Positions 1-39,836 of a stretch of DNA of 39,836 bases are shown here, piece by piece; positions within the stretch are counted from its first letter, which is position 1; each line of letters begins with the position of its first letter. The stretch comes from an uncultured bacterium. Lineage in GTDB: Bacteria; Patescibacteriota; Minisyncoccia; Phycocordibacterales; UBA5272. The notes under the pieces are model-generated. The model did no database searches. It worked only from the letters and a program-made list of their open reading frames with translations, and was not told the origin of the DNA. Where the stretch lies: positions 1-39,836 of the forward strand of contig CAIQWN010000037.1 of NCBI GenBank assembly GCA_903875555.1, given 5' to 3'. The translations under genes were made by a program, and so were the position numbers.

Positions 1-989
1 AAGTCTGCTGAATCCTTGGAAGATATCGCAAGATCAACTCCTGCGTATGTGCCACGATATGCCTTGTGTTTTGTTCCAGGTAATTCTTCGTAATACTGAA
101 ACCATTCAGGATAAATAACCTGATCATCACTTGGAATTATTCGGAGAAGATATTCCCGTTGCCACGATATTTCACTCGCAACATTCATTTTTTCATCTTC
201 AATATCTTTTACTGTGGGGTACTTTCCAAGCCATAGACATACATCATCTTGACCAAGTAACGGATACTGACTAAAAGTTCCTTTGGATCTCTTATTTTCA
301 ATATCTTCTTTAATTCTCATAAGTAGTGAATCCTCGTGCAAAAGGTTTCCGACAACAATGAGGCGAGTTTTACGATCTCCAGCAGGAACAACTTCACCAT
401 AAAGCCACTGATATGTTTTATCTCGACCCTCACGAGTTTTGGTTGATTGTACATCTTCTACGTCGTCACAGATAATAAGGTCTGGACGGTGTTCGTTATG
501 TCGTGATCCTCGGATACTTTGCTCTGCTGATGCTACAGTGATTCTGGCACCGCTTTTATTGAAGACAAGTGAATATGAACCCCATTCGTCACTTTCTTCT
601 TTAAATGGTCCTAGATCTCTTTTAAGGAGATCATTACCCTCAAGTTCTCCTCGAATATTCATCATGTGCTGTTTAGCTTGCACTCTGGTCTGACAGAAAA
701 TCATACAAAATTTCTTTTGCTGTTTTCCAAGAATAGCCCAAATAGGATAGGCGGTCGTTACCATGGTTGATTTACCTGATCCACGAAATGCGACAATATA
801 GAGATTATCAACAGCACTTTTTTCAAGGTTGTGAATAATCTCTTTTTGAAAGTCTGCCGTTTCGTATTTTACATAGTGGGCATAGTAGAAGTGAAAGAAG
901 TAGAGAAAACTATCCCTAGTGATTGATGTACGCACCAATCTATCTTTCATCATTTTATTTACTAAACTCTTTTCAATTATTTTGTTCAT
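1..989 (-). CDS. terL: Phage terminase large subunit (TerL): N-terminal ATPase plus the start of the nuclease domain. The start codon is at 989; the 3' end runs off the window, so the ORF is absent from the track.
   Basis: Manual translation from ATG 989-987 gives MNKIIEKSLVNK...DNLYIVAFRGSGKSTMVTTAYPIW (Walker A), RPDLIICDDVED (Walker B), RLIVVGNLLHEDSL and GVDLAIS. The frame stays open to position 1. It lies directly downstream of a TerS-like gene. Confidence 0.85.
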   Translation of the reverse strand, partial: MNKIIEKSLVNKMMKDRLVRTSITRDSFLYFFHFYYAHYVKYETADFQKEIIHNLEKSAVDNLYIVAFRGSGKSTMVTTAYPIWAILGKQQKKFCMIFCQTRVQAKQHMMNIRGELEGNDLLKRDLGPFKEESDEWGSYSLVFNKSGARITVASAEQSIRGSRHNEHRPDLIICDDVEDVQSTKTREGRDKTYQWLYGEVVPAGDRKTRLIVVGNLLHEDSLLMRIKEDIENKRSKGTFSQYPLLGQDDVCLWLGKYPTVKDIEDEKMNVASEISWQREYLLRIIPSDDQVIYPEWFQYYEELPGTKHKAYRGTYAGVDLAISSKDSAD

Positions 990-991
990 AA

Positions 992-1399
992 CTATTTACC
1001 TTTATTAATTCTTTTAATTGATTTCGACTTGGTTATATTTGCGAGTTTCAATGCTTGCTTCACAATCTTTGCCTGTGATGGTGTTAGCTCTTCGTTGTCT
1101 TCTTTGGTGATAATTTCTAACTTGTTTTTGTAGTTATCATTTCGGTGGCGAAGCCAGAAGCTGATTGCGGGATAGTTCTTTTCTTTGATAAGAGTGAGTA
1201 ATTGGCTTTCGCTCATGTCGTTCACCAATGCTACGCCGTCTTTGAGTGCTTGATCCATTTTCTTGCAGAAAGATTGATCATCTTTTCGCCAACGGTATAC
1301 ACTATTACGAGACACGCCTGTTTTTTCACAAGCCACCTGCACAATCGGAACCTTTGTCAGTTCTTCAAAAAACTGATCCTGGAGTTTATTTTTCTTCAT
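992..1399 (-). CDS. Terminase small subunit-like HTH DNA-binding protein
   Basis: 135 aa with an N-terminal HTH-like segment (VACEKTGVSRNSVYRWRK). Its stop is 2 nt from the terL start and it overlaps the upstream methyltransferase by 14 nt. The call rests on position and size; there is no catalytic motif. Confidence 0.55.
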   Translation of the reverse strand: MKKNKLQDQFFEELTKVPIVQVACEKTGVSRNSVYRWRKDDQSFCKKMDQALKDGVALVNDMSESQLLTLIKEKNYPAISFWLRHRNDNYKNKLEIITKEDNEELTPSQAKIVKQALKLANITKSKSIKRINKGK

Positions 1400-2660
1400 A
1401 GAAGTTTTTGATTATTTCTGCTTTGCGACCTGTCAACTTCTCGTAACGGCGAATTGCTAAGTCGCAGAACACAGGCTCGATTTCGAGAGAGTACACTTTG
1501 CGACCCAATTGCTCCGCACATATCATCGTACTTGCCGATCCTGAAAAGGCGTCAAAAATAATGTCGCCTGGTTTAGTGCAACGCATGATGAACTTATGAT
1601 GCAATTCTGGGTTTTTACTTGTCGGATGTTCCATCTGATTCGACGGTAGTCGTTTGGTCGCCCAAATGTTTGAAATATCTTCAAGTAATTGGTTACCCGT
1701 AGTACAATCCTTATTCTGAATTTCGTTAAGATTTTTTACGAGATCAGACAAGTACGGCGACCCCTTAGTTCCATAAACACAAAACTCCGTGCATTTTGAA
1801 AATGCCACGGTCGGGGTCGGTGAAGAATTATTTTTGATCCAGATGTTAACCCTTCGATTCTTGATACCAAGTTCCATATAGAGTGTCTGAAAAACCCACG
1901 TCCAAGCTTCATCACACCAGAACGCAACATGAATATCTTTGATAGATATTGAGAGTGACGATTGCATGACCTTGCGAATAAAATTTACATATTCGTCTGT
2001 TGATTGGTTGTCGTCGAAGGATCCACCATAATTACTTTTATTACCTACACCTTTGTCATACGAAAGCCCGATATTGAACGGTGGATCACTATATATGGCA
2101 GTGGCTTTGTGTTCACCGAATAGTTTTTGTACTGCATGTATGTCTGTTGAACTGGCACACAAAAGTTTGTGATCACCCATAATGATCAAATCGCCAGACT
2201 TGGTCTGTGGTGTTTTGATTTTTTTGAGTTCCTTGTCTACATCAAACTTATCGTCTTTGGTATCTTTTTCCTCGTCCCAAAATTTTACCAACTCTTTCTC
2301 ATCGAATCCTGCGAATTGAAGTAATTCCAAATCAAAAGACTTTAACTTGTCGAAATCCCACTCGCCATCATTGATATTACTTTCGATTCCGATCTTGCGA
2401 CGCTCTTTGTCTGTGAGCTTACGACTCGGAATCATTACGTTCACAGTACTTACTCCAAGTTCCATGAGTGCTGTTTTTCGTTGATTACCCGAGAGTATCG
2501 TATTGTCGGTATCAATTACAATTACGCTGTGAAAACCATTTTGAGTTATTTTTTCTTTTAATTTATCTAACGCTTGCTTCGAGATTTTTCTTGGGTTTTC
2601 TTTCCAAGGGAATAGGTCTTTGACCTCTCGTATTCCTGTTGTCCATGAAAGTTTTTTCAT
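1386..2660 (-). CDS. ParB-like N-terminal domain fused to an N6/N4 DNA methyltransferase (beta-class motif order)
   Basis: 424 aa. The N-terminus is ParB-nuclease-like (ILSGNQRKTAL). Motif IV is SDPPFNIG, followed by motif I, FDAFSGSASTMICAEQLGR. This fusion is typical of phage genomes. Confidence 0.85.
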   Translation of the reverse strand: MKKLSWTTGIREVKDLFPWKENPRKISKQALDKLKEKITQNGFHSVIVIDTDNTILSGNQRKTALMELGVSTVNVMIPSRKLTDKERRKIGIESNINDGEWDFDKLKSFDLELLQFAGFDEKELVKFWDEEKDTKDDKFDVDKELKKIKTPQTKSGDLIIMGDHKLLCASSTDIHAVQKLFGEHKATAIYSDPPFNIGLSYDKGVGNKSNYGGSFDDNQSTDEYVNFIRKVMQSSLSISIKDIHVAFWCDEAWTWVFQTLYMELGIKNRRVNIWIKNNSSPTPTVAFSKCTEFCVYGTKGSPYLSDLVKNLNEIQNKDCTTGNQLLEDISNIWATKRLPSNQMEHPTSKNPELHHKFIMRCTKPGDIIFDAFSGSASTMICAEQLGRKVYSLEIEPVFCDLAIRRYEKLTGRKAEIIKNFYEEK

Positions 2661-2700
2661 AGCATTTTATTATTACTCTTAATAAAATGTATGGATATAG

Positions 2701-2772
2701 AAAAAGCCTACTCCACACACGAAATAGGGAGAGGTCCGAAAAACCTCAAACTACTTCTTGCGCGGAATAGGC
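2701..2772 (-). terminator. Compound stem-loop followed by a T-run on the minus strand, downstream of ORF 2819-3238
   Basis: GCCTACTCC (2706-2714) pairs with GGAATAGGC (2764-2772) with one G-T wobble. An inner hairpin GAGGT...ACCTC is present, and AAAAA at 2701-2705 reads as a T-run on the minus strand. Confidence 0.35.
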
Positions 2773-2818
2773 ATGGCTTGTGGCGCTACACTACTCGCTT
2801 TTACGACGCGTATTTAAT

Positions 2819-3238
2819 TTAATACTCCTTGTCTTTCTTTATCTTTCTCAAGATTCGCTTTCCTTTAGTACTGTTCACAAAATCGACAGCATCTTTACCA
2901 AGGTGTATTGGTAATCCTGTTTTTGGTATTTGTATCATCACACGATAACCTTGTTTTTGGTAATCACTGATTACTTGCTTTAAAACAGGATCATTCATTG
3001 CAAACGGTACTTTGAATGCTATTGAATTTTGATCATTACTTAAGTCTTGCTTCTTCTCAAAAGAAGAAAAGATACGACCCGGCTTATTCTTTTCTATGGA
3101 GCGTCGTATTGCACCACCAACCGATTGGGTAGGTCTTGCATTAGAATGCAACTGTATATCGGTAAGCTCAAGAATGATGACTTTTTCACCTTTCTTTGGA
3201 AGCTGTGTTACTCGATTTAATTGCAGACTTTGCTCCAT
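2819..3238 (-). CDS. Hypothetical protein, divergent from the repressor gene
   Basis: 139-aa ORF with no recognisable motif. It occupies the cro/antirepressor-like position opposite the S24 repressor. Confidence 0.45.
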   Translation of the reverse strand: MEQSLQLNRVTQLPKKGEKVIILELTDIQLHSNARPTQSVGGAIRRSIEKNKPGRIFSSFEKKQDLSNDQNSIAFKVPFAMNDPVLKQVISDYQKQGYRVMIQIPKTGLPIHLGKDAVDFVNSTKGKRILRKIKKDKEY

Positions 3239-3301
3239 GAGCTAAGTATATCAAAGTTCCGTAAAAAATGTCAAATGAATGTTGTTGCAAGTCTAAAAGT
3301 A

Positions 3302-3310
3302 TGCTATAAT
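3302..3310 (+). promoter_or_regulatory. Extended -10 box TGCTATAAT, 6 nt upstream of ATG 3317 (leaderless arrangement)
   Basis: Read directly from the sequence. The TGnTAnnnT-N6-ATG geometry recurs at 12 or more other genes in the window. Confidence 0.5.
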
Positions 3311-3316
3311 GGACAT

Positions 3317-3958
3317 ATGCACAACAAACAGAAACAGCTTTTAGCTCTCTTAGACAGTGATCCAAACATTGGGTCATACAGCCTTAGAACAATAGCCGAT
3401 AAAATTGGCGTGCCTGACAAACCGCAAATAGTGAAATATCACTTACAACAGCTTGAAAAGGCTGGAATGATTCAAATGAACCTTGAGCAAGGGGTTATAA
3501 AACCTGTGAAGCGAGGTCTTGTGAAATCAACAGTTAACACCGTGTTCTCACTCCCTGTTGTTGGATCTGCAAACTGCGGTCCTGCAACTATATTTGCCGA
3601 GCAAAATATTCAGCAGTATCTAAAAGTTTCATCTTCTATGTTGCCGTACAACAAAAAGGATCTTTACTCTGTTATTGCAGATGGTTCGAGTATGAATCTC
3701 GCAAAAGTAGATGAAAAGAATACTATCAAAAATGGAGACTTCGTACTTGTAGATAGTGGGTACAAGAACTATAAGAATGGAGATATTGTAGTTGCTGTTA
3801 TAGACGGCATGGCTACTATCAAAAGGTATAAATACGAAAAAGAAAATCAGCGTATCGTGCTTGAAGCAGATTCAACTGAAAAATATTTACCGATATTTAT
3901 TCATGAGGGTGATGATTTTCAATTAAGTGGAAAAGTTGTCGGAATTATTAAAAGTTAA
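3317..3958 (+). CDS. LexA/CI-type repressor with a winged-helix N-terminus and an S24 peptidase C-terminus
   Basis: The track ORF starts at 3221, but that extension overlaps the divergent gene. In-frame ATG 3317 gives MHNKQKQLLALLD..., a LexA-like N-terminus. The S24 catalytic Ser sits in ADGSSMN and the Lys in ATIKRYKYE. Confidence 0.8.
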   Translation: MHNKQKQLLALLDSDPNIGSYSLRTIADKIGVPDKPQIVKYHLQQLEKAGMIQMNLEQGVIKPVKRGLVKSTVNTVFSLPVVGSANCGPATIFAEQNIQQYLKVSSSMLPYNKKDLYSVIADGSSMNLAKVDEKNTIKNGDFVLVDSGYKNYKNGDIVVAVIDGMATIKRYKYEKENQRIVLEADSTEKYLPIFIHEGDDFQLSGKVVGIIKS

Positions 3959-3969
3959 TTTATAAAAAT

Positions 3970-4209
3970 ATGTCTAAGAAAAACATACATACTGTTTACA
4001 GTAAAGATAGAGAAATGTGGGAGACAAAAAAGGAGGGTCAATCAAAACCACTTGCTTCTTCACACACAAAAGCCGCCGCAGAAGAAAAATCAGTAAGAGA
4101 AGCTAAAAAAAATGAGGTCGAACACATTATTCACAATAAGGATGGAAAGATTAGCGACAAAGACAGTTACGGAAAAGATCCTAATCCACCGAAAGACCTT
4201 AAACACTAA
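3970..4209 (+). CDS. DUF2188 family small protein
   Basis: 79 aa. The pattern HTVYSKDREMWETKKEG...HIIHNKDGKISDKDSYGKDPNPP matches the DUF2188 signature as I recall it. Confidence 0.7.
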   Translation: MSKKNIHTVYSKDREMWETKKEGQSKPLASSHTKAAAEEKSVREAKKNEVEHIIHNKDGKISDKDSYGKDPNPPKDLKH

Positions 4210-4214
4210 TTCAC

Positions 4215-4727
4215 ATGTCTTATAAGAATAAAACTTATGTTGCCTTTGATGGAGATAACGATATGAAATATTATCGTTTAATGACTGCATGGAAAGAGCA
4301 TGATCATATTGAATTTGATTTTTTAAATGCTCATGACATAAACAGTGCGAGAGATACTAGTACAGAAGAATCAATAAAAGCCCAATTAAGAATACGAATG
4401 GCTAATTCAAAACAAATGCTTTTACTGGTTGGAGAAAATACAAAATATTTAAGAAAATTTTTACCTTGGGAGATAGAACTTGCAAGAAAAAAAGATATAC
4501 CAATTATTATTGTAAACTTAAATAATAAAAAAGGTTACGATGACACTCTTTGTCCATCTGTTATTAAAGATTGGAAATATACTATTTCAGTACCATTTAA
4601 ATTAAAAGCAATACAATATGCACTAGATCATTTCCCTGATAATTATGATAAATGGAAGAATCATCCTGATTATCAAGACCATAGATATATTTATACAGAT
4701 GCAACTTATAACCAACTCGGCATATGA
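4215..4727 (+). CDS. thsB: TIR-like protein, ThsB-type (DUF1863 / PF08937-like)
   Basis: 170 aa. KTYVAFDGDNDMKYYRLMTAWKEHD...LNAHD...STEESIKAQLRIRMANSKQMLLLVGENTKYLRKFLPWEIELA is the characteristic ThsB TIR-like N-terminal pattern. ATGA stop/start overlap with the next gene. Confidence 0.8.
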   Translation: MSYKNKTYVAFDGDNDMKYYRLMTAWKEHDHIEFDFLNAHDINSARDTSTEESIKAQLRIRMANSKQMLLLVGENTKYLRKFLPWEIELARKKDIPIIIVNLNNKKGYDDTLCPSVIKDWKYTISVPFKLKAIQYALDHFPDNYDKWKNHPDYQDHRYIYTDATYNQLGI

Positions 4728-5569
4728 TAAACAGTATTTTTTCGAAAAGAATGGCGACTAAGTTAAGTATTAACTTTTTTGTTTCTGTCGGTGTAATTAG
4801 TGGAGTAATCCAAATTATCACATCTAGTTATCCAGACCTCATAGCTCACTACCAATGGAAAGGTTGGGTTACTATTTTATTGATTTGCTTAATTTTTGCA
4901 TTTATTAGATCATGGCCAAAAAGAAGTTTCTCTGAGTCATTCGCAAATCCTGATGTAAAAATTGGTATAAAAGTTGGAAACATCTTTGATCAAGAGGGAC
5001 ATCTTGTCATTGGTTTTAGTGATACATTTGATACAGAAATAGGTGATGTTGTAAGTAAGGATAGTATGCAGGGACAGTTTTTGGTATCTATGTATGGAAA
5101 CAATCAAAATAAACTCGATATCGATCTTGACGCACTACTCCAAAACGAAGAATCAGAAGAAGATATAGAAAAAACTCGTGGTAAAAACAAAAGATATAAA
5201 GTTGGTACAGTAGTATCCCTTTCAGGATTAAACAGAAAGTTCTTTTGTTGTGCATATAGCCGTATGGGAGCAGATCTTAAAGCAACTTCAGATATAAATA
5301 GTCTATGGGTGTCACTTCAGAATCTTTGGAACAAGATTAGAATTGAGGGAGAGCAAAAAACTATTGTAATGCCTGTCATTGGTACTAATTTAGCAAGAGT
5401 TCCTGGTATCTCATTTAAATTACCGATAGACCTTATTTTGCTTTCATTCATTATTAATTCTAGGGTAGAACCAATTTCAAAAGAACTAGTCTTGATGATA
5501 AGAGAAGAAGACAAGGATAAAATAAATTTATTAGAAATTCAAGATTTTTTAAAATCTTTACACAACTAA
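4724..5569 (+). CDS. thsA: ThsA-like effector: two N-terminal TM helices plus a macro-type (ThsA_Macro/DUF6430-like) domain
   Basis: 281 aa. Hydrophobic helices LSINFFVSVGVISGVIQIIT and WVTILLICLIFAFI are followed by IKVGNIFDQEGHLVIGFSDTFDT, which resembles the start of the type II Thoeris ThsA macro domain. It is flanked on both sides by TIR genes. Confidence 0.6.
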   Translation: MINSIFSKRMATKLSINFFVSVGVISGVIQIITSSYPDLIAHYQWKGWVTILLICLIFAFIRSWPKRSFSESFANPDVKIGIKVGNIFDQEGHLVIGFSDTFDTEIGDVVSKDSMQGQFLVSMYGNNQNKLDIDLDALLQNEESEEDIEKTRGKNKRYKVGTVVSLSGLNRKFFCCAYSRMGADLKATSDINSLWVSLQNLWNKIRIEGEQKTIVMPVIGTNLARVPGISFKLPIDLILLSFIINSRVEPISKELVLMIREEDKDKINLLEIQDFLKSLHN

Positions 5570-5572
5570 TTT

Positions 5573-6115
5573 ATGGCTTATCGAAGTGGAACATATATAG
5601 CCTTTCACGCAGACGGAGAAACTAATCCAACTGCTTCTGATATGAAATATTACAACACATTAAAAATGTGGAAAGTTAGAGATGATGATTTTAGTTTTGC
5701 AAATAGCCATGAGAAAACTAATGCTGTTAGAGATTCAAGTAAAAAAGAAACATTACGCAGGACTTTAATTGAAAGAATGAATAAATCAAAACATCTACTA
5801 TTAATTATTGGGGCAACAACAAAATATGATACTGACTGGGTACCATTTGAAATAAAATATGCAGTGGAGACCTGCGGTATCCCTATTATTGCTGTTTATA
5901 CAGGTTACAATAAGATCATGGCACCATCAGCACTTTCAGATTTATGGCCCAAGGAACTATCAAAAGCCATAGAAAGTAAAACCGTTGGGATCATACATGT
6001 ACCCTTCAAAAAAGAACCCATAGCAGACGCAATTTCTCAGTTTGATATGAATAATCACCCTAAAACAACACTGAACCACTACACTCAAGAGGCTTACAAT
6101 TCTTGGGGATTATAG
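5573..6115 (+). CDS. thsB: Second TIR-like protein, ThsB-type (DUF1863-like), a divergent paralogue
   Basis: 180 aa. GTYIAFHADGE...DMKYYNTLKMWK...RDSSKKETLRRTLIERMNKSKHLLLIIGATTKYDTDWVPFEIKYA has the same architecture as 4215-4727. It starts 3 nt after the thsA-like stop. Confidence 0.8.
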   Translation: MAYRSGTYIAFHADGETNPTASDMKYYNTLKMWKVRDDDFSFANSHEKTNAVRDSSKKETLRRTLIERMNKSKHLLLIIGATTKYDTDWVPFEIKYAVETCGIPIIAVYTGYNKIMAPSALSDLWPKELSKAIESKTVGIIHVPFKKEPIADAISQFDMNNHPKTTLNHYTQEAYNSWGL

Positions 6116-6145
6116 TGTAAAGTTACAGATGTCTGTAACTTTACA
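6116..6145 (+). terminator. Perfect 13-bp stem / 4-nt loop hairpin immediately after the second thsB stop. No T-run follows.
   Basis: TGTAAAGTTACAG-ATGT-CTGTAACTTTACA, read directly from the sequence. Confidence 0.4.
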
Positions 6146-6177
6146 TACCCTATACCGTGTCACTTTTGTCACTTTTT

Positions 6178-6330
6178 ATGAATCAAGAAGATAAGAAAAA
6201 TCCTGATAATTGGACTAAAGAAGAAACTGATAGAGTGGTGGCAGTTTTCCAATGGTTACTAGATCAAGATAGAAAGCAAAACCCTCATTTATATACAAAG
6301 AAAGCTACTCTCGAGAAGGGTCAATTATAA
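6178..6330 (+). CDS. Possible 50-aa small ORF (MNQEDKKNPDNWTKEETDRVVAVFQWLLDQDRKQNPHLYTKKATLEKGQL)
   Basis: Manual translation; it is below the track length cut-off. No motif and no clear promoter. Confidence 0.25.
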   Translation: MNQEDKKNPDNWTKEETDRVVAVFQWLLDQDRKQNPHLYTKKATLEKGQL

Positions 6331-6430
6331 GGTCAGAAAGAGTCTAAATAAGCCTTGTGGGGCAATGAACCCTTGGGTCGCATCACGAGTAGGCTCACAA
6401 ATATAGATTTTTCTGTTATACTATACCCAT

Positions 6431-6805
6431 ATGAAAAATGTATTAATTGTAGAAGATAATATTGACCTACAAAATATTTATAAAATTGCTTTTGGTGCTG
6501 CGAACATTCCTGTTGTTATAAAAAGTAACGGACTTGAAGCCATAGCAGAAATCACAGAAATAGACCCTGCTATTATTTTACTTGACCTTCTAATGCCAGA
6601 TCTTGATGGTTTTAAATTTATGGAATTGATGAAAGAAAAAACTTCATTAAATATTCCCGTAATTGTTTGTTCTAATCTTTCTGATGAAAAGAGTCGTCAA
6701 AAATGTTCTGAATATGGTTGTTACGATTATCTAATCAAAGCCGATGTAGACATCTCTGACATTGTTAAAAAAGTTCAAAAATTTTTCGCAGAACATAAAG
6801 AGTAA
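6431..6805 (+). CDS. Stand-alone response regulator receiver (CheY-like) protein
   Basis: 124 aa. VLIVEDN, the phospho-acceptor context ILLDLLMPDLDG, and the conserved Lys in DYLIKA. TGTTATACT lies 8 nt upstream of the ATG. Confidence 0.9.
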   Translation: MKNVLIVEDNIDLQNIYKIAFGAANIPVVIKSNGLEAIAEITEIDPAIILLDLLMPDLDGFKFMELMKEKTSLNIPVIVCSNLSDEKSRQKCSEYGCYDYLIKADVDISDIVKKVQKFFAEHKE

Positions 6806-6812
6806 CCAAAAA

Positions 6813-6844
6813 ACAAAAATCACCGAAAGGTGATTTTTGTTTTA
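6813..6844 (+). terminator. Rho-independent terminator of the response regulator gene
   Basis: ACAAAAATCACC-GAAA-GGTGATTTTTGT followed by TTTAAT. Confidence 0.8.
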
Positions 6845-7134
6845 ATATTTATAACCCAGAATATAAATAACTCTATACATCATTATATTCTTTTGATACG
6901 TGTGTATAAATGGATTTCACATTTATGTCGTTCGGTCGCTAAGTATCATATAAGCTTCCTCACCTAGCCTTAACCCCTGTATAATAAGGATACGAGCTAG
7001 TTATATAAATATTGTATCACATTATTTAAAACTTTTTAATCTAGATAATTCTTCATTATATACAACATTAAAGACAGAAGACTTTTATGACTTACTTAAC
7101 AACTCTTTAAATGTTCTAGTTTTATTTTGCTTTT

Positions 7135-7356
7135 TCATTTTATATGTTTTTCAAATTCACTATATAGAACATCTATATCTCTGCAAATTTTTCCAACTGT
7201 TCCTGCCATAATTTCGTTATTACTATGTTTTGGCACAACAGTTATTTTTCCTGAAGCGTTCGCAAATATTATATGGCTTCCTTTTTACCTTTCTTTAAAA
7301 TAACCAAAATACTCTAACGCTTTAATAACTTGTTTATATTTTAGAGCCTTAGACAT
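7135..7356 (-). pseudogene. hicA: hicA-type toxin gene interrupted by an in-frame TAA (plus-strand 7285-7287)
   Basis: Manual translation gives MSKALKYKQVIKALEYFGYFKER*KGSHIIFANASGKITVVPKHSNNEIMAGTVGKICRDIDV.... The KGSH and VP.H...GT motifs are HicA hallmarks. The stop sits one residue before KGSH. The start overlaps the hicB stop by 8 nt. Confidence 0.75.
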
Positions 7357-7603
7357 ATTCTAAATTATATGGAAGCACTCCAAAAAATCTATTTTCACTC
7401 TTTACGATACTTAACAATTTCTTTTCTCCATAATATTCTTTTAACAAAGACATCACTTCATTTAAATTTTTTATAGCCTGTTCCAAAGTCATTCCGTCCG
7501 CGTGAGCTCCATTTATCCCAGGGATAGACACAACAAAACCCCCAGAAATATCTCTTTCCACCAAAATATTAGTTCCTAAAGTTTTTTTATTTCCTTTAAT
7601 CAT
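7349..7603 (-). CDS. hicB: HicB-family antitoxin (UPF0150-like)
   Basis: 84 aa. GGFVVSIPGINGAHADGMTLEQAIKNLNEVMSL is a HicB N-domain pattern. It is translationally coupled to the hicA remnant. TGGTATATT-N6-ATG lies upstream. Confidence 0.7.
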   Translation of the reverse strand: MIKGNKKTLGTNILVERDISGGFVVSIPGINGAHADGMTLEQAIKNLNEVMSLLKEYYGEKKLLSIVKSENRFFGVLPYNLEYV

Positions 7604-7636
7604 ATATACAATATACCACTTATAATTTTACACGCA

Positions 7637-7674
7637 AGGTCGGTTCTTGCCTTGGACCCAGCAAGAACCGACCT
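7637..7674. repeat. GC-rich hairpin family, copy 1 (14-bp perfect stem, 10-nt loop CTTGGACCCA)
   Basis: AGGTCGGTTCTTGC-CTTGGACCCA-GCAAGAACCGACCT. Confidence 0.75.
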
Positions 7675-7729
7675 AGTATTTCGATTTTGCATCTCACTAT
7701 TGGCTATACCCTAGTGGCTAATCCCTATT

Positions 7730-7834
7730 CTATATCTTCACCTCCGCACTCTGCTCCACAAGTTTCGTCGGAATCGCCACTGTAAAAGTAGATCCCTTTC
7801 CCCACTCTGACACTACAGAAATTTTTCCTTTGTT
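7730..7834 (-). pseudogene. Orphan histidine-kinase 3' end, copy a (last 34 codons plus stop)
   Basis: The reverse-strand translation NKGKISVVSEWGKGSTFTVAIPTKLVEQSAEVKI* aligns with the C-terminus of the HK at 10980-12632 (HKGKISVVSEWGKGSTFTVAVPTKL...). Confidence 0.8.
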
Positions 7835-7961
7835 CGTCGCATCTCAATGGACAGTACGTTCCCGATTTCTTAGATTGTAATCAATCTGTTGAAATTGCAA
7901 TGCTGTAAGTGCGACGCGAATTAGAAAATTCGTGGCTCGGCCATAAACTTTTGCAAAATCA
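7835..7961. repeat. Module M, copy 3: hairpin CGTCGCA...TGCGACG with a TCAATGGACA loop motif expanded by about 55 nt, plus the partial palindrome TTTTGCAAAATCA
   Basis: Alignment by eye to 9152-9196, which has the same orientation and the same abutment to an HK fragment. Confidence 0.55.
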
Positions 7962-7995
7962 ACCACTTCTTTACATATAAACTTTTTTACATCAA

Positions 7996-8004
7996 TGTTA
8001 TAAT
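7996..8004 (+). promoter_or_regulatory. Extended -10 TGTTATAAT, 6 nt upstream of ATG 8011
   Basis: Read directly from the sequence. Confidence 0.5.
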
Positions 8005-8010
8005 TTAAAT

Positions 8011-8619
8011 ATGATTATCGAAGTTGATGAATATAAAAAGAAAATACCAAACTACAACGCAGAAAAATCTGAAGATTTTCATCGTGAAAGTGCAAAACTT
8101 GCAGATAAAGATTTTATTAAACATCTTAAAACTAAAAAATATAAAAGAATTATTTTTATGGCTGGAGGCACAGCAAGTGGAAAGACTGAATATTCCACTT
8201 CATATTTAATAAACAAAGACCAGCTTGTTTATGACGGCACACTAAAAAACATAAATGGTTTTAATATAAAGTTAAAACACATAAACAAATATAGCAATGA
8301 AAGTAAAGTAAAAGTAGTTCTTATAATTCCGATTAATTTATCTACATCTTATAATGTGTTCCACGCGAGAGAAAGAAAAATGCGTGATGAAGTATTTTTT
8401 GAGACCCAAATTAAAAGCAAAGAAACTGTTGCTCAGATTTTGAGAGAAACAAAGATTAAAGTAGAAATATATTCTAGTGCATATGAAGAAAAAAAAGATA
8501 AACTATCTTTTAAAAGATTAACAGGCTCAAGAAATAGAAAAATGACAGCAAAACTTCTTGACTATCTCGCTAGTGAAATTAGAAATATTGCAAAAAGAAA
8601 CAACTTTACTATTAAGTAA
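8011..8619 (+). CDS. Zeta-toxin-family P-loop kinase-like protein
   Basis: 202 aa. Walker A is MAGGTASGKTE. HRESAKLADK lies upstream and DGTLKN downstream, in the same order as zeta/PezT family members. Confidence 0.6.
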   Translation: MIIEVDEYKKKIPNYNAEKSEDFHRESAKLADKDFIKHLKTKKYKRIIFMAGGTASGKTEYSTSYLINKDQLVYDGTLKNINGFNIKLKHINKYSNESKVKVVLIIPINLSTSYNVFHARERKMRDEVFFETQIKSKETVAQILRETKIKVEIYSSAYEEKKDKLSFKRLTGSRNRKMTAKLLDYLASEIRNIAKRNNFTIK

Positions 8620-8640
8620 AAAACAGTTAATATATAAATT

Positions 8641-8775
8641 ATGATAACAATACTCGGTGTTAAATTTCCAGTTTCTAAAAAAACCCTATATCCAAAAGAA
8701 ACAGAGGTTATTAGGTCATATATAGACGCAATCAAAAAAGGTAAAGGGAGTGCTGAAAGAAATCTTAAAATTTAA
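8641..8775 (+). CDS. Possible 44-aa ORF downstream of the zeta-like gene (MITILGVKFPVSKKTLYPKETEVIRSYIDAIKKGKGSAERNLKI)
   Basis: Manual translation. It starts 21 nt after the zeta-like stop and has no motif. Confidence 0.25.
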   Translation: MITILGVKFPVSKKTLYPKETEVIRSYIDAIKKGKGSAERNLKI

Positions 8776-8788
8776 TAAATTACAGTTA

Positions 8789-8853
8789 GGTCGTCAAATA
8801 AAATTTAAATCTGCAAGGTAAGACCTTGCAGAATTAAATTTTATTTGACGACC
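8789..8853. repeat. Long near-perfect palindrome (31-bp arms, one mismatch, 3-nt loop)
   Basis: GGTCGTCAAATAAAATTTAAATCTGCAAGGT-AAG-ACCTTGCAGAATTAAATTTTATTTGACGACC. The apex is a CTGCAAGG/CCTTGCAG unit that also occurs at 15065-15085 and in variant form at 16107-16125. Confidence 0.85.
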
Positions 8854-8945
8854 ACTCCCCGAATTAAAAAGTTAGAAATTGTTTAATCTATGAACGAGGT
8901 TTTAAATTTTAAATGTCTTGCGCAGTGTGACGACACGAGCAGAGC

Positions 8946-8989
8946 TGATTTTGCAAAATCACGTCGCACTGTGTCCATTAAAGTGCGAC
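8946..8989. repeat. Module M, copy 1: perfect 16-bp palindrome TGATTTTGCAAAATCA plus hairpin GTCGCACT-GTGTCCATTAA-AGTGCGAC
   Basis: Read directly from the sequence. It is inverted relative to copies 2 and 3. Confidence 0.65.
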
Positions 8990-9046
8990 CCAGCAGAAAA
9001 TTATGCGTGCATTTTAAATTTAAAACCGAGTGAACTTTTATGACTT

Positions 9047-9151
9047 TTACACTTTCACCTCCGCGCTCTGCTCCACCAACTTCGTCGGCACCGCCACCGT
9101 AAACGTAGACCCTTTTCCCCATTCTGAGACCACAGAAATTTTTCCTTTGTG
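9047..9151 (-). pseudogene. Orphan histidine-kinase 3' end, copy b (last 34 codons plus stop)
   Basis: The reverse-strand translation is HKGKISVVSEWGKGSTFTVAVPTKLVEQSAEVKV*. The roughly 60-nt core is nucleotide-identical to copy c. Confidence 0.8.
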
Positions 9152-9196
9152 CGTCGCGTTTCAATGGACATTACGCGACGTGATTTTGCAAAATCA
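9152..9196. repeat. Module M, copy 2: hairpin CGTCGCG-TTTCAATGGACATTA-CGCGACG plus the 16-bp palindrome TGATTTTGCAAAATCA
   Basis: Read directly from the sequence. It abuts HK fragment b. Confidence 0.65.
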
Positions 9197-9242
9197 ACCA
9201 CTTCTTCACATTCAGACTTTTTTACATCGCAGAATTAAATTT

Positions 9243-9974
9243 CTACCTAATATTATTTAATTCTTGATTACACTCAGCAGATACTCTTCCTTCTTTAAAA
9301 CAATTCAACACCTCGACTTTTTGTTCTGCATTAAAAATATTTTCTTTTAAATTAGTTGCACATCTTTGATAAATATAAAATCTTTTAAATAAATTAGAAT
9401 CCAATAATTCCGATAAAGTTTCTTCAATATTTCTGTAAGCTTCATCATGACTTTCTTTTTTTGTAAATCTTGCTGGGTATCCCAATCTTTTAAGTTCACT
9501 ATATCTGTAATCTAAACTTGCAAGAGATAATTCATAAGGTGTTGATATTGCAACAAGATTTATTTCGTAATCGTTATCTTTCAAATTCAAAGCGGTTTTC
9601 ATAGGAACTTCTTTTTTTCTCATTGTTCCTTCAACTATAAAATCTAAGCCCCTATTTATACATTCTTGAATTAACGATTCTACCCAGAAGTTACAAATAG
9701 CCTGTGTCATATCTGCTGCTTCTATATCATTCTCCTTTAAATAAAAATAATATTTAGGATGATAAGCCCTTAAATCATCTCCATTAATAAAAACAATATT
9801 TTTATTAATCTTTATTAATTCCCTAGCGAAAGCACTTTTACCACTACCAGGTTGACCACCTAAAATGAAGGCCTGTTTTATTTCTTGTGACAAAACACCA
9901 CTTGTCATCTGCGGAATTATCATTTCTTTAAAAATAGAAACTGCATCTTCTTGTGATATGTCAAAATTATTCAT
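9243..9974 (-). CDS. Zeta toxin family kinase (PezT/zeta-like)
   Basis: 243 aa. Walker A is ILGGQPGSGKSAF, with INGDDLR and VEGTMR motifs in the canonical order. Confidence 0.85.
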   Translation of the reverse strand: MNNFDISQEDAVSIFKEMIIPQMTSGVLSQEIKQAFILGGQPGSGKSAFARELIKINKNIVFINGDDLRAYHPKYYFYLKENDIEAADMTQAICNFWVESLIQECINRGLDFIVEGTMRKKEVPMKTALNLKDNDYEINLVAISTPYELSLASLDYRYSELKRLGYPARFTKKESHDEAYRNIEETLSELLDSNLFKRFYIYQRCATNLKENIFNAEQKVEVLNCFKEGRVSAECNQELNNIR

Positions 9975-10167
9975 ATTCTTTTAATTTTTTATCTATTACA
10001 CTTAATCTTTCCAAAAGAGAATTATATTCAAAAACATCTTCATAATAAACATTATGTCTTATAAATTGTAAATCATTGATCAAAATATTATCTTTAAAAT
10101 AAATAGCCTTACCTAAAAGAGTATTTATCATATTTAGTAATATTTCTATTTGTAAAACTTTATCCAT
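9967..10167 (-). CDS. Candidate epsilon-like antitoxin of the zeta toxin
   Basis: 66-aa helical ORF overlapping the zeta start by 8 nt, with TGGTATAGT-N6-ATG upstream. The assignment is by position only. Confidence 0.5.
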   Translation of the reverse strand: MDKVLQIEILLNMINTLLGKAIYFKDNILINDLQFIRHNVYYEDVFEYNSLLERLSVIDKKLKEYE

Positions 10168-10207
10168 AAATTTACTATACCATCAAAATATAAACTAGTC
10201 CATACTA

Positions 10208-10243
10208 GGTCGGTCCTTGCCTTGGACCCAGCAAGGACCGACC
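10208..10243. repeat. GC-rich hairpin family, copy 2 (13-bp stem, loop CTTGGACCCA)
   Basis: GGTCGGTCCTTGC-CTTGGACCCA-GCAAGGACCGACC. It lies 11 nt downstream (on the minus strand) of the stop of HK fragment c. Confidence 0.75.
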
Positions 10244-10254
10244 CCTCCACTCCA

Positions 10255-10464
10255 CTATTTTATTTTTCCTTCTTCCTTAATAAATACCTCCACATTCTCT
10301 TCCTTCAGTTTAGTTGGTACCGCCACCGTAAACGTAGACCCTTTTCCCCATTCTGAGACCACAGAAATTTTTCCTTTGTGTAATTCAACAACTTCTTTTA
10401 CGAAATACATACCAAGTCCGTTTCCAGAAATATTTGTTCCAACGCTTTCCTCTCTAGCGAACTT
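10255..10464 (-). pseudogene. Orphan histidine-kinase 3' end, copy c (last 69 codons plus stop, in frame, no internal lesions)
   Basis: The reverse-strand translation is KFAREESVGTNISGNGLGMYFVKEVVELHKGKISVVSEWGKGSTFTVAVPTKLKEENVEVFIKEEGKIK*. This is almost identical to the HK C-terminus, including the G2 box. There is no upstream coding continuation. Confidence 0.85.
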
Positions 10465-10530
10465 TTAATTTTCCTATTGCAAAAAAAAACTGTTGTGCTA
10501 TATTATATATATTAGGGCTTCGGCCTCCGA

Positions 10531-10554
10531 GAAAACCACCGCAAGGTGGTTTTC
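10531..10554 (-). terminator. Terminator hairpin downstream of the MazF-like gene
   Basis: The minus strand reads GAAAACCACC-TTGC-GGTGGTTTTC, with the T-run forming part of the 3' arm. Confidence 0.55.
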
Positions 10555-10564
10555 GATTCTTTAA

Positions 10565-10975
10565 CTAAATAAATTCTTTAATCTTATCTTTAATATTTTT
10601 AAAATCTCCTTTAGAAATATTTCCAACTTTTCTTAATAATCTTTTATTATCAATAACCTTAATTTGTGTTAACTTAACCCAAACTTTTTTATTCTTAATT
10701 TCATTATCTTTTTTTTCAAAAATATTTAACTCATAATGAAAATTATCGCTCTTCTTTTTGCTTGTAATAGGAACAACAAGCATAGATTCTTTATTGTATA
10801 CTTTCAATATCAAAACCGGCCTTTCAAAATTTTCATTCTTTCCATCAACTTCACTTCCTATATTAACCCCTAACGAACACCACCAAATTTCTCTTGGATA
10901 ACCAAAAACCAATCTCTCATTCCTGTTTATATTTTTCTTTTCGATATTCCATTTATCAAAATTCTTAATATGCAT
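10565..10975 (-). CDS. PemK/MazF-family toxin-like protein, solitary
   Basis: 136 aa. REIWWCSLGVNIGSEVDGKNENFERPVLILKVYNKESMLVVPITSKKK matches the long-form PemK/MazF pattern as I recall it. It starts 4 nt after the HK stop and has no antitoxin-sized ORF adjacent. Confidence 0.65.
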   Translation of the reverse strand: MHIKNFDKWNIEKKNINRNERLVFGYPREIWWCSLGVNIGSEVDGKNENFERPVLILKVYNKESMLVVPITSKKKSDNFHYELNIFEKKDNEIKNKKVWVKLTQIKVIDNKRLLRKVGNISKGDFKNIKDKIKEFI

Positions 10976-10979
10976 ATAT

Positions 10980-12632
10980 TTATTTTATCTTTCCCTCCTC
11001 CTTAATAAATACCTCCACATTCTCTTCCTTCAGTTTAGTTGGTACCGCCACCGTAAACGTAGACCCCTTTCCCCATTCTGAGACCACAGAGATTTTTCCT
11101 TTGTGAAGTTCCACAACCTCTTTTACGAAATACATACCCAGTCCGTTTCCAGAAATATTATTTACAACTTCTTCTTCTCGTGCGAACTTTTGATACAACT
11201 GTGTTTCGATAAATTTCTTTGACATTCCTCGCCCAGTGTCAGCAACATCCACCAAAATAAAGAATTCATTTCCATACAACTTTACTTTCACTCCGCCTTT
11301 CTCTGTATACTTAATCGAGTTATCAATCAAGTTCGCAAGCATATGGTCTAACTTCTCGTGGTCAAATACGATATCATAATTTAATCCTTCTTTGACTTCT
11401 AAATCAAGAGTAAGATTTTTCTTTTTTGCATTCGCTTCTTGTTCCGATACAATACTCTTCAATAACTCTTCAATATTATTTTTCTTAAACTCAACTTTTG
11501 TTTTCCCAGATTCGATACGAGAAATATCAAGAATAGAAGAAACGGTCTCGGCAAGAAGAACAGCATTATCATAAATTCTCCCCACTGGGTCATTCAACTT
11601 TTCTGGAAACTCACCATAAAGTCCCGTCTTAATCATCCCCACATAATTTCTAATAACCCCCGCCGGAGTTCGCAGTTGATGCGCCGCAATCGAAACGAAA
11701 TCATCCTTGTGTTTATCAAGTTCAATGAGTCTCGCATTAAGCCTAAACAATTCTTTATTCTTTCTTTTCATCTCATCATTAACCTGACTTTCTTTTTTAA
11801 CAGATTTAATCAAGAAAAAACCAAGTAAAATAGTTGTAATAAAAAATCCACCGTTTATAATATAATCTCTTTGATTTTCTGACAAAACAAATCTTGTAAA
11901 AAATAAAATAAACATTAAGAATGTCGCCATCTCTGTAGCAATAACCTTAACATTAAACAAGTTATATTTAAGTATCGCTCTAACAATAACTAAAGGAAAC
12001 AACGCAAACAAAATAATCGGGTAAGGTGGAAAATTTATATTAAAAGTTAAAAAGAAAACACTACCTCCACCAAGAAAACCAAAGGATGACGATATTAAAA
12101 TCTGTCTTAATTGTAAAGACTCTTTATGTCTGTCTAAATAAATAATTCTTTTGAATAAAATGAAGAGTGACAACATAGTCAGTAAAGCAAAATATAAAGC
12201 AAAAAATATGTATAAAGGACCTGCGTTTGGTGCATAATTAAAAACAAATTTATGAAAGACTCCTGTTACAAACAAAGAGCTATTAGCAATATAAACAAAG
12301 AATAAAGTTATTGGTGAAATAAAAAACCATATAATTTTTTTATAAACTAAATATGTTTTTGTTACATTTGAAATAAAAAGTAAAAAAAAGAAAGGTATAA
12401 AAGAAGCAGCGATATGAAGAACAACATTACTAATATAAGCAACATGTTCGGATACCGATATAATCATATACAAATATCCAAAACTCCATACAGAAGAACA
12501 GATATTTAATAATAGCCAACTAATACTTAAAATATTTTTTTTATTTGCCAAGAAAACAAACAGACCTGACAGAAAAGCAATAATTCCACCTAAAAAAAGA
12601 GCAACTGTATAATAATTTATAATCAATAACAT
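10980..12632 (-). CDS. Sensor histidine kinase with an N-terminal polytopic (about 7 TM) domain
   Basis: 550 aa. H-box SIAAHQLRTP, N-box NLIDNSIKYT, G1 DTGRGM, G2 GNGLGM. The N-terminal 270 aa are strongly hydrophobic. Confidence 0.9.
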   Translation of the reverse strand: MLLIINYYTVALFLGGIIAFLSGLFVFLANKKNILSISWLLLNICSSVWSFGYLYMIISVSEHVAYISNVVLHIAASFIPFFFLLFISNVTKTYLVYKKIIWFFISPITLFFVYIANSSLFVTGVFHKFVFNYAPNAGPLYIFFALYFALLTMLSLFILFKRIIYLDRHKESLQLRQILISSSFGFLGGGSVFFLTFNINFPPYPIILFALFPLVIVRAILKYNLFNVKVIATEMATFLMFILFFTRFVLSENQRDYIINGGFFITTILLGFFLIKSVKKESQVNDEMKRKNKELFRLNARLIELDKHKDDFVSIAAHQLRTPAGVIRNYVGMIKTGLYGEFPEKLNDPVGRIYDNAVLLAETVSSILDISRIESGKTKVEFKKNNIEELLKSIVSEQEANAKKKNLTLDLEVKEGLNYDIVFDHEKLDHMLANLIDNSIKYTEKGGVKVKLYGNEFFILVDVADTGRGMSKKFIETQLYQKFAREEEVVNNISGNGLGMYFVKEVVELHKGKISVVSEWGKGSTFTVAVPTKLKEENVEVFIKEEGKIK

Positions 12633-12634
12633 AA

Positions 12635-14278
12635 TTATTTATATAATCCAAGATATTTGTTTCCCAGCGAAGACATTTCCTTATTATTAATAAATAATAA
12701 AGCAAGATCGCTTATAGAATCAAAATTAATATTTGTCCCATGGTGCGGTTCTATATGTATATCTCCAATAAAATTTTTATTGGACTTAATAATTTCATTA
12801 AATAAATTTAGTTTTCCGTCTAGTGCATATATCGCTGACTGCGGAGAAGAACATGCAACGTGAGGATTATTAATTCCGTGAACAAACACACCCTCAGGTA
12901 TAAAACTTGGATTTATATATCCGTGCCAATGTGCTAAAGCAGATCCTTTTGTTGTTACTTTTTTAACATACTCCTTTTGTGTTTTTATATGATTAAAAAT
13001 AGAAGATAGAATAGCATTACCAACAGCGTGTGACAATATAACCTTTGTATCAAACGACGGTTTATAATCATCATCTAATATCAATCCGCTTGGCGCCTGT
13101 AAAAACATCTCTCCATTTTTTAAACCTATTTTTACTAAGTCTTTTTCTGGTTTTATATGTGTTTTATCTGAACCAGATCTCTGAGTCATAACCCAAACCT
13201 CTGGAACTTTCATATAAAAATTTTCTCCTTCTATTTCCACAATAATAAAAAGGTCTTCTCCAACATAAAACCAATCTCTATTAGAAACATCCAACCCTAA
13301 AATATTTTTTATATCAGTAACAGGAAATAATTCTGATATTTTTATTGGTATCTGCCATGCTAAAAACCCATAACTCATACCATTTCTATTATCTAAATGT
13401 AATTTACCTATCCATCTATAAAAATTATTTCTAAATGGTAAACTGTCTATTTTTTTTCCTTGTGGATACAATTGTGTCTGATCAAATAATTTACCACCTT
13501 CGACAAATTCTTTTATTATTTCTCTATAAGAAATGTCATTAATATTAAACTTATTATCCATAACAATAAATTCTGATAGTTTATATGGTCTTATAGGTGC
13601 AACAACCTTAGGAATAACAGCTTCTAATAAATGTTGTTTTAATTTACCATCATTTAAATTATATATGGGATGTGAGGCGTTAAAATTATACACAACAAAT
13701 TTTTCATCATCTACACCAATAACAATATTCGTCATGTGGTGAGCAAACATATCCATCGCTGTATTAAAATGTTCATGAAAATCGCTATCTCGTTTAATGT
13801 TTTTAGGAAAATCAAGAATTGTTATAACTGATGTATCTTTAAAACTCAAAGTGTTGTCCATAGGTAAATTTCCTATCTCGGACTCACCCAATGAAATTAT
13901 TGATATACCTGGTCTTACCCTATCCCTCTTAAATAGAGTATTTAAGAATACTTGAAATGTTACATAAAATAATTTTTCTTTATTTGTAAATAAATTATTA
14001 TATAAAACATAAAGATTTCGACCAAAAATTAAAAAACAGCGTTTTATTGCCTTATACACAGATATATGTTTTAAAGATTTTTCATAAGGTATAACATTAA
14101 CACCTAATTCTTTTAATTTTAATTCAACTTCTTTATAAAAACTTAAAACATTTAAACTTACTTCTGTCTCTTTAAAAGGAAACATAGTAACACTCATAAA
14201 CTTAGCCATATCATTATGACTAAGTGGAACTGTTTCTTTTATACCAATAATTTTATTTAATGCTTCTTGACTTAACAT
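12635..14278 (-). CDS. Uncharacterised 547-aa protein, co-transcribed with the kinase
   Basis: Long clean ORF whose stop is 2 nt from the HK start. No family was recognised. The C-terminal third is His-rich (SHAVGN, ALAHWHGY, HVACSSP, HIEPHHGTN). Confidence 0.7.
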   Translation of the reverse strand: MLSQEALNKIIGIKETVPLSHNDMAKFMSVTMFPFKETEVSLNVLSFYKEVELKLKELGVNVIPYEKSLKHISVYKAIKRCFLIFGRNLYVLYNNLFTNKEKLFYVTFQVFLNTLFKRDRVRPGISIISLGESEIGNLPMDNTLSFKDTSVITILDFPKNIKRDSDFHEHFNTAMDMFAHHMTNIVIGVDDEKFVVYNFNASHPIYNLNDGKLKQHLLEAVIPKVVAPIRPYKLSEFIVMDNKFNINDISYREIIKEFVEGGKLFDQTQLYPQGKKIDSLPFRNNFYRWIGKLHLDNRNGMSYGFLAWQIPIKISELFPVTDIKNILGLDVSNRDWFYVGEDLFIIVEIEGENFYMKVPEVWVMTQRSGSDKTHIKPEKDLVKIGLKNGEMFLQAPSGLILDDDYKPSFDTKVILSHAVGNAILSSIFNHIKTQKEYVKKVTTKGSALAHWHGYINPSFIPEGVFVHGINNPHVACSSPQSAIYALDGKLNLFNEIIKSNKNFIGDIHIEPHHGTNINFDSISDLALLFINNKEMSSLGNKYLGLYK

Positions 14279-14311
14279 ATTGTTAAGTATACAACATAAT
14301 TTCTAAAAAAA

Positions 14312-14956
14312 TTATAAATTATACACTACTTCCATAACTTTTATCGCATTCTTTTTAAATTCTCCTTTTTCTAAATCTTTTGGATATATCGGTTTACCAA
14401 AAATTACTTTGATTTTTCCTTTCCCAAAAAAGAATTTAAACAGTGTCATATCTTTCGTTCCTGAAATAAAAGTAGGCACAATAACACTTTCTGTTGCTTC
14501 AGCTAAATATCCCACTCCACCTTTTGCCTCTCTTAAAGTTCCATCTTTATTAATCTTTCCCTCTGGAAAAATACAAACAGACTTCCCTTTTCTTAAAAAG
14601 ATTAGATGGTACGGTAACGCAAAAGCATAGTCGTGATGTCCTGGGTATGCTGGATACGCCCCCCATAATCTAAAGAAAAAACCTCCGTAAAAAATTCTTT
14701 TCAGTACGGTGTTATTATAAAATTCTTTTTCTCGCGACACATAATACATTGGCCTTAACTCAGAAAAAAAAGGCACAGCACCAGTTACAACTATTGGGTC
14801 GAGTTCTCCAAAATGATTAGAAGCAAAAATTATTCCTCTACTTTTACTTTCCAAACCTTTTAGGTTTTTCAAACCTTTCACTTTAAAATCCACAAACAAA
14901 CCAAAAACAAACCTCATAAAAGGCCAAGAGATACTTTGTAATATAAAAGGAATCAT
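14312..14956 (-). CDS. plsC: 1-acyl-sn-glycerol-3-phosphate acyltransferase family protein (PlsC-like)
   Basis: 214 aa. The H(X)4D motif is in ASNHFGELD and FPEG in CIFPEGKINKDG. TGGTATTAT-N6-ATG lies upstream. Confidence 0.85.
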   Translation of the reverse strand: MIPFILQSISWPFMRFVFGLFVDFKVKGLKNLKGLESKSRGIIFASNHFGELDPIVVTGAVPFFSELRPMYYVSREKEFYNNTVLKRIFYGGFFFRLWGAYPAYPGHHDYAFALPYHLIFLRKGKSVCIFPEGKINKDGTLREAKGGVGYLAEATESVIVPTFISGTKDMTLFKFFFGKGKIKVIFGKPIYPKDLEKGEFKKNAIKVMEVVYNL

Positions 14957-15137
14957 TTAAATATAATACCACGAAAATAAATTTAATATTTGTGTCAACA
15001 AGTTTTACATATCATTTACAGGTCAGCTCTGTATGTCTAGTTCCTTCCTAGACATTTAATTTCTCTGCAAGGTCTTGCCTTGCAGAATTGTTTTTAAGAG
15101 GGTCGGTCATTGCTGGGCCCGTGGCAATGACCGACCC
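14957..15137. repeat. Unit A: plsC upstream region carrying three hairpins; duplicated at 15992-16206
   Basis: Shared with unit A': TATAATACCACGAAAATAAATTT, an ATGTCTAG...CTAGACAT hairpin, a CTGCAAGG-TCTTG-CCTTGCAG hairpin (present in variant form in A'), AATTGTTTTTAA, and a GC-rich hairpin. Confidence 0.65.
15100..15137. repeat. GC-rich hairpin family, copy 3 (14-bp stem, loop TGGGCCCGTG)
   Basis: GGGTCGGTCATTGC-TGGGCCCGTG-GCAATGACCGACCC. Confidence 0.75.
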
Positions 15138-15215
15138 ATAATTTTTACCAAACACAAACACCAAATTTAAATTTGACTTATTTTTTAATAAATATATAAT
15201 ATAAACATAACTACG

Positions 15216-15257
15216 AAAAAGACCCTTATGCGGGTAAGTCCGCATCGGGGGCTTTTT
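15216..15257 (-). terminator. Terminator downstream of the NYN gene
   Basis: The minus strand reads AAAAAGCCCCCGATGCGG-ACTTA-CCGCATAAGGGTCTTTTTC. The stem is imperfect and is followed by a T-run. Confidence 0.55.
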
Positions 15258-15261
15258 CATT

Positions 15262-15768
15262 TTAAATCATTATTTTCTCTAAAATATTTCTTTGATTTTT
15301 TAGATAAGAAATTTTTGCACCTGTTCGTTTCAGTAAAATAGAACACTTTTCTTCTGTCGATGGCGACAGTATTACTTTTAATTTATTTTTTTCTATCAAA
15401 AAATTTACTAATGAAGCATAATCTCCATCACTAGAAACAAGCAAAGCATTATCATATACGTTCTCATAAAAATCCTGAACTGTTTTAAGAACTAGATCAG
15501 CGTCACAGTTCCCCTTTGCTTTACCATTACCATCATAAACAACCTCTTTGAAGATAATTTTATAACCCGCTTCTTGTAAATGAGTATAAAGATTATTATA
15601 TTTTGGAATATTTCCTAAAAATATATACGCTTCGGTTACTGAATATTTTTCTGTAAGCCAAATACGAAATTTTTTATAATCTAGTTCCCACTTTAGATAA
15701 GTTATTACACCTTGATGAAGATTCGCTCCGTCTATAAAAGCATAATTATTTTCTTTAGTTTTATTCAT
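15262..15768 (-). CDS. NYN (LabA/DUF88-like) domain protein, predicted RNase fold
   Basis: 168 aa. YAFIDGANLHQG at the N-terminus and CDADL...LVSSDGDY match NYN/PIN-like acidic motifs. TGATATAAT-N6-ATG lies upstream. Confidence 0.75.
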   Translation of the reverse strand: MNKTKENNYAFIDGANLHQGVITYLKWELDYKKFRIWLTEKYSVTEAYIFLGNIPKYNNLYTHLQEAGYKIIFKEVVYDGNGKAKGNCDADLVLKTVQDFYENVYDNALLVSSDGDYASLVNFLIEKNKLKVILSPSTEEKCSILLKRTGAKISYLKNQRNILEKIMI

Positions 15769-15783
15769 ACAAATATTATATCA

Positions 15784-15991
15784 CCACATTTAAAAACACC
15801 TTTCTAATTTTTCTAAATTCCTCAAACCTTTAACTTTAAAATCAACAAACACCACTTCGCGATTACGCTTCGCGGTGCACGGCAAAGAAAAAAGGTTCGA
15901 GGAAGTGAAGAACAACGAAGATACAGCGAGTAGCAACGAGCGGTATACACAAAATGAAGAACAAACTCTGTGTCAGCCAATGAATTATCAT
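15784..15991 (-). pseudogene. Orphan plsC-type 5' end, copy B (own promoter and ATG, premature stop, frameshift)
   Basis: TGGTATTAT-N6-ATG is at 15991. The translation MIIHWLTQSLFFILCIPLVATRCIFVVLHFLEPFFFAVHREA* is followed, out of frame, by FVDFKVKGLRNLEKLER. Compare real PlsC: MIPFILQSIS...FVDFKVKGLKNLKGLES. Confidence 0.65.
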
Positions 15992-16206
15992 TTTATTATA
16001 ATACCACGAAAATAAATTTTCCGTTTCTGTCTAGGCCCTTCCTAGACATTATATTTTTTGTAAGGATTTTTCTGGCAAGGCAAGACCTTGCCATTCGCAA
16101 TCTTTGGCAAGGTCTTGCCTTGCAGAATTGTTTTTAAAAAAGAGAGGTCGGCCGATGAATCAATTAACAGGTCGGTCATTGCTGGACCCAAGGCAATGAC
16201 CGACCT
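15992..16206. repeat. Unit A': second copy of the plsC upstream region, with extra inserted hairpins
   Basis: Alignment by eye to 14957-15137. It also contains TGGCAAGG-CAAGA-CCTTGCCA and a partial GGTCGGCC. Confidence 0.65.
16169..16206. repeat. GC-rich hairpin family, copy 4 (14-bp stem, loop TGGACCCAAG)
   Basis: AGGTCGGTCATTGC-TGGACCCAAG-GCAATGACCGACCT. Confidence 0.75.
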
Positions 16207-16331
16207 CTATGTTTTTATTGTCCACACCGACATCTTGCTTTTTTATACAAAAAAATGTAGTGTATACATATGCCTGTGGGCGAAAGCCTTGTTCGGATAA
16301 GAGATCTCTAAGCCGAAGAACAGGCATAATT

Positions 16332-16359
16332 AAAAAAACATCTTTCGAGATGTTTTTTT
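16332..16359 (-). terminator. Bidirectional A/T-flanked terminator hairpin downstream of ORF 16363-16776
   Basis: AAAAAAACATCT-TTCG-AGATGTTTTTTT. Confidence 0.7.
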
Positions 16360-16362
16360 AAT

Positions 16363-16776
16363 TTATTTCTTCAATTTCATAATACTCCAAAAAATAATTT
16401 TACCATTACCTGTTCTCTTCAAAACAACCTTAACTTTTACATCTCTGTTTTTACCAACATTTGCAACAAGTGACCAAAATTCTACATCTTTTTGAACAGC
16501 TCCTTTCTTACGATTTTTTGGTTGCTTATCTTTTTTATACTCATCTATTTTTTCAGCACATTTCAATACTGGCACAGCAAGTGGTATTAATTTTAATTTA
16601 AAAATTCTTTCCTTAAGCAACCTCGCTGTTCCTCCACCATCATATTCCATATGATGAAAGCCTTGTGCATTAAAAACTACTTCTGAATTTAAACAAGGAC
16701 AATACACACCACCTATCTTGTCATATATTTCCCGTGCATTATTTTTAAAAAAATCCAAATCGTCTTTTTCACTCAT
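16363..16776 (-). CDS. Hypothetical 137-aa protein (cassette gene)
   Basis: Clean ORF with TGATATAAT-N6-ATG upstream and its own terminator. No family was recognised. The C-terminal half is Lys-rich. Confidence 0.55.
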   Translation of the reverse strand: MSEKDDLDFFKNNAREIYDKIGGVYCPCLNSEVVFNAQGFHHMEYDGGGTARLLKERIFKLKLIPLAVPVLKCAEKIDEYKKDKQPKNRKKGAVQKDVEFWSLVANVGKNRDVKVKVVLKRTGNGKIIFWSIMKLKK

Positions 16777-16788
16777 AAAATAATTATA

Positions 16789-16865
16789 TCACCACATTTA
16801 AAAACCCATTTCCAATTTTTCTAAATTTCTCAAGCATTTAACTTTAAAATAAAGACAAATCTTTT
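16789..16865 (-). pseudogene. Orphan plsC-type 5' fragment, copy B' (decayed)
   Basis: The minus strand reads TTTATTTTAAAGTTAAATGCTTGAGAAATTTAGAAAAATTGGAAATGGGTTTTTAAATGTGGTGATATAAT. This is near-identical to the junction of copy B and contains in-frame stops. Confidence 0.55.
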
Positions 16866-16938
16866 TGACTCCTCGACTCAAAAATATAAAAGATTACTTT
16901 TATATTTCACTCATCTTACGTCGCCAATCAACAAACAA

Positions 16939-17877
16939 TTATTTAACAGACTCAATAAGTAAACTCATCAACTCTTTCATTTCATATCCACAAACTTTTG
17001 CTTGCTGTGGAATAAACGAAGTCTTTGTCATACCAGGAACAGTGTTTATTTCAAGTACATATAATTTATCATCTCTTAAGATCATATCTGTTCGTGAAAT
17101 TGATCTACATCCCAAAACCTTATGACACCGTACTACTGTTTCTTTTATTCTATTCATTAAATCATTACCTACTTCTGCTGGTGTAACTTCTATACAACCA
17201 CCTTGTGTATATTTTGCTTCATAATCAAAAAGTTCACCTTTTGTTAAAACAACCTCAGAGGCAACAAGTGGTGTCGCAACGTTATTTATCTCAATAACCC
17301 CACAAGTAAACTCCCTACCTTTCACAAATTCCTGTGCGAGTAATTCATTATGATTTTCAAAAATTTTATTTAAAGAATTTTTATATTCTTCTTCATTGTT
17401 TAATTTAAACAAATCAACAGACGACCCTTCATCAACTGGCTTAACAATAATTGGAAAATTAAACGGCACAGAAAAATCATTTTTATTTATAATTTTACTT
17501 TGCGGAATGTTTATTTCGTTTTCTTGTAAAACTTTATTAGTTTTATTTTTATCAATAGTCAGTCTTGAAACTTCTGATGAATGTCCGACAAACTTTATCC
17601 CTGCTTTTTCTAATTTTTCTTGAAGCTCTCCATCTTCACCGTATTCTCCGTGAATAATTGGAAAAACAACATCTATATTTATATTTTTAATTTCATTTAT
17701 TCCGTCTTCTTCGTTAAAAATTTCTTCACCAATCTTATATTTTTTATTTTTATCGACAAAAATTTCTAAAACATCAAATTTTTCTCGATCTATATTTTCT
17801 AAAATATTTTTCGCAGAAGAAACAGACACTTCATGCTCACTTCCTGGGCCTCCATAAATTATCGCAACTTTTTTCAT
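16939..17877 (-). CDS. ddl: D-alanine--D-alanine ligase
   Basis: 312 aa. The N-terminus is KVAIIYGGPGSEHEVSVSSAKNI, with an ATP-grasp body and the C-terminal motif LEINTVPGMT. Confidence 0.9.
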   Translation of the reverse strand: MKKVAIIYGGPGSEHEVSVSSAKNILENIDREKFDVLEIFVDKNKKYKIGEEIFNEEDGINEIKNINIDVVFPIIHGEYGEDGELQEKLEKAGIKFVGHSSEVSRLTIDKNKTNKVLQENEINIPQSKIINKNDFSVPFNFPIIVKPVDEGSSVDLFKLNNEEEYKNSLNKIFENHNELLAQEFVKGREFTCGVIEINNVATPLVASEVVLTKGELFDYEAKYTQGGCIEVTPAEVGNDLMNRIKETVVRCHKVLGCRSISRTDMILRDDKLYVLEINTVPGMTKTSFIPQQAKVCGYEMKELMSLLIESVK

Positions 17878-18227
17878 TTTAATTTTGTAAATTTAATTTC
17901 TGTAAAATCTTTATGTTGCTTATCGGTGTCACCTTTTTCATCTTTTATACAACTTGTTCCCCTGCATAAATCTGGTCTATTTTCATAATCTAAACATTTT
18001 CCTGTGTTTTTATCATAATTTATACAATCAAAAGTAGCAACTCTAACTTTTTCCTCCATACCTTCTGGCGAAATTATTTCATCTCTTTCTTTCCATAAAT
18101 CACCACCGTTTTTATCTTTTGGTAATTCCAAACCATTGACAATTGCTCTTTGATTAATTTTTACAGGATTACAACAAAAACTACAATTCTTATCTTCGCA
18201 CGGAGCATGTTTATTAAAACTTTCCAT
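17874..18227 (-). CDS. YkgJ-family cysteine-cluster (CxxCxxCC-type) protein
   Basis: C-rich motifs CEDKNCSFCCNP and CINYDKNTGKCLDYENRPDLCR. The track start at 18233 is a GTG. ATG 18227 sits exactly 6 nt below TGATATAAT and is preferred. There is a 4-nt overlap with ddl. Confidence 0.7.
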   Translation of the reverse strand: MESFNKHAPCEDKNCSFCCNPVKINQRAIVNGLELPKDKNGGDLWKERDEIISPEGMEEKVRVATFDCINYDKNTGKCLDYENRPDLCRGTSCIKDEKGDTDKQHKDFTEIKFTKLK

Positions 18228-18242
18228 AAACACATTATATCA

Positions 18243-18410
18243 CTTCTCCAGCCTATAAACCCTTTCACTTTGAAATCAACAAATAAAAAGAAGAGAGGTT
18301 CGAGAAAGCGATGAGCTCGACGAAGCGAAGAACGAGGAAGATATCCGAAGTTGGCAAACTGAGGATACGAAGAGAATGTTTGGAGTAGCAATGATCGGTA
18401 TAAAAAAATA
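18243..18410 (-). pseudogene. Orphan plsC-type 5' fragment, copy B'' (lacks the start; truncated by the RND terminator)
   Basis: The minus-strand frame reads ...RFLEPLFFLFVDFKVKGF. TATACCGATCATTGCTACT matches TATACCGCTCGTTGCTACT of copy B. Confidence 0.55.
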
Positions 18411-18441
18411 AAAAAACTGCCCCAAAAAATCATGGGGCAGC
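18411..18441 (-). terminator. Rho-independent terminator overlapping the RND gene stop
   Basis: The minus strand reads CTGCCCC-ATGATTTTTT-GGGGCAG followed by TTTTTTTATTTTTTT. Confidence 0.7.
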
Positions 18442-20736
18442 CTTGCGCACACAATGCGCGAGTAACGCGGGCATTACTACGAGGGTTCCTATTGCTGAGA
18501 AAGCAAGTACTACTATCAGCAGAACACCCATATTGTGCACCGGTTGAAAAATTGAAAAGCAAAGCGGGAAGAAAATGGACATATTGATTACCATATCCTC
18601 CAAAATAACCTTACCTTCTAATTTCACTGAAAGAACAACTGCGTTTGCAACTTCTTCACCTTTAACCAACAACTTTTGAAACCTGTTGGTAAAGTAAATC
18701 GCAAAGTCTATCGAAGCGTTGATTGCCATTGCTCCGATAACAGCAGTAGAAATGTCGAGTGGAATATCCGCAAGCACCATAAAAATCACAATGCAAGCAG
18801 ATGCAAACAGAAATGGTACAGACATCACGATACCACCTCTTATCGCGCCAAGTTTTTGCTTTCGCACTTTGTAGCCAGTCCAGAAAATCCAGATAGCCGT
18901 AAGCACAATCACACTCACCTGACTCGTGATCACATTCATCGGTTTACCAAGCACGACATATTCGTCGATACTTGGATACTGTGCAAGCTTACCAAATAGT
19001 GAGACCTTGAGTTTCGGGAAATCCTTGCGAATTTCTACAATCGAATCACGCAGTTCTCTCATCGAGATACTACTTTCTGCAGAAGACGACACCGACAAGC
19101 GATAACCTCTTTCATTCCACAAGACTTCTTTGAACGGATTTAAATACAAACCGAACTCCGCATTTAATTGATCAAGCTCTTTTTGACTTGTTGGAAATTC
19201 CTTACCGAACTTCTCACGAAGTGCGCCTTGCAACATATTCGGCACACCGTATACTTCACGTGCGTTTTTTGCTTTGTGCAAAGATTTCATAAGTCTGAGA
19301 GTTTCGTTAAACCTCTCAAGTTCCGACACATCTTCACTTCCTGCTTCCACAAAAAGTTCAATTGTATCAAAGCCAGGGTTTTGCCCATAACTCATAAAAC
19401 CTGCGGTTCTGTATACAAGCGTGTCTTTGATGTAATCGCCTGGCACACTCTTGATCACAAGATCTCCTTGATAAATCATTGCCCCAGATATTAAAAGAGG
19501 AACAACAAGAAGAAACAAAGCAACTTTGAAACTCGCAAGCTTCATCTTCATCAATTCATCGTCTTCGTTTTTACCTTGCACTGGTGTGAACCTATACAAA
19601 ACAGGAACAAGATAAACAGAAATCAGATAAAGATTAACGACTCCACAAGCCGATATAATACCAAGCTCGCGAATAGCAAGAACTTCAAATGACCACAGCG
19701 TGATGAATCCGAAGAAACTAATGACGCAGGTGATACCGATAAGTGATTTAACTTTTTTGAGAGCGTCATCCCAATTGCCATACTTGTTGTATGACTTAAA
19801 GAGATGAAGAGAAAATGAAACCCCTTGTACGATACAGTTGGTATAAGCCAACAGCACATACACCCTCTCTCTCATCGAAAAACCCAAAACGTCGAGCAAT
19901 CCAATCTCGCCACGCATCCACACTACACTTAACAAAACAATACACAATGTGGAGAACAACGATTGCGAAACAGACCCAAGAAAGAAAATAAAAAGCACGG
20001 TAGAAATAATCATACCAATAGTTACAGTTTTCAAGATGTCGGCATTAAGCGCGCCATCAATCAAACCGCGACCCATTATCCAACCCGACACCATTAATGC
20101 TGTGTCCCTAGGTTCAATATCACTTTTTATAAACCATTCAAGCGCAGAGATTTCGCGATCTTCCAAAACTTCAACAACACTGCGGAAAACTTCGACTTCG
20201 TCTGCGCCCTGCTTAGGATACAATGCGAAAATTACAAATCCTGCATCTGCTCTGCCGATCAAACTACTAACACTCGGATTGTGAGAAACAAATTCTCCCC
20301 ACGACAAAGTATTAACTACATACTGCGGACCGTCTTCATATTTTGAACGATACAGCTGACTTCTTGTATTTGTACAACTTTCAATTTTGAAATCTTTACC
20401 ACGACCACCGTAGCACGGAACGTTAACAATACTAACAACAGTCGCATCTTTTAGTTTAGGAGGCGTAACCAATTTTTTATGAAAGGCTTCCACCTCCTTA
20501 AGCTCAGATTCCAACGAATCGGAACCCTCAACGCTGATGAGTTGTCTAATCAAATAAACAGCCTCATCGCTGTGCAATACTTTATGCACATAGCGATCTT
20601 CATTCAGAAAAATATCTTCTTCATTTAGAATCGCACCATCGAGTACTCCACCTTTTTTCGTCCAATACACATTACTCCACAGAAGGAGTGCTGTGCAGAG
20701 AACGAACAAGATCCCAACAAAAATTCTCTTGAACAT
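18430..20736 (-). CDS. RND-superfamily / MMPL-like membrane exporter
   Basis: 768 aa with two hydrophobic 5-6 helix bundles, each preceded by a large soluble loop. It has an AAGGAG Shine-Dalgarno 7 nt upstream of the ATG, unlike most genes here. The call rests on topology. Confidence 0.6.
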   Translation of the reverse strand: MFKRIFVGILFVLCTALLLWSNVYWTKKGGVLDGAILNEEDIFLNEDRYVHKVLHSDEAVYLIRQLISVEGSDSLESELKEVEAFHKKLVTPPKLKDATVVSIVNVPCYGGRGKDFKIESCTNTRSQLYRSKYEDGPQYVVNTLSWGEFVSHNPSVSSLIGRADAGFVIFALYPKQGADEVEVFRSVVEVLEDREISALEWFIKSDIEPRDTALMVSGWIMGRGLIDGALNADILKTVTIGMIISTVLFIFFLGSVSQSLFSTLCIVLLSVVWMRGEIGLLDVLGFSMRERVYVLLAYTNCIVQGVSFSLHLFKSYNKYGNWDDALKKVKSLIGITCVISFFGFITLWSFEVLAIRELGIISACGVVNLYLISVYLVPVLYRFTPVQGKNEDDELMKMKLASFKVALFLLVVPLLISGAMIYQGDLVIKSVPGDYIKDTLVYRTAGFMSYGQNPGFDTIELFVEAGSEDVSELERFNETLRLMKSLHKAKNAREVYGVPNMLQGALREKFGKEFPTSQKELDQLNAEFGLYLNPFKEVLWNERGYRLSVSSSAESSISMRELRDSIVEIRKDFPKLKVSLFGKLAQYPSIDEYVVLGKPMNVITSQVSVIVLTAIWIFWTGYKVRKQKLGAIRGGIVMSVPFLFASACIVIFMVLADIPLDISTAVIGAMAINASIDFAIYFTNRFQKLLVKGEEVANAVVLSVKLEGKVILEDMVINMSIFFPLCFSIFQPVHNMGVLLIVVLAFSAIGTLVVMPALLAHCVRKAAP

Positions 20737-20917
20737 CGTACACTCCTTTAAAAATCCATATTAAATTGACAACGTGCCAAAATCAGTAAACCTTATAAGT
20801 ATACATAATTTATGCAATTTGTCAAGTGTATATACCCAAAAAACCTCTTATTTTTCAAGTGTTTTTTAATTTAAATATAGATATAGCACAAGAATAAAAA
20901 TCTGCTAGAATATAATT

Positions 20918-21832
20918 ATGGAAAAAGAAAGTAAATCAAACTTTTTTAGCAGACTATTTTTGTTTATTATTTACGGTGGTTTTCTTTTTGCTGTTTATAT
21001 TTTTATAAATAGATCACCTTGTGATAAACCAATCACCTACTCTATCGGAAGAGTTGACGGCGAGTTTGGTATTAGTAAAAGTGATGTCCAAAAATACACA
21101 AACAACGCAAGTAATATTTGGAATAAAGCATTAAATAAAAATTTATTATCAGAAGCAACTAGTAGCAAAATAACTATCAATTTTATATTTGATGAAAGAC
21201 AGCGTGCCACAATTCAAGCACAAAAATTAAAAGCAGAAATCGAAGAACAAAAAAATAATTTAAATAATTTAAAAAATAATATAGATATTCTACGAAGTGA
21301 ATACGACACCCAAAAATCTGCTTTTGATCTCGCACAAACAGATTACAACTCTCACCTAACTACATATAATAACGAGGTTACAATATGGAACAAAAAAGGT
21401 GGTGCACCAAAAGATATTTATGACCAACTAACTGCTGAAAAAATAAGTTTAGATAATAAATATAATCAATTAAATATTTCCATAAATGAACTTCAAAGAC
21501 TTGCCAACCAAATAAATACTTTAAGTCAAACTCACAACAACATCGTTTCGCAAGTAAACACAACAATAAGTTCAGCCAATCAAAACTCTGGCAAACAATT
21601 TGAAGAAGGTGTTTACGATCCAAACAACAAAACCATAACTATTTATGAATACGATTCTATAAATAGTTTGAAGCGTGTGCTTGCTCACGAACTCGGTCAC
21701 GCACTTGGAATTGATCACGTGCAAAACAAAGCTTCGATCATGTATTACTTAAACAATTCAAATAATCTAAAACCAACAACTGAAGATGTTTCTGCACTGC
21801 AAAAAATTTGTAAAATAAAAAAGATTATTTAA
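20918..21832 (+). CDS. Membrane-anchored matrixin-like (metzincin) zinc metalloprotease with a coiled-coil linker
   Basis: 304 aa. HELGHALGIDH (HExxHxxGxxH) is followed by the Met-turn candidate SIMYY. There is an N-terminal TM helix. TGCTAGAAT-N6-ATG lies upstream. Confidence 0.8.
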   Translation: MEKESKSNFFSRLFLFIIYGGFLFAVYIFINRSPCDKPITYSIGRVDGEFGISKSDVQKYTNNASNIWNKALNKNLLSEATSSKITINFIFDERQRATIQAQKLKAEIEEQKNNLNNLKNNIDILRSEYDTQKSAFDLAQTDYNSHLTTYNNEVTIWNKKGGAPKDIYDQLTAEKISLDNKYNQLNISINELQRLANQINTLSQTHNNIVSQVNTTISSANQNSGKQFEEGVYDPNNKTITIYEYDSINSLKRVLAHELGHALGIDHVQNKASIMYYLNNSNNLKPTTEDVSALQKICKIKKII

Positions 21833-21855
21833 CTAACGTCCTAAATTATTTTAAA

Positions 21856-22842
21856 CTATGATTCAATAAGATTTTTAATTGCCATTGCTAATTTTTCACT
21901 ATCATGACGAATAATACTGCGTGTTCCTGCAATATTGTCACTCTTGCTGATTTCTATTATTTTGGTTGAAAGTAATTTTTTGTTTATAACACGAGAGTCT
22001 TCATTTATATCGTTATTAACCATTACTCCATCACCTTCTTGTAATTCGTACTTTTCTATTTGTTCTTTGGTTGGTTCTTCATTATTAATTAAAACAATAT
22101 CAACTTTTCTATTCAAAAATTTTTCTATTTGTTCTAAATATTTCTTTGCTCCCCAATTTAAAGTGTGACCTTTCTTGTTTGTTAAATTAACAGGAACAAT
22201 AATTTTTGCTTTGGAATTTTGTATTGCTTGCGTAAAACCATTGACTATCAAATTAGGAACAATTGAACAATAAAAATTTCCTGGACCGATAATAATATAG
22301 TCAGCTTCTTCTATCGCATTTTTTGCGTGATTGTTTAAATTTACTTTTTCTTTATAAAAAATATTTTTTATAATATCACCACTATCTTCTATGTCTGAGT
22401 GATTAATAGTATTTTCTCCTTCAAGAATTTCTCCGCTATTTAATTCTATACACAAACTAGCAATATCTTCTGTTACAGGAATAACCTTTCCTTTTATTTT
22501 TAAAATTTCTGAAGCAACTTCAACACCAGAAACAAACGACCCAGAAACTTTTTCAAGAGCAGCAAGCAATATGTTTCCAAAAGAATGACCAGATAGATTG
22601 CCCTCTGTAAATCTATACGACATCAGAGAACGAACAATGTCCGAATGTTCAGAGAGAGCAACTAAACATTGTCTAACATCGCCTGGTGGAAGGACGCCGA
22701 GTTCATCACGAAGAAGACCTGTTGAACCACCATCATCTGCCATGCTTACTATCGCGCTTATTTCTATATTTGGAATACTTTTAATACCAGAAAGAATCGT
22801 GAATGATCCTGTCCCACCTCCTATTGTTACTACTTTTTTCAT
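21856..22842 (-). CDS. yvcK: YvcK/CofD-like (UPF0052) gluconeogenesis-factor family protein
   Basis: 328 aa. VVTIGGGTGSFTILSGIK...SAIVSMADDGGSTGLLRDELGVLPPGDVRQC is the family signature. Confidence 0.85.
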   Translation of the reverse strand: MKKVVTIGGGTGSFTILSGIKSIPNIEISAIVSMADDGGSTGLLRDELGVLPPGDVRQCLVALSEHSDIVRSLMSYRFTEGNLSGHSFGNILLAALEKVSGSFVSGVEVASEILKIKGKVIPVTEDIASLCIELNSGEILEGENTINHSDIEDSGDIIKNIFYKEKVNLNNHAKNAIEEADYIIIGPGNFYCSIVPNLIVNGFTQAIQNSKAKIIVPVNLTNKKGHTLNWGAKKYLEQIEKFLNRKVDIVLINNEEPTKEQIEKYELQEGDGVMVNNDINEDSRVINKKLLSTKIIEISKSDNIAGTRSIIRHDSEKLAMAIKNLIES

Positions 22843-22893
22843 AATTTTATTCTATCATCTTTAAATACAAAATTTTATAAAATAAAAAATATA

Positions 22894-22924
22894 GCGGCAA
22901 AGTGGTGTGTTCACACTTTGCCGC
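22894..22924 (-). terminator. Terminator downstream of the small acidic ORF
   Basis: The minus strand reads GCGGCAAAGTG-TGAACACAC-CACTTTGCCGC followed by TATATTTTTTATTTT. Confidence 0.6.
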
Positions 22925-23037
22925 CTAAGAACCGTTACAATTTATTTATTATGTTAAAGCACTTATCAGAATCTGGGTGGATCTTTACATCTTTTATTTA
23001 TGAATCTTTTATTGTACAAAATTAACGAATTAGTCAT

Positions 23038-23190
23038 TTAGTTGTAATCAGGGTCAGAAGGATCAGGTGTATTTCCCTGTTCCGTGCCAGCACCATCATC
23101 ATAGCCTCCTCCGTCAGGATCTTCACCCCAACTACCAGGATCGTCACATGTGGTTCTGTTCTTGATAAATTTGATTCTGTTAATGTTCAT
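23038..23190 (-). CDS. Possible 50-aa peptide with a basic N-terminus and an acidic Gly/Pro/Asp-rich C-terminus
   Basis: Manual translation gives MNINRIKFIKNRTTCDDPGSWGEDPDGGGYDDGAGTEQGNTPDPSDPDYN. GGAGG lies 6 nt upstream of the ATG, the ORF has its own terminator, and the segment is locally GC-rich. Confidence 0.4.
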   Translation of the reverse strand: MNINRIKFIKNRTTCDDPGSWGEDPDGGGYDDGAGTEQGNTPDPSDPDYN

Positions 23191-23308
23191 GATGAACCTC
23201 CATACAAAAATAGATACAATACCCTTTTACGCCGAAAAGCCAAAGAAAGAACTGTATCATTCTTTATACTACCAAGCACATTAATAAAGTCAATAGTTAA
23301 AATCAGAT

Positions 23309-23755
23309 CTATTGGTGATGATATTTTTCACCTTTAAGGATAGTAAATGCTCGATAAATTTGTTCTGTTAAAATTAATCTGACAAGCATATGAGGAAACA
23401 CGAAAGATGAAAGTTTCAAAATATAATTTGCTCTCTCTTTAACTTTTTCATTAACACCATAGGCTCCACCAATAATGAAAACTAAATTACGAACGGAATC
23501 AATCATTCTATTTTCTACCATCATTGCAAATTCTTCTGACTTCATCACACTTCCTTTTTCGTCAAGTAAAATTACGTAATCTTCTTTTTTAATTTTTTCC
23601 AAAATCTTTTCGCTTTCTTTATCTTTGTTTACATCGTGGTTTAAAAATAAAAATGAAATTGGAGCATATCTAAGTATTCTTGTTTCAAACATTTTAATTA
23701 CACCATCATATTCCTTTTCATTTTCTTTACCAACAGAAATTATTGTGATTTTCAT
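23309..23755 (-). CDS. rlmH: 23S rRNA (pseudouridine1915-N3)-methyltransferase RlmH (SPOUT)
   Basis: 148 aa. The pattern MKITIISVGK...LDEKG...FIIGGAYG...LSLS-like and the protein length are typical of RlmH. Confidence 0.85.
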   Translation of the reverse strand: MKITIISVGKENEKEYDGVIKMFETRILRYAPISFLFLNHDVNKDKESEKILEKIKKEDYVILLDEKGSVMKSEEFAMMVENRMIDSVRNLVFIIGGAYGVNEKVKERANYILKLSSFVFPHMLVRLILTEQIYRAFTILKGEKYHHQ

Positions 23756-23796
23756 TGGTATAATTTAACATTTTTAAAGGAAATATTCTATTTGAG

Positions 23797-23834
23797 TGTG
23801 GCGACCTTGCCATGGGCCCAGCAAGGTCGCCACA
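23797..23834. repeat. GC-rich hairpin family, copy 5 (14-bp stem, loop CATGGGCCCA), between divergent rlmH and tsaD
   Basis: TGTGGCGACCTTGC-CATGGGCCCA-GCAAGGTCGCCACA. Confidence 0.75.
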
Positions 23835-23862
23835 GTAACGTTTATGTTATAATCCTAATATT

Positions 23863-25074
23863 ATGATTATTCTATCGATAGAAACAAGTTGCGACGAAAC
23901 ATCCGTGGCCATCATCAAACGCGTCAGAGGAAAAAATATTAAATTTGAAGTTTTATCACACAAAATTCTATCACAAATAGACCTCCACAAACAGTATGGT
24001 GGTGTCTTCCCTGCTATGGCAAAACGTGAGCATGCACGCACACTCACTCAACTTATAGCTGAATGTCTAAAAGAAGCAGATCTTCTTGTTGAAAGAACAA
24101 ATGAACATCATTTAGAAATGTCTAAAAGAAAAAAATTAGAGGAATTGCTTTCTCACGAACAAGAAATGTTTAAAGCATTGGTTGTTTTATTTGAAGGAAT
24201 ACAAAAACCAAAAATTGATGCAATCGCGGTCACAGCAGGCCCCGGTCTTGCCCCTGCTCTTTGGGTTGGTGTGAACAGTGCACTGTCTATGAATTTGATT
24301 TGGGATATTCCAGTTTATCCAATTCACCATATGGAAGGACATATCGTTGCTAGCCTTCTTTCAAAAAAAGAAAATATTTTTGAAATCAGTGAAATAAAAA
24401 CCCCAAGTGTCGCACTTTTAATTTCTGGAGGACACACAGAGATTGTTAGAATTTCAAAATTAAGAAAATATAAAATATTAGGCAAGACAAAGGATGATGC
24501 CGTCGGTGAAGCATTTGATAAAGTTGCCAGAATGCTTGGTATGGAATACCCTGGTGGACCTGAAATTTCTAAACTTGCAAACACATCTCGCAAAGAAAAT
24601 ATAATTGTTCCAGATGATCTTAAACTTCCCCGCCCAATGCTTCACAGTAAAGATTTATATTTTTCTTTTAGTGGATTAAAGACTGCGGTAATGACTCGAA
24701 TAAAAAAATATGGAGACGTGTCCAGCGAAGCATCTGCGAAGTTGGAGTTAAATGAAGAATTAAAAAAAGCCATAGCTCTCGAATTTGAAAATTCTGTGAC
24801 TGATGTTTTGGTTGCAAAAGTTAAACAAGCGATTTACGAAAATGGCGCAAACTCTCTGATTGTTGGTGGTGGAGTAAGTGCAAACAATCACATTCGTTTT
24901 AATTTACAAGAATTATGTCGTGAAGAAAATGTTGATTTATATTTACCAGATTTAAAACTTTCTGGAGACAACGCTTTAATGATTGCGGCCACAGGACTTC
25001 TTCATATTGAAAATGGTGAAAAATCAAAAAAGAAAATTATTGCAAACGGAAGTTGGAGTATAGAGGAAGCGTAG
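23863..25074 (+). CDS. tsaD: tRNA N6-adenosine threonylcarbamoyltransferase TsaD (Kae1/Gcp family)
   Basis: 403 aa. ILSIETSCDETSVAI, GGVFPAMAKREH, HHMEGH and LISGGHT are the canonical motifs. There is an insertion after the first lobe. Confidence 0.9.
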   Translation: MIILSIETSCDETSVAIIKRVRGKNIKFEVLSHKILSQIDLHKQYGGVFPAMAKREHARTLTQLIAECLKEADLLVERTNEHHLEMSKRKKLEELLSHEQEMFKALVVLFEGIQKPKIDAIAVTAGPGLAPALWVGVNSALSMNLIWDIPVYPIHHMEGHIVASLLSKKENIFEISEIKTPSVALLISGGHTEIVRISKLRKYKILGKTKDDAVGEAFDKVARMLGMEYPGGPEISKLANTSRKENIIVPDDLKLPRPMLHSKDLYFSFSGLKTAVMTRIKKYGDVSSEASAKLELNEELKKAIALEFENSVTDVLVAKVKQAIYENGANSLIVGGGVSANNHIRFNLQELCREENVDLYLPDLKLSGDNALMIAATGLLHIENGEKSKKKIIANGSWSIEEA

Positions 25075-25111
25075 TCGAAAGTTATAAAGTCAAAAGTCTA
25101 TAAAGCAATAT

Positions 25112-25150
25112 GAATTCAAAAGCGACACCTTCGGTGTCGCTTTTGAATTC
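25112..25150 (+). terminator. Long perfect hairpin (18-bp stem) after tsaD; bidirectional terminator candidate
   Basis: GAATTCAAAAGCGACACC-TTC-GGTGTCGCTTTTGAATTC. Confidence 0.75.
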
Positions 25151-25356
25151 ACTTTCTGATTGGGTAAGCGAAGTGCTTACTCCAAAAAAAATATCTTATG
25201 TGAGTGCGGTCGCTTACCTAAACAGAAAACGACCGTAAATAAATTATAACAAAAATTCCATAAAAACGTAAAGAGTATCCCCTAGAGATACTCCTTGCGC
25301 AGATATTTATTTTGTTTGGTGCAAACACTTATATGCACTCACAGAATAATTATAAC

Positions 25357-27567
25357 CTATTTGCTTGGCATTGCAATAACTTGATTAATTAATGTATCAA
25401 TTTCTGCTGACATTTGACTATTCGCCTTCTTATATTCTCCAAGTAAATTAATTGCTTCTTGTTTTTTCCCAGTACTTACCATTGTAGAAATTACATCCTT
25501 GTCTGGAATCATAACTTGCCCATTACTTGCAAGCACAGTCTTTACTTCACTTATTTTATTTGCATAAATACCTGAAATTACATAAAATCTTTTTGCTTCA
25601 GAATAATTTGGTGCTAATAAATATGCTCTCAGCGCTAATGTGTATGCATCATTATAATTTCCAGCAATTAAATATGTTCGCACTAAATCAAACAACAGAA
25701 GTTGTTTATTTGGAGAAAACTCTACCGCCCTACTTAAAACAAATTGCGCATTATCTACGTCACCAATACTATTATAAAACATACCCATAATGTTAAGAAC
25801 TCTAACATTATTAGCAAATTCGACTTTCATTTTTTCAGCCGTTTCTTTTGTGAAAACTAAAAGCTCTCTACCTGATTTTATAGTTGCGTCCTTTTGTTCT
25901 TTTGGTAAACTATCTGGCATTTTGTTTTGAATCATTTGTATCATGTTTCCAGTATTTTGAAACATTTGTTCAATCACCTCTTGTTTACCAATTGTGTTTA
26001 AATTAATAGCTTCTTCAAAGGATTTTTTTTGTATCTCAAGAGCTTTATCAAAACTATTTGTTTGAACTAATCTATTTATATCAATCGCTTTGAGTAGCAA
26101 AGTATTTACTCTATATGGTAAATAGTTTGCGTAATACATAACCAACACAAACAACACAACAACAAGTGGATCAAATATCATCACCGCTTCACCAAAATTT
26201 TTCTTTCCTAACATTATTTTGTCATCGGTATGTGAATGGAAAGATATATAAGCAAGAACAGTAAAGAACAAGATATAACTTATTAGATTATCAAACACGA
26301 ATATATTGTGAATAAAGTATCCGACAAGAACACCTGTAAGTATCGCTTTCTCTCTTAAATTTATTCTACTATCTTTCTTCCACATCATATAAAGAGCCAC
26401 GAAAAATAGTGACAGATACGAGAGAAGACCGAGAGCTCCACCTGCAACCAACCAATCAAAGAATACATCGTGTGATCTGTCATACCAAGGTTCTACATTC
26501 CACATATTTTTTGCATCAAAGAAACGTGGGAAAATGTATGAGAAATTTTCTTGTCCATAACCAAGTATTGGATGCTTTAACCATCCTTCATAACTCATTT
26601 TCCAAACAGTTATGCGACTCATTGTTGTCAGATCAGATATTGATATAGAAGAAAAACGTTCAAGTGATGGTGTGTTTTTTACAAAAGAAGAATCTTTGAA
26701 CATAAAAACAGTGGAGACAAAAATAATAAGAACTACTAAGGAGCCACCAACGACTTTTCTTAAGTGTCCTTTTTCTTTATAAGCAATAATAATCAATGTT
26801 ACAATTGCTCCAACCAAAATACCAATCATTGTTCCTCTTGTTCCAGAATAAAACAATGAAATCAAGTTAAGAAAACCAATTATTACATAAGTAGTTTTCT
26901 CTCCTCTGGTTTTCGCATAAGAATAAAGAAGGGCTGAAATAAAAGCAAAAAATAAACAATATATAGCGTAATATGCAGAGTTACCTAAAGTTGCATCAAT
27001 ACGTGTCGGTGCTGTATTTACTGGAAACTTTTCAGCAATTTTTGCAGATAATACTGGAAACAACTTAGCAAACAAAAACTGTTTAACCCCTAACGCTTGT
27101 AAGAAACCGTACCCAACAACAACAACGTTTGAAGCCAGGAAAACTTTAAATAGTTTATGCCAATCAGGAAGTGTGTGTAGGAATGAAATCAAAACTATAA
27201 AATAAGCAAACAAATGTATGTGGGCAACGAATCCTTCCATTCTTTCAAAATTAGACAGGAATGATGCAGTTTGATCAACTCCAAAAATATCAGCAATTAA
27301 GATAATAAACATAAACACCGCATAAGCTCCAAACAAAAGAGATTTCTTTGGGCGATATTTAGGATCACGAAGAGCAAGTAAGACCCACGAAGTGAAAGCA
27401 ATTTCTACCAGAATTCTAAAAGCAAAATTTTTTCCAGCAATGAAAGGGAAAAATAATCCTGAACCTGTGTTAAAAATATCTAAACCTTGTCCATTTGCAA
27501 CATATAAAGTTATAAACGGAATAATAACTAAACACCCCCAAATAATATTTTTTAATACTTTTTGCAT
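25357..27567 (-). CDS. O-antigen ligase-like (Wzy_C-type) polytopic membrane protein with C-terminal TPR repeats
   Basis: 736 aa. About 12 TM helices with a YSGTRGTMIG-type loop. The C-terminal 250 aa have TPR-like periodicity (NYNDAYTLALRAYLLAPNYSEA). Confidence 0.65.
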   Translation of the reverse strand: MQKVLKNIIWGCLVIIPFITLYVANGQGLDIFNTGSGLFFPFIAGKNFAFRILVEIAFTSWVLLALRDPKYRPKKSLLFGAYAVFMFIILIADIFGVDQTASFLSNFERMEGFVAHIHLFAYFIVLISFLHTLPDWHKLFKVFLASNVVVVGYGFLQALGVKQFLFAKLFPVLSAKIAEKFPVNTAPTRIDATLGNSAYYAIYCLFFAFISALLYSYAKTRGEKTTYVIIGFLNLISLFYSGTRGTMIGILVGAIVTLIIIAYKEKGHLRKVVGGSLVVLIIFVSTVFMFKDSSFVKNTPSLERFSSISISDLTTMSRITVWKMSYEGWLKHPILGYGQENFSYIFPRFFDAKNMWNVEPWYDRSHDVFFDWLVAGGALGLLSYLSLFFVALYMMWKKDSRINLREKAILTGVLVGYFIHNIFVFDNLISYILFFTVLAYISFHSHTDDKIMLGKKNFGEAVMIFDPLVVVLFVLVMYYANYLPYRVNTLLLKAIDINRLVQTNSFDKALEIQKKSFEEAINLNTIGKQEVIEQMFQNTGNMIQMIQNKMPDSLPKEQKDATIKSGRELLVFTKETAEKMKVEFANNVRVLNIMGMFYNSIGDVDNAQFVLSRAVEFSPNKQLLLFDLVRTYLIAGNYNDAYTLALRAYLLAPNYSEAKRFYVISGIYANKISEVKTVLASNGQVMIPDKDVISTMVSTGKKQEAINLLGEYKKANSQMSAEIDTLINQVIAMPSK

Positions 27568-27649
27568 ATATTTTTTACGATTAATAACTAGATTATAACA
27601 TGAAATTAATTAAAAGTTTGTTAGTATACAGAGTTAATTACCAATATAG

Positions 27650-27688
27650 TTCATAAGGTTTATAAAGTTTGTAAAGTTCATAAAGTAA
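27650..27688. repeat. Left inverted repeat flanking the four-helix-bundle gene (TTCATAAGGTT plus TATAAAG/TAAAG iterations)
   Basis: TTCATAAGGTTTATAAAGTTTGTAAAGTTCATAAAG. Its reverse complement matches 28080-28146. Confidence 0.6.
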
Positions 27689-27721
27689 CATAAATACCAA
27701 AAACAATGGTAAAATGAAGTA

Positions 27722-28066
27722 ATGAGAATAGAAAAGTTCGAGGATATTTTAATTTGGCAAAAAGCAAAGAGGTTATCTACTTTAGTTTATAAAAACTTTG
27801 AGAACAACAAAGATTATGGTTTTAAAGACCAAATACAAAGAGCTAGTATCTCTATAATGAATAATACAGCCGAAGGATTTGAAAGAAAAAGTAATACAGA
27901 ATTAAAACATTTTCTGTTTATAGCTAAAGGCTCTGCTGGAGAAGTGAGATCTATGATTAATATAGCAGTTGAATTAAAATATTTATCACAAGACGATTTT
28001 AAAATAATGTATAATGAAGTAATAGAAATTTCAAAAATGATTTCCAGCTTCATAAAAACTTTATAG
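27722..28066 (+). CDS. Four-helix-bundle protein (family formerly named 23S rRNA intervening-sequence protein)
   Basis: 114 aa. FEDILIWQKAKRL...QIQRASISIMNNTAEGFERKSNTELKHFLFIAKGSAGEVRS is the family signature. Confidence 0.8.
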   Translation: MRIEKFEDILIWQKAKRLSTLVYKNFENNKDYGFKDQIQRASISIMNNTAEGFERKSNTELKHFLFIAKGSAGEVRSMINIAVELKYLSQDDFKIMYNEVIEISKMISSFIKTL

Positions 28067-28079
28067 TAATCACTTTAGA

Positions 28080-28146
28080 AACCTTATGAATTAAATTTTA
28101 TTTTATGTATTCTAACCTTATAAACTTTAAGAACTTTATAAACTTT
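28080..28146. repeat. Right inverted repeat flanking the four-helix-bundle gene
   Basis: AACCTTATGAA ... AACCTTATAAACTTTAAGAACTTTATAAACTTT. Confidence 0.6.
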
Positions 28147-28158
28147 TAACTAATTATC

Positions 28159-28872
28159 ATGATACCGAAAACCATACACTATTGCTGGTTTGGAGGACCA
28201 AAAGACGACCTAATATTACGCTGTATTGAAAGCTGGAAGAAATTTTGTCCTGACTATAAAATCATTGAGTGGAATGAGGGTAATTTTGATATTAACAAAT
28301 CAGAATTCACTAAAAAAATGTATGCGCAAAAAAAATGGGCTTTCGTTTCTGATTATGCTCGTTTTAAAATATTGAATGACAACGGTGGAATATATTTGGA
28401 TACCGACATGCTTTTAGTTAAACCATTAGATAATCTTTTACAAAATTCTTTCTTTAGTGCTTATGAAGATGATAAATATATAAGCTGTGGAGCAATCGGA
28501 GCAGAAGAAAATAACGCACTGATTAAAAAATGTTTAAATTATTATAATGAGAACACAGATAAATTAATTTTATCGCAAATCTCTGTCCCAAAAATATTAA
28601 CATCTTGTTACAATAATTTATCAAATAATGAAAAAGAAAACATAAAAATCTATCCAAAAAATTATTTCTACCCTTTCAATCAATTTGAAATAAAAAAGTT
28701 TAATGGAAATAACGCACCAAGTGAAAGTTACGGCGTTCATCTTTGGAATTATTCTTGGGGAAATCCGATGTTTAGATTTTTAAATAAATTTAAATTTTAC
28801 AATAGCTTTAAAAAAATACTAGGTATTCTTGGGATTAAAAAAATAATTAAAAAACTATTAAATATTGCTTAA
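28159..28872 (+). CDS. Glycosyltransferase, GT32-like (Gly_transf_sug type)
   Basis: 237 aa. IPKTIHYCWFGG at the N-terminus and the DXD context YLDTDM. Confidence 0.7.
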   Translation: MIPKTIHYCWFGGPKDDLILRCIESWKKFCPDYKIIEWNEGNFDINKSEFTKKMYAQKKWAFVSDYARFKILNDNGGIYLDTDMLLVKPLDNLLQNSFFSAYEDDKYISCGAIGAEENNALIKKCLNYYNENTDKLILSQISVPKILTSCYNNLSNNEKENIKIYPKNYFYPFNQFEIKKFNGNNAPSESYGVHLWNYSWGNPMFRFLNKFKFYNSFKKILGILGIKKIIKKLLNIA

Positions 28873-28874
28873 AT

Positions 28875-29642
28875 ATGAAATTTAGTATTATCACACCAAC
28901 TTATAAAAGATCAGAGGAATTATCTCGTTGTGTTACTTCTGTGTTAAATCAAAATTACCAAGATTTTGAAATGATCATTGTAAATGATTCACCCGATGAT
29001 GAATCTTATAAAGATTTTGAAAAAAATATCTCAGACAATAGAATAAAGTATTTTAAAAATGAAAAAAACATGGGTGTAAATTATACACGTAATTTTGCAC
29101 TCGATAACTTATCTAAAGATTCTGACTATATAATCTTTCTTGATGATGATGATTGGTTTGCAAATGACACACTTTCTAATTTTGCAAAATTAATAAAAAA
29201 TCACACAGATGAAAACTGGTTAGTAACTAATCGTGCTTATGAAAGTGGAAAATATTTAACTATTGCCCCTAAAAATAATACTCATTATAATTACGCTTTT
29301 GACTATTTAATATTTAGAAATATTAAAGGTGACGCTACACATTGTATAAAAACAAACAAAATTAAAAACATACGTTTCTCTAAAAAAAATAAACAAGGAG
29401 ATGAGTGGTTTTTCTTTTATCAACTAGGGCTAAAAAATAAATTCTTCTATTCTTCACACAACTCAACACTCAGTGAAGGCTATGACGTAAATAATGGTCT
29501 TAACTTTAGAAAACAAAACAAGTTTTTAAAAATAAAAAACACTTTAACTTTACTTATTGAAGGAATTAAATTAAATATTGCACACCATTCCTCGTTTTTA
29601 TTTTACATATTAATAAGAATATTAATCACAATTTTCAAGTAA
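28875..29642 (+). CDS. Glycosyltransferase family 2
   Basis: 255 aa. FSIITPTYKRSEEL, IIVNDSPDD and FLDDDD motifs. Confidence 0.8.
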   Translation: MKFSIITPTYKRSEELSRCVTSVLNQNYQDFEMIIVNDSPDDESYKDFEKNISDNRIKYFKNEKNMGVNYTRNFALDNLSKDSDYIIFLDDDDWFANDTLSNFAKLIKNHTDENWLVTNRAYESGKYLTIAPKNNTHYNYAFDYLIFRNIKGDATHCIKTNKIKNIRFSKKNKQGDEWFFFYQLGLKNKFFYSSHNSTLSEGYDVNNGLNFRKQNKFLKIKNTLTLLIEGIKLNIAHHSSFLFYILIRILITIFK

Positions 29643-29677
29643 AAATTAATTGTCCATCATGATATAATATAGTTATT

Positions 29678-30514
29678 ATGTATATTATTGATGTCTGGAG
29701 AAATAGATTTCATAAATTTCTAGATAACCCTAGTGCTATATACCCTTTCTTAAAAAAGAAACTCTACTATAACTTTGTAGCTGATAAATACTTAAAACAT
29801 TATAAAGATTTTAAATATTTAAATTACGAAGAAACATTAAATGATGTCATAAACAATAACAAATCAATTGTGCGCTTTGGTGATGAGTTATTTGATATGT
29901 TACAAGGGATTGGTTTGTATTACGGAGATTGGCGTCAAAAATACACACCAGACTTAGCAGAAAGAATGAAAGAAGTTATATCTTCAAATGATCCGCGCCT
30001 ACTTGTTTGTTTTAATCCAGAATTTATTTTAAAAACAAAACAAGGTTTTAAAGATATGGGGATCCCAGAACAGTACCAATTTTGGACTAACTCAAAAATC
30101 TTTCTAAAAGATTACTATCGTAAAAACATTACTTACGGTAGTGCTCTTTGTTTTACACCAAGATATAATACTCACATTGATTATAAAAAACTAAAAAACT
30201 TTTTTCAGAAAAAACATATTATTATTGTTACATCAAATATTGATCGTTTTAATGGAATATCTCTTGGAAAGACAACGGATTTTATTGAATCTCCAAAAAG
30301 TGATGCCTGGCAGTCGTATGAAAAAATAAAAGAAACTGTTCTTTCTATGATCAAAGAGAAAAACTTTCAGCAAGAGGAGATACTAATTATGGCTTCTATG
30401 GGTAGTGCGGCAAAGGTTCTTGTTTATGATCTAACTAAACTTGGTTATACATCATGGGATACTGGCCAATTCTTTGATTTAGCTTTTAAAGAAATAGAAA
30501 AACTTTCAAAATAA
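29678..30514 (+). CDS. GT-D fold glycosyltransferase (DUF1792-like)
   Basis: 278 aa. SIVRFGDELFDM resembles the RFGDGE signature. It is a paralogue of 34951-35742. Confidence 0.6.
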   Translation: MYIIDVWRNRFHKFLDNPSAIYPFLKKKLYYNFVADKYLKHYKDFKYLNYEETLNDVINNNKSIVRFGDELFDMLQGIGLYYGDWRQKYTPDLAERMKEVISSNDPRLLVCFNPEFILKTKQGFKDMGIPEQYQFWTNSKIFLKDYYRKNITYGSALCFTPRYNTHIDYKKLKNFFQKKHIIIVTSNIDRFNGISLGKTTDFIESPKSDAWQSYEKIKETVLSMIKEKNFQQEEILIMASMGSAAKVLVYDLTKLGYTSWDTGQFFDLAFKEIEKLSK

Positions 30515-30518
30515 TTAT

Positions 30519-31328
30519 ATGAAGTTTAAAATATTTCTTATTAATATGAAAAAGAGTCCTGAAAGGTTAGAATTTATGTCTAATCAATTACATTCTCTTG
30601 GTCTTCCTTTTTTTATACAAGAAGGTATTGATGGTAAAACATTCGATTTTAAAGATGTATACGACGAGAGACTTTCGACTAAATTAAACGGATCACCTCT
30701 TGCCTTGGTAGAAAAAGGCTGTGCAATGTCTCATAAATTAATTTTAGAAAAATCTTTTAGTGAAGAACTTGATTACGTCCTTGTATTAGAAGATGACGTT
30801 GAACTTCCTTCAAATTTTGAACAAATACTAGACGAAGAATTAAACAAAAGAGAAAACAAAAAAACAACTTGGGAATACCTTGCATTTAACTACCCAACTG
30901 TTGGTTTAAAATTTATAAAACTATGGTTATTTTTATTAAAAGAACAATTTATAAAAACTCCTTCTTTATTTTTATATACTAAAACCCCTATTTATTTTAT
31001 AAAATTTTTAGTTATTGTTATGTTTTCGATTTTTGAAGGCTCGCGAGATATTATATATAAAAAAATATATAAATATGGTAGGCCAGCAAAATTCTATCGC
31101 CCACTTTATTTGGCTGGTTGTTATTTAGTCACAAAAGAAGGAATTAAAAAACTATTAAACGTTCAAGAAAAACTTATTTACCCAGCAGACAGAATTCAAA
31201 ATATCGCCAGAGTTAAAAAAGGATTAAAACTTTTTCATTTTGTTCCACTTGTCGTTAAACAACGCCGAGACAAATTTGAAAGTACAATGTATCAAAATAA
31301 AGATTACGTTTTTAGTAAATATGATTAA
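30519..31328 (+). CDS. Glycosyltransferase family 25 (LOS/LPS-type)
   Basis: 269 aa. The N-terminus is IFLINMKKSPERLEFMSNQL...IDG, with VLEDDVEL. Confidence 0.7.
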   Translation: MKFKIFLINMKKSPERLEFMSNQLHSLGLPFFIQEGIDGKTFDFKDVYDERLSTKLNGSPLALVEKGCAMSHKLILEKSFSEELDYVLVLEDDVELPSNFEQILDEELNKRENKKTTWEYLAFNYPTVGLKFIKLWLFLLKEQFIKTPSLFLYTKTPIYFIKFLVIVMFSIFEGSRDIIYKKIYKYGRPAKFYRPLYLAGCYLVTKEGIKKLLNVQEKLIYPADRIQNIARVKKGLKLFHFVPLVVKQRRDKFESTMYQNKDYVFSKYD

Positions 31329-31333
31329 CTAAA

Positions 31334-32365
31334 TTATTTAAAGAAAGATGATTCTAATTTTTTAGCCATTTTTGATTTAGAGAAATAACCAGTATACACA
31401 GCTTGTGACATAAGTTTTACACGTTTGAAATAAGTTACTGTTGGTCCAAATTTAAAAAGTCCTAAAATAAATAGTCCTAACATCCAAAAGAATATATTTA
31501 AAAACAAGATGATTGTTGATTGATTACTATGCTTCCTAGATAGACGTACCATATTTCTTATACGATAATAAACTTTAAAAGGAAGTGTGCTTGGATCAAA
31601 TTGACCAAAGATGTGTGAACCATTTGTACCAAAAGTTAAATCAACATCATATAGTCGTGGCTTTGAACATAAATATGATTCATATCCAAGTTTTTTAATA
31701 TTCCATGAATACTCAATGTCGTCACCATACAAGAAAAGACTTGCGTCTGGTAACGGTGCTTCACGCACAGCTTCTATAGGAATAAAAGCTCCTCCGTAAA
31801 TAAATCCTTCTGTTGGTATTATTGGTATAAATGGACCTCTTTTTACTTTCTTCTTTCTTCTGTCAAATAATTTAATAAAATGAATAAATTTTCTAAGACT
31901 AAACACTTCAAAAAAAGTTCCTCGCGGTTTATCATCAGCAATTGAGGGTTTGTAAAAGTGTTCTTTGTTTTCGAGAACATTATCACGACTACCAGATAAT
32001 ACAACCTTTTTATTTGGAAACAGTCTTACTATTTCCATAAATGACATAATAGATCCATCCTCTGGAACAGAATCATCATCTAGAATAAATACATAATCAC
32101 AATCTGTTCTTCTTGCATAATCAAGACCAACAGCAAAACCACCAGCTGACCCCAAATTTTTCTCTTGGCGCAAGACAACTACTCTATCACCATATTCCTT
32201 AACACCATTCTCAATCTCTTCTTTATTTTTTGAACCATTATCAACAATAATAAGTTTTGTTATATAAGGATCTCTCATAACCGCAATTACTACCTGAGAT
32301 AAAAATTTCCACCTATCACCATACATTATGGTGACTGCAGTAACTTTTGGATAAAGAGTATTCAT
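31334..32365 (-). CDS. Glycosyltransferase family 2 (rhamnosyltransferase-like) with a C-terminal TM segment
   Basis: 343 aa. VTAVTIMYGDRW, IIVDNGS, ILDDDS and YGDDIEYS motifs. Confidence 0.8.
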   Translation of the reverse strand: MNTLYPKVTAVTIMYGDRWKFLSQVVIAVMRDPYITKLIIVDNGSKNKEEIENGVKEYGDRVVVLRQEKNLGSAGGFAVGLDYARRTDCDYVFILDDDSVPEDGSIMSFMEIVRLFPNKKVVLSGSRDNVLENKEHFYKPSIADDKPRGTFFEVFSLRKFIHFIKLFDRRKKKVKRGPFIPIIPTEGFIYGGAFIPIEAVREAPLPDASLFLYGDDIEYSWNIKKLGYESYLCSKPRLYDVDLTFGTNGSHIFGQFDPSTLPFKVYYRIRNMVRLSRKHSNQSTIILFLNIFFWMLGLFILGLFKFGPTVTYFKRVKLMSQAVYTGYFSKSKMAKKLESSFFK

Positions 32366-32464
32366 ACCACTATTGTATACGAAAAAGTAATAAAATCAAA
32401 ATAGTTATATTATATTGTTTAGAACATAACAACGTGATATTATAAGATATATTACACTAACAAC

Positions 32465-33403
32465 ATGCTAAAAAATGAAAAGATTTTTATAACTGGTGGT
32501 GCTGGATTCCTTGGCCAAGAAATAATTAAACGTTATTACAATCAAAATGAAATAACTATTTTTAGTCGTGATGAAGCAAAACATTACTATCTAAAAAAAC
32601 AATTCCCAAAAGTAAATTGTATCATTGGAGATGTCAGAAACTTTGATTTATTAAACAATTCAATGAGAGGTCACACCATTGGTATATTTGCTGCATCATT
32701 AAAGCAAATTGAAGCAGTTGATCAGAACGTAGAAGAAAGTCTTTATGTTATTATTCACGGGGCAATCAATTCAAGAAAAGCAGCGATCAAAAATAAGCTT
32801 AAAGCTGCCACATTTATTTCCACAGATAAAAGTAGAGGTGCGACAACACTTTATGGCGCAATGAAATTCGTAGCTGGTGAATCTTTTATAGTTAATGCAG
32901 AAAAAGAAGCAACACTGCTGTCTTCTGTAATTTATGGAAACGTATTAAATTCTACAGGATCAGTCATACCGCTAATATGGGATTCAATAAAAAACAAATA
33001 TAACCTAACTCTCTATTCTGAAGAAATGACTAGATTTATGATTACACCTGAAAAAGCTGTTGATTGCGTGGAATTCGCGTTAAAAAATACATGTGTCAGT
33101 GTTGTACCAAACTTAAAATCTTTTAAAATAAAAGATTTGTTTGAAATATATCACGAAGAATTTGGATTAGTGTGGGAAAAAGGAATCCCTAGGATATCAG
33201 AAAAATACCATGAGCAAATGATATCACCTTATGAAACAGACAGGGTTAAATTTGATAAAGAAAACGATATGTACCTTATTCACTACAAAAAAGTTTTCGG
33301 TGAAGTGAAACTTCCAAACACAGGACTTAGTTCTGAAAACTGTTTAGTAACAAAAAATGAACTTAAAAAAATACTACAGAAAAACAATTATTTTAAACCT
33401 TAA
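32465..33403 (+). CDS. Short-chain nucleotide-sugar 4,6-dehydratase (CapD/PseB-like, Polysacc_synt_2 family)
   Basis: 312 aa. ITGGAGFLGQ, FSRDEAK, GDVRN, STDKS and YGAMK (YxxxK). Confidence 0.7.
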   Translation: MLKNEKIFITGGAGFLGQEIIKRYYNQNEITIFSRDEAKHYYLKKQFPKVNCIIGDVRNFDLLNNSMRGHTIGIFAASLKQIEAVDQNVEESLYVIIHGAINSRKAAIKNKLKAATFISTDKSRGATTLYGAMKFVAGESFIVNAEKEATLLSSVIYGNVLNSTGSVIPLIWDSIKNKYNLTLYSEEMTRFMITPEKAVDCVEFALKNTCVSVVPNLKSFKIKDLFEIYHEEFGLVWEKGIPRISEKYHEQMISPYETDRVKFDKENDMYLIHYKKVFGEVKLPNTGLSSENCLVTKNELKKILQKNNYFKP

Positions 33404-34194
33404 TGAAAAAGATTCTAATACTTGGTCATAACGGAATGCTTGGGAGTGCTATATTTAAGTATTTTGAAAATAAGAGAGGTAAGTTTTCATTGATAACCAT
33501 TAATGATCGTTGGGGAACGGATTTGTTTAAAAATAAATTAAATGAGTTAGATGTGGATATTATAATTAACTGTATAGGTGTAATTCCTCAAAAAAAACCT
33601 AACATTTCTGAGTATAAAAATATAAATATTGATTTACCTATTTTTTTAGAAACATTAAATAAAAAAATAATCCACCCTTCTACTGATTGTGAATTTTCAG
33701 GAAATATTGAAAATAATAAAAAATATACGAAGACAGACATTAGAGACACTCAAGATACTTATGGCAAAAGTAAGGCCGATATTTCAAAATTAATTGAAGA
33801 TACTTTTAAAAATACAAAAATAATAAGAACGTCGATGATTGGACATGAGAACAATTCTCATTACGCTCTTCTAGATTGGTTTTTGAACTCTTCAGGTGAA
33901 GTTAATGGATATGCAAATCATTATTGGAATGGAGTCACCACGCTTGAATGGACAAAATTATGCGAAAAGATAATTGATAATTGGGATGATTTTCCAATAC
34001 TTAACCAATACGGGACAAAAGAGATTAGAAGTAAATATGATTTATTAAACGATATTAAAGATATTTATAACAAAGATGTCACTATAAATAAATTTGAAGC
34101 GATAGAAACAGTAAATAAATGTCTTGCGTCAGATATTGATATTCCAGATATTAAAACACAACTACAAGAACTTAAAAAGTTTTATAATAAATAA
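33403..34194 (+). CDS. NAD(P)-dependent sugar reductase, RmlD-like
   Basis: 263 aa. ILILGHNGMLGS and YGKSK (YxxxK). The start overlaps the upstream stop (TAATG). Confidence 0.6.
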   Translation: MKKILILGHNGMLGSAIFKYFENKRGKFSLITINDRWGTDLFKNKLNELDVDIIINCIGVIPQKKPNISEYKNINIDLPIFLETLNKKIIHPSTDCEFSGNIENNKKYTKTDIRDTQDTYGKSKADISKLIEDTFKNTKIIRTSMIGHENNSHYALLDWFLNSSGEVNGYANHYWNGVTTLEWTKLCEKIIDNWDDFPILNQYGTKEIRSKYDLLNDIKDIYNKDVTINKFEAIETVNKCLASDIDIPDIKTQLQELKKFYNK

Positions 34195-34195
34195 A

Positions 34196-34927
34196 TTATT
34201 TTTGTAATAAATATATGTTTATTTGACCATCGTCTTTTTTATAAGAGATAACTGGATAAAAAATTATATAAAATATCTTTAATTTAAATGATATAGCTTT
34301 AAATATATTTATATTTTTTGTCTTCAAAATTAATTTATAGTTCAAAGATTTTAAGTAATAGTTAAATGTATTTTCAAATATCGGAGAAATATGTCCACTA
34401 CCAATTAAATCAAGAGGTCCAAAAAGTTGTAATTGTTTAGTTAATAAAAATTTAATACGAGATATGCCATTTTCTGGATTTGGGGTAGACAGCAAAATAT
34501 AACAGCTCTCACCTAAAATAGATTTTATTTTTCTTAAAAAATCATATGGACTATATAAATGTTCTATAATCTCTATCGCAATAACAACGTCGAACTTTTT
34601 ATCTACAAATTTTAAATGAAAATCTTCATTTAAATCATAATCAAAAATATTTTTATTATCAGCTTTATAATTTTCCTTTATAAATTCTACCGCTGTTATA
34701 TTTTTGTAACCGTTATCAATAAGTCTTTGATCAAAAGCCCCTCCTCCTGCACCCAAAATCAAAATTTTTATATTTTTATCTAAATTTAAATTACTTAAAA
34801 TTTCAAAACATTTTTCATGTAAATTAACCGCAGCAAAAATAGGAATATTTTTATAACCACCAAGAAAATTTTTATCACTTTTGTTTAAGAAATGAATTGA
34901 TGATTGTATATCTTTGGTGTTTGACAT
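34196..34927 (-). CDS. Class I SAM-dependent methyltransferase
   Basis: 243 aa. Motif I is ILILGAGGGAF, followed by VIAIEIIEHL. Confidence 0.7.
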   Translation of the reverse strand: MSNTKDIQSSIHFLNKSDKNFLGGYKNIPIFAAVNLHEKCFEILSNLNLDKNIKILILGAGGGAFDQRLIDNGYKNITAVEFIKENYKADNKNIFDYDLNEDFHLKFVDKKFDVVIAIEIIEHLYSPYDFLRKIKSILGESCYILLSTPNPENGISRIKFLLTKQLQLFGPLDLIGSGHISPIFENTFNYYLKSLNYKLILKTKNINIFKAISFKLKIFYIIFYPVISYKKDDGQINIYLLQK

Positions 34928-34950
34928 AAACTTTATATAAATTAAGATAA

Positions 34951-35742
34951 TTATATCATATACTCTATAGATTCTCCGGTAAACATAACTTCAGCGACTT
35001 TACCAATATCAATACTTTGATATCCCATATTTGCATACTCAAAGATAAAATACTTCCCAACTGGACCCATAGCAAAAAACAATACCACGTCTTCTGGTTT
35101 TATGTTTAATAATTTTTCATCAATATCCATTTTAATATTTTCATACTCCTTCAGAGCATTATATTCAGGTGTCTCTACATAAAAAACATCTTTCAAAAGA
35201 GTGGCCCTGCTTTTTAACTTTTCTATTGTTTCTTTTTTTGTAACACAAATCACTATTTTATCTTTAAAAATTGGGGCTATGTTATTTTCAAAATATTTAT
35301 CATAATAAAAATTATGTGCATCCATATAAGAAACGTTCTTAGGGAAGATTAAAAAAAATACAATCTTAAGAGGTAACCAAACATTAAATTTACCGATTTC
35401 TTTTAACTCTTTGTTTGAGTAATTACAAAAAATAGGAATCGAAAGTACGTATGGACTTTTTGATGAATAAGACATAACTATTTCTTTCATCATCTTTTTA
35501 AGTCTTGGGGAAAAATAATGATAATGATTTTTCAGACCAAGAAGTAAATTAATTTCTCCATCGCCAAACCTGATAAGAGATTTACCTTGTCTTAGGGAGG
35601 TGACGATCTCGCCTTGTTTATAAAAATTAATTTTAAAAGAGAAATCTTTAAGAAAGAAAGCATACACATATACAAATATATACAGAGGGTGTTTTATATA
35701 CCTCTTCAAGAACGCTACTGCCCTAGGAATTTTATTTAACAT
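34951..35742 (-). CDS. GT-D fold glycosyltransferase (DUF1792-like)
   Basis: 263 aa with the LIRFGDGEINLLLG signature. Confidence 0.65.
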   Translation of the reverse strand: MLNKIPRAVAFLKRYIKHPLYIFVYVYAFFLKDFSFKINFYKQGEIVTSLRQGKSLIRFGDGEINLLLGLKNHYHYFSPRLKKMMKEIVMSYSSKSPYVLSIPIFCNYSNKELKEIGKFNVWLPLKIVFFLIFPKNVSYMDAHNFYYDKYFENNIAPIFKDKIVICVTKKETIEKLKSRATLLKDVFYVETPEYNALKEYENIKMDIDEKLLNIKPEDVVLFFAMGPVGKYFIFEYANMGYQSIDIGKVAEVMFTGESIEYMI

Positions 35743-35834
35743 ATACGATTTTAAAACTAAAAGTAGATATTATCTTCATAACATAATATACTTAACTATA
35801 ATAAACTAAAAACCCTTTATTTACAATAAAACAC

Positions 35835-36875
35835 ATGAACACAGAAAAGATAAGAACAAAAGAAAATACATATTGTCCAGTATGCAAAGAAAAAGGCATC
35901 CCTTTATATAACGATTTAAAAGATCGTATTTTCAAAACTCCAGGATTATGGAATATCAAAAAATGTCCAAAAAATAATTGTGGTACATTGTGGTTAGATC
36001 CAACACCAGTAGAAGCAGATATTATAAAACTATACGATGATTATCATACGCATGTAACACTCCCTTTTGTTCCACACAAGAGTGTTACTCAACCAATATT
36101 TGACCGCATAAGAGCTTCGTATCTTGCTCATAAATATGGATATAAACCTCTATCTCCATCTGTAATAAATAAACTATGGCGATTTGTGGCATATTTACAT
36201 CCTGGGTGGATAGATATACAGGCTGCGAATATCTATTACCTACCAGCGAAACACGAAGGATTATTACTTGATGTTGGTAGTGGCAACGGAGACACATTAA
36301 GATCAATGAAGAATATGGGATGGGATGGTGTAGGTATAGATTTTGACGAAGGGGCAGTCAAAAACGCAAGAAGTAATGGACTAGATGTGAGACTTGGTGA
36401 ATTATCTGCCCAAAAATTTGAAGATAATAGTTTTGATGCAATTATAATAAATCACGTCATAGAGCACGCTAATAATCCTTTAGGATTATTAAAGGAAAGT
36501 TATAGGATTTTAAAAAAGAATGGTGTAATGGTTGTAACAACACCAAATGTAAAATCAATAGGTCACGCAATATATGGCAAAAACTGGAGAGGATTAGAGA
36601 CTCCTCAACATTTACACCTGTTCACAAATAAATCACTACATAAAATCGCAGACGACGCTGGCTACACCAACATCAAAACTTTTACATCATTACAAGGGTC
36701 TTCTCATATGCTTGATGAATCTGCAAAATTAGCCAAGAACGAAGAAGCAGACAGACCTCCAAAAAATAATCTACTAAACCGTACAATAAAACATATAAGG
36801 TGGTTCATTGTTGGGTGGATACATCTCCTTATTCCAGGAAGAGACGAGATGCTAGTCCTTATTTGTAAGAAGTAA
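35835..36875 (+). CDS. Class I SAM-dependent methyltransferase with an N-terminal Cys4 zinc ribbon
   Basis: 346 aa. CPVC...CPKNNC, motif I LLDVGSGNGD, and IIINHVIEH. Confidence 0.8.
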   Translation: MNTEKIRTKENTYCPVCKEKGIPLYNDLKDRIFKTPGLWNIKKCPKNNCGTLWLDPTPVEADIIKLYDDYHTHVTLPFVPHKSVTQPIFDRIRASYLAHKYGYKPLSPSVINKLWRFVAYLHPGWIDIQAANIYYLPAKHEGLLLDVGSGNGDTLRSMKNMGWDGVGIDFDEGAVKNARSNGLDVRLGELSAQKFEDNSFDAIIINHVIEHANNPLGLLKESYRILKKNGVMVVTTPNVKSIGHAIYGKNWRGLETPQHLHLFTNKSLHKIADDAGYTNIKTFTSLQGSSHMLDESAKLAKNEEADRPPKNNLLNRTIKHIRWFIVGWIHLLIPGRDEMLVLICKK

Positions 36876-37692
36876 GAATATTACGAATTAGTTTTACAAA
36901 ATAAACCACTAAAAAAAACAACCTCTTACCTAGAGTTAGGTTTCTATTTGTCGATAAACATTTTAAATAACGTAAATTATCAGAGATGGCCTGCTTTTCT
37001 CTTTCTTTTAAAACATTAGTATCAATTTCCTTGCCCCAACCAACAACATTCTTGCAGTGCTGTCTATATGATTGAAGAACTTCATTTATATAAAATGATT
37101 TTTTAGGAAAAATAGCTAGTTGTATCCAAGAGTCATGCGCTGGTGCATATTTACCAATAGGTAAAACGCTTTTTAAAAGTTTAGATCTATAAGATGTTGC
37201 ACATCCCAATACGCAAGAACCCCATGTGCTGTATAACAATTTTCTTTTTTTGTAATAATCAGGAGCAGAATCTTCTAAAAAACCAATTTCTTTATCTTCA
37301 TCATCAATTAAAATGACCCTATTATACACCCAGTGAATATCTTTGTTACTCTTATAAATATCGACGTGTTTGCTAATCTTTTCTGAGTACCAAATATCAT
37401 CTTGGTCACATAAAAAAATAATTTCTCCTCGACACAACCCTATAACATATTCAAAATTTTTTATGAAACCATTTGGATTAGGATTCAATACCCACTTAAT
37501 ACGAGAATCTTTCGTTTGATATTCATTTAATATTTCATGAGTCCCATCTTTGCTTCCGTCATCACTAATAATAATCTCAAAATTCTCATAACTTTGACCG
37601 AGAAGAGAATCGAGTTGTTCTCTTAAAAAAGACTCACCATTAAAAGTGGTCATCGCCACTGAAACAAATATCTCTTTAGATATAGAATTCAT
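36859..37692 (-). CDS. Glycosyltransferase family 2
   Basis: 277 aa. VSVAMTTFNGESFLREQLDSLLGQ, IIISDDGSKDGT and CDQDDIW. Confidence 0.85.
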   Translation of the reverse strand: MNSISKEIFVSVAMTTFNGESFLREQLDSLLGQSYENFEIIISDDGSKDGTHEILNEYQTKDSRIKWVLNPNPNGFIKNFEYVIGLCRGEIIFLCDQDDIWYSEKISKHVDIYKSNKDIHWVYNRVILIDDEDKEIGFLEDSAPDYYKKRKLLYSTWGSCVLGCATSYRSKLLKSVLPIGKYAPAHDSWIQLAIFPKKSFYINEVLQSYRQHCKNVVGWGKEIDTNVLKEREKQAISDNLRYLKCLSTNRNLTLGKRLFFLVVYFVKLIRNILTSYK

Positions 37693-37741
37693 ATAGTATA
37701 CTTAAGTATAACATCACTTACACTTAAACAACCTCTTAAAT

Positions 37742-38797
37742 ATGGATAATACGCTCTCAAAAGAATTACTTAAAAAAAACAGCTTCGATTTCCTAAGGTT
37801 TATATTTGCCACCTCTGTTATTTTTTCCCATAGTTTTTCATTAAAGGCTGGGATGAACCTCTTAGAACCATTATCACTAACAGCCCAAATTTATAAAAAC
37901 TTTGGGAATGTTGCAGTTTTTTCTTTCTTTATATTAAGCGGATTTCTTCTTACTCGTAGTTGGATTTTGAAACCCAACACACTAACTTTTTTTAAAAAAA
38001 GAATATCTAGAATATTCCCAGGCATTATAGTTGCAACCCTTGTAACCATACTAATATTAGGTTTCTTTTCAGGAATACCGTATCAGGAATATATATTACA
38101 CAAACAAACTGTTCGATACCTATCAAATTTTTTTCTATACCCAATTCATTATAGCCTCCCTGGTATATTCCAGAATAATCCGTATATTTATACAGTAAAT
38201 GGCTCATTGTGGTCTATTTCGTATGAATGGACATGCTATGTCATACTTACAATCATTGGATCGCTCGGACTTCTTTCTATACGAAAAGAAGCATTGCCAA
38301 TCACATATGTTTTTGTAGCTATTTTATATTATTTTGAAATAGGGAAAAATGTAACATTTCTTTTCTCAATCAATCTATATACACTGTTTTCTCTTTTTTT
38401 ATTTTTTCTTTCAGGTTCTTTATTTTATGTACACGCAAATAAAATACCTCTTAATAAATATTTAATGTTGTTTTGTGTGCCTATTTTTATTTTTCTTTTA
38501 TTTAGTATGAAAATGTCTTTTTTATATGTATTTTTAGGCCCAATAACCCTCACATATATTTTAATTTTTATTTCCTATAATACACCCTATTTAAATGAAT
38601 TCTCACACAAAATTGGAGATTTATCTTACGGTCTATATATCTACGCTTTTCCAACACAACAATTACTAATATCTCTTTCCAAAAACACACTAAGCATCTC
38701 TGAATTGTTTATCTCGTCATTTTTTATATCATTTTTATTTGCATACATATCCTGGCACTTTGTTGAAAAACAATTTTTAAACAAAGATAAACACTGA
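37742..38797 (+). CDS. Acyltransferase family 3 (O-acetyltransferase-like) membrane protein
   Basis: 351 aa. FDFLRFIFATSVIFSHSF at the N-terminus and about 10 TM helices. Confidence 0.8.
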   Translation: MDNTLSKELLKKNSFDFLRFIFATSVIFSHSFSLKAGMNLLEPLSLTAQIYKNFGNVAVFSFFILSGFLLTRSWILKPNTLTFFKKRISRIFPGIIVATLVTILILGFFSGIPYQEYILHKQTVRYLSNFFLYPIHYSLPGIFQNNPYIYTVNGSLWSISYEWTCYVILTIIGSLGLLSIRKEALPITYVFVAILYYFEIGKNVTFLFSINLYTLFSLFLFFLSGSLFYVHANKIPLNKYLMLFCVPIFIFLLFSMKMSFLYVFLGPITLTYILIFISYNTPYLNEFSHKIGDLSYGLYIYAFPTQQLLISLSKNTLSISELFISSFFISFLFAYISWHFVEKQFLNKDKH

Positions 38798-38815
38798 TGC
38801 AACACGTCGAGATAT

Positions 38816-39832
38816 TTATCTTTTTGAAATAACAGCGCAACTTATATTTGATTTTGATCCTGTATATGCCGATGGATTGAAAATTAATTTAACGATATCT
38901 ATAACTTTTTTTATAATCTTTGTAACACTCTTTAAAAAATTATAGATATGATATTTTTCTGTAAAAACTCTAAGGCTGGACTTTACATACCTAGAATACA
39001 AAGGCTCGCCAGTTTCTGAAAAATTTGCAGTTCTTATTACGTTTACATTACGGAATGATTTCCTGATAGTTCCATGTAATAAATTATACAAGGAAAATGA
39101 GACGAGACTACTTACAAAACCCAACCTAGAGGCTAGTTTAGAAAGACCATCTTCACTAAACCATGTTATATGAACAGGAGGAGCGTCTGTTTCCCATAAA
39201 CTACCTTTTGGATAAAAAGACTTGTTCGGTGTGGTTACAATAAGAATACCATCCGGATAAAGCAGGCTCATTGCATGAGAAATATATGATGATGGATCAT
39301 CAACATGTTCAATAAGTTCAAGCATACAAATTACATCATATAATTTTCCATCTTGTAATTTGTGTTTAAAAAAATCTTCACAAACAAAATAATCGCCATA
39401 CATTTTTTTAGCTTCACCTACTGCTTTACTTGAAATATCGAGACCTGTAACATCATAACCTGACTGCTTAAGAGAATATGAGACATACCCCAGTCCACAA
39501 CCAACATCAAGGACACGCAATGATTTTGATTTTTTATTTTTTAAAATACTACGAAGACCATAATACATCTCTTCTTGATCGGCTAAATACTTAAGAGGGT
39601 CATTTTTGTTTTTTATTTCTTGTGAATATAAATAATAACGCATATAACCTGGCGCATCTTTGCGATTTTGGTAAATTAAATTATATACAGAATCCACAGA
39701 AGTATGTGGATATGACCAAGAAGTATCACATTCGTCACAAACAAAAATTTCATAAGACGTACCTTTAACATAACCCTCTTGCTCTCCTTGTTTATGAATC
39801 TTTTCTGAATTACAAGCAATACATTTTTGCAT
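38816..39832 (-). CDS. Class I SAM-dependent methyltransferase with an N-terminal Cys4 zinc ribbon
   Basis: 338 aa. CIAC...CDEC, motif I VLDVGCGLGY, and ICMLELIEHV. Confidence 0.8.
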   Translation of the reverse strand: MQKCIACNSEKIHKQGEQEGYVKGTSYEIFVCDECDTSWSYPHTSVDSVYNLIYQNRKDAPGYMRYYLYSQEIKNKNDPLKYLADQEEMYYGLRSILKNKKSKSLRVLDVGCGLGYVSYSLKQSGYDVTGLDISSKAVGEAKKMYGDYFVCEDFFKHKLQDGKLYDVICMLELIEHVDDPSSYISHAMSLLYPDGILIVTTPNKSFYPKGSLWETDAPPVHITWFSEDGLSKLASRLGFVSSLVSFSLYNLLHGTIRKSFRNVNVIRTANFSETGEPLYSRYVKSSLRVFTEKYHIYNFLKSVTKIIKKVIDIVKLIFNPSAYTGSKSNISCAVISKR

Positions 39833-39836
39833 ATTA

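Follow-up and report, generated by a model that had tools for sequence, protein, structure and literature searches.

A two-ThsB type II Thoeris locus on a small phage-derived element of a CPR bacterium

A contig from a lake metagenome, belonging to a CPR bacterium, carries an ordinary, intact type II Thoeris locus, in which two TIR proteins (ThsB-a and ThsB-b) are encoded around one membrane-anchored macro effector (ThsA). The locus lies on a small phage-derived integrative element of CPR bacteria, which is not a complete prophage. The best explanation of the locus as a whole is, with high probability, a functional type II Thoeris system that is read from a repressor promoter on this mini-element. 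The Thoeris side adds little, as all three genes fall within standard defence-finder models; the value of the finding is mostly contextual and lies in the carrier element. The analysis covered a window of 39,836 nucleotides (the whole stretch of DNA under study) and followed up a sequence-only reading, which had also suspected a reduced-genome lineage, in agreement with the CPR host. Signalling-type, membrane-targeting immunity is thus kept under strong purifying selection in CPR bacteria, whose genomes are smaller than 1 Mb.

The thsB-a/thsA/thsB-b genes and their products

The locus consists of three genes:

4215-4727, plus strand: thsB-a, 170 aa; TIR-like protein of the EcThsB2 (subfamily 9) type, predicted sensor/signal synthase; Tyr8, with Glu86 as catalytic residue
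4724-5569, plus strand: thsA, 281 aa; predicted effector; two TM helices at the N-terminus, signal-binding macro domain at the C-terminus
5573-6115, plus strand: thsB-b, 180 aa; second, divergent TIR-like protein (3HYN/9UV0 type), likewise a predicted sensor/signal synthase; Tyr8, with Glu93 as catalytic residue

The tight packing described in the sequence-only reading is exact in both the ORF list and the sequence: thsB-a and thsA share an ATGA overlap (4724-4727), and thsA is separated from thsB-b by a 3-nt gap, TTT (5570-5572). Its identification of type II Thoeris was supported as well: curated Thoeris models (Pfam PF08937/PF20016 and PADLOC) span the full length of all three proteins, the effector has the macro fold, and the Glu is present in both TIR proteins. 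Matches to curated models with E-values between 1e-52 and 1e-83 far exceed chance; an NCBIfam search of the three proteins gave no match. Type I Thoeris is ruled out, as SIR2 and SLOG domains are both absent.

The two N-terminal TM helices and the macro domain that had been proposed for the middle protein were recovered by hydropathy, profile and structure prediction. ThsA matches PADLOC model PDLC00415 at 4e-83, and its macro domain covers 183 of the 183 profile positions of PF20016 (ThsA_Macro) at 1.5e-52. The AF2 model (pLDDT 89.9) shows two helices that form a membrane hairpin, at residues 8-35 and 44-63, together with a macro domain, and Kyte-Doolittle peaks lie at ~14-34 and 46-64. In the PDB, ThsA matches the solved structures 8v6q, 9uuz, 8r66, and 8v6s, and by Foldseek its model superimposes on the macro crystals of EcThsA, PcThsA, and BaThsA (8v6q, 8v6s, 8r66) with TM-scores of 0.80-0.84. 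At the level of this structural comparison, a MacroD-type catalytic hydrolase role is disfavoured, as the nearest structures are ligand-sensing ThsA macros.

The binding pocket is largely retained. The BaThsA residues that contact His-ADPR (N133, Q135, S194, R240, and Y277) align with Q116, Q118, S179, R225, and R260 of ThsA, i.e., four of the five contacts are kept, three of them identically and one conservatively (N133 to Q116). Q116 and R225 are invariant across 50 homologues, and the BaThsA counterpart of the latter, R240, binds the histidine carboxylate of His-ADPR. The fifth contact, a water-mediated one from Y277 to the adenine, is changed to R260. Since N133 is replaced by Gln and the Y277 contact is not conserved, the identity of the ligand could differ from that of BaThsA.

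Both flanking proteins belong to PF08937 (ThsB_TIR), at 7e-17 for ThsB-a and 8.5e-18 for ThsB-b, and cross-matches show them to be divergent paralogues with ~31-36% identity, as the sequence-only reading had suggested. ThsB-a is recognised by PADLOC models PDLC00429 (1.6e-69) and PDLC00440 (6e-52), and its residues 1-169 align with EcThsB2 (8V6T) at 4e-35. ThsB-b is recognised by PDLC00421 (6.7e-67) and matches 3hyn (7e-19) and 9uv0 (2e-16) in the PDB; the nearest folds of its AF2 model (pLDDT 80.7) are 3hyn and 8v6t (Foldseek TM 0.72-0.80), followed by NDT, DNPH1, and TIR NADases. E86 of ThsB-a and E93 of ThsB-b, the predicted catalytic glutamates, occupy the alignment position of the Glu in 8V6T, 3HYN, and 9UV0. 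Y8 and E86 are invariant among the orthologues of ThsB-a, and Y8, W33, and E93 in 42 homologues of ThsB-b; the solved ThsBs share the Tyr and the Glu. Tyr8 lies in the first beta-strand (TYVAF in one protein, TYIAF in the other), and the nearest non-ThsB folds are Tyr7/Glu NDT enzymes; by analogy with NDT Tyr7, and given its invariance, it is a putative active-site tyrosine. An active-site Tyr plus Glu marks ThsB subfamilies 7-9, which are limited to TM-macro ThsA partners (Shi et al.).

The order thsB-a/thsA/thsB-b is kept, with all three ORFs intact, in 11 loci. Strong purifying selection acts on each of the three genes (pN 0.02-0.30 versus pS 0.56-0.93; pN of thsB-a 0.02-0.19), which rules out pseudogenisation. 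Elsewhere, a pair of ThsA and a ThsB of the ThsB-b type occurs without ThsB-a (L015-L017), and ThsB-a and ThsA form a pair on their own (L014); the trio therefore resembles two two-gene systems that have been joined. As each ThsB is found solo with ThsA, this pair offers a clean natural case for sensor modules being added to one effector. ThsB-a is >90% identical across CPR classes, whereas a housekeeping protein is ~67% identical to named CPR relatives, which indicates horizontal spread. No relative of ThsA turned up in a pattern scan of IMG/VR, and INPHARED phages gave a single match of 24% identity, so that these two collections hold no evidence for this system in sequenced phages.

The carrier element and its switch region

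The genes and sites around the trio are, from left to right:

3..989, minus strand: terminase large subunit (TerL), 5' part; first 329 codons, no stops; the contig ends within the gene
992..1399, minus strand: TerS-like small HTH protein, 135 aa
1386..2660, minus strand: fusion of a ParB N-terminal domain and an N6/N4 DNA methyltransferase, 424 aa
2819..3238, minus strand: variable small gene, 139 aa, read divergently to the repressor gene and probably the second arm of the switch
3239..3316, no strand: divergent control region, 78 bp, with back-to-back candidate promoters
3317..3958, plus strand: LexA/CI-type repressor (wHTH plus S24 self-cleaving peptidase domain), 213 aa, with ATG 3317 as probable start
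3970..4209, plus strand: DUF2188 small protein, 79 aa; optional passenger between repressor and Thoeris
6116..6145, no strand: inverted repeat TGTAAAGTTACAGA / TCTGTAACTTTACA, perfect over 14 bp with a 2-nt spacer, from the first base after the thsB-b stop
6159..6176, plus strand: tandem GTCACTTTT x2, just upstream of the small terminal ORF
6178..6330, plus strand: small terminal ORF, 50 aa from ATG 6178 (listed from GTG 6157); right end of the element
6331..6402, no strand: approximate right end of the element; similarity to the end of the L002 element stops at ~6402

The genes to the left of the switch are phage-related. The ParB-methylase (PF01555 1.1e-27 and PF02195 8e-4 in Pfam; the L002 orthologue matches phrog_498 at 5e-71) begins 1.55 kb to the left of Thoeris and is followed by the TerS-like gene and the partial TerL, so that the proximity of ParB-methylase and terminase genes had been rightly seen. 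The TerS-like protein matches terminase small subunit families (phrog_4044 1e-8, phrog_4102 1e-5), with weak Pfam HTH and Sf6_terminase matches, and in relatives its gene always lies between the ParB-methyltransferase and TerL. The partial TerL is 81-82% identical to the complete proteins of 495-498 aa in L002, L009, and L010; TerL of relatives matches phrog_38 (terminase large subunit, 2.4e-76) and is ~27% identical to that of Mu-like phages.

Placement at the edge of a prophage, as the sequence-only reading had it, holds in part: a repressor switch and TerS/TerL are present, but complete relatives have no portal, capsid or tail genes and form a compact integrative element instead. These relatives are 8-17 kb long and share the order large serine recombinase, TerL plus TerS, ParB-methylase, and a divergent switch with an S24 repressor. 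In those examined for structural genes (L005, L009, L010, L018, L020, L022, and L023), no portal, capsid, tail, or lysin genes were found, the recombinase or defence/DGR cargo follows directly after TerL, and no replication module was recognised in the element backbone. In the window, the recombinase would fall beyond the contig end. Many genomes and IMG/VR contigs contain this same set of backbone genes, at 77-87% nucleotide identity, a recurrence that points to an element being maintained and not to separate events of decay. Behind the repressor lies a slot for exchangeable defence cargo: in L018, it holds a different TIR system (TIR plus 8xMP) on the same backbone, in line with the earlier suggestion of an accessory, moron-like module. 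A second slot, flanked by TerL and the recombinase, is occupied by a type III RM system, a PycTM-like protein, and a DGR. CPR hosts thus appear to gain Thoeris via a compact element of phage origin, in which TIR-based systems replace one another in the slot next to the repressor. Literature searches on the term "8xMP" and on the PDB codes 9UV0/9UUZ found nothing relevant.

As had been noted from the sequence, the trio lies downstream of an S24 repressor and a DUF2188 gene; all are on the same strand, the gaps from repressor to DUF2188, thsB-a, thsA, and thsB-b being 11, 5, -4, and 3 nt. The repressor matches PF00717 (8.4e-20), with weak wHTH matches in Pfam, and phrog_4 (transcriptional repressor, 2e-19). 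Its ORF is open from 3221 and the gene caller placed the start at 3275; ATG 3317 is preferred from the position of the promoter and from the length of 205-218 aa in relatives. The DUF2188 protein (PF09954 2e-13; PADLOC candidate PDC-S16 1.3e-22) is encoded in L005, L006, and L011 and missing from L002, L009, and L010. For the divergent 139-aa gene, no significant family match was found among Pfam, PADLOC, and PHROG profiles, and unrelated genes of 207-289 aa take its position in relatives.

Both candidate promoters are read by consensus, while promoters of this lineage are poorly known. On the minus strand, TTGACA (3274-3269) and TATACT (3250-3245), spaced by 18 nt, match at 11 of 12 positions, with a TG motif, and end 6 nt before the start codon of the 139-aa gene; on the plus strand, an extended -10 element, TGcTATAAT (3302-3310), lies 6 nt before ATG 3317 and is conserved in L011. 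Judging from these positions, both promoters may be active and both transcripts leaderless or nearly so. Inside the operon genes, promoter-like matches are weak (9/12) and fewer than in shuffled sequence, and a scan detected no terminator-like site. The sequencing runs that contain this sequence are DNA runs only.

The operon probably ends in a hairpin, formed by the inverted repeat at 6116..6145, in which the stem is conserved and the loop variable in L002 and L008-L011; a scan that requires a T-run found no canonical terminator after thsB-b, the 14-bp palindrome having no T-run. The tandem GTCACTTTT is nearly invariant in the same loci, even in L002, where the downstream ORF is deleted, and is possibly an operator or promoter element. 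The small terminal ORF is called as a 50-aa gene on a sister contig and is 81-88% identical in L008-L011; it has no meaningful Pfam match. Blastn similarity to relatives ends at 6284, and the flanking response-regulator gene begins at 6431. A repeat search of the window found no direct repeats that could be att sites, as expected for a serine recombinase, and the window holds no tRNA genes or Rfam families, which leaves no att site of the tRNA type and no RNA associated with the locus. At the right end, no excision junction was seen in contigs of four lake-water runs; these contigs include one variant that is divergent between ~2208 and 3900.

Proposed mechanism and competing explanations

The operon of repressor, DUF2188, and the three Thoeris genes is presumably transcribed from the promoter of the S24 repressor, and from this shared promoter it would follow that Thoeris is made while the carrier element is quiescent. 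Upon infection, one or both ThsBs would become active. By homology to characterised systems, their Glu/Tyr site would replace the nicotinamide moiety of NAD+ with an imidazole-containing base, with histidine as the base and His-ADPR as the best-supported product. The signal would then enter the macro pocket of ThsA, and the oligomerising macro domains would cluster the two TM helices, leading to membrane damage or growth arrest before the phage cycle is complete. For BaThsA, His-ADPR signalling and pocket mutants have been published; it has also been reported that the nucleotide drives macro oligomerisation and TM clustering, and that the TM helices of ThsA are necessary for defence. The effector step is unsettled even in characterised systems, as the two-ThsB type II system of E. 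coli causes growth arrest while membrane damage and NAD loss are undetectable. The two divergent ThsBs most likely broaden the phage range of one shared effector.

That the two ThsBs are not equivalent, one being the true synthase and the other a regulator, a producer of a different imidazole-type nucleotide, or toxic unless buffered, seems unlikely. The low identity between the paralogues, their different PADLOC models, and the solo pairing of each type with ThsA would fit such a division, as would the E. coli proteins: EcThsB2, the closest solved relative of ThsB-a, shows no NADase activity in vitro, while EcThsB1 took histamine, not histidine, and is toxic in laboratory strains. Against this, both ThsBs keep the full putative Tyr/Glu site and are under equally strong purifying selection; in a type I Thoeris with two divergent ThsBs, both make the activating signal and their phage ranges add; and EcThsB1 is a PF13676 TIR, whereas both proteins here are of the PF08937 type. 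It is highly improbable that the locus is a decaying, non-functional prophage remnant. The terminase genes without structural genes and the contig break inside TerL would suit a remnant, but the intact ORFs, the low pN relative to pS, the invariant catalytic and ligand-binding residues, and the recurrence of the backbone all speak against it.

With the functional type II Thoeris retained, two further readings concern whom it serves and how it travels. The main beneficiary might be the mobile element, which would use the same biochemistry to exclude competing phages and elements or a non-helper phage; we consider this somewhat doubtful. Close relatives always carry the system with the backbone of recombinase, TerL, TerS, ParB-methyltransferase, and switch, its slot is occupied by the other TIR system in L018, a second slot has a type III RM and a DGR, and ThsB-a shows horizontal spread. 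A benefit to the element is nevertheless compatible with host protection, L007 has the trio without adjoining backbone genes, and non-CPR relatives lie in ordinary chromosomal defence islands. It can also be proposed, tentatively, that Thoeris is cargo of an undescribed phage-satellite-like family specific to CPR/Patescibacteria with two defence hotspots and an SOS-cleavable, leaderless S24 switch, which would spread between CPR classes in the capsids of helper phages via its own terminase and give ultra-small episymbionts abortive-type immunity. The gene content (integrase, repressor, and packaging genes, no virion genes) matches that of PICI-like satellites; no att sites were found. The literature search returned no paper connecting phage satellites with CPR and no description of this backbone combination as a satellite family; an aquifer defensome paper names Thoeris in an anti-Thoeris context only. 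Should the element prove to be a true satellite, it would open a way to study horizontal transfer and the conflict of phage and host in an experimentally near-intractable lineage.

Comparison with known systems

Defence genes are familiar cargo of temperate phages and satellites: rexAB of lambda is co-transcribed with cI, P2 and P4 have hotspots, and PICIs encode immunity. The present locus resembles these in that an operon lies directly downstream of a repressor, with which it is apparently co-transcribed, and in that a conserved backbone has a fixed position at which cargo can be exchanged. Unlike in known satellites, the backbone consists of a serine recombinase, TerL/TerS, ParB-methylase, and an S24 switch, without structural genes or a recognisable replication module. 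To our knowledge, this combination is undescribed as a satellite family, and we know of no helper phage for the element.

The presence of two ThsBs around one effector, which the sequence-only reading had singled out as worth confirming, is not unusual: Thoeris systems with several ThsBs have been known since the discovery of the system, and a two-ThsB type II Thoeris has been characterised experimentally in E. coli ATCC 25922 (EcThsA, EcThsB1, EcThsB2; 8V6Q/R/T). That system likewise combines one TM-macro ThsA with two different ThsBs; ThsA finds its best match in EcThsA, by structure as well as by sequence, and ThsB-a is a full-length homologue of EcThsB2, of subfamily 9, a type marked by an active-site tyrosine and a C-terminal tail. 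In contrast, the second ThsB of E. coli is a TIR of PF13676 that carries an additional region at its N-terminus, one of the thsB genes there lies on the opposite strand, and its thsB1 is toxic or dispensable, whereas both ThsBs here are PF08937 proteins, encoded co-directionally and tightly coupled to thsA.

The BaThsA/BaThsB system of B. amyloliquefaciens Y2 (His-ADPR; 8R66) also has a ThsA with two N-terminal TM helices and a macro domain (TM 0.82 between the macro folds) and a PF08937 ThsB partner, whose Tyr/Glu site has a putative counterpart here; Q135, S194, and R240 of BaThsA are kept. ThsB-b resembles 9UV0, which is deposited as ThsB and is probably BaThsB, given that the entry paired with it, 9UUZ, is identical to 8R66 in the alignment. 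The B. amyloliquefaciens system differs in a macro identity of only ~23%, in the residues at N133 (Gln here) and Y277 (Arg here), and in having one ThsB rather than two flanking thsA; the present system has a CPR host, a mobile mini-element, and a LexA-type repressor. Similar to the right half of the trio are the pairs of large-genome bacteria (L015-L017), in which a 279-aa ThsA is followed, after 5 nt, by a 183-aa ThsB that is 61-63% identical to ThsB-b. Unlike the trio, these pairs have no upstream ThsB-a and are not on a TerL/recombinase element; they lie beside RM systems in defence islands.

The TIR/TM-macro/TIR trio

Three co-directional ORFs, with exactly the coordinates and junctions given by the sequence-only reading, form the locus; thsB-a and thsA overlap by ATGA (4724-4727), with TTT (5570-5572) left between thsA and thsB-b:

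4215-4727, + strand, thsB-a, 170 aa
4724-5569, + strand, thsA, 281 aa
5573-6115, + strand, thsB-b, 180 aa

Both flanking proteins match the Pfam family ThsB_TIR (PF08937; 7e-17 and 8.5e-18), and the middle protein matches the entire ThsA_Macro profile (PF20016, 1.5e-52). Full-length PADLOC matches were obtained for ThsA (PDLC00415, 4e-83; PDLC00439, 3e-80), ThsB-a (PDLC00429, 1.6e-69) and ThsB-b (PDLC00421, 6.7e-67). With a 50-sequence profile, ThsA matches the macro domains of EcThsA from E. coli (8V6Q/R), PcThsA (8V6S) and BaThsA from Bacillus amyloliquefaciens (8R66, 9UUZ) at 1e-28 to 1e-31; ThsB-a matches E. coli EcThsB2 (8V6T) across its whole length (4e-35), and ThsB-b matches 3HYN (7e-19) and 9UV0 (2e-16). 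Pfam, PADLOC and solved structures thus agree with the earlier assignment to type II Thoeris.

The ThsA model (pLDDT 89.9, pTM 0.83) consists of long N-terminal helices (residues 8-35 and 44-63) and an alpha/beta domain, for which the ThsA macro crystals rank first in the PDB (TM 0.80-0.84, probability 1.0), ahead of macroH2A, the Oceanobacillus MacroD-like domain and PARP14 macro domains, the same neighbours that were reported for BaThsA (Sabonis et al.). Independently of the model, hydropathy reveals two TM-grade segments (14-34 and 46-64), so that the macro fold proposed for the middle protein is borne out, and its two N-terminal TM helices are likewise predicted. The ThsB-b model (pLDDT 80.7) lies closest to 3HYN and EcThsB2 (TM 0.72-0.80), followed by nucleoside 2'-deoxyribosyltransferases (NDTs), DNPH1, a B. 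cereus TIR and the SARM1 TIR; as modelled, this neighbourhood matches a ThsB class described by Shi et al., whose Tyr-Glu active site is NDT/DNPH1-like and whose members accompany TM-macro ThsA exclusively.

Alignment of both paralogues, from 10 loci each, to the solved ThsBs shows no variation at Tyr8 of the first strand or at the presumed TIR catalytic glutamate (E86 in ThsB-a, E93 in ThsB-b); Y8, W33 and E93 are also invariant across 42 wider ThsB-b homologues. The ligand pocket of ThsA was compared with BaThsA, the numbering offset of 8R66 being set by the spacing of N133, S194 and R240 (chain N53, S114, R160).

BaThsA contacts to His-ADPR and the corresponding residues of the window ThsA
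N133: Q116, conservative change, invariant within the clade
Q135: Q118, identical
S194: S179, identical
R240, holds the histidine carboxylate: R225, identical and invariant
Y277, water-mediated contact: R260, changed; His in EcThsA

How type II Thoeris works has been published: His-ADPR made by ThsB is bound by the ThsA macro domain; nucleotide-induced macro-domain oligomers cluster the TM helices, defence is lost in pocket mutants and requires the TM helices, and in one recently described system growth is arrested but classical abortive infection does not occur. The window trio is very probably a functional type II Thoeris. The sequence-only interpretation is essentially right. The system is unexceptional within a defence family that is already well characterised, and standard tools would annotate it.

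Several ThsBs per locus are common and, in type I, add phage specificities; a type II system with two ThsBs, as in the window, has been analysed in detail in E. coli ATCC 25922. The order ThsB-a/ThsA/ThsB-b is conserved in the related loci L002-L013. Each ThsB type is also found alone with ThsA, the ThsB-a type in L014 and the ThsB-b type in L015-L017, so the trio has the appearance of one effector shared by two sensor modules. Decay is ruled out for all three genes, since pN (0.02-0.30) is far below pS (0.56-0.93); dN/dS, where estimable, is 0.02-0.19.

A CPR-specific carrier with cargo slots

The less ordinary part of the finding is the CPR-specific carrier with its defence-cargo slots. On the same strand, thsB-a is preceded by a DUF2188 gene (5-nt gap), which in turn lies 11 nt downstream of an S24-peptidase repressor. 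To the left of the repressor, on the opposite strand, follow a 139-aa gene, a ParB-N6/N4 methyltransferase, a TerS-like HTH gene and a partial TerL of which the first 329 codons are present, as the window is a whole contig of 39,836 bp and begins inside this gene. The DUF2188 gene (3970-4209), present in only some element copies (L005, L006, L011), corresponds to PDC-S16, a single-gene defence candidate in PADLOC (1.3e-22).

In L005, L009 and L010, the block comprises a large serine recombinase, TerL (phrog_38, 2.4e-76), a TerS-like gene, the ParB-methylase, a variable gene, the S24 repressor, optionally DUF2188, Thoeris and a small ORF; in L009 it spans ~8.3 kb and is bordered by an Eco57I-like RM gene on one side and thymidylate kinase on the other. 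A TerL search of IMG/VR yielded six further backbone copies (L018-L023): the recombinase directly follows TerL in L020, L022 and L023, the three copies complete on that side, cargo follows TerL in L018 and L019, and L021 stops inside TerL. The recurrent backbone, found in CPR MAGs and IMG/VR contigs, measures 8-17 kb, and its TerL is a real yet distant relative of Mu-like phage terminases (~27%). No portal, capsid or tail gene was found in any copy (window 1-6402, L002, L005, L009, L010, L018-L023). The proposed prophage edge therefore stands only in part: terminase, ParB-methylase and S24 repressor do adjoin Thoeris, but no complete relative is a full prophage. The element carrying Thoeris resembles a satellite-like mini-element, or else a reduced prophage that is stably maintained, and the backbone may represent an undescribed phage-satellite-like family.

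In L018, the slot after the repressor (3582-4907, - strand) holds a 123-aa gene, a PF08937 TIR (1e-14) and an 8xMP membrane protein (PF24838, 1e-45). This different TIR system in the same slot marks Thoeris as swappable cargo, in line with the "moron-like" module suggested earlier. The slot between TerL and the recombinase (9579-17144) is occupied by a type III REase and a type III MTase, together with a PycTM-like protein and a DGR-like reverse transcriptase. Both slots act like hotspots for defence cargo.

Type II Thoeris loci and the element also repeatedly adjoin RM systems (Eco57I-like type IIG, type ISP, type I), and these neighbourhoods are typical defence islands:

L009, 331-3453
L015/L016, 2060-5152
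L017, 626-3540

Switch and transcription

A 78-bp region (3239-3316) separates the repressor from the 139-aa gene, which starts at 3238; this region contains two back-to-back putative promoters, a layout resembling lambda PRM/PR. The - strand promoter is near-consensus (TTGACA-18-TATACT) and ends 6 nt before 3238; the + strand extended -10 (TGcTATAAT, 3302-3310), conserved in L011, lies 6 nt before the ATG at 3317. Judged from this spacing, each message would have a very short leader or none. Scans of the five + strand genes detected no terminator-like site, and the only promoter-like matches were weak (9/12) and less numerous than in shuffled sequence. The five-gene string closes with a perfect 14-bp palindrome (6116-6145) that begins at the base after the thsB-b stop; relatives retain it, with differing loops. 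Given the + strand extended -10, the uninterrupted string and the closing palindrome, Thoeris would be co-transcribed with the S24 repressor. A tandem GTCACTTTT x2 motif follows the palindrome (region 6116-6176); both features are kept in relatives, even in L002, which has lost the 50-aa ORF downstream of them.

Mosaicism is evident in the repressor/switch module: its identity to those of L002, L009 and L010 is 32-35%, versus 82-97% in flanking genes. A contig from a sister lake sample (run X2) matches the window to ~2208 and again from ~3900, and differs between, which suggests a co-existing element variant with another methylase end and switch/repressor module.

Host and right flank

The source sample is a lake-water metagenome, and the remainder of the contig carries cellular genes (Ddl, TsaD, CofD, Wzy, glycosyltransferases). 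The nearest ThsA relatives (78-86% identity) stem from MAGs named Candidatus Saccharibacteria, Paceibacterota and "Patescibacteria group"; proteins of Candidatus Nomurabacteria and Paceibacterota, encoded on 680-816-kb contigs, are among the members of the ThsB-a 90% cluster, and TsaD is nearest to named Candidatus proteins including Nomurabacteria (~67-68%). These relatives in CPR MAGs support the reduced-genome lineage supposed from sequence. Element genes are far more alike between CPR classes than a housekeeping gene, which points to a putative spread by horizontal transfer. A 67%-identical ThsA is encoded in L013 (CAYSME010000033.1), a 7.7-kb contig binned as "uncultured Gammaproteobacteria" and arranged as in the window (ParB-MTase/g139/S24/ThsB-ThsA-ThsB), which reflects a binning error or else transfer to a host outside CPR.

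The right flank of the element (6431-12632) is rich in stress and toxin genes, in order:

stand-alone response regulator
7349-7603, HicB-like antitoxin
8011-8619, Zeta-toxin-like kinase
9243-9974, second Zeta-toxin-like kinase, with a small upstream partner (9967-10167)
10565-10975, PemK/MazF toxin
10980-12632, histidine kinase

What the first reader, a model, noticed from the sequence alone, without database searches (positions are those of the whole stretch)
7730..18410. The plsC-like / 547-aa / histidine-kinase operon is bracketed by opposed arrays of its own orphaned gene ends (nested layout)
The minus-strand operon 14956->10980 has intergenic gaps of 33 and 2 nt.

- Downstream of the kinase stop lie three more same-orientation copies of the kinase C-terminal coding end: 10255-10464 (69 codons plus stop, in frame, no lesions), 9047-9151 and 7730-7834 (34 codons plus stop each).
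- Upstream of the plsC-like start lie three more same-orientation copies of a plsC-type 5' end: 15784-15991 (with its own promoter and ATG), 16789-16865 and 18243-18410. They are recognisable by the FVDFKVKG codons.
- All 5' orphans are on the 5' side and all 3' orphans are on the 3' side. In-place decay of tandem paralogues would instead interleave 5' and 3' ends.

The pattern looks like repeated insertion of a fresh central unit into an older copy, or serial cassette capture at both ends. Every interval between orphans holds an accessory module (hicBA, zeta-like, epsilon/zeta, MazF-like, NYN, 137-aa ORF). No integrase or transposase is recognisable in the window. I know of no described system with this geometry.
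Basis: partly seen in the sequence, partly recalled or inferred. Interest (0 to 1): 0.85.

Follow-up and report, generated by a model that had tools for sequence, protein, structure and literature searches.

The report
Gene-edge repeats flanking cassette arrays
A conserved three-gene operon of a tiny Parcubacteria (CPR) bacterium is flanked on both sides by stacks of small accessory-gene cassettes, each separated by a leftover copy of the operon's own first or last few dozen codons, and the same layout recurs in distant relatives without any integrase, pointing to a recombination-driven way of adding genes at the edges of conserved operons.

Summary
Self-BLASTN confirms three extra copies of the kinase 3' end downstream of the operon and three copies of the plsC 5' end upstream, all in the operon's orientation.

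The operon (plsC-like, 547-aa protein, 7TM histidine kinase) is a core Parcubacteria operon. In about 100 non-redundant related loci, the same "orphan edge plus cassette" pattern recurs in at least six independent lineages. It sits at the kinase 3' end (L014, L040, L067, L070), at the 5' end of whichever gene comes first (L016, L067), and once at the neighbouring dnaJ 3' end (L049). None of the roughly 40 cassette proteins scanned against Pfam is a recombinase.

Several results bear on mechanism:
- Two near-identical strains (L067, L120) differ by a cassette block swapped exactly between two repeat units.
- Repeat copies are mosaics.
- Their differences from the resident gene are mostly synonymous.

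The best reading is two independent additive cassette arrays, built by insertion-duplication (Campbell-type or unequal homologous recombination) anchored on the operon edges. A trans-acting site-specific recombinase is not excluded.

The geometry matches known tandem accretion at gene ends, so this is a new variant of a known kind.

The parts
14312..14956 (-). Resident plsC-like acyltransferase, first gene of the operon. Its first ~46 codons plus upstream region form the 5' repeat unit.
   Evidence: Pfam PF01553, E 5e-14. Orthologues lie upstream of the 547-aa gene in most relatives.
12635..14278 (-). 547-aa conserved Parcubacteria protein of unknown function.
   Evidence: 384 homologues at about 50% identity with no Pfam hit. 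AF2 model pLDDT 88.6. No meaningful PDB fold match.
10980..12632 (-). Resident 7TM histidine kinase, last gene of the operon. 10981-11194 is the resident copy of the 3' repeat.
   Evidence: Pfam HisKA_7TM, HisKA and HATPase_c. Repeat coordinates.
10565..10975 (-). Cassette 3'-1: solo MazF/PemK-like toxin gene, 4 nt after the kinase stop codon.
   Evidence: Pfam PF02452, E 1e-18. The same adjacency is seen in sister lineage L132. The 70% homologue P0123 sits in an unrelated context.
10255..10469 (-). 3' orphan 1: last 69 codons plus stop of a kinase allele.
   Evidence: 90.7% over 214 nt to the resident end. It is a mosaic: the left 89 nt are 18% diverged and the right 115 nt are 3.5% diverged. 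pN/pS is 0.14.
10208..10243 (.). 36-nt GC-rich palindrome (GGTCGGTC..GACCGACC) immediately after orphan 1.
   Evidence: Four copies, found only inside the arrays, with chance expectation 0.6 half-sites. Absent from 63 related loci.
9243..10167 (-). Cassette 3'-2: epsilon-like 66-aa ORF plus zeta toxin.
   Evidence: Pfam Zeta_toxin, E 5e-38. 78-82% nt identity to the L001 cassette, which lies upstream of plsC there.
9047..9228 (-). 3' orphan 2: 34 codons plus stop (9047-9151), preceded by a ~80-90-nt non-kinase element shared with orphan 3. That element holds the palindrome TGATTTTGCAAAATCA and a hairpin.
   Evidence: Inverted copy of the element at 8946-8992 (I1).
8789..8853 (.). 65-nt near-perfect palindrome between orphan 2 and the zeta-like gene.
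   Evidence: (I6).
8011..8619 (+). Cassette 3'-3: zeta-like P-loop protein on the opposite strand.
   Evidence: Pfam Zeta_toxin, E 2e-6.
7730..7993 (-). 3' orphan 3: 34 codons plus stop (7730-7834), with the same non-kinase element interrupted by ~80 nt.
   Evidence: 81% identity to the resident end.
7638..7673 (.). GC-rich palindrome after orphan 3.
7130..7603 (-). hicB (7349-7603) and a hicA pseudogene with an in-frame stop, beyond the outermost 3' orphan.
   Evidence: Weak Pfam HicB_lk_antitox hit below the gathering score. Translation.
14957..15146 (-). Resident upstream unit: palindrome 15101-15136, hairpins 15033-15097 and the promoter-like region. It is repeated ahead of 5' orphan 1.
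   Evidence: (D4, D6, D8).
15262..15768 (-). Cassette 5'-1: NYN-domain protein.
   Evidence: Pfam PF01936, E 5e-15.
15784..16215 (-). 5' orphan 1: palindrome and hairpins, promoter, ATG at 15991 and a frameshifted plsC stub ending in FVDFKVKGLRNLEKLE and TGATATAAT.
   Evidence: The N-terminus MIIHWLTQSLFFIL resembles the L001 plsC allele.
16363..16776 (-). Cassette 5'-2: 137-aa ORF.
   Evidence: Weak LPD3 hit below the gathering score.
16789..16865 (-). 5' orphan 2: stub only, with the same right-hand junction as orphan 1.
   Evidence: 86% over 87 nt to orphan 1, reaching the cassette ATG.
16939..18233 (-). Cassette 5'-3: D-Ala-D-Ala ligase plus a CxxCxxCC protein.
   Evidence: Pfam.
18243..18410 (-). 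5' orphan 3: stub without promoter or ATG. It starts directly after the MMPL terminator and ends in TGATATAAT.
   Evidence: 23-mer with 1 mismatch. It shares the extended segment TATACCGMTCRTTGCTACTC with orphan 1.

Best explanation
Two independent additive cassette arrays have grown at the two edges of a conserved core operon by insertion-duplication.

Proposed mechanism:
1. DNA from related strains arrives carrying an alternative flank (a cassette) still attached to a piece of the operon's edge. The piece is either promoter plus first codons, or last codons plus stop.
2. It recombines with the resident operon edge. This happens by a single Campbell-type crossover of a circular molecule, or by unequal or interchromatid homologous recombination of a linear [edge-cassette-edge] fragment.
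3. The operon stays intact. The displaced or extra edge copy is left on the far side of the new cassette.
4. Repeating this stacks cassettes, with all 5' stubs upstream and all 3' stubs downstream.
5. Once stubs exist they act as portable homology, so cassettes can be added, swapped or lost by ordinary RecA-type recombination. No cassette-encoded recombinase is needed.

On the 5' side, each stub keeps a promoter or -10-like element that reads into the cassette behind it.

Shown:
- the repeats and their recurrence in other lineages;
- the strain-level cassette swap at repeat units;
- the mosaic repeat copies;
- the absence of recombinase genes among the cassette proteins scanned.

Inferred:
- the circular or unequal-crossover intermediates;
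- dependence on host homologous recombination;
- natural transformation as the entry route.
For: 1. Repeats confirmed.
2. Recurrence in independent lineages at about 50% protein identity:
   - L014/L069: kinase 3' end, 233 nt at 94%.
   - L040/L090: 64 nt.
   - L067: 157 nt at the 3' end, plus four extra copies of the 547-gene promoter and 5' end.
   - L016: three 5' stubs of the 547 gene.
   - L070: 167 nt at 100% around a 5.5-kb insert.
   - L049/L100: dnaJ 3' end, 356 nt around a 6-kb insert.
3. The 5' stub always comes from whichever gene is first in the local operon. That is plsC in the window and the 547-aa gene in L016 and L067. This fits "edge of the homology block" rather than one recognition sequence.
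4. The stub boundary inside the gene varies between independent events: kinase codon 482 or 510 in the window, and other positions in L014, L040, L067 and L070. In the two youngest-looking events the other boundary lies at the stop codon (window orphan 1) or 6 nt after it (L070).
5. No recombinase among the cassette proteins of the window, L016, L049, L067 and L070 scanned with Pfam.
6. Strains L067 and L120 are 99.6-99.9% identical in the flanks. They differ by a cassette block bounded exactly by two repeat units.
7. Repeat copies are mosaics:
   - Longest identical run 68 of 214 nt (P = 0.007) in the window.
   - Longest identical run 164 of 356 nt (P < 1e-4) in L049.
   - The left and right parts of orphan 1 differ five-fold in divergence.
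   - A 62-nt exact block is shared by orphans 1 and 2.
8. pN/pS of stub versus resident is 0.14-0.27. Most divergence therefore arose between functional alleles.
9. The same epsilon/zeta cassette lies on opposite sides of the operon in the window and in L001.
10. Identity to the resident end falls with distance (91%, 85%, 81%), as expected if the newest cassette is nearest the gene.
11. Transformation-driven interchromatid recombination producing duplications has been demonstrated in S. pneumoniae (PMC3784515).
Against: - No circular or excised intermediate was observed.
- How the first duplication arises in each lineage is unexplained.
- Within one array the stubs share identical truncation points and an extra non-gene element: ~90 nt in the window's 3' array, 110 nt in L016, 140 nt in L067. 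That element could equally be a recognition site for a trans-acting recombinase.
- Homologous recombination between segments only 81-91% identical and 60-230 nt long is inefficient in model bacteria.
- Orphan 1 is near-identical to the resident end in its right half. A simple single crossover with an 18%-diverged donor does not predict this without later gene conversion.
- The low pN/pS can also be explained by later allelic replacement of the resident gene.
- Only about 10 kb on each side of one operon was surveyed. The roughly 15-20-fold enrichment at this operon's edges rests on a small within-locus comparison.
- The 36-nt GC-rich palindromes occur only inside the arrays and are unexplained.
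Confidence: 0.5

Rival explanations
1. Integrase-mediated tandem accretion. Small satellite-like cassettes are integrated and excised by a site-specific (tyrosine, serine or Xer-type) recombinase encoded elsewhere in the genome. The att sites lie in the operon edges, or in the extra common element next to each stub. This would resemble integron cassettes, cis-mobilisable elements or degenerate islands.
For: - Within an array, stubs share exact truncation points and an adjacent conserved non-gene element. That element contains a perfect 16-nt palindrome plus a hairpin in the window, and equivalents exist in L016 and L067.
- All three 5' stubs in the window end at the same TGATATAAT junction.
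- GC-rich palindromes are confined to the arrays.
- The geometry equals that of known integrase-driven serial integration (10.1101/2020.12.28.424599).
- A phage-like block (TerL, TerS, repressor) lies at the window's left end, so an integrase could lie just outside the window.
Against: - No recombinase in the 39.8-kb window or in the cassette proteins scanned in four other loci.
- The repeated sequence differs between lineages: promoter only, first 13 codons of the 547 gene, ~46 codons of plsC, the kinase 3' end, or the dnaJ 3' end.
- The stub boundary varies between independent events.
- No short motif is common to all junctions.
- The palindromes are absent from all other loci that show the phenomenon.
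Confidence: 0.25
2. Nested replacement. A complete fresh operon with its own flanking cassettes is repeatedly inserted into the resident copy. Each event leaves one 5' stub and one 3' stub.
For: - Equal numbers (3 and 3) of stubs in the window.
- L067 also has stubs on both sides.
- Palindromes sit outside both ends of successive layers.
Against: - Unequal counts elsewhere: L016 has 3 and 0; L014, L040 and L070 have 0 and 1.
- L049 shows the same process at dnaJ alone.
- The L067/L120 difference is a single cassette swap on one side, with the operon 99.7% identical.
- No mechanism is known that would delete the middle of the resident operon each time.
Confidence: 0.07
3. Replicative template switching, or insertion with a long target duplication. 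A fork or polymerase stalls at the operon edge (terminator or promoter hairpins). It copies foreign DNA and then resumes upstream of where it left. The result is an insert flanked by a 60-350-nt duplication made in situ.
For: - The L070 direct repeat is 100% identical over 167 nt around a 5.5-kb insert.
- One boundary lies at or within 6 nt of the stop codon in the two youngest-looking events, while the other boundary varies.
- Strong hairpins lie next to the operon edges.
Against: - Older stubs differ from the resident gene mainly at synonymous sites (pN/pS 0.14-0.27). Orphans 2 and 3 also encode a different C-terminal tail allele. This needs an extra assumption of later allelic replacement.
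- It does not explain array units that include non-gene elements.
- It does not explain the cassette swap between strains.
Confidence: 0.1
4. Artefact or ordinary decay. Either a metagenome assembler chained flanks from different strains, or tandem kinase and plsC paralogues decayed in place.
For: - Some relatives do have tandem full-length kinase paralogues (L007, L070, L075).
- Short-read contigs L126 and L127 end inside a 62-nt exact repeat, so the arrays are hard to assemble.
Against: - Every stub has a unique non-homologous junction that must exist in reads.
- The mazF-stub junction is identical in two independent assemblies.
- The same architectures are recovered in diverged strains from different samples (L040/L090 at 96.8% identity; L067/L120).
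- Stubs 2 and 3 share a truncation point and a non-kinase flank.
- No remnant of the kinase body lies between the stubs; the intervals hold intact unrelated genes.
Confidence: 0.04

Closest known systems
Tandem accretion of integrative elements at gene ends. Examples: Prochlorococcus tycheposon islands with partial tRNAs; SGI1 at the trmE 3' end. From my own knowledge: SCC elements at the rlmH 3' end and islands in the dusA 5' end.
   Same: - The incoming DNA restores the target gene and displaces the old gene end.
- Serial events push older units outward.
- Displaced 3' fragments accumulate downstream, and displaced 5' fragments (with a replacement promoter) accumulate upstream.
- Cargo is accessory, defence and toxin-antitoxin genes. 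(10.1101/2020.12.28.424599; PMC8409611.)
   Different: - No integrase was found in any cassette scanned or anywhere in the window.
- Cassettes are only 0.7-1.4 kb in the window.
- Both edges of one operon are used.
- The repeated sequence and its boundary differ between lineages, so no single att core is evident.
Integron cassette arrays and CALINs
   Same: - Unidirectional arrays of small, mostly promoterless single-gene or two-gene cassettes rich in toxin-antitoxin modules.
- A repeat separates each cassette.
- The newest cassette is probably nearest the fixed platform.
   Different: - No IntI.
- The separators are copies of a housekeeping gene's edge (60-350 nt), not attC hairpins.
- Arrays lie on both sides.
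- On the 5' side, each cassette gets its own promoter copy instead of sharing one Pc promoter.
Campbell-type insertion-duplication and transformation-triggered merodiploidy
   Same: - Direct repeats equal to the shared homology flank the insert.
- Repeat copies are hybrids.
- Only host recombination functions are needed. Interchromatid integration of a partly repeated donor fragment creates duplications (PMC3784515).
   Different: - Those cases are known from laboratory constructs and large IS-bounded duplications.
- They have not been described as a natural, recurrent route that stacks foreign cassettes at operon edges.
pdif (XerC/D) modules of Acinetobacter plasmids (my own knowledge, not checked in a paper here)
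   Same: Small modules, often toxin-antitoxin, that lack their own recombinase and are thought to move using host recombinases.
   Different: Those modules are bounded by 28-bp dif-like sites in alternating orientation. No such short common site was found here.

Membership tests
Integron / CALIN | IntI tyrosine recombinase next to the array | tested here: not met
   No Phage_integrase hit among the 40 window ORFs scanned. CALINs lack IntI by definition, so this alone is not decisive.
Integron / CALIN | Each cassette ends in an attC site: an imperfect inverted repeat with R''/L''...L'/R' boxes (GTTRRRY) | tested here: inconclusive
   The separators are kinase or plsC edge copies. The GC-rich palindromes (GGTCGGTC...) lack the GTTRRRY boxes and occur at only 4 of about 8 boundaries. 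No attC covariance model was available to run.
Integrase-driven genomic islands targeting a gene end | Direct repeats made of the target gene's end flank the insert, and the gene is reconstituted | tested here: met
   The resident kinase and plsC are full length.
Integrase-driven genomic islands targeting a gene end | An integrase gene at one end of the element, at least in some copies | tested here: not met
   None among the cassette proteins scanned in the window, L016, L049, L067 and L070. Cassettes of L014, L040 and L120 were seen only as ORF lists and were not scanned with Pfam.
Integrase-driven genomic islands targeting a gene end | A fixed crossover core shared by all events at that target | tested here: not met
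   Boundaries differ between independent events, and the target is whichever gene is first or last in the operon. Within one array the boundaries are shared.
Campbell-type / unequal homologous insertion-duplication | Repeat length equals the shared homology, and repeat copies are hybrids or mosaics | tested here: met
   Non-uniform mismatch distribution (P = 0.007 in the window; P < 1e-4 in L049). Three-part mosaic of orphan 1.
Campbell-type / unequal homologous insertion-duplication | Circular [repeat + cassette] or unequal-crossover intermediates, and RecA dependence | not testable with these tools
   This needs read-level or experimental data.
Tandem paralogue decay | Remnants of the whole gene in place, with 5' and 3' remnants interleaved | tested here: not met
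   tblastn finds only end fragments. Stubs 2 and 3 share a truncation point and a foreign flank.
Xer/dif modules | 28-bp dif-like sites at every module boundary | tested here: not met
   Repeat searches found no short motif common to all boundaries. No dedicated dif model was run.

The most novel reading that the evidence does not exclude
Parcubacteria, and perhaps CPR bacteria generally, have an integrase-independent cassette system. The edges of conserved operons act as the attachment sites, and stub-plus-promoter units act as portable recombination and expression modules. In these minimal genomes, accessory, defence and even housekeeping genes (Ddl, TyrRS, PheA) would be gained, stacked and exchanged by host homologous recombination alone. 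This would be a functional analogue of the integron that needs no dedicated enzyme.
Probability: 0.3. Interest if true: 0.75.

Novelty: new variant of a known kind. Interest (0 to 1): 0.55.

Why it matters
CPR bacteria have tiny genomes and few recognisable mobile elements, yet they show strain-level gene-content variation.

A recurrent, recombinase-free way of stacking cassettes at the edges of a conserved operon would explain how they acquire toxin-antitoxin, defence and metabolic genes. The cassettes seen include MazF, zeta, HicBA and NYN, with Thoeris next door.

The displaced gene ends are also dated "fossils" of earlier alleles. They give a built-in record of the order of acquisitions and of allelic replacement in uncultured organisms.

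There is a practical point too. These 60-350-nt repeats break short-read assemblies (L126 and L127 stop inside them). Such islands are therefore probably under-represented in MAGs.

Tried and rejected
1. The 547-aa protein as a hidden recombinase. The AF2 model is confident (pLDDT 88.6), but Foldseek against the PDB gave only a weak partial aldolase-like match (TM 0.23). No support.
2. The GC-rich palindrome as a general cassette boundary. It is absent from the 63 related loci then in hand, so it is specific to this lineage.
3. Close strain variants of the window.
   - The exact 547-aa protein is not on record.
   - A single-protein metagenome scan found nothing.
   - Only two 2.4-kb contigs share the kinase-mazF segment.
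4. Viral contigs carrying the kinase end or the zeta cassette as a possible attP-bearing element: none.
5. Rfam on the whole window: no hits.
6. Nested central-unit model: rejected on unequal stub counts in other lineages.
7. In-place decay and assembly chimera: rejected (see the rival explanations).
8. Using pN/pS to prove that the stub or the resident end was imported. The values are low (0.14-0.27), but later allelic replacement of the resident gene gives the same signal. It shows only that the divergence is allelic, not when or how it entered.
9. Literature search for a prior description in Patescibacteria. PMC12455944 reports islands predicted by IslandViewer but nothing on gene-edge repeats.

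Full report
**Observation**

The minus-strand operon consists of a plsC-like acyltransferase (14312-14956), a 547-aa protein (12635-14278) and a 7TM histidine kinase (10980-12632). The intergenic gaps are 33 and 2 nt.

Self-BLASTN confirms the 3' copies:
- The last 214 nt of the kinase recur at 10256-10469 (90.7%, E 6e-81).
- The last ~95-105 nt recur at 9057-9151 (85%) and 7740-7833 (81%).
- tblastn shows all three in frame and ending in a stop codon.

On the other side, the plsC upstream region and first codons recur at 15784-16031 and 16789-16865.
- Matching segments are 94% over 33 nt, 93% over 30 nt, and 86% over 87 nt between the two orphans.
- The core 23-mer TTTGTTGATTTTAAAGTGAAAGG occurs with at most 1 mismatch at 14874, 15827 and 18261. 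Chance expectation is 0.01.

All copies share the operon's orientation. The intervals hold:
- MazF/PemK;
- epsilon-like plus zeta;
- a zeta-like protein;
- HicB with a hicA pseudogene;
- NYN;
- a 137-aa ORF;
- Ddl plus a CxxCxxCC protein.

No recombinase hit was found among the 40 window ORFs scanned with Pfam. Two independent assemblies are 100% identical to window 12710-10319 and so contain the mazF-to-orphan junction.

**Context**

The 547-aa protein has hundreds of Parcubacteria homologues at about 50% identity and no Pfam domain. In relatives the 547-aa gene and the 7TM kinase are always adjacent, usually preceded by plsC and set among housekeeping genes. This is a core operon, not a mobile one.

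The closest relative, L001 (79% protein identity), has the orthologous M10 peptidase next to an epsilon/zeta cassette and then plsC. That cassette is 78-82% identical in DNA to the window's epsilon/zeta. In the window, however, it lies downstream of the kinase.

**Generality**

I fetched 58 genome loci and 62 metagenome loci around 547-aa homologues and self-compared each. The same pattern recurs in lineages only about 50% identical in protein:

| Locus | Repeat | Cassette or insert |
|---|---|---|
| L014/L069 | kinase 3' end, 233 nt, 94% | two-gene cassette |
| L040/L090 | kinase 3' end, 64 nt | two-gene cassette |
| L067 | kinase 3' end, 157 nt, 87%; plus four extra copies of the 547-gene promoter and 5' end | several cassettes |
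| L016 | three copies of the promoter plus first 13 codons of the 547 gene | hicBA, small ORFs, an RNHCP/radical-SAM block |
| L070 | 167 nt, 100% identical, at the 3' end of a second 7TM kinase | 5.5-kb insert |
| L049/L100 | dnaJ 3' end, 356 nt, 92% | 6 kb of metabolic genes immediately upstream of plsC |

A few similar events occur at other genes (L010, L012). Events at this operon's edges are roughly 15-20 times more frequent per gene end within the surveyed loci. That figure is my rough count.

None of the cassette proteins scanned with Pfam is a recombinase.

**What the details say**

1. The 5' stub always comes from whichever gene is first in the local operon. The 3' stub comes from the last kinase. 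The position is therefore the edge of the conserved block, not one recognition sequence.
2. Between independent events the inner boundary varies. The outer boundary lies at the stop codon in window orphan 1 and 6 nt after it in L070, the two youngest-looking events.
3. Within one array the stubs share a truncation point and an extra non-gene element.
   - In the window's 3' array this is ~90 nt, with the palindrome TGATTTTGCAAAATCA and a hairpin.
   - In L016 it is 110 nt, and in L067 it is 140 nt.
   - Arrays therefore grow by re-using an existing unit.
4. All three 5' stubs in the window end in TGATATAAT just before the cassette's start codon. Orphan 1 also keeps the plsC promoter. Cassettes are thus placed behind promoter-like sequence.
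5. Strains L067 and L120 are 99.6-99.9% identical on both sides. They carry different cassette blocks exactly between two repeat units.
6. Repeat copies are mosaics.
   - The longest identical run is 68 of 214 nt in the window (P = 0.007) and 164 of 356 nt in L049 (P < 1e-4).
   - The left 89 nt of orphan 1 are 18% diverged from the resident end, about as far as the sister lineage L132. Its right 115 nt are only 3.5% diverged.
   - Orphans 1 and 2 share a 62-nt exact block.
7. Differences between stubs and resident ends are mostly synonymous: pN/pS is 0.14-0.27 in the window and 0.15 in L014. The divergence is therefore between functional alleles. Either the incoming DNA brought a foreign edge, or the resident gene was later replaced by an allele.
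8. Identity to the resident end falls with distance (91%, 85%, 81%).

**Mechanism**

The most economical reading is additive insertion-duplication anchored on operon-edge homology. A cassette still attached to a piece of the operon's edge recombines with the resident edge. This occurs either as a circle by a single crossover, or as a linear [edge-cassette-edge] fragment by unequal or interchromatid recombination, as demonstrated for transformation in S. pneumoniae (PMC3784515).

The operon is preserved and the spare edge copy ends up beyond the cassette. Repetition gives all 5' stubs upstream and all 3' stubs downstream. The steps involving circles, RecA and DNA uptake are inferred.

A trans-acting site-specific recombinase that recognises the shared non-gene elements or the palindromes remains a serious rival (about 0.25). 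The window's left end is a phage-like block of TerL, TerS, a ParB-methylase and an S24 repressor. An integrase could lie just outside the window.

The nested "fresh central unit" model predicts equal stub counts. L016 (3 and 0) and L014, L040 and L070 (0 and 1) contradict it.

Template switching with an in-situ duplication fits L070's 100% repeat. It needs extra assumptions for the older stubs.

Assembly artefact and paralogue decay are unlikely. The junctions are unique, the architectures are reproduced across samples and strains, and the shared truncated units argue against independent decay.

**The 547-aa protein**

I tested whether it could be the missing enzyme. The AF2 model is confident (pLDDT 88.6), but it has no meaningful PDB fold match. 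Its function stays unknown, and there is no evidence linking it to recombination.

**Comparison with known systems**

The geometry is that of serial integration at a gene end.
- Prochlorococcus islands show newly arriving elements pushing older ones outward, separated by partial tRNAs (10.1101/2020.12.28.424599).
- SGI1 targets the trmE 3' end (PMC8409611).
- From my own knowledge, SCC elements target the rlmH 3' end. Islands in the dusA 5' end replace the 5' end and promoter.

This case differs in several ways:
- it lacks any integrase;
- its cassettes are integron-sized;
- it uses both edges of one operon;
- its sites vary between lineages.

It resembles integrons in array logic and toxin-antitoxin-rich cargo. 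It has no IntI, and its separators are gene-edge copies, not attC sites.

I therefore rate it a new variant of a known kind, of moderate interest. Interest would be higher if the integrase-free, homology-anchored mechanism proves general in CPR bacteria.

Noticed in passing
window 1-3958: Phage- or satellite-like block. A TerL-like ORF (Walker A RGSGKST) runs off the left end on the minus strand. It is followed by a terS-like gene (992-1399), a ParB-N/DNA methylase (1386-2660) and an S24 LexA/CI-like repressor (3221-3958). An integrase could lie just outside the window.
   Followed up: partly
window 4215-6115: Thoeris-type defence genes: ThsB-TIR, ThsA-Macro, ThsB-TIR. A lone response regulator follows at 6431-6805, just beyond the 3' array.
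   Followed up: partly
window 7638-7673, 10208-10243, 15101-15136, 16170-16205: Four copies of a 36-nt GC-rich perfect palindrome (GGTCGGTYNTTGC...GCAANRACCGACC) in a 30% GC genome. They occur only inside the two arrays: after 3' orphans 1 and 3, and ahead of the plsC promoter copies. They are absent from 63 related loci. REP-like element, terminator or protein-binding site: undecided.
   Followed up: partly
window 8946-8992 and 9150-9196: 3' orphan 2 is bracketed by inverted copies of a 47-nt element (83% complementary). The element contains the perfect palindrome TGATTTTGCAAAATCA and a CGTCGCG...CGCGACG hairpin. Its role is unknown.
   Followed up: no
window ~7130-7354 (-): The hicA toxin gene downstream of hicB has an in-frame stop after codon 24, so it is probably a pseudogene.
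   Followed up: partly
window 10565-10975; L132 1289-1453: A MazF/PemK-like toxin gene with no recognisable antitoxin starts 4 nt after the kinase stop codon. The same arrangement is present in the sister lineage (kinase 80% identical). The coupling therefore pre-dates their split or was transferred together.
   Followed up: partly
window 18430-20736: The MMPL-family transporter gene has 40% GC against ~30% around it. It is missing between the M10 peptidase and plsC in relative L001. Its terminator abuts the truncated outermost 5' orphan, suggesting a later insertion that removed that orphan's promoter and start.
   Followed up: partly
window 12635-14278: The 547-aa protein is conserved across Parcubacteria and always lies next to a 7TM histidine kinase. 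It has many invariant His, Asp and Cys residues, no Pfam domain, a confident AF2 model and no PDB fold match. It is an uncharacterised core CPR protein.
   Followed up: partly
window 16939-17877; L049 6609-8768: Housekeeping-type genes sit inside cassettes bounded by gene-edge repeats: Ddl in the window, and TyrRS and prephenate dehydratase in L049. The arrays are therefore not limited to defence or toxin-antitoxin cargo.
   Followed up: no
L042 6760-9970: A 159-nt promoter-region unit precedes both plsC and the 547-aa gene. Three copies of a 32-nt palindrome lie between them. plsC itself may be a cassette in that lineage.
   Followed up: no
L067 400-480: A ~65-nt hairpin-forming insert interrupts one copy of the promoter repeat and is flanked by a duplicated GTTGA. 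This looks like a MITE-like insertion.
   Followed up: no
window 27722-28066: Gene for a 23S rRNA intervening-sequence protein (PF05635), lying within a glycosyltransferase and O-antigen-ligase-rich region at 25.3-39.8 kb.
   Followed up: no

Follow-up and report, generated by a model that had tools for sequence, protein, structure and literature searches.

Partial plsC copies at a probable two-sided insertion hot spot around a plsC-histidine kinase operon

The window, that is, the whole 39,836-nt stretch of DNA that was analysed, contains fragments of plsC ahead of an NYN gene, a 137-aa gene and the gene pair ykgJ-ddl. The best reading of the locus is a two-sided hot spot, with the fragments as scars left when cassettes were inserted additively and rearranged, and not as a plsC-derived promoter module. 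On this reading, which was given a probability of roughly 60%, the fragments are dead stumps, duplicated plsC 5' ends left by successive insertions and rearrangements at a recombination hot spot directly upstream of a conserved operon of plsC, a 547-aa gene and a histidine-kinase (HK) gene. A sequence-only reading of the same DNA had offered two explanations. Insertion near one roughly constant point within the 5' end of plsC, with every gene bringing its own promoter, is supported in part; the spread of a promoter module was judged improbable. The observation is real but fairly ordinary, and the host genome is tiny and of Parcubacteria type.

The features described here are on the minus strand. 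Intact plsC (14312..14956; 214 aa; Pfam Acyltransferase, E 5e-14) has a type-1 N-terminus (MIPFILQSISWPFMRFVFGLFVDFKVKG) and its own predicted leaderless promoter, TGGTATTAT-N6-ATG (14954-14971); its identity is 83% to L090, 68% to L084 and only 61% to L091. With up to three mismatches, the plsC core GATTTTAAAGTKAAAGGTTTG occurs four times in the window, always on the minus strand (14870-14890, 15823-15843, 16831-16851 and 18257-18277), against a chance expectation of 0.03. A repeat search of the window returned a 52-nt family at 14847-14898 (core copy A, inside intact plsC), 15800-15851, 16808-16859 and 18234-18285, the last three being 79, 69 and 63% identical to the intact gene. The four 5' cores are those of the intact gene and three stumps, confirming that plsC-type fragments precede the NYN gene, the 137-aa gene and ykgJ-ddl. 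Each stump is followed by GTGATATAAT-N6-ATG. Direct repeats of the plsC core (TTTGTTGATTTYAAAGTKAAAGG) bracket each inserted segment (ykgJ-ddl, the 137-aa LPD3-like gene and the NYN gene), and the inner end of the array is the sole place with a working plsC, together with its own promoter and upstream hairpins.

Stump B (15793..15991) is, by three-frame translation, a composite plsC pseudogene. It comprises an ATG and 14 codons of type-2 plsC (15950-15991) with a start that matches L091 (MIVIHLLSQSLFYIL), a GC-rich piece X (15911-15949; 50% GC for the part containing X), an FLEPFFF segment (15881-15910), a 31-nt palindromic insert (15850-15880) and the core FVDFKVKGLRNLEKLERCF (15793-15849), which matches P0001, P0005 and P0007. 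Stump B' (16801..16938) has a split core: TTGTTTGTTGATT immediately after the ddl stop codon (16926-16938), a 74-nt insert (16852-16925) and the remaining core YFKVKCLRNLEKLEMGF (16801-16851). Stump C (18260..18433) starts in an ATGA overlap between its ATG and the MMPL stop codon (18417-18433), and its frame is open from that ATG through a GC-rich piece X (18308-18402; 47% GC) to FLEPLFFLFVDFKVKG (18260-18307). The core translations read FVDFKVKGLRNLEKLERCF-stop in B, YFKVKCLRNLEKLEMGF-stop in B' and FLEPLFFLFVDFKVKG in C. The 10-mer TTTGTTGATT has only three occurrences in the window, one in stump C, one right behind the ddl stop codon and one in stump B. Frame breaks and extra inserts are found in B, B' and C. 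The allele types of the stumps differ from that of the resident gene: the start of B is L091-like type 2 and C is L086-like type 2, whereas intact plsC is type 1. Because of the core identity of 63-79%, this type-2 affinity and the composition of the X pieces (47-50% GC versus 32% for the window), the stumps are no recent copies of the resident plsC.

A mirror array lies at the other end of the operon (7630..11194; repeat families D1, D2 and D11). In addition to the intact HK 3' end (10981-11194), it contains HK 3' stumps at 10256-10469, 9045-9175 (within a block at 9045-9228) and 7728-7858 (within a block at 7728-7993), all of which begin near QKFAREEE in the alignment. Interleaved with these stumps are PemK, a 66aa+zeta pair, a second zeta toxin and HicB (Pfam PemK, Zeta_toxin and HicB). 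Cassettes differ among relatives at both operon ends. Upstream of plsC, L084 has four small genes, PemK among them, and L091 has 69aa+zeta; downstream, L084 carries a zeta cassette with a 35-nt HK 3' repeat on its flanks. PemK and zeta homologs are on opposite sides of the operon in different genomes. The ancestral order is known since it can be read from L086 (M10 / plsC-MT-HK-ykgJ-ddl / RR, with no cassettes), L104 (HK-Y1 transposase-ykgJ-ddl) and L101 (HK-PemK pseudogene-ddl). No plsC 5' stumps turned up in the hot spots of the relatives examined, and the plsC-side array is to date known from this lineage only.

The NYN cassette (15215..15783; Pfam NYN, E 5e-15) consists of a predicted promoter, TGATATAAT-N6-ATG (15766-15783), the gene (15262-15768) and a terminator (15215-15257); PADLOC gave a weak LabA-like NYN match. 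The exact NYN protein is present in three other metagenome contigs, with breaks at 15814/15852 and at 15175-15213. The 137-aa cassette (16331..16791) has the same layout, with promoter TGATATAAT-N6-ATG (16774-16791), gene (16363-16776) and terminator (16331-16359). Its protein has a weak Pfam LPD3 match (E 1e-4, below the curated cut-off) and belongs to a family of 607 representatives, stand-alone proteins of about 120-160 aa, with LPD3 matched in 12 of 40 aligned members. The MMPL/RND transporter region (18403..20736; Pfam MMPL, NCBIfam HAE3) comprises the gene proper (18430-20736) and a terminator-like hairpin at its end (18403-18444), and is a compositional outlier at 41% GC versus 32% for the window. 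MMPL is absent between M10 and plsC in L084, L086 and L091. The more distant relative L105 has a same-strand MMPL gene upstream of plsC-MT-HK; its plsC shares an ATGA with the stop codon of the gene before it, just as stump C does with MMPL.

The ykgJ-ddl segment (16939..18242; Pfam CxxCxxCC and Dala_Dala_lig), composed of ykgJ (17874-18227) and ddl (16939-17877), is a relocated core gene pair and not accessory cargo or a typical cassette. Its orthologs in L086 are 64% and 70% identical, similar to other core genes. Since ddl is downstream of HK in three relatives, with ykgJ preceding it in two of them, the pair has moved in the window.

Under the insertion reading, DNA segments would have integrated additively, either by way of a circular intermediate that recombined at the plsC core (site-specifically or by short homology) or through a single crossover with DNA of related strains. 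With each incoming segment, a replacement plsC 5' end would have arrived or been kept, and the older one would have been displaced outward. Stump C would then represent the original plsC 5' end, from a gene that once followed MMPL, and B and B' would trace back to a single older junction through its later duplication. Fixed-point insertion is favoured by the innermost position of intact plsC, the other allele types of the stumps and the location of the outermost stump at the MMPL ATGA overlap. Because B, B' and C hold extra inserts and frame breaks, the order of events is not reconstructable. Duplication of a promoter-bearing junction in B and B' is not predicted by a simple insertion model. 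Also counted against that model were the lack of a visible recombinase, the lack of plsC stumps in relatives, the core nature of ykgJ-ddl and two joins seen in this contig only. Nowhere does the 39.8-kb window encode an integrase, a transposase or another recombinase.

An alternative without mobile cassettes is that the whole plsC...HK-ykgJ-ddl block was duplicated in tandem and that the copies then decayed and underwent differential deletions, with the stumps as leftovers. This possibility, judged unlikely but the strongest of the rivals, draws on the positions of ykgJ-ddl, PemK and zeta, which are mutual circular permutations, exactly as a duplication would give; ykgJ-ddl, for example, is downstream of HK in relatives versus upstream of plsC in the window. 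Duplication of the block does not fit the stumps, which represent other plsC allele types with GC unlike the resident gene, nor their strict polarity, with 5' stumps only upstream and 3' stumps only downstream. No plsC-5'/HK-3' deletion joints were found among the repeat families of the window or in the hot spots of relatives. Moreover, the NYN, 137-aa and MMPL genes are not in the loci of relatives, and the B and B' junctions end at the same point.

Copying of a plsC 5'-derived promoter module ahead of other genes, including the essential ddl, so as to drive them, was considered improbable. It would explain why two unrelated genes are preceded by an 87-nt stretch, 86% identical between B and B', that extends from the plsC core through the -10 box, and why GTGATATAAT-N6-ATG is perfect at all three junctions. 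The claim of a shared junction is borne out for B and B' but not for C, in which the distance from the FKVKG core to the -10 box is 18 nt versus 43 nt; a duplicated promoter-bearing junction is real for B and B' only. Their common stretch runs about 25-30 nt past recognisable plsC homology, -10 box included, and this -10 region resembles plsC codons no more than expected by chance. Scans for the plsC core followed by TGATATAAT gave chance matches only across the metagenome and no matches among viruses.

The spacing that had been noted, a -10 box and exactly 6 nt before the ATG, is indeed perfect ahead of NYN, 137-aa and ykgJ, and these are the only three perfect TGATATAAT-N6-ATG matches in the window. 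Allowing one mismatch gives 9 matches, several at other gene starts. At 18 of the 41 ORF starts in the window, a TATAAT with at least 5 of 6 matches lies 5-8 nt upstream, and 10 of those 18, plsC itself included, have TGn and exactly N6. Leaderless genes whose extended -10 promoter lies 6-7 nt ahead of the start codon are known from Actinobacteria, Deinococcus and others. Here, likewise, TGnTAnAAT ends 6 nt before the ATG, too close for a Shine-Dalgarno sequence to fit between, and many operon-first genes in the window show this arrangement; unlike mapped leaderless genes, it is read from sequence only. TGnTAnAAT-N6-ATG thus appears to be a generic leaderless promoter and the standard start architecture of this genome, which weakens the promoter-module reading, and transcription of each gene would start at or beside its ATG. 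As far as the -10/N6/ATG part is concerned, such a general pattern is what the sequence-only reading had named as refuting its view.

The ykgJ-ddl promoter (TGATATAAT-GTGTTT-ATG; 18225-18242) bears on the same question. L086 has TGTTATAAT-GTGTCT-ATGGAA straight after the HK stop codon and L104 has TGATATAAT-TATTAT-ATGGAA after the Y1 transposase, in both cases without a plsC fragment. TGnTATAAT-N6-ATGGAA is kept despite these different upstream neighbours, with the promoter, most of its N6 and the first codons conserved. Because L086 and L104 keep the same promoter without the plsC piece, it is native to ykgJ and ancestrally inherited. The position of ddl behind one copy, once taken to favour module spread, loses its force, as ykgJ-ddl brings its own promoter. 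For ykgJ-ddl, module spread is already refuted by the relatives.

A chimeric assembly path through repeats common to co-occurring strains is very improbable. In its favour, contigs of other assemblies end at the B/B' junction and immediately ahead of unit A, L101, a related strain with a different arrangement, is in the same samples, and the joins ddl/B'/137aa and NYN/unit A/plsC are present in this contig only. Against it, 137aa-A'-B-NYN is spanned by an independent assembly (L081) at 99.9% identity, M10-MMPL-C-ykgJ-ddl by a second with identical spacing, and the repeats, with longest identical blocks of about 22-31 nt, are too diverged for mis-joining at usual k-mer sizes.

The insertion hot spot has parallels in known systems, such as build-up at att sites and additive genomic islands. 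Integrative elements and their decayed derivatives (CIMEs) can accumulate in tandem where a protein-coding or tRNA gene ends, as with ICESt1 and ICESt3 at the fda 3' end (PMC5704250). As there, a functional target gene is retained at one array end, older elements are shifted outward and decay, and toxin-antitoxin genes are common cargo. Unlike there, the array and its surroundings lack an integrase or any other recombinase, each unit is about the size of one gene (0.6-1.4 kb), the targets are a gene's 5' end on one side of the operon and another gene's 3' end on the opposite side, and one "cassette" is the relocated pair ykgJ-ddl. Additive flexible genomic islands, and tycheposon-type islands in which partial tRNA repeats are scattered (PMC4898812; bioRxiv 10.1101/2020.12.28.424599), similarly have a fixed chromosomal hot spot with different cassette combinations in related genomes, partial target copies marking older integrations, zeta-toxin cassettes common to several lineages and streamlined hosts with few classical mobile elements. 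The targets here are ends of protein-coding genes instead of tRNA genes, there is no sign of a tyrosine recombinase, and the host is a Parcubacteria/Campbellbacteria-like CPR bacterium. Like integron cassette arrays, the locus lines up small single-gene units in one direction at a fixed site and has palindromes close to some of the unit boundaries. In contrast to integrons, IntI is absent, the genes carry promoters of their own, gene-end duplications form the unit boundaries, and the palindromes are perfect GC-rich hairpins from the region upstream of plsC rather than attC sites marking every cassette end.

These hairpins form unit A (14957..15146; repeat families D4 and D7), three GC-rich palindromes upstream of plsC: GTCTAGG..CCTAGAC, CTGCAAGG..CCTTGCAG and GGGTCGGTC..GACCGACCC. 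On the plus strand they score as terminator-like, a hairpin followed by a T run, and the plsC upstream region of L084 is, as judged by eye, homologous to the unit A region. Unit A' (15992..16215; alignment and repeat families D4, D7 and D12) had been described as a duplicate of unit A, and so it proved: it is 74% identical overall, diverged but with near-identical blocks and extra palindromes, and has the same plsC-type promoter, TGGTATTAT-N6-ATG (15989-16006).

Genomes of the CPR/Patescibacteria are tiny and usually called poor in mobile elements, so accessory-gene gain and shuffling in these bacteria are poorly understood. The locus analysed here is a two-sided cassette hot spot in a CPR genome, with gene-end stumps and without a visible recombinase. 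It is compact: defence and toxin-antitoxin genes (PemK, zeta, HicB, NYN and an LPD3-like protein, with Thoeris nearby) gather between stumps of the flanking core genes, and an essential cell-wall gene pair has become involved in the rearrangements with its promoter retained.

The minus strand carries every gene of the plsC-side region. Read 5′ to 3′, it begins with an MMPL transporter gene (20736..18430), followed by a plsC 5′ stump (C, 18433..18260), ykgJ (18227..17874), ddl (17877..16939), a second stump (B′, 16938..16801), a 137-aa gene with its own terminator (16776..16363), a hairpin unit with a plsC-type promoter and ATG (A′, 16215..15989), a third stump (B, 15991..15793), an NYN gene with its own terminator (15768..15262), another hairpin unit (A, 15146..14957) and the intact plsC (14956..14312). 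The intact plsC encodes 214 aa with an Acyltransferase domain (Pfam) and has full-length homologs, whose source-given protein names point to Campbellbacteria-like Parcubacteria. On the same strand follow a gene for a 547-aa protein without a known domain (12635-14278) and an intact 7TM histidine kinase gene (HK, 12632..10980; 550 aa). The 547-aa protein has no Pfam, NCBIfam or PADLOC match. It is 79% identical to its counterpart in the comparison locus L091 (2522-4165) and replaces the methyltransferase(s) found between plsC and HK in four other comparison loci (L084, L086, L092 and L105).

The repetition described in the sequence-only reading was borne out, with one exception. The plsC core motif occurs in four minus-strand copies, against 0.03 expected, within a 52-nt repeat family that is 79, 69 and 63% identical to the intact gene. 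Without mismatch, TGATATAAT-N6-ATG is found at exactly three sites, the gene starts claimed (NYN, 137-aa gene and ykgJ-ddl), and alignment showed that A′ is a diverged duplicate of A (74% identity over the whole alignment, nearly identical in some blocks, and with TGGTATTAT-N6-ATG as promoter in both). The claim that all three genes follow the same junction held for B and B′, which have 87 nt in common at 86% identity, reaching through the −10 box, but not for C, where the distance from FKVKG to the −10 box is 18 nt rather than 43. B and B′ must go back to a single junction, duplicated along with the −10 box and ~25-30 nt that are not plsC sequence. TTTGTTGATT, the core's left half, is confined to three places: stump C, the position immediately following the ddl stop codon, and stump B. 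Core sequence therefore lies on both sides of the ykgJ-ddl segment, just as it does for the 137-aa and NYN segments. Compared with plsC codons (SRGIIF) from which it might have mutated, the B/B′ −10 box gave a collinear match of 18-19/32, no better than at the best random plsC-gene positions. Scanning metagenomes for the plsC core followed by TGATATAAT gave eight matches, all due to chance and inside unrelated genes, and a viral scan gave none.

The −10/N6/ATG part of the junction, read earlier as part of a shared module, proved instead to be a general consensus, an outcome named beforehand as counting against that claim. At up to one mismatch, TGATATAAT-N6-ATG has nine matches in the window, several of them at other gene starts. 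A TATAAT-like hexamer (5 or 6/6 positions) lies 5-8 nt upstream of 18 of the 41 first-ATG ORF starts, and ten of these 18 combine TGn with spacing of exactly 6 nt: plsC, the genes at 3238, 7603, 8011, 20918, 22842 and 27722, and the three junction genes. The window thus contains starts of the leaderless extended −10 kind, with TGn and a hexamer ~6-7 nt before the start and without a Shine-Dalgarno sequence. The same arrangement precedes PemK, the zeta antitoxin and ykgJ in relatives. Since it recurs at gene starts in the window and in relatives, the −10/N6/ATG part of the junction is attributed to a lineage default: TGnTAnAAT-N6-ATG is the predicted default leaderless start architecture of this lineage. 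Such a default helps gene calling and the weighing of similar “shared promoter” observations.

Evidence on the origin of the ykgJ promoter came from three comparison loci. L086 (GCA_023267535.1), whose plsC is 61% identical to that of the window, has the order M10 | plsC-MT-HK-ykgJ-ddl | RR, where MT is a methyltransferase and RR a response regulator; its ykgJ is preceded by TGTTATAAT-GTGTCT-ATGGAA, 17 nt past the HK stop codon. L104 (ddl 76% identical) has the order HK - Y1 transposase - ykgJ-ddl, with TGATATAAT-TATTAT-ATGGAA before ykgJ, and L101 (ddl 85% identical) has HK - PemK pseudogene - ddl. The ykgJ upstream regions (n=3) are alignable from about −20 on, regardless of the sequence further upstream, and identity to L086 is 64% for the window ykgJ and 70% for ddl, in line with other core genes. 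Taken together, the relatives' gene order, the conserved upstream region and the core-like identity indicate that ykgJ-ddl is an orthologous core pair that left its place downstream of HK for one upstream of plsC, keeping its own promoter; the plsC stump before it happens to lie there. The proposal that the ykgJ promoter arrived with a plsC module is contradicted by its conservation in L086 and L104 without any plsC fragment. With a native promoter, the main argument for spread of a promoter module falls, leaving without support the view that one plsC-derived promoter junction drives three genes, ddl among them.

The stumps themselves differ in allele type. The clade has two plsC N-terminal types, type 1 (SWPFMRFVFGLF; window, L084 and L090) and type 2 (SLFFILKPFFYLF; L086, L091 and L092). 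The intact window plsC is type 1, 83% identical to L090 and only 61% to L091, whereas identity to L091 is 79% for the neighbouring 547-aa gene and 76% for HK, so the locus is a mosaic. Stump B opens like L091 (MIIHWLTQSLFFIL); after this come piece X, which is GC-rich, a second FLEPFFF segment, a palindromic insert of 31 nt and finally the core, with frames broken. Stump C, which has piece X in common with B, reads RFLEPLFFLFVDFKVKG, type-2-like; followed back, its frame stays open as far as an ATG in ATGA overlap with the stop codon of MMPL. In the more distant L105, with the order DnaK-MMPL-DnaJ-SSF-plsC-MT-HK, the overlap of plsC with its upstream neighbour is also ATGA. GC content is 41% in MMPL and 47-50% in the X pieces, against 32% in the window. 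Given this overlap, the L105 order, the type-2-like reading and the GC content, stump C looks like what is left, in place, of a plsC formerly downstream of MMPL rather than like a module delivered to ddl. L084, L086 and L091 lack the MMPL/RND gene (18430-20736) at this position, and even its closest homolog reaches just 49% identity; horizontal acquisition of the gene, along with stump C, is probable.

No plsC 5′ stumps were found in the relatives' loci examined. Rfam searches at gathering thresholds, plus a permissive search of 14800-18500, returned nothing credible, and there are no tRNA or tmRNA genes; these empty searches show the stumps to be neither a tRNA-type att site nor any known RNA element. 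A diversity-generating retroelement or silent-cassette gene conversion was likewise rejected, with no reverse transcriptase in the window and with copies that consist of catalytic-domain and N-terminal segments in broken frames. GAAGTGGT and GTTGATTTT each occur only in stump B and in stumps 2 and 3 of HK, but a link between these stumps was discarded because local alignment scores fell inside the shuffle range.

At the opposite end of the same operon, a mirror of the plsC 5′ array is formed by the HK 3′ end. Its final ~70 codons (10981-11194) have three further copies downstream, with core matches at 10256-10469 (91%), 9045-9175 and 7728-7858, making four copies in all, each starting near QKFAREEE. 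Between the copies in this array (7630-11194) lie PemK, a 66-aa gene with a zeta toxin, a second zeta toxin and HicB (Pfam), and beyond it are a Thoeris system and a methylase. In L084, a 35-nt HK 3′ repeat flanks a 76aa-63aa-zeta cassette, and four small genes, PemK among them, lie upstream of plsC; L091 has 69aa+zeta upstream of plsC. Cassettes that precede plsC in one genome thus have homologs that follow HK in another, both sites are empty in L086, and L084 and L091 are filled differently. Comparison of these loci indicates a cassette hot spot at either end of the plsC...HK unit in the clade. Inserted cassettes go together with a duplicated gene end at HK in two genomes, and at plsC in this genome only. 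The Thoeris-type cluster (4215-6115) encodes ThsB TIR, ThsA Macro and ThsB TIR, and the response regulator after it marks where the variable region ends on the right, a boundary that is conserved. In L101, the closest ddl relative, the PemK pseudogene between HK and ddl (3540-3950) has in-frame stops and the same terminator and 3′ flank as the L084 PemK cassette.

The polar stumps, the intact inner gene, the roughly fixed inner boundaries and the foreign allele type fit additive integration, in which incoming DNA would bear a copy of the target gene end and displace the older end outward. Upstream stumps are 5′ only and downstream stumps 3′ only, with the intact gene at the inner end. The reaction could be site-specific at the core, or single-crossover or short-homology recombination with DNA of a related strain; the former would make the locus a new integration platform for the phylum, the latter, as homologous or illegitimate recombination between strains, a clear but ordinary additive island. 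Tandem duplication of the whole block with later deletions would account for ykgJ-ddl, PemK and zeta lying at circularly permuted positions, but leaves the allele types, GC content and polarity of the stumps unexplained. An assembly chimera is unlikely, since 137aa-A′-B-NYN was recovered in one independent assembly and M10-MMPL-C-ykgJ-ddl in a second, two other joins being found in this contig alone. The strain is present in samples ERZ18648719, ERZ18648440, ERZ27313442 and ERZ1426684.

Additive integration places the locus among known architectures, of which the hot spot is a variant. The same displacement logic underlies accretion of integrative elements and CIMEs (PMC5704250), additive flexible genomic islands (PMC4898812) and islands with scattered partial tRNA repeats (bioRxiv 10.1101/2020.12.28.424599). 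As in CIME accretion, there are repeated gene-end copies (four of the plsC core, four of the HK 3′ end), intact target genes (plsC and HK) kept at the array end, and empty (L086) or differently filled (L084, L091) sites in relatives; unlike it, no integrase or recombinase lies in or beside the array within the window, and by Pfam none of the 40 substantial window ORFs encodes an integrase, transposase or resolvase. The locus also differs from an integron, with no integrase in the window, a −10 box for every gene, no hairpin after ddl, and hairpins that are perfect palindromes in common with the plsC upstream region.

A bolder proposal, that the locus is an integrase-independent, integron-like capture platform of CPR bacteria served by a recombinase encoded elsewhere, is improbable, at roughly one chance in ten. 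Transcript-sized leaderless units, from ATG/transcription start to terminator, would be inserted site-specifically at a ~23-nt core within the plsC 5′ end, with a second core in the HK 3′ end. The candidate enzyme would be, for example, a Y1/RAYT-type protein like that at this locus in L104 or a housekeeping tyrosine recombinase, and essential genes such as ddl could also be shuffled through the platform.

The cargo was examined at the protein level. The NYN product is a LabA-like NYN nuclease domain protein, and the 137-aa protein falls in a large, functionally uncharacterised family of stand-alone LPD3-like proteins. For the latter, AlphaFold on the single sequence gave an unusable model (pLDDT 37), and a profile search of the PDB returned nothing. 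A search of viral contigs found relatives of neither protein. A plsC scan of the GTDB genome collection gave relatives at ≤31% identity, mostly Prochlorococcus, with no usable synteny.

GC-rich perfect palindromes of the families GGTCGGTC..GACCGACC, CTGCAAGG..CCTTGCAG and GTCTAGG..CCTAGAC occur at 7638-7683, 8789-8853, 10208-10253, 15033-15146 and 16028-16215 in this 32% GC genome. They may be REP-like elements; the window has no Y1 gene of the REP/RAYT kind. Those in units A and A′ have T runs on the plus strand and are terminator-like, facing against the genes. In L104, a Y1 (IS200/RAYT-like) transposase gene (1780-2610) lies exactly between HK and ykgJ, the same interval as is rearranged in the window, with the palindrome TACATAGGGGNCCCCTATGTA flanking the gene in three copies. 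A small module, TGATTTTGCAAAA followed by the hairpin CGTCGCG..GTCCATTGA..CGCGACG, is present in three copies, one inverted (7840-7966, 8946-8992 and 9150-9196), inside or adjoining HK stumps 2 and 3. Between the terminator of the 137-aa gene and unit A′, ~100 nt (16235-16330) fold into a stable branched hairpin (−28.9 kcal/mol, z −3.8) with no Rfam match. The left end of the window (992-3958) is mobile-element-like, with an HTH protein, a ParB_N-DNA methylase fusion and an S24/LexA-like peptidase, and no recombinase was found there. At 27722-28066, a homolog of the 23S rRNA intervening-sequence protein (PF05635) is flanked by 32-nt inverted repeats (27655-27686 and 28115-28146) and adjoins a large glycosyltransferase/methyltransferase cluster.
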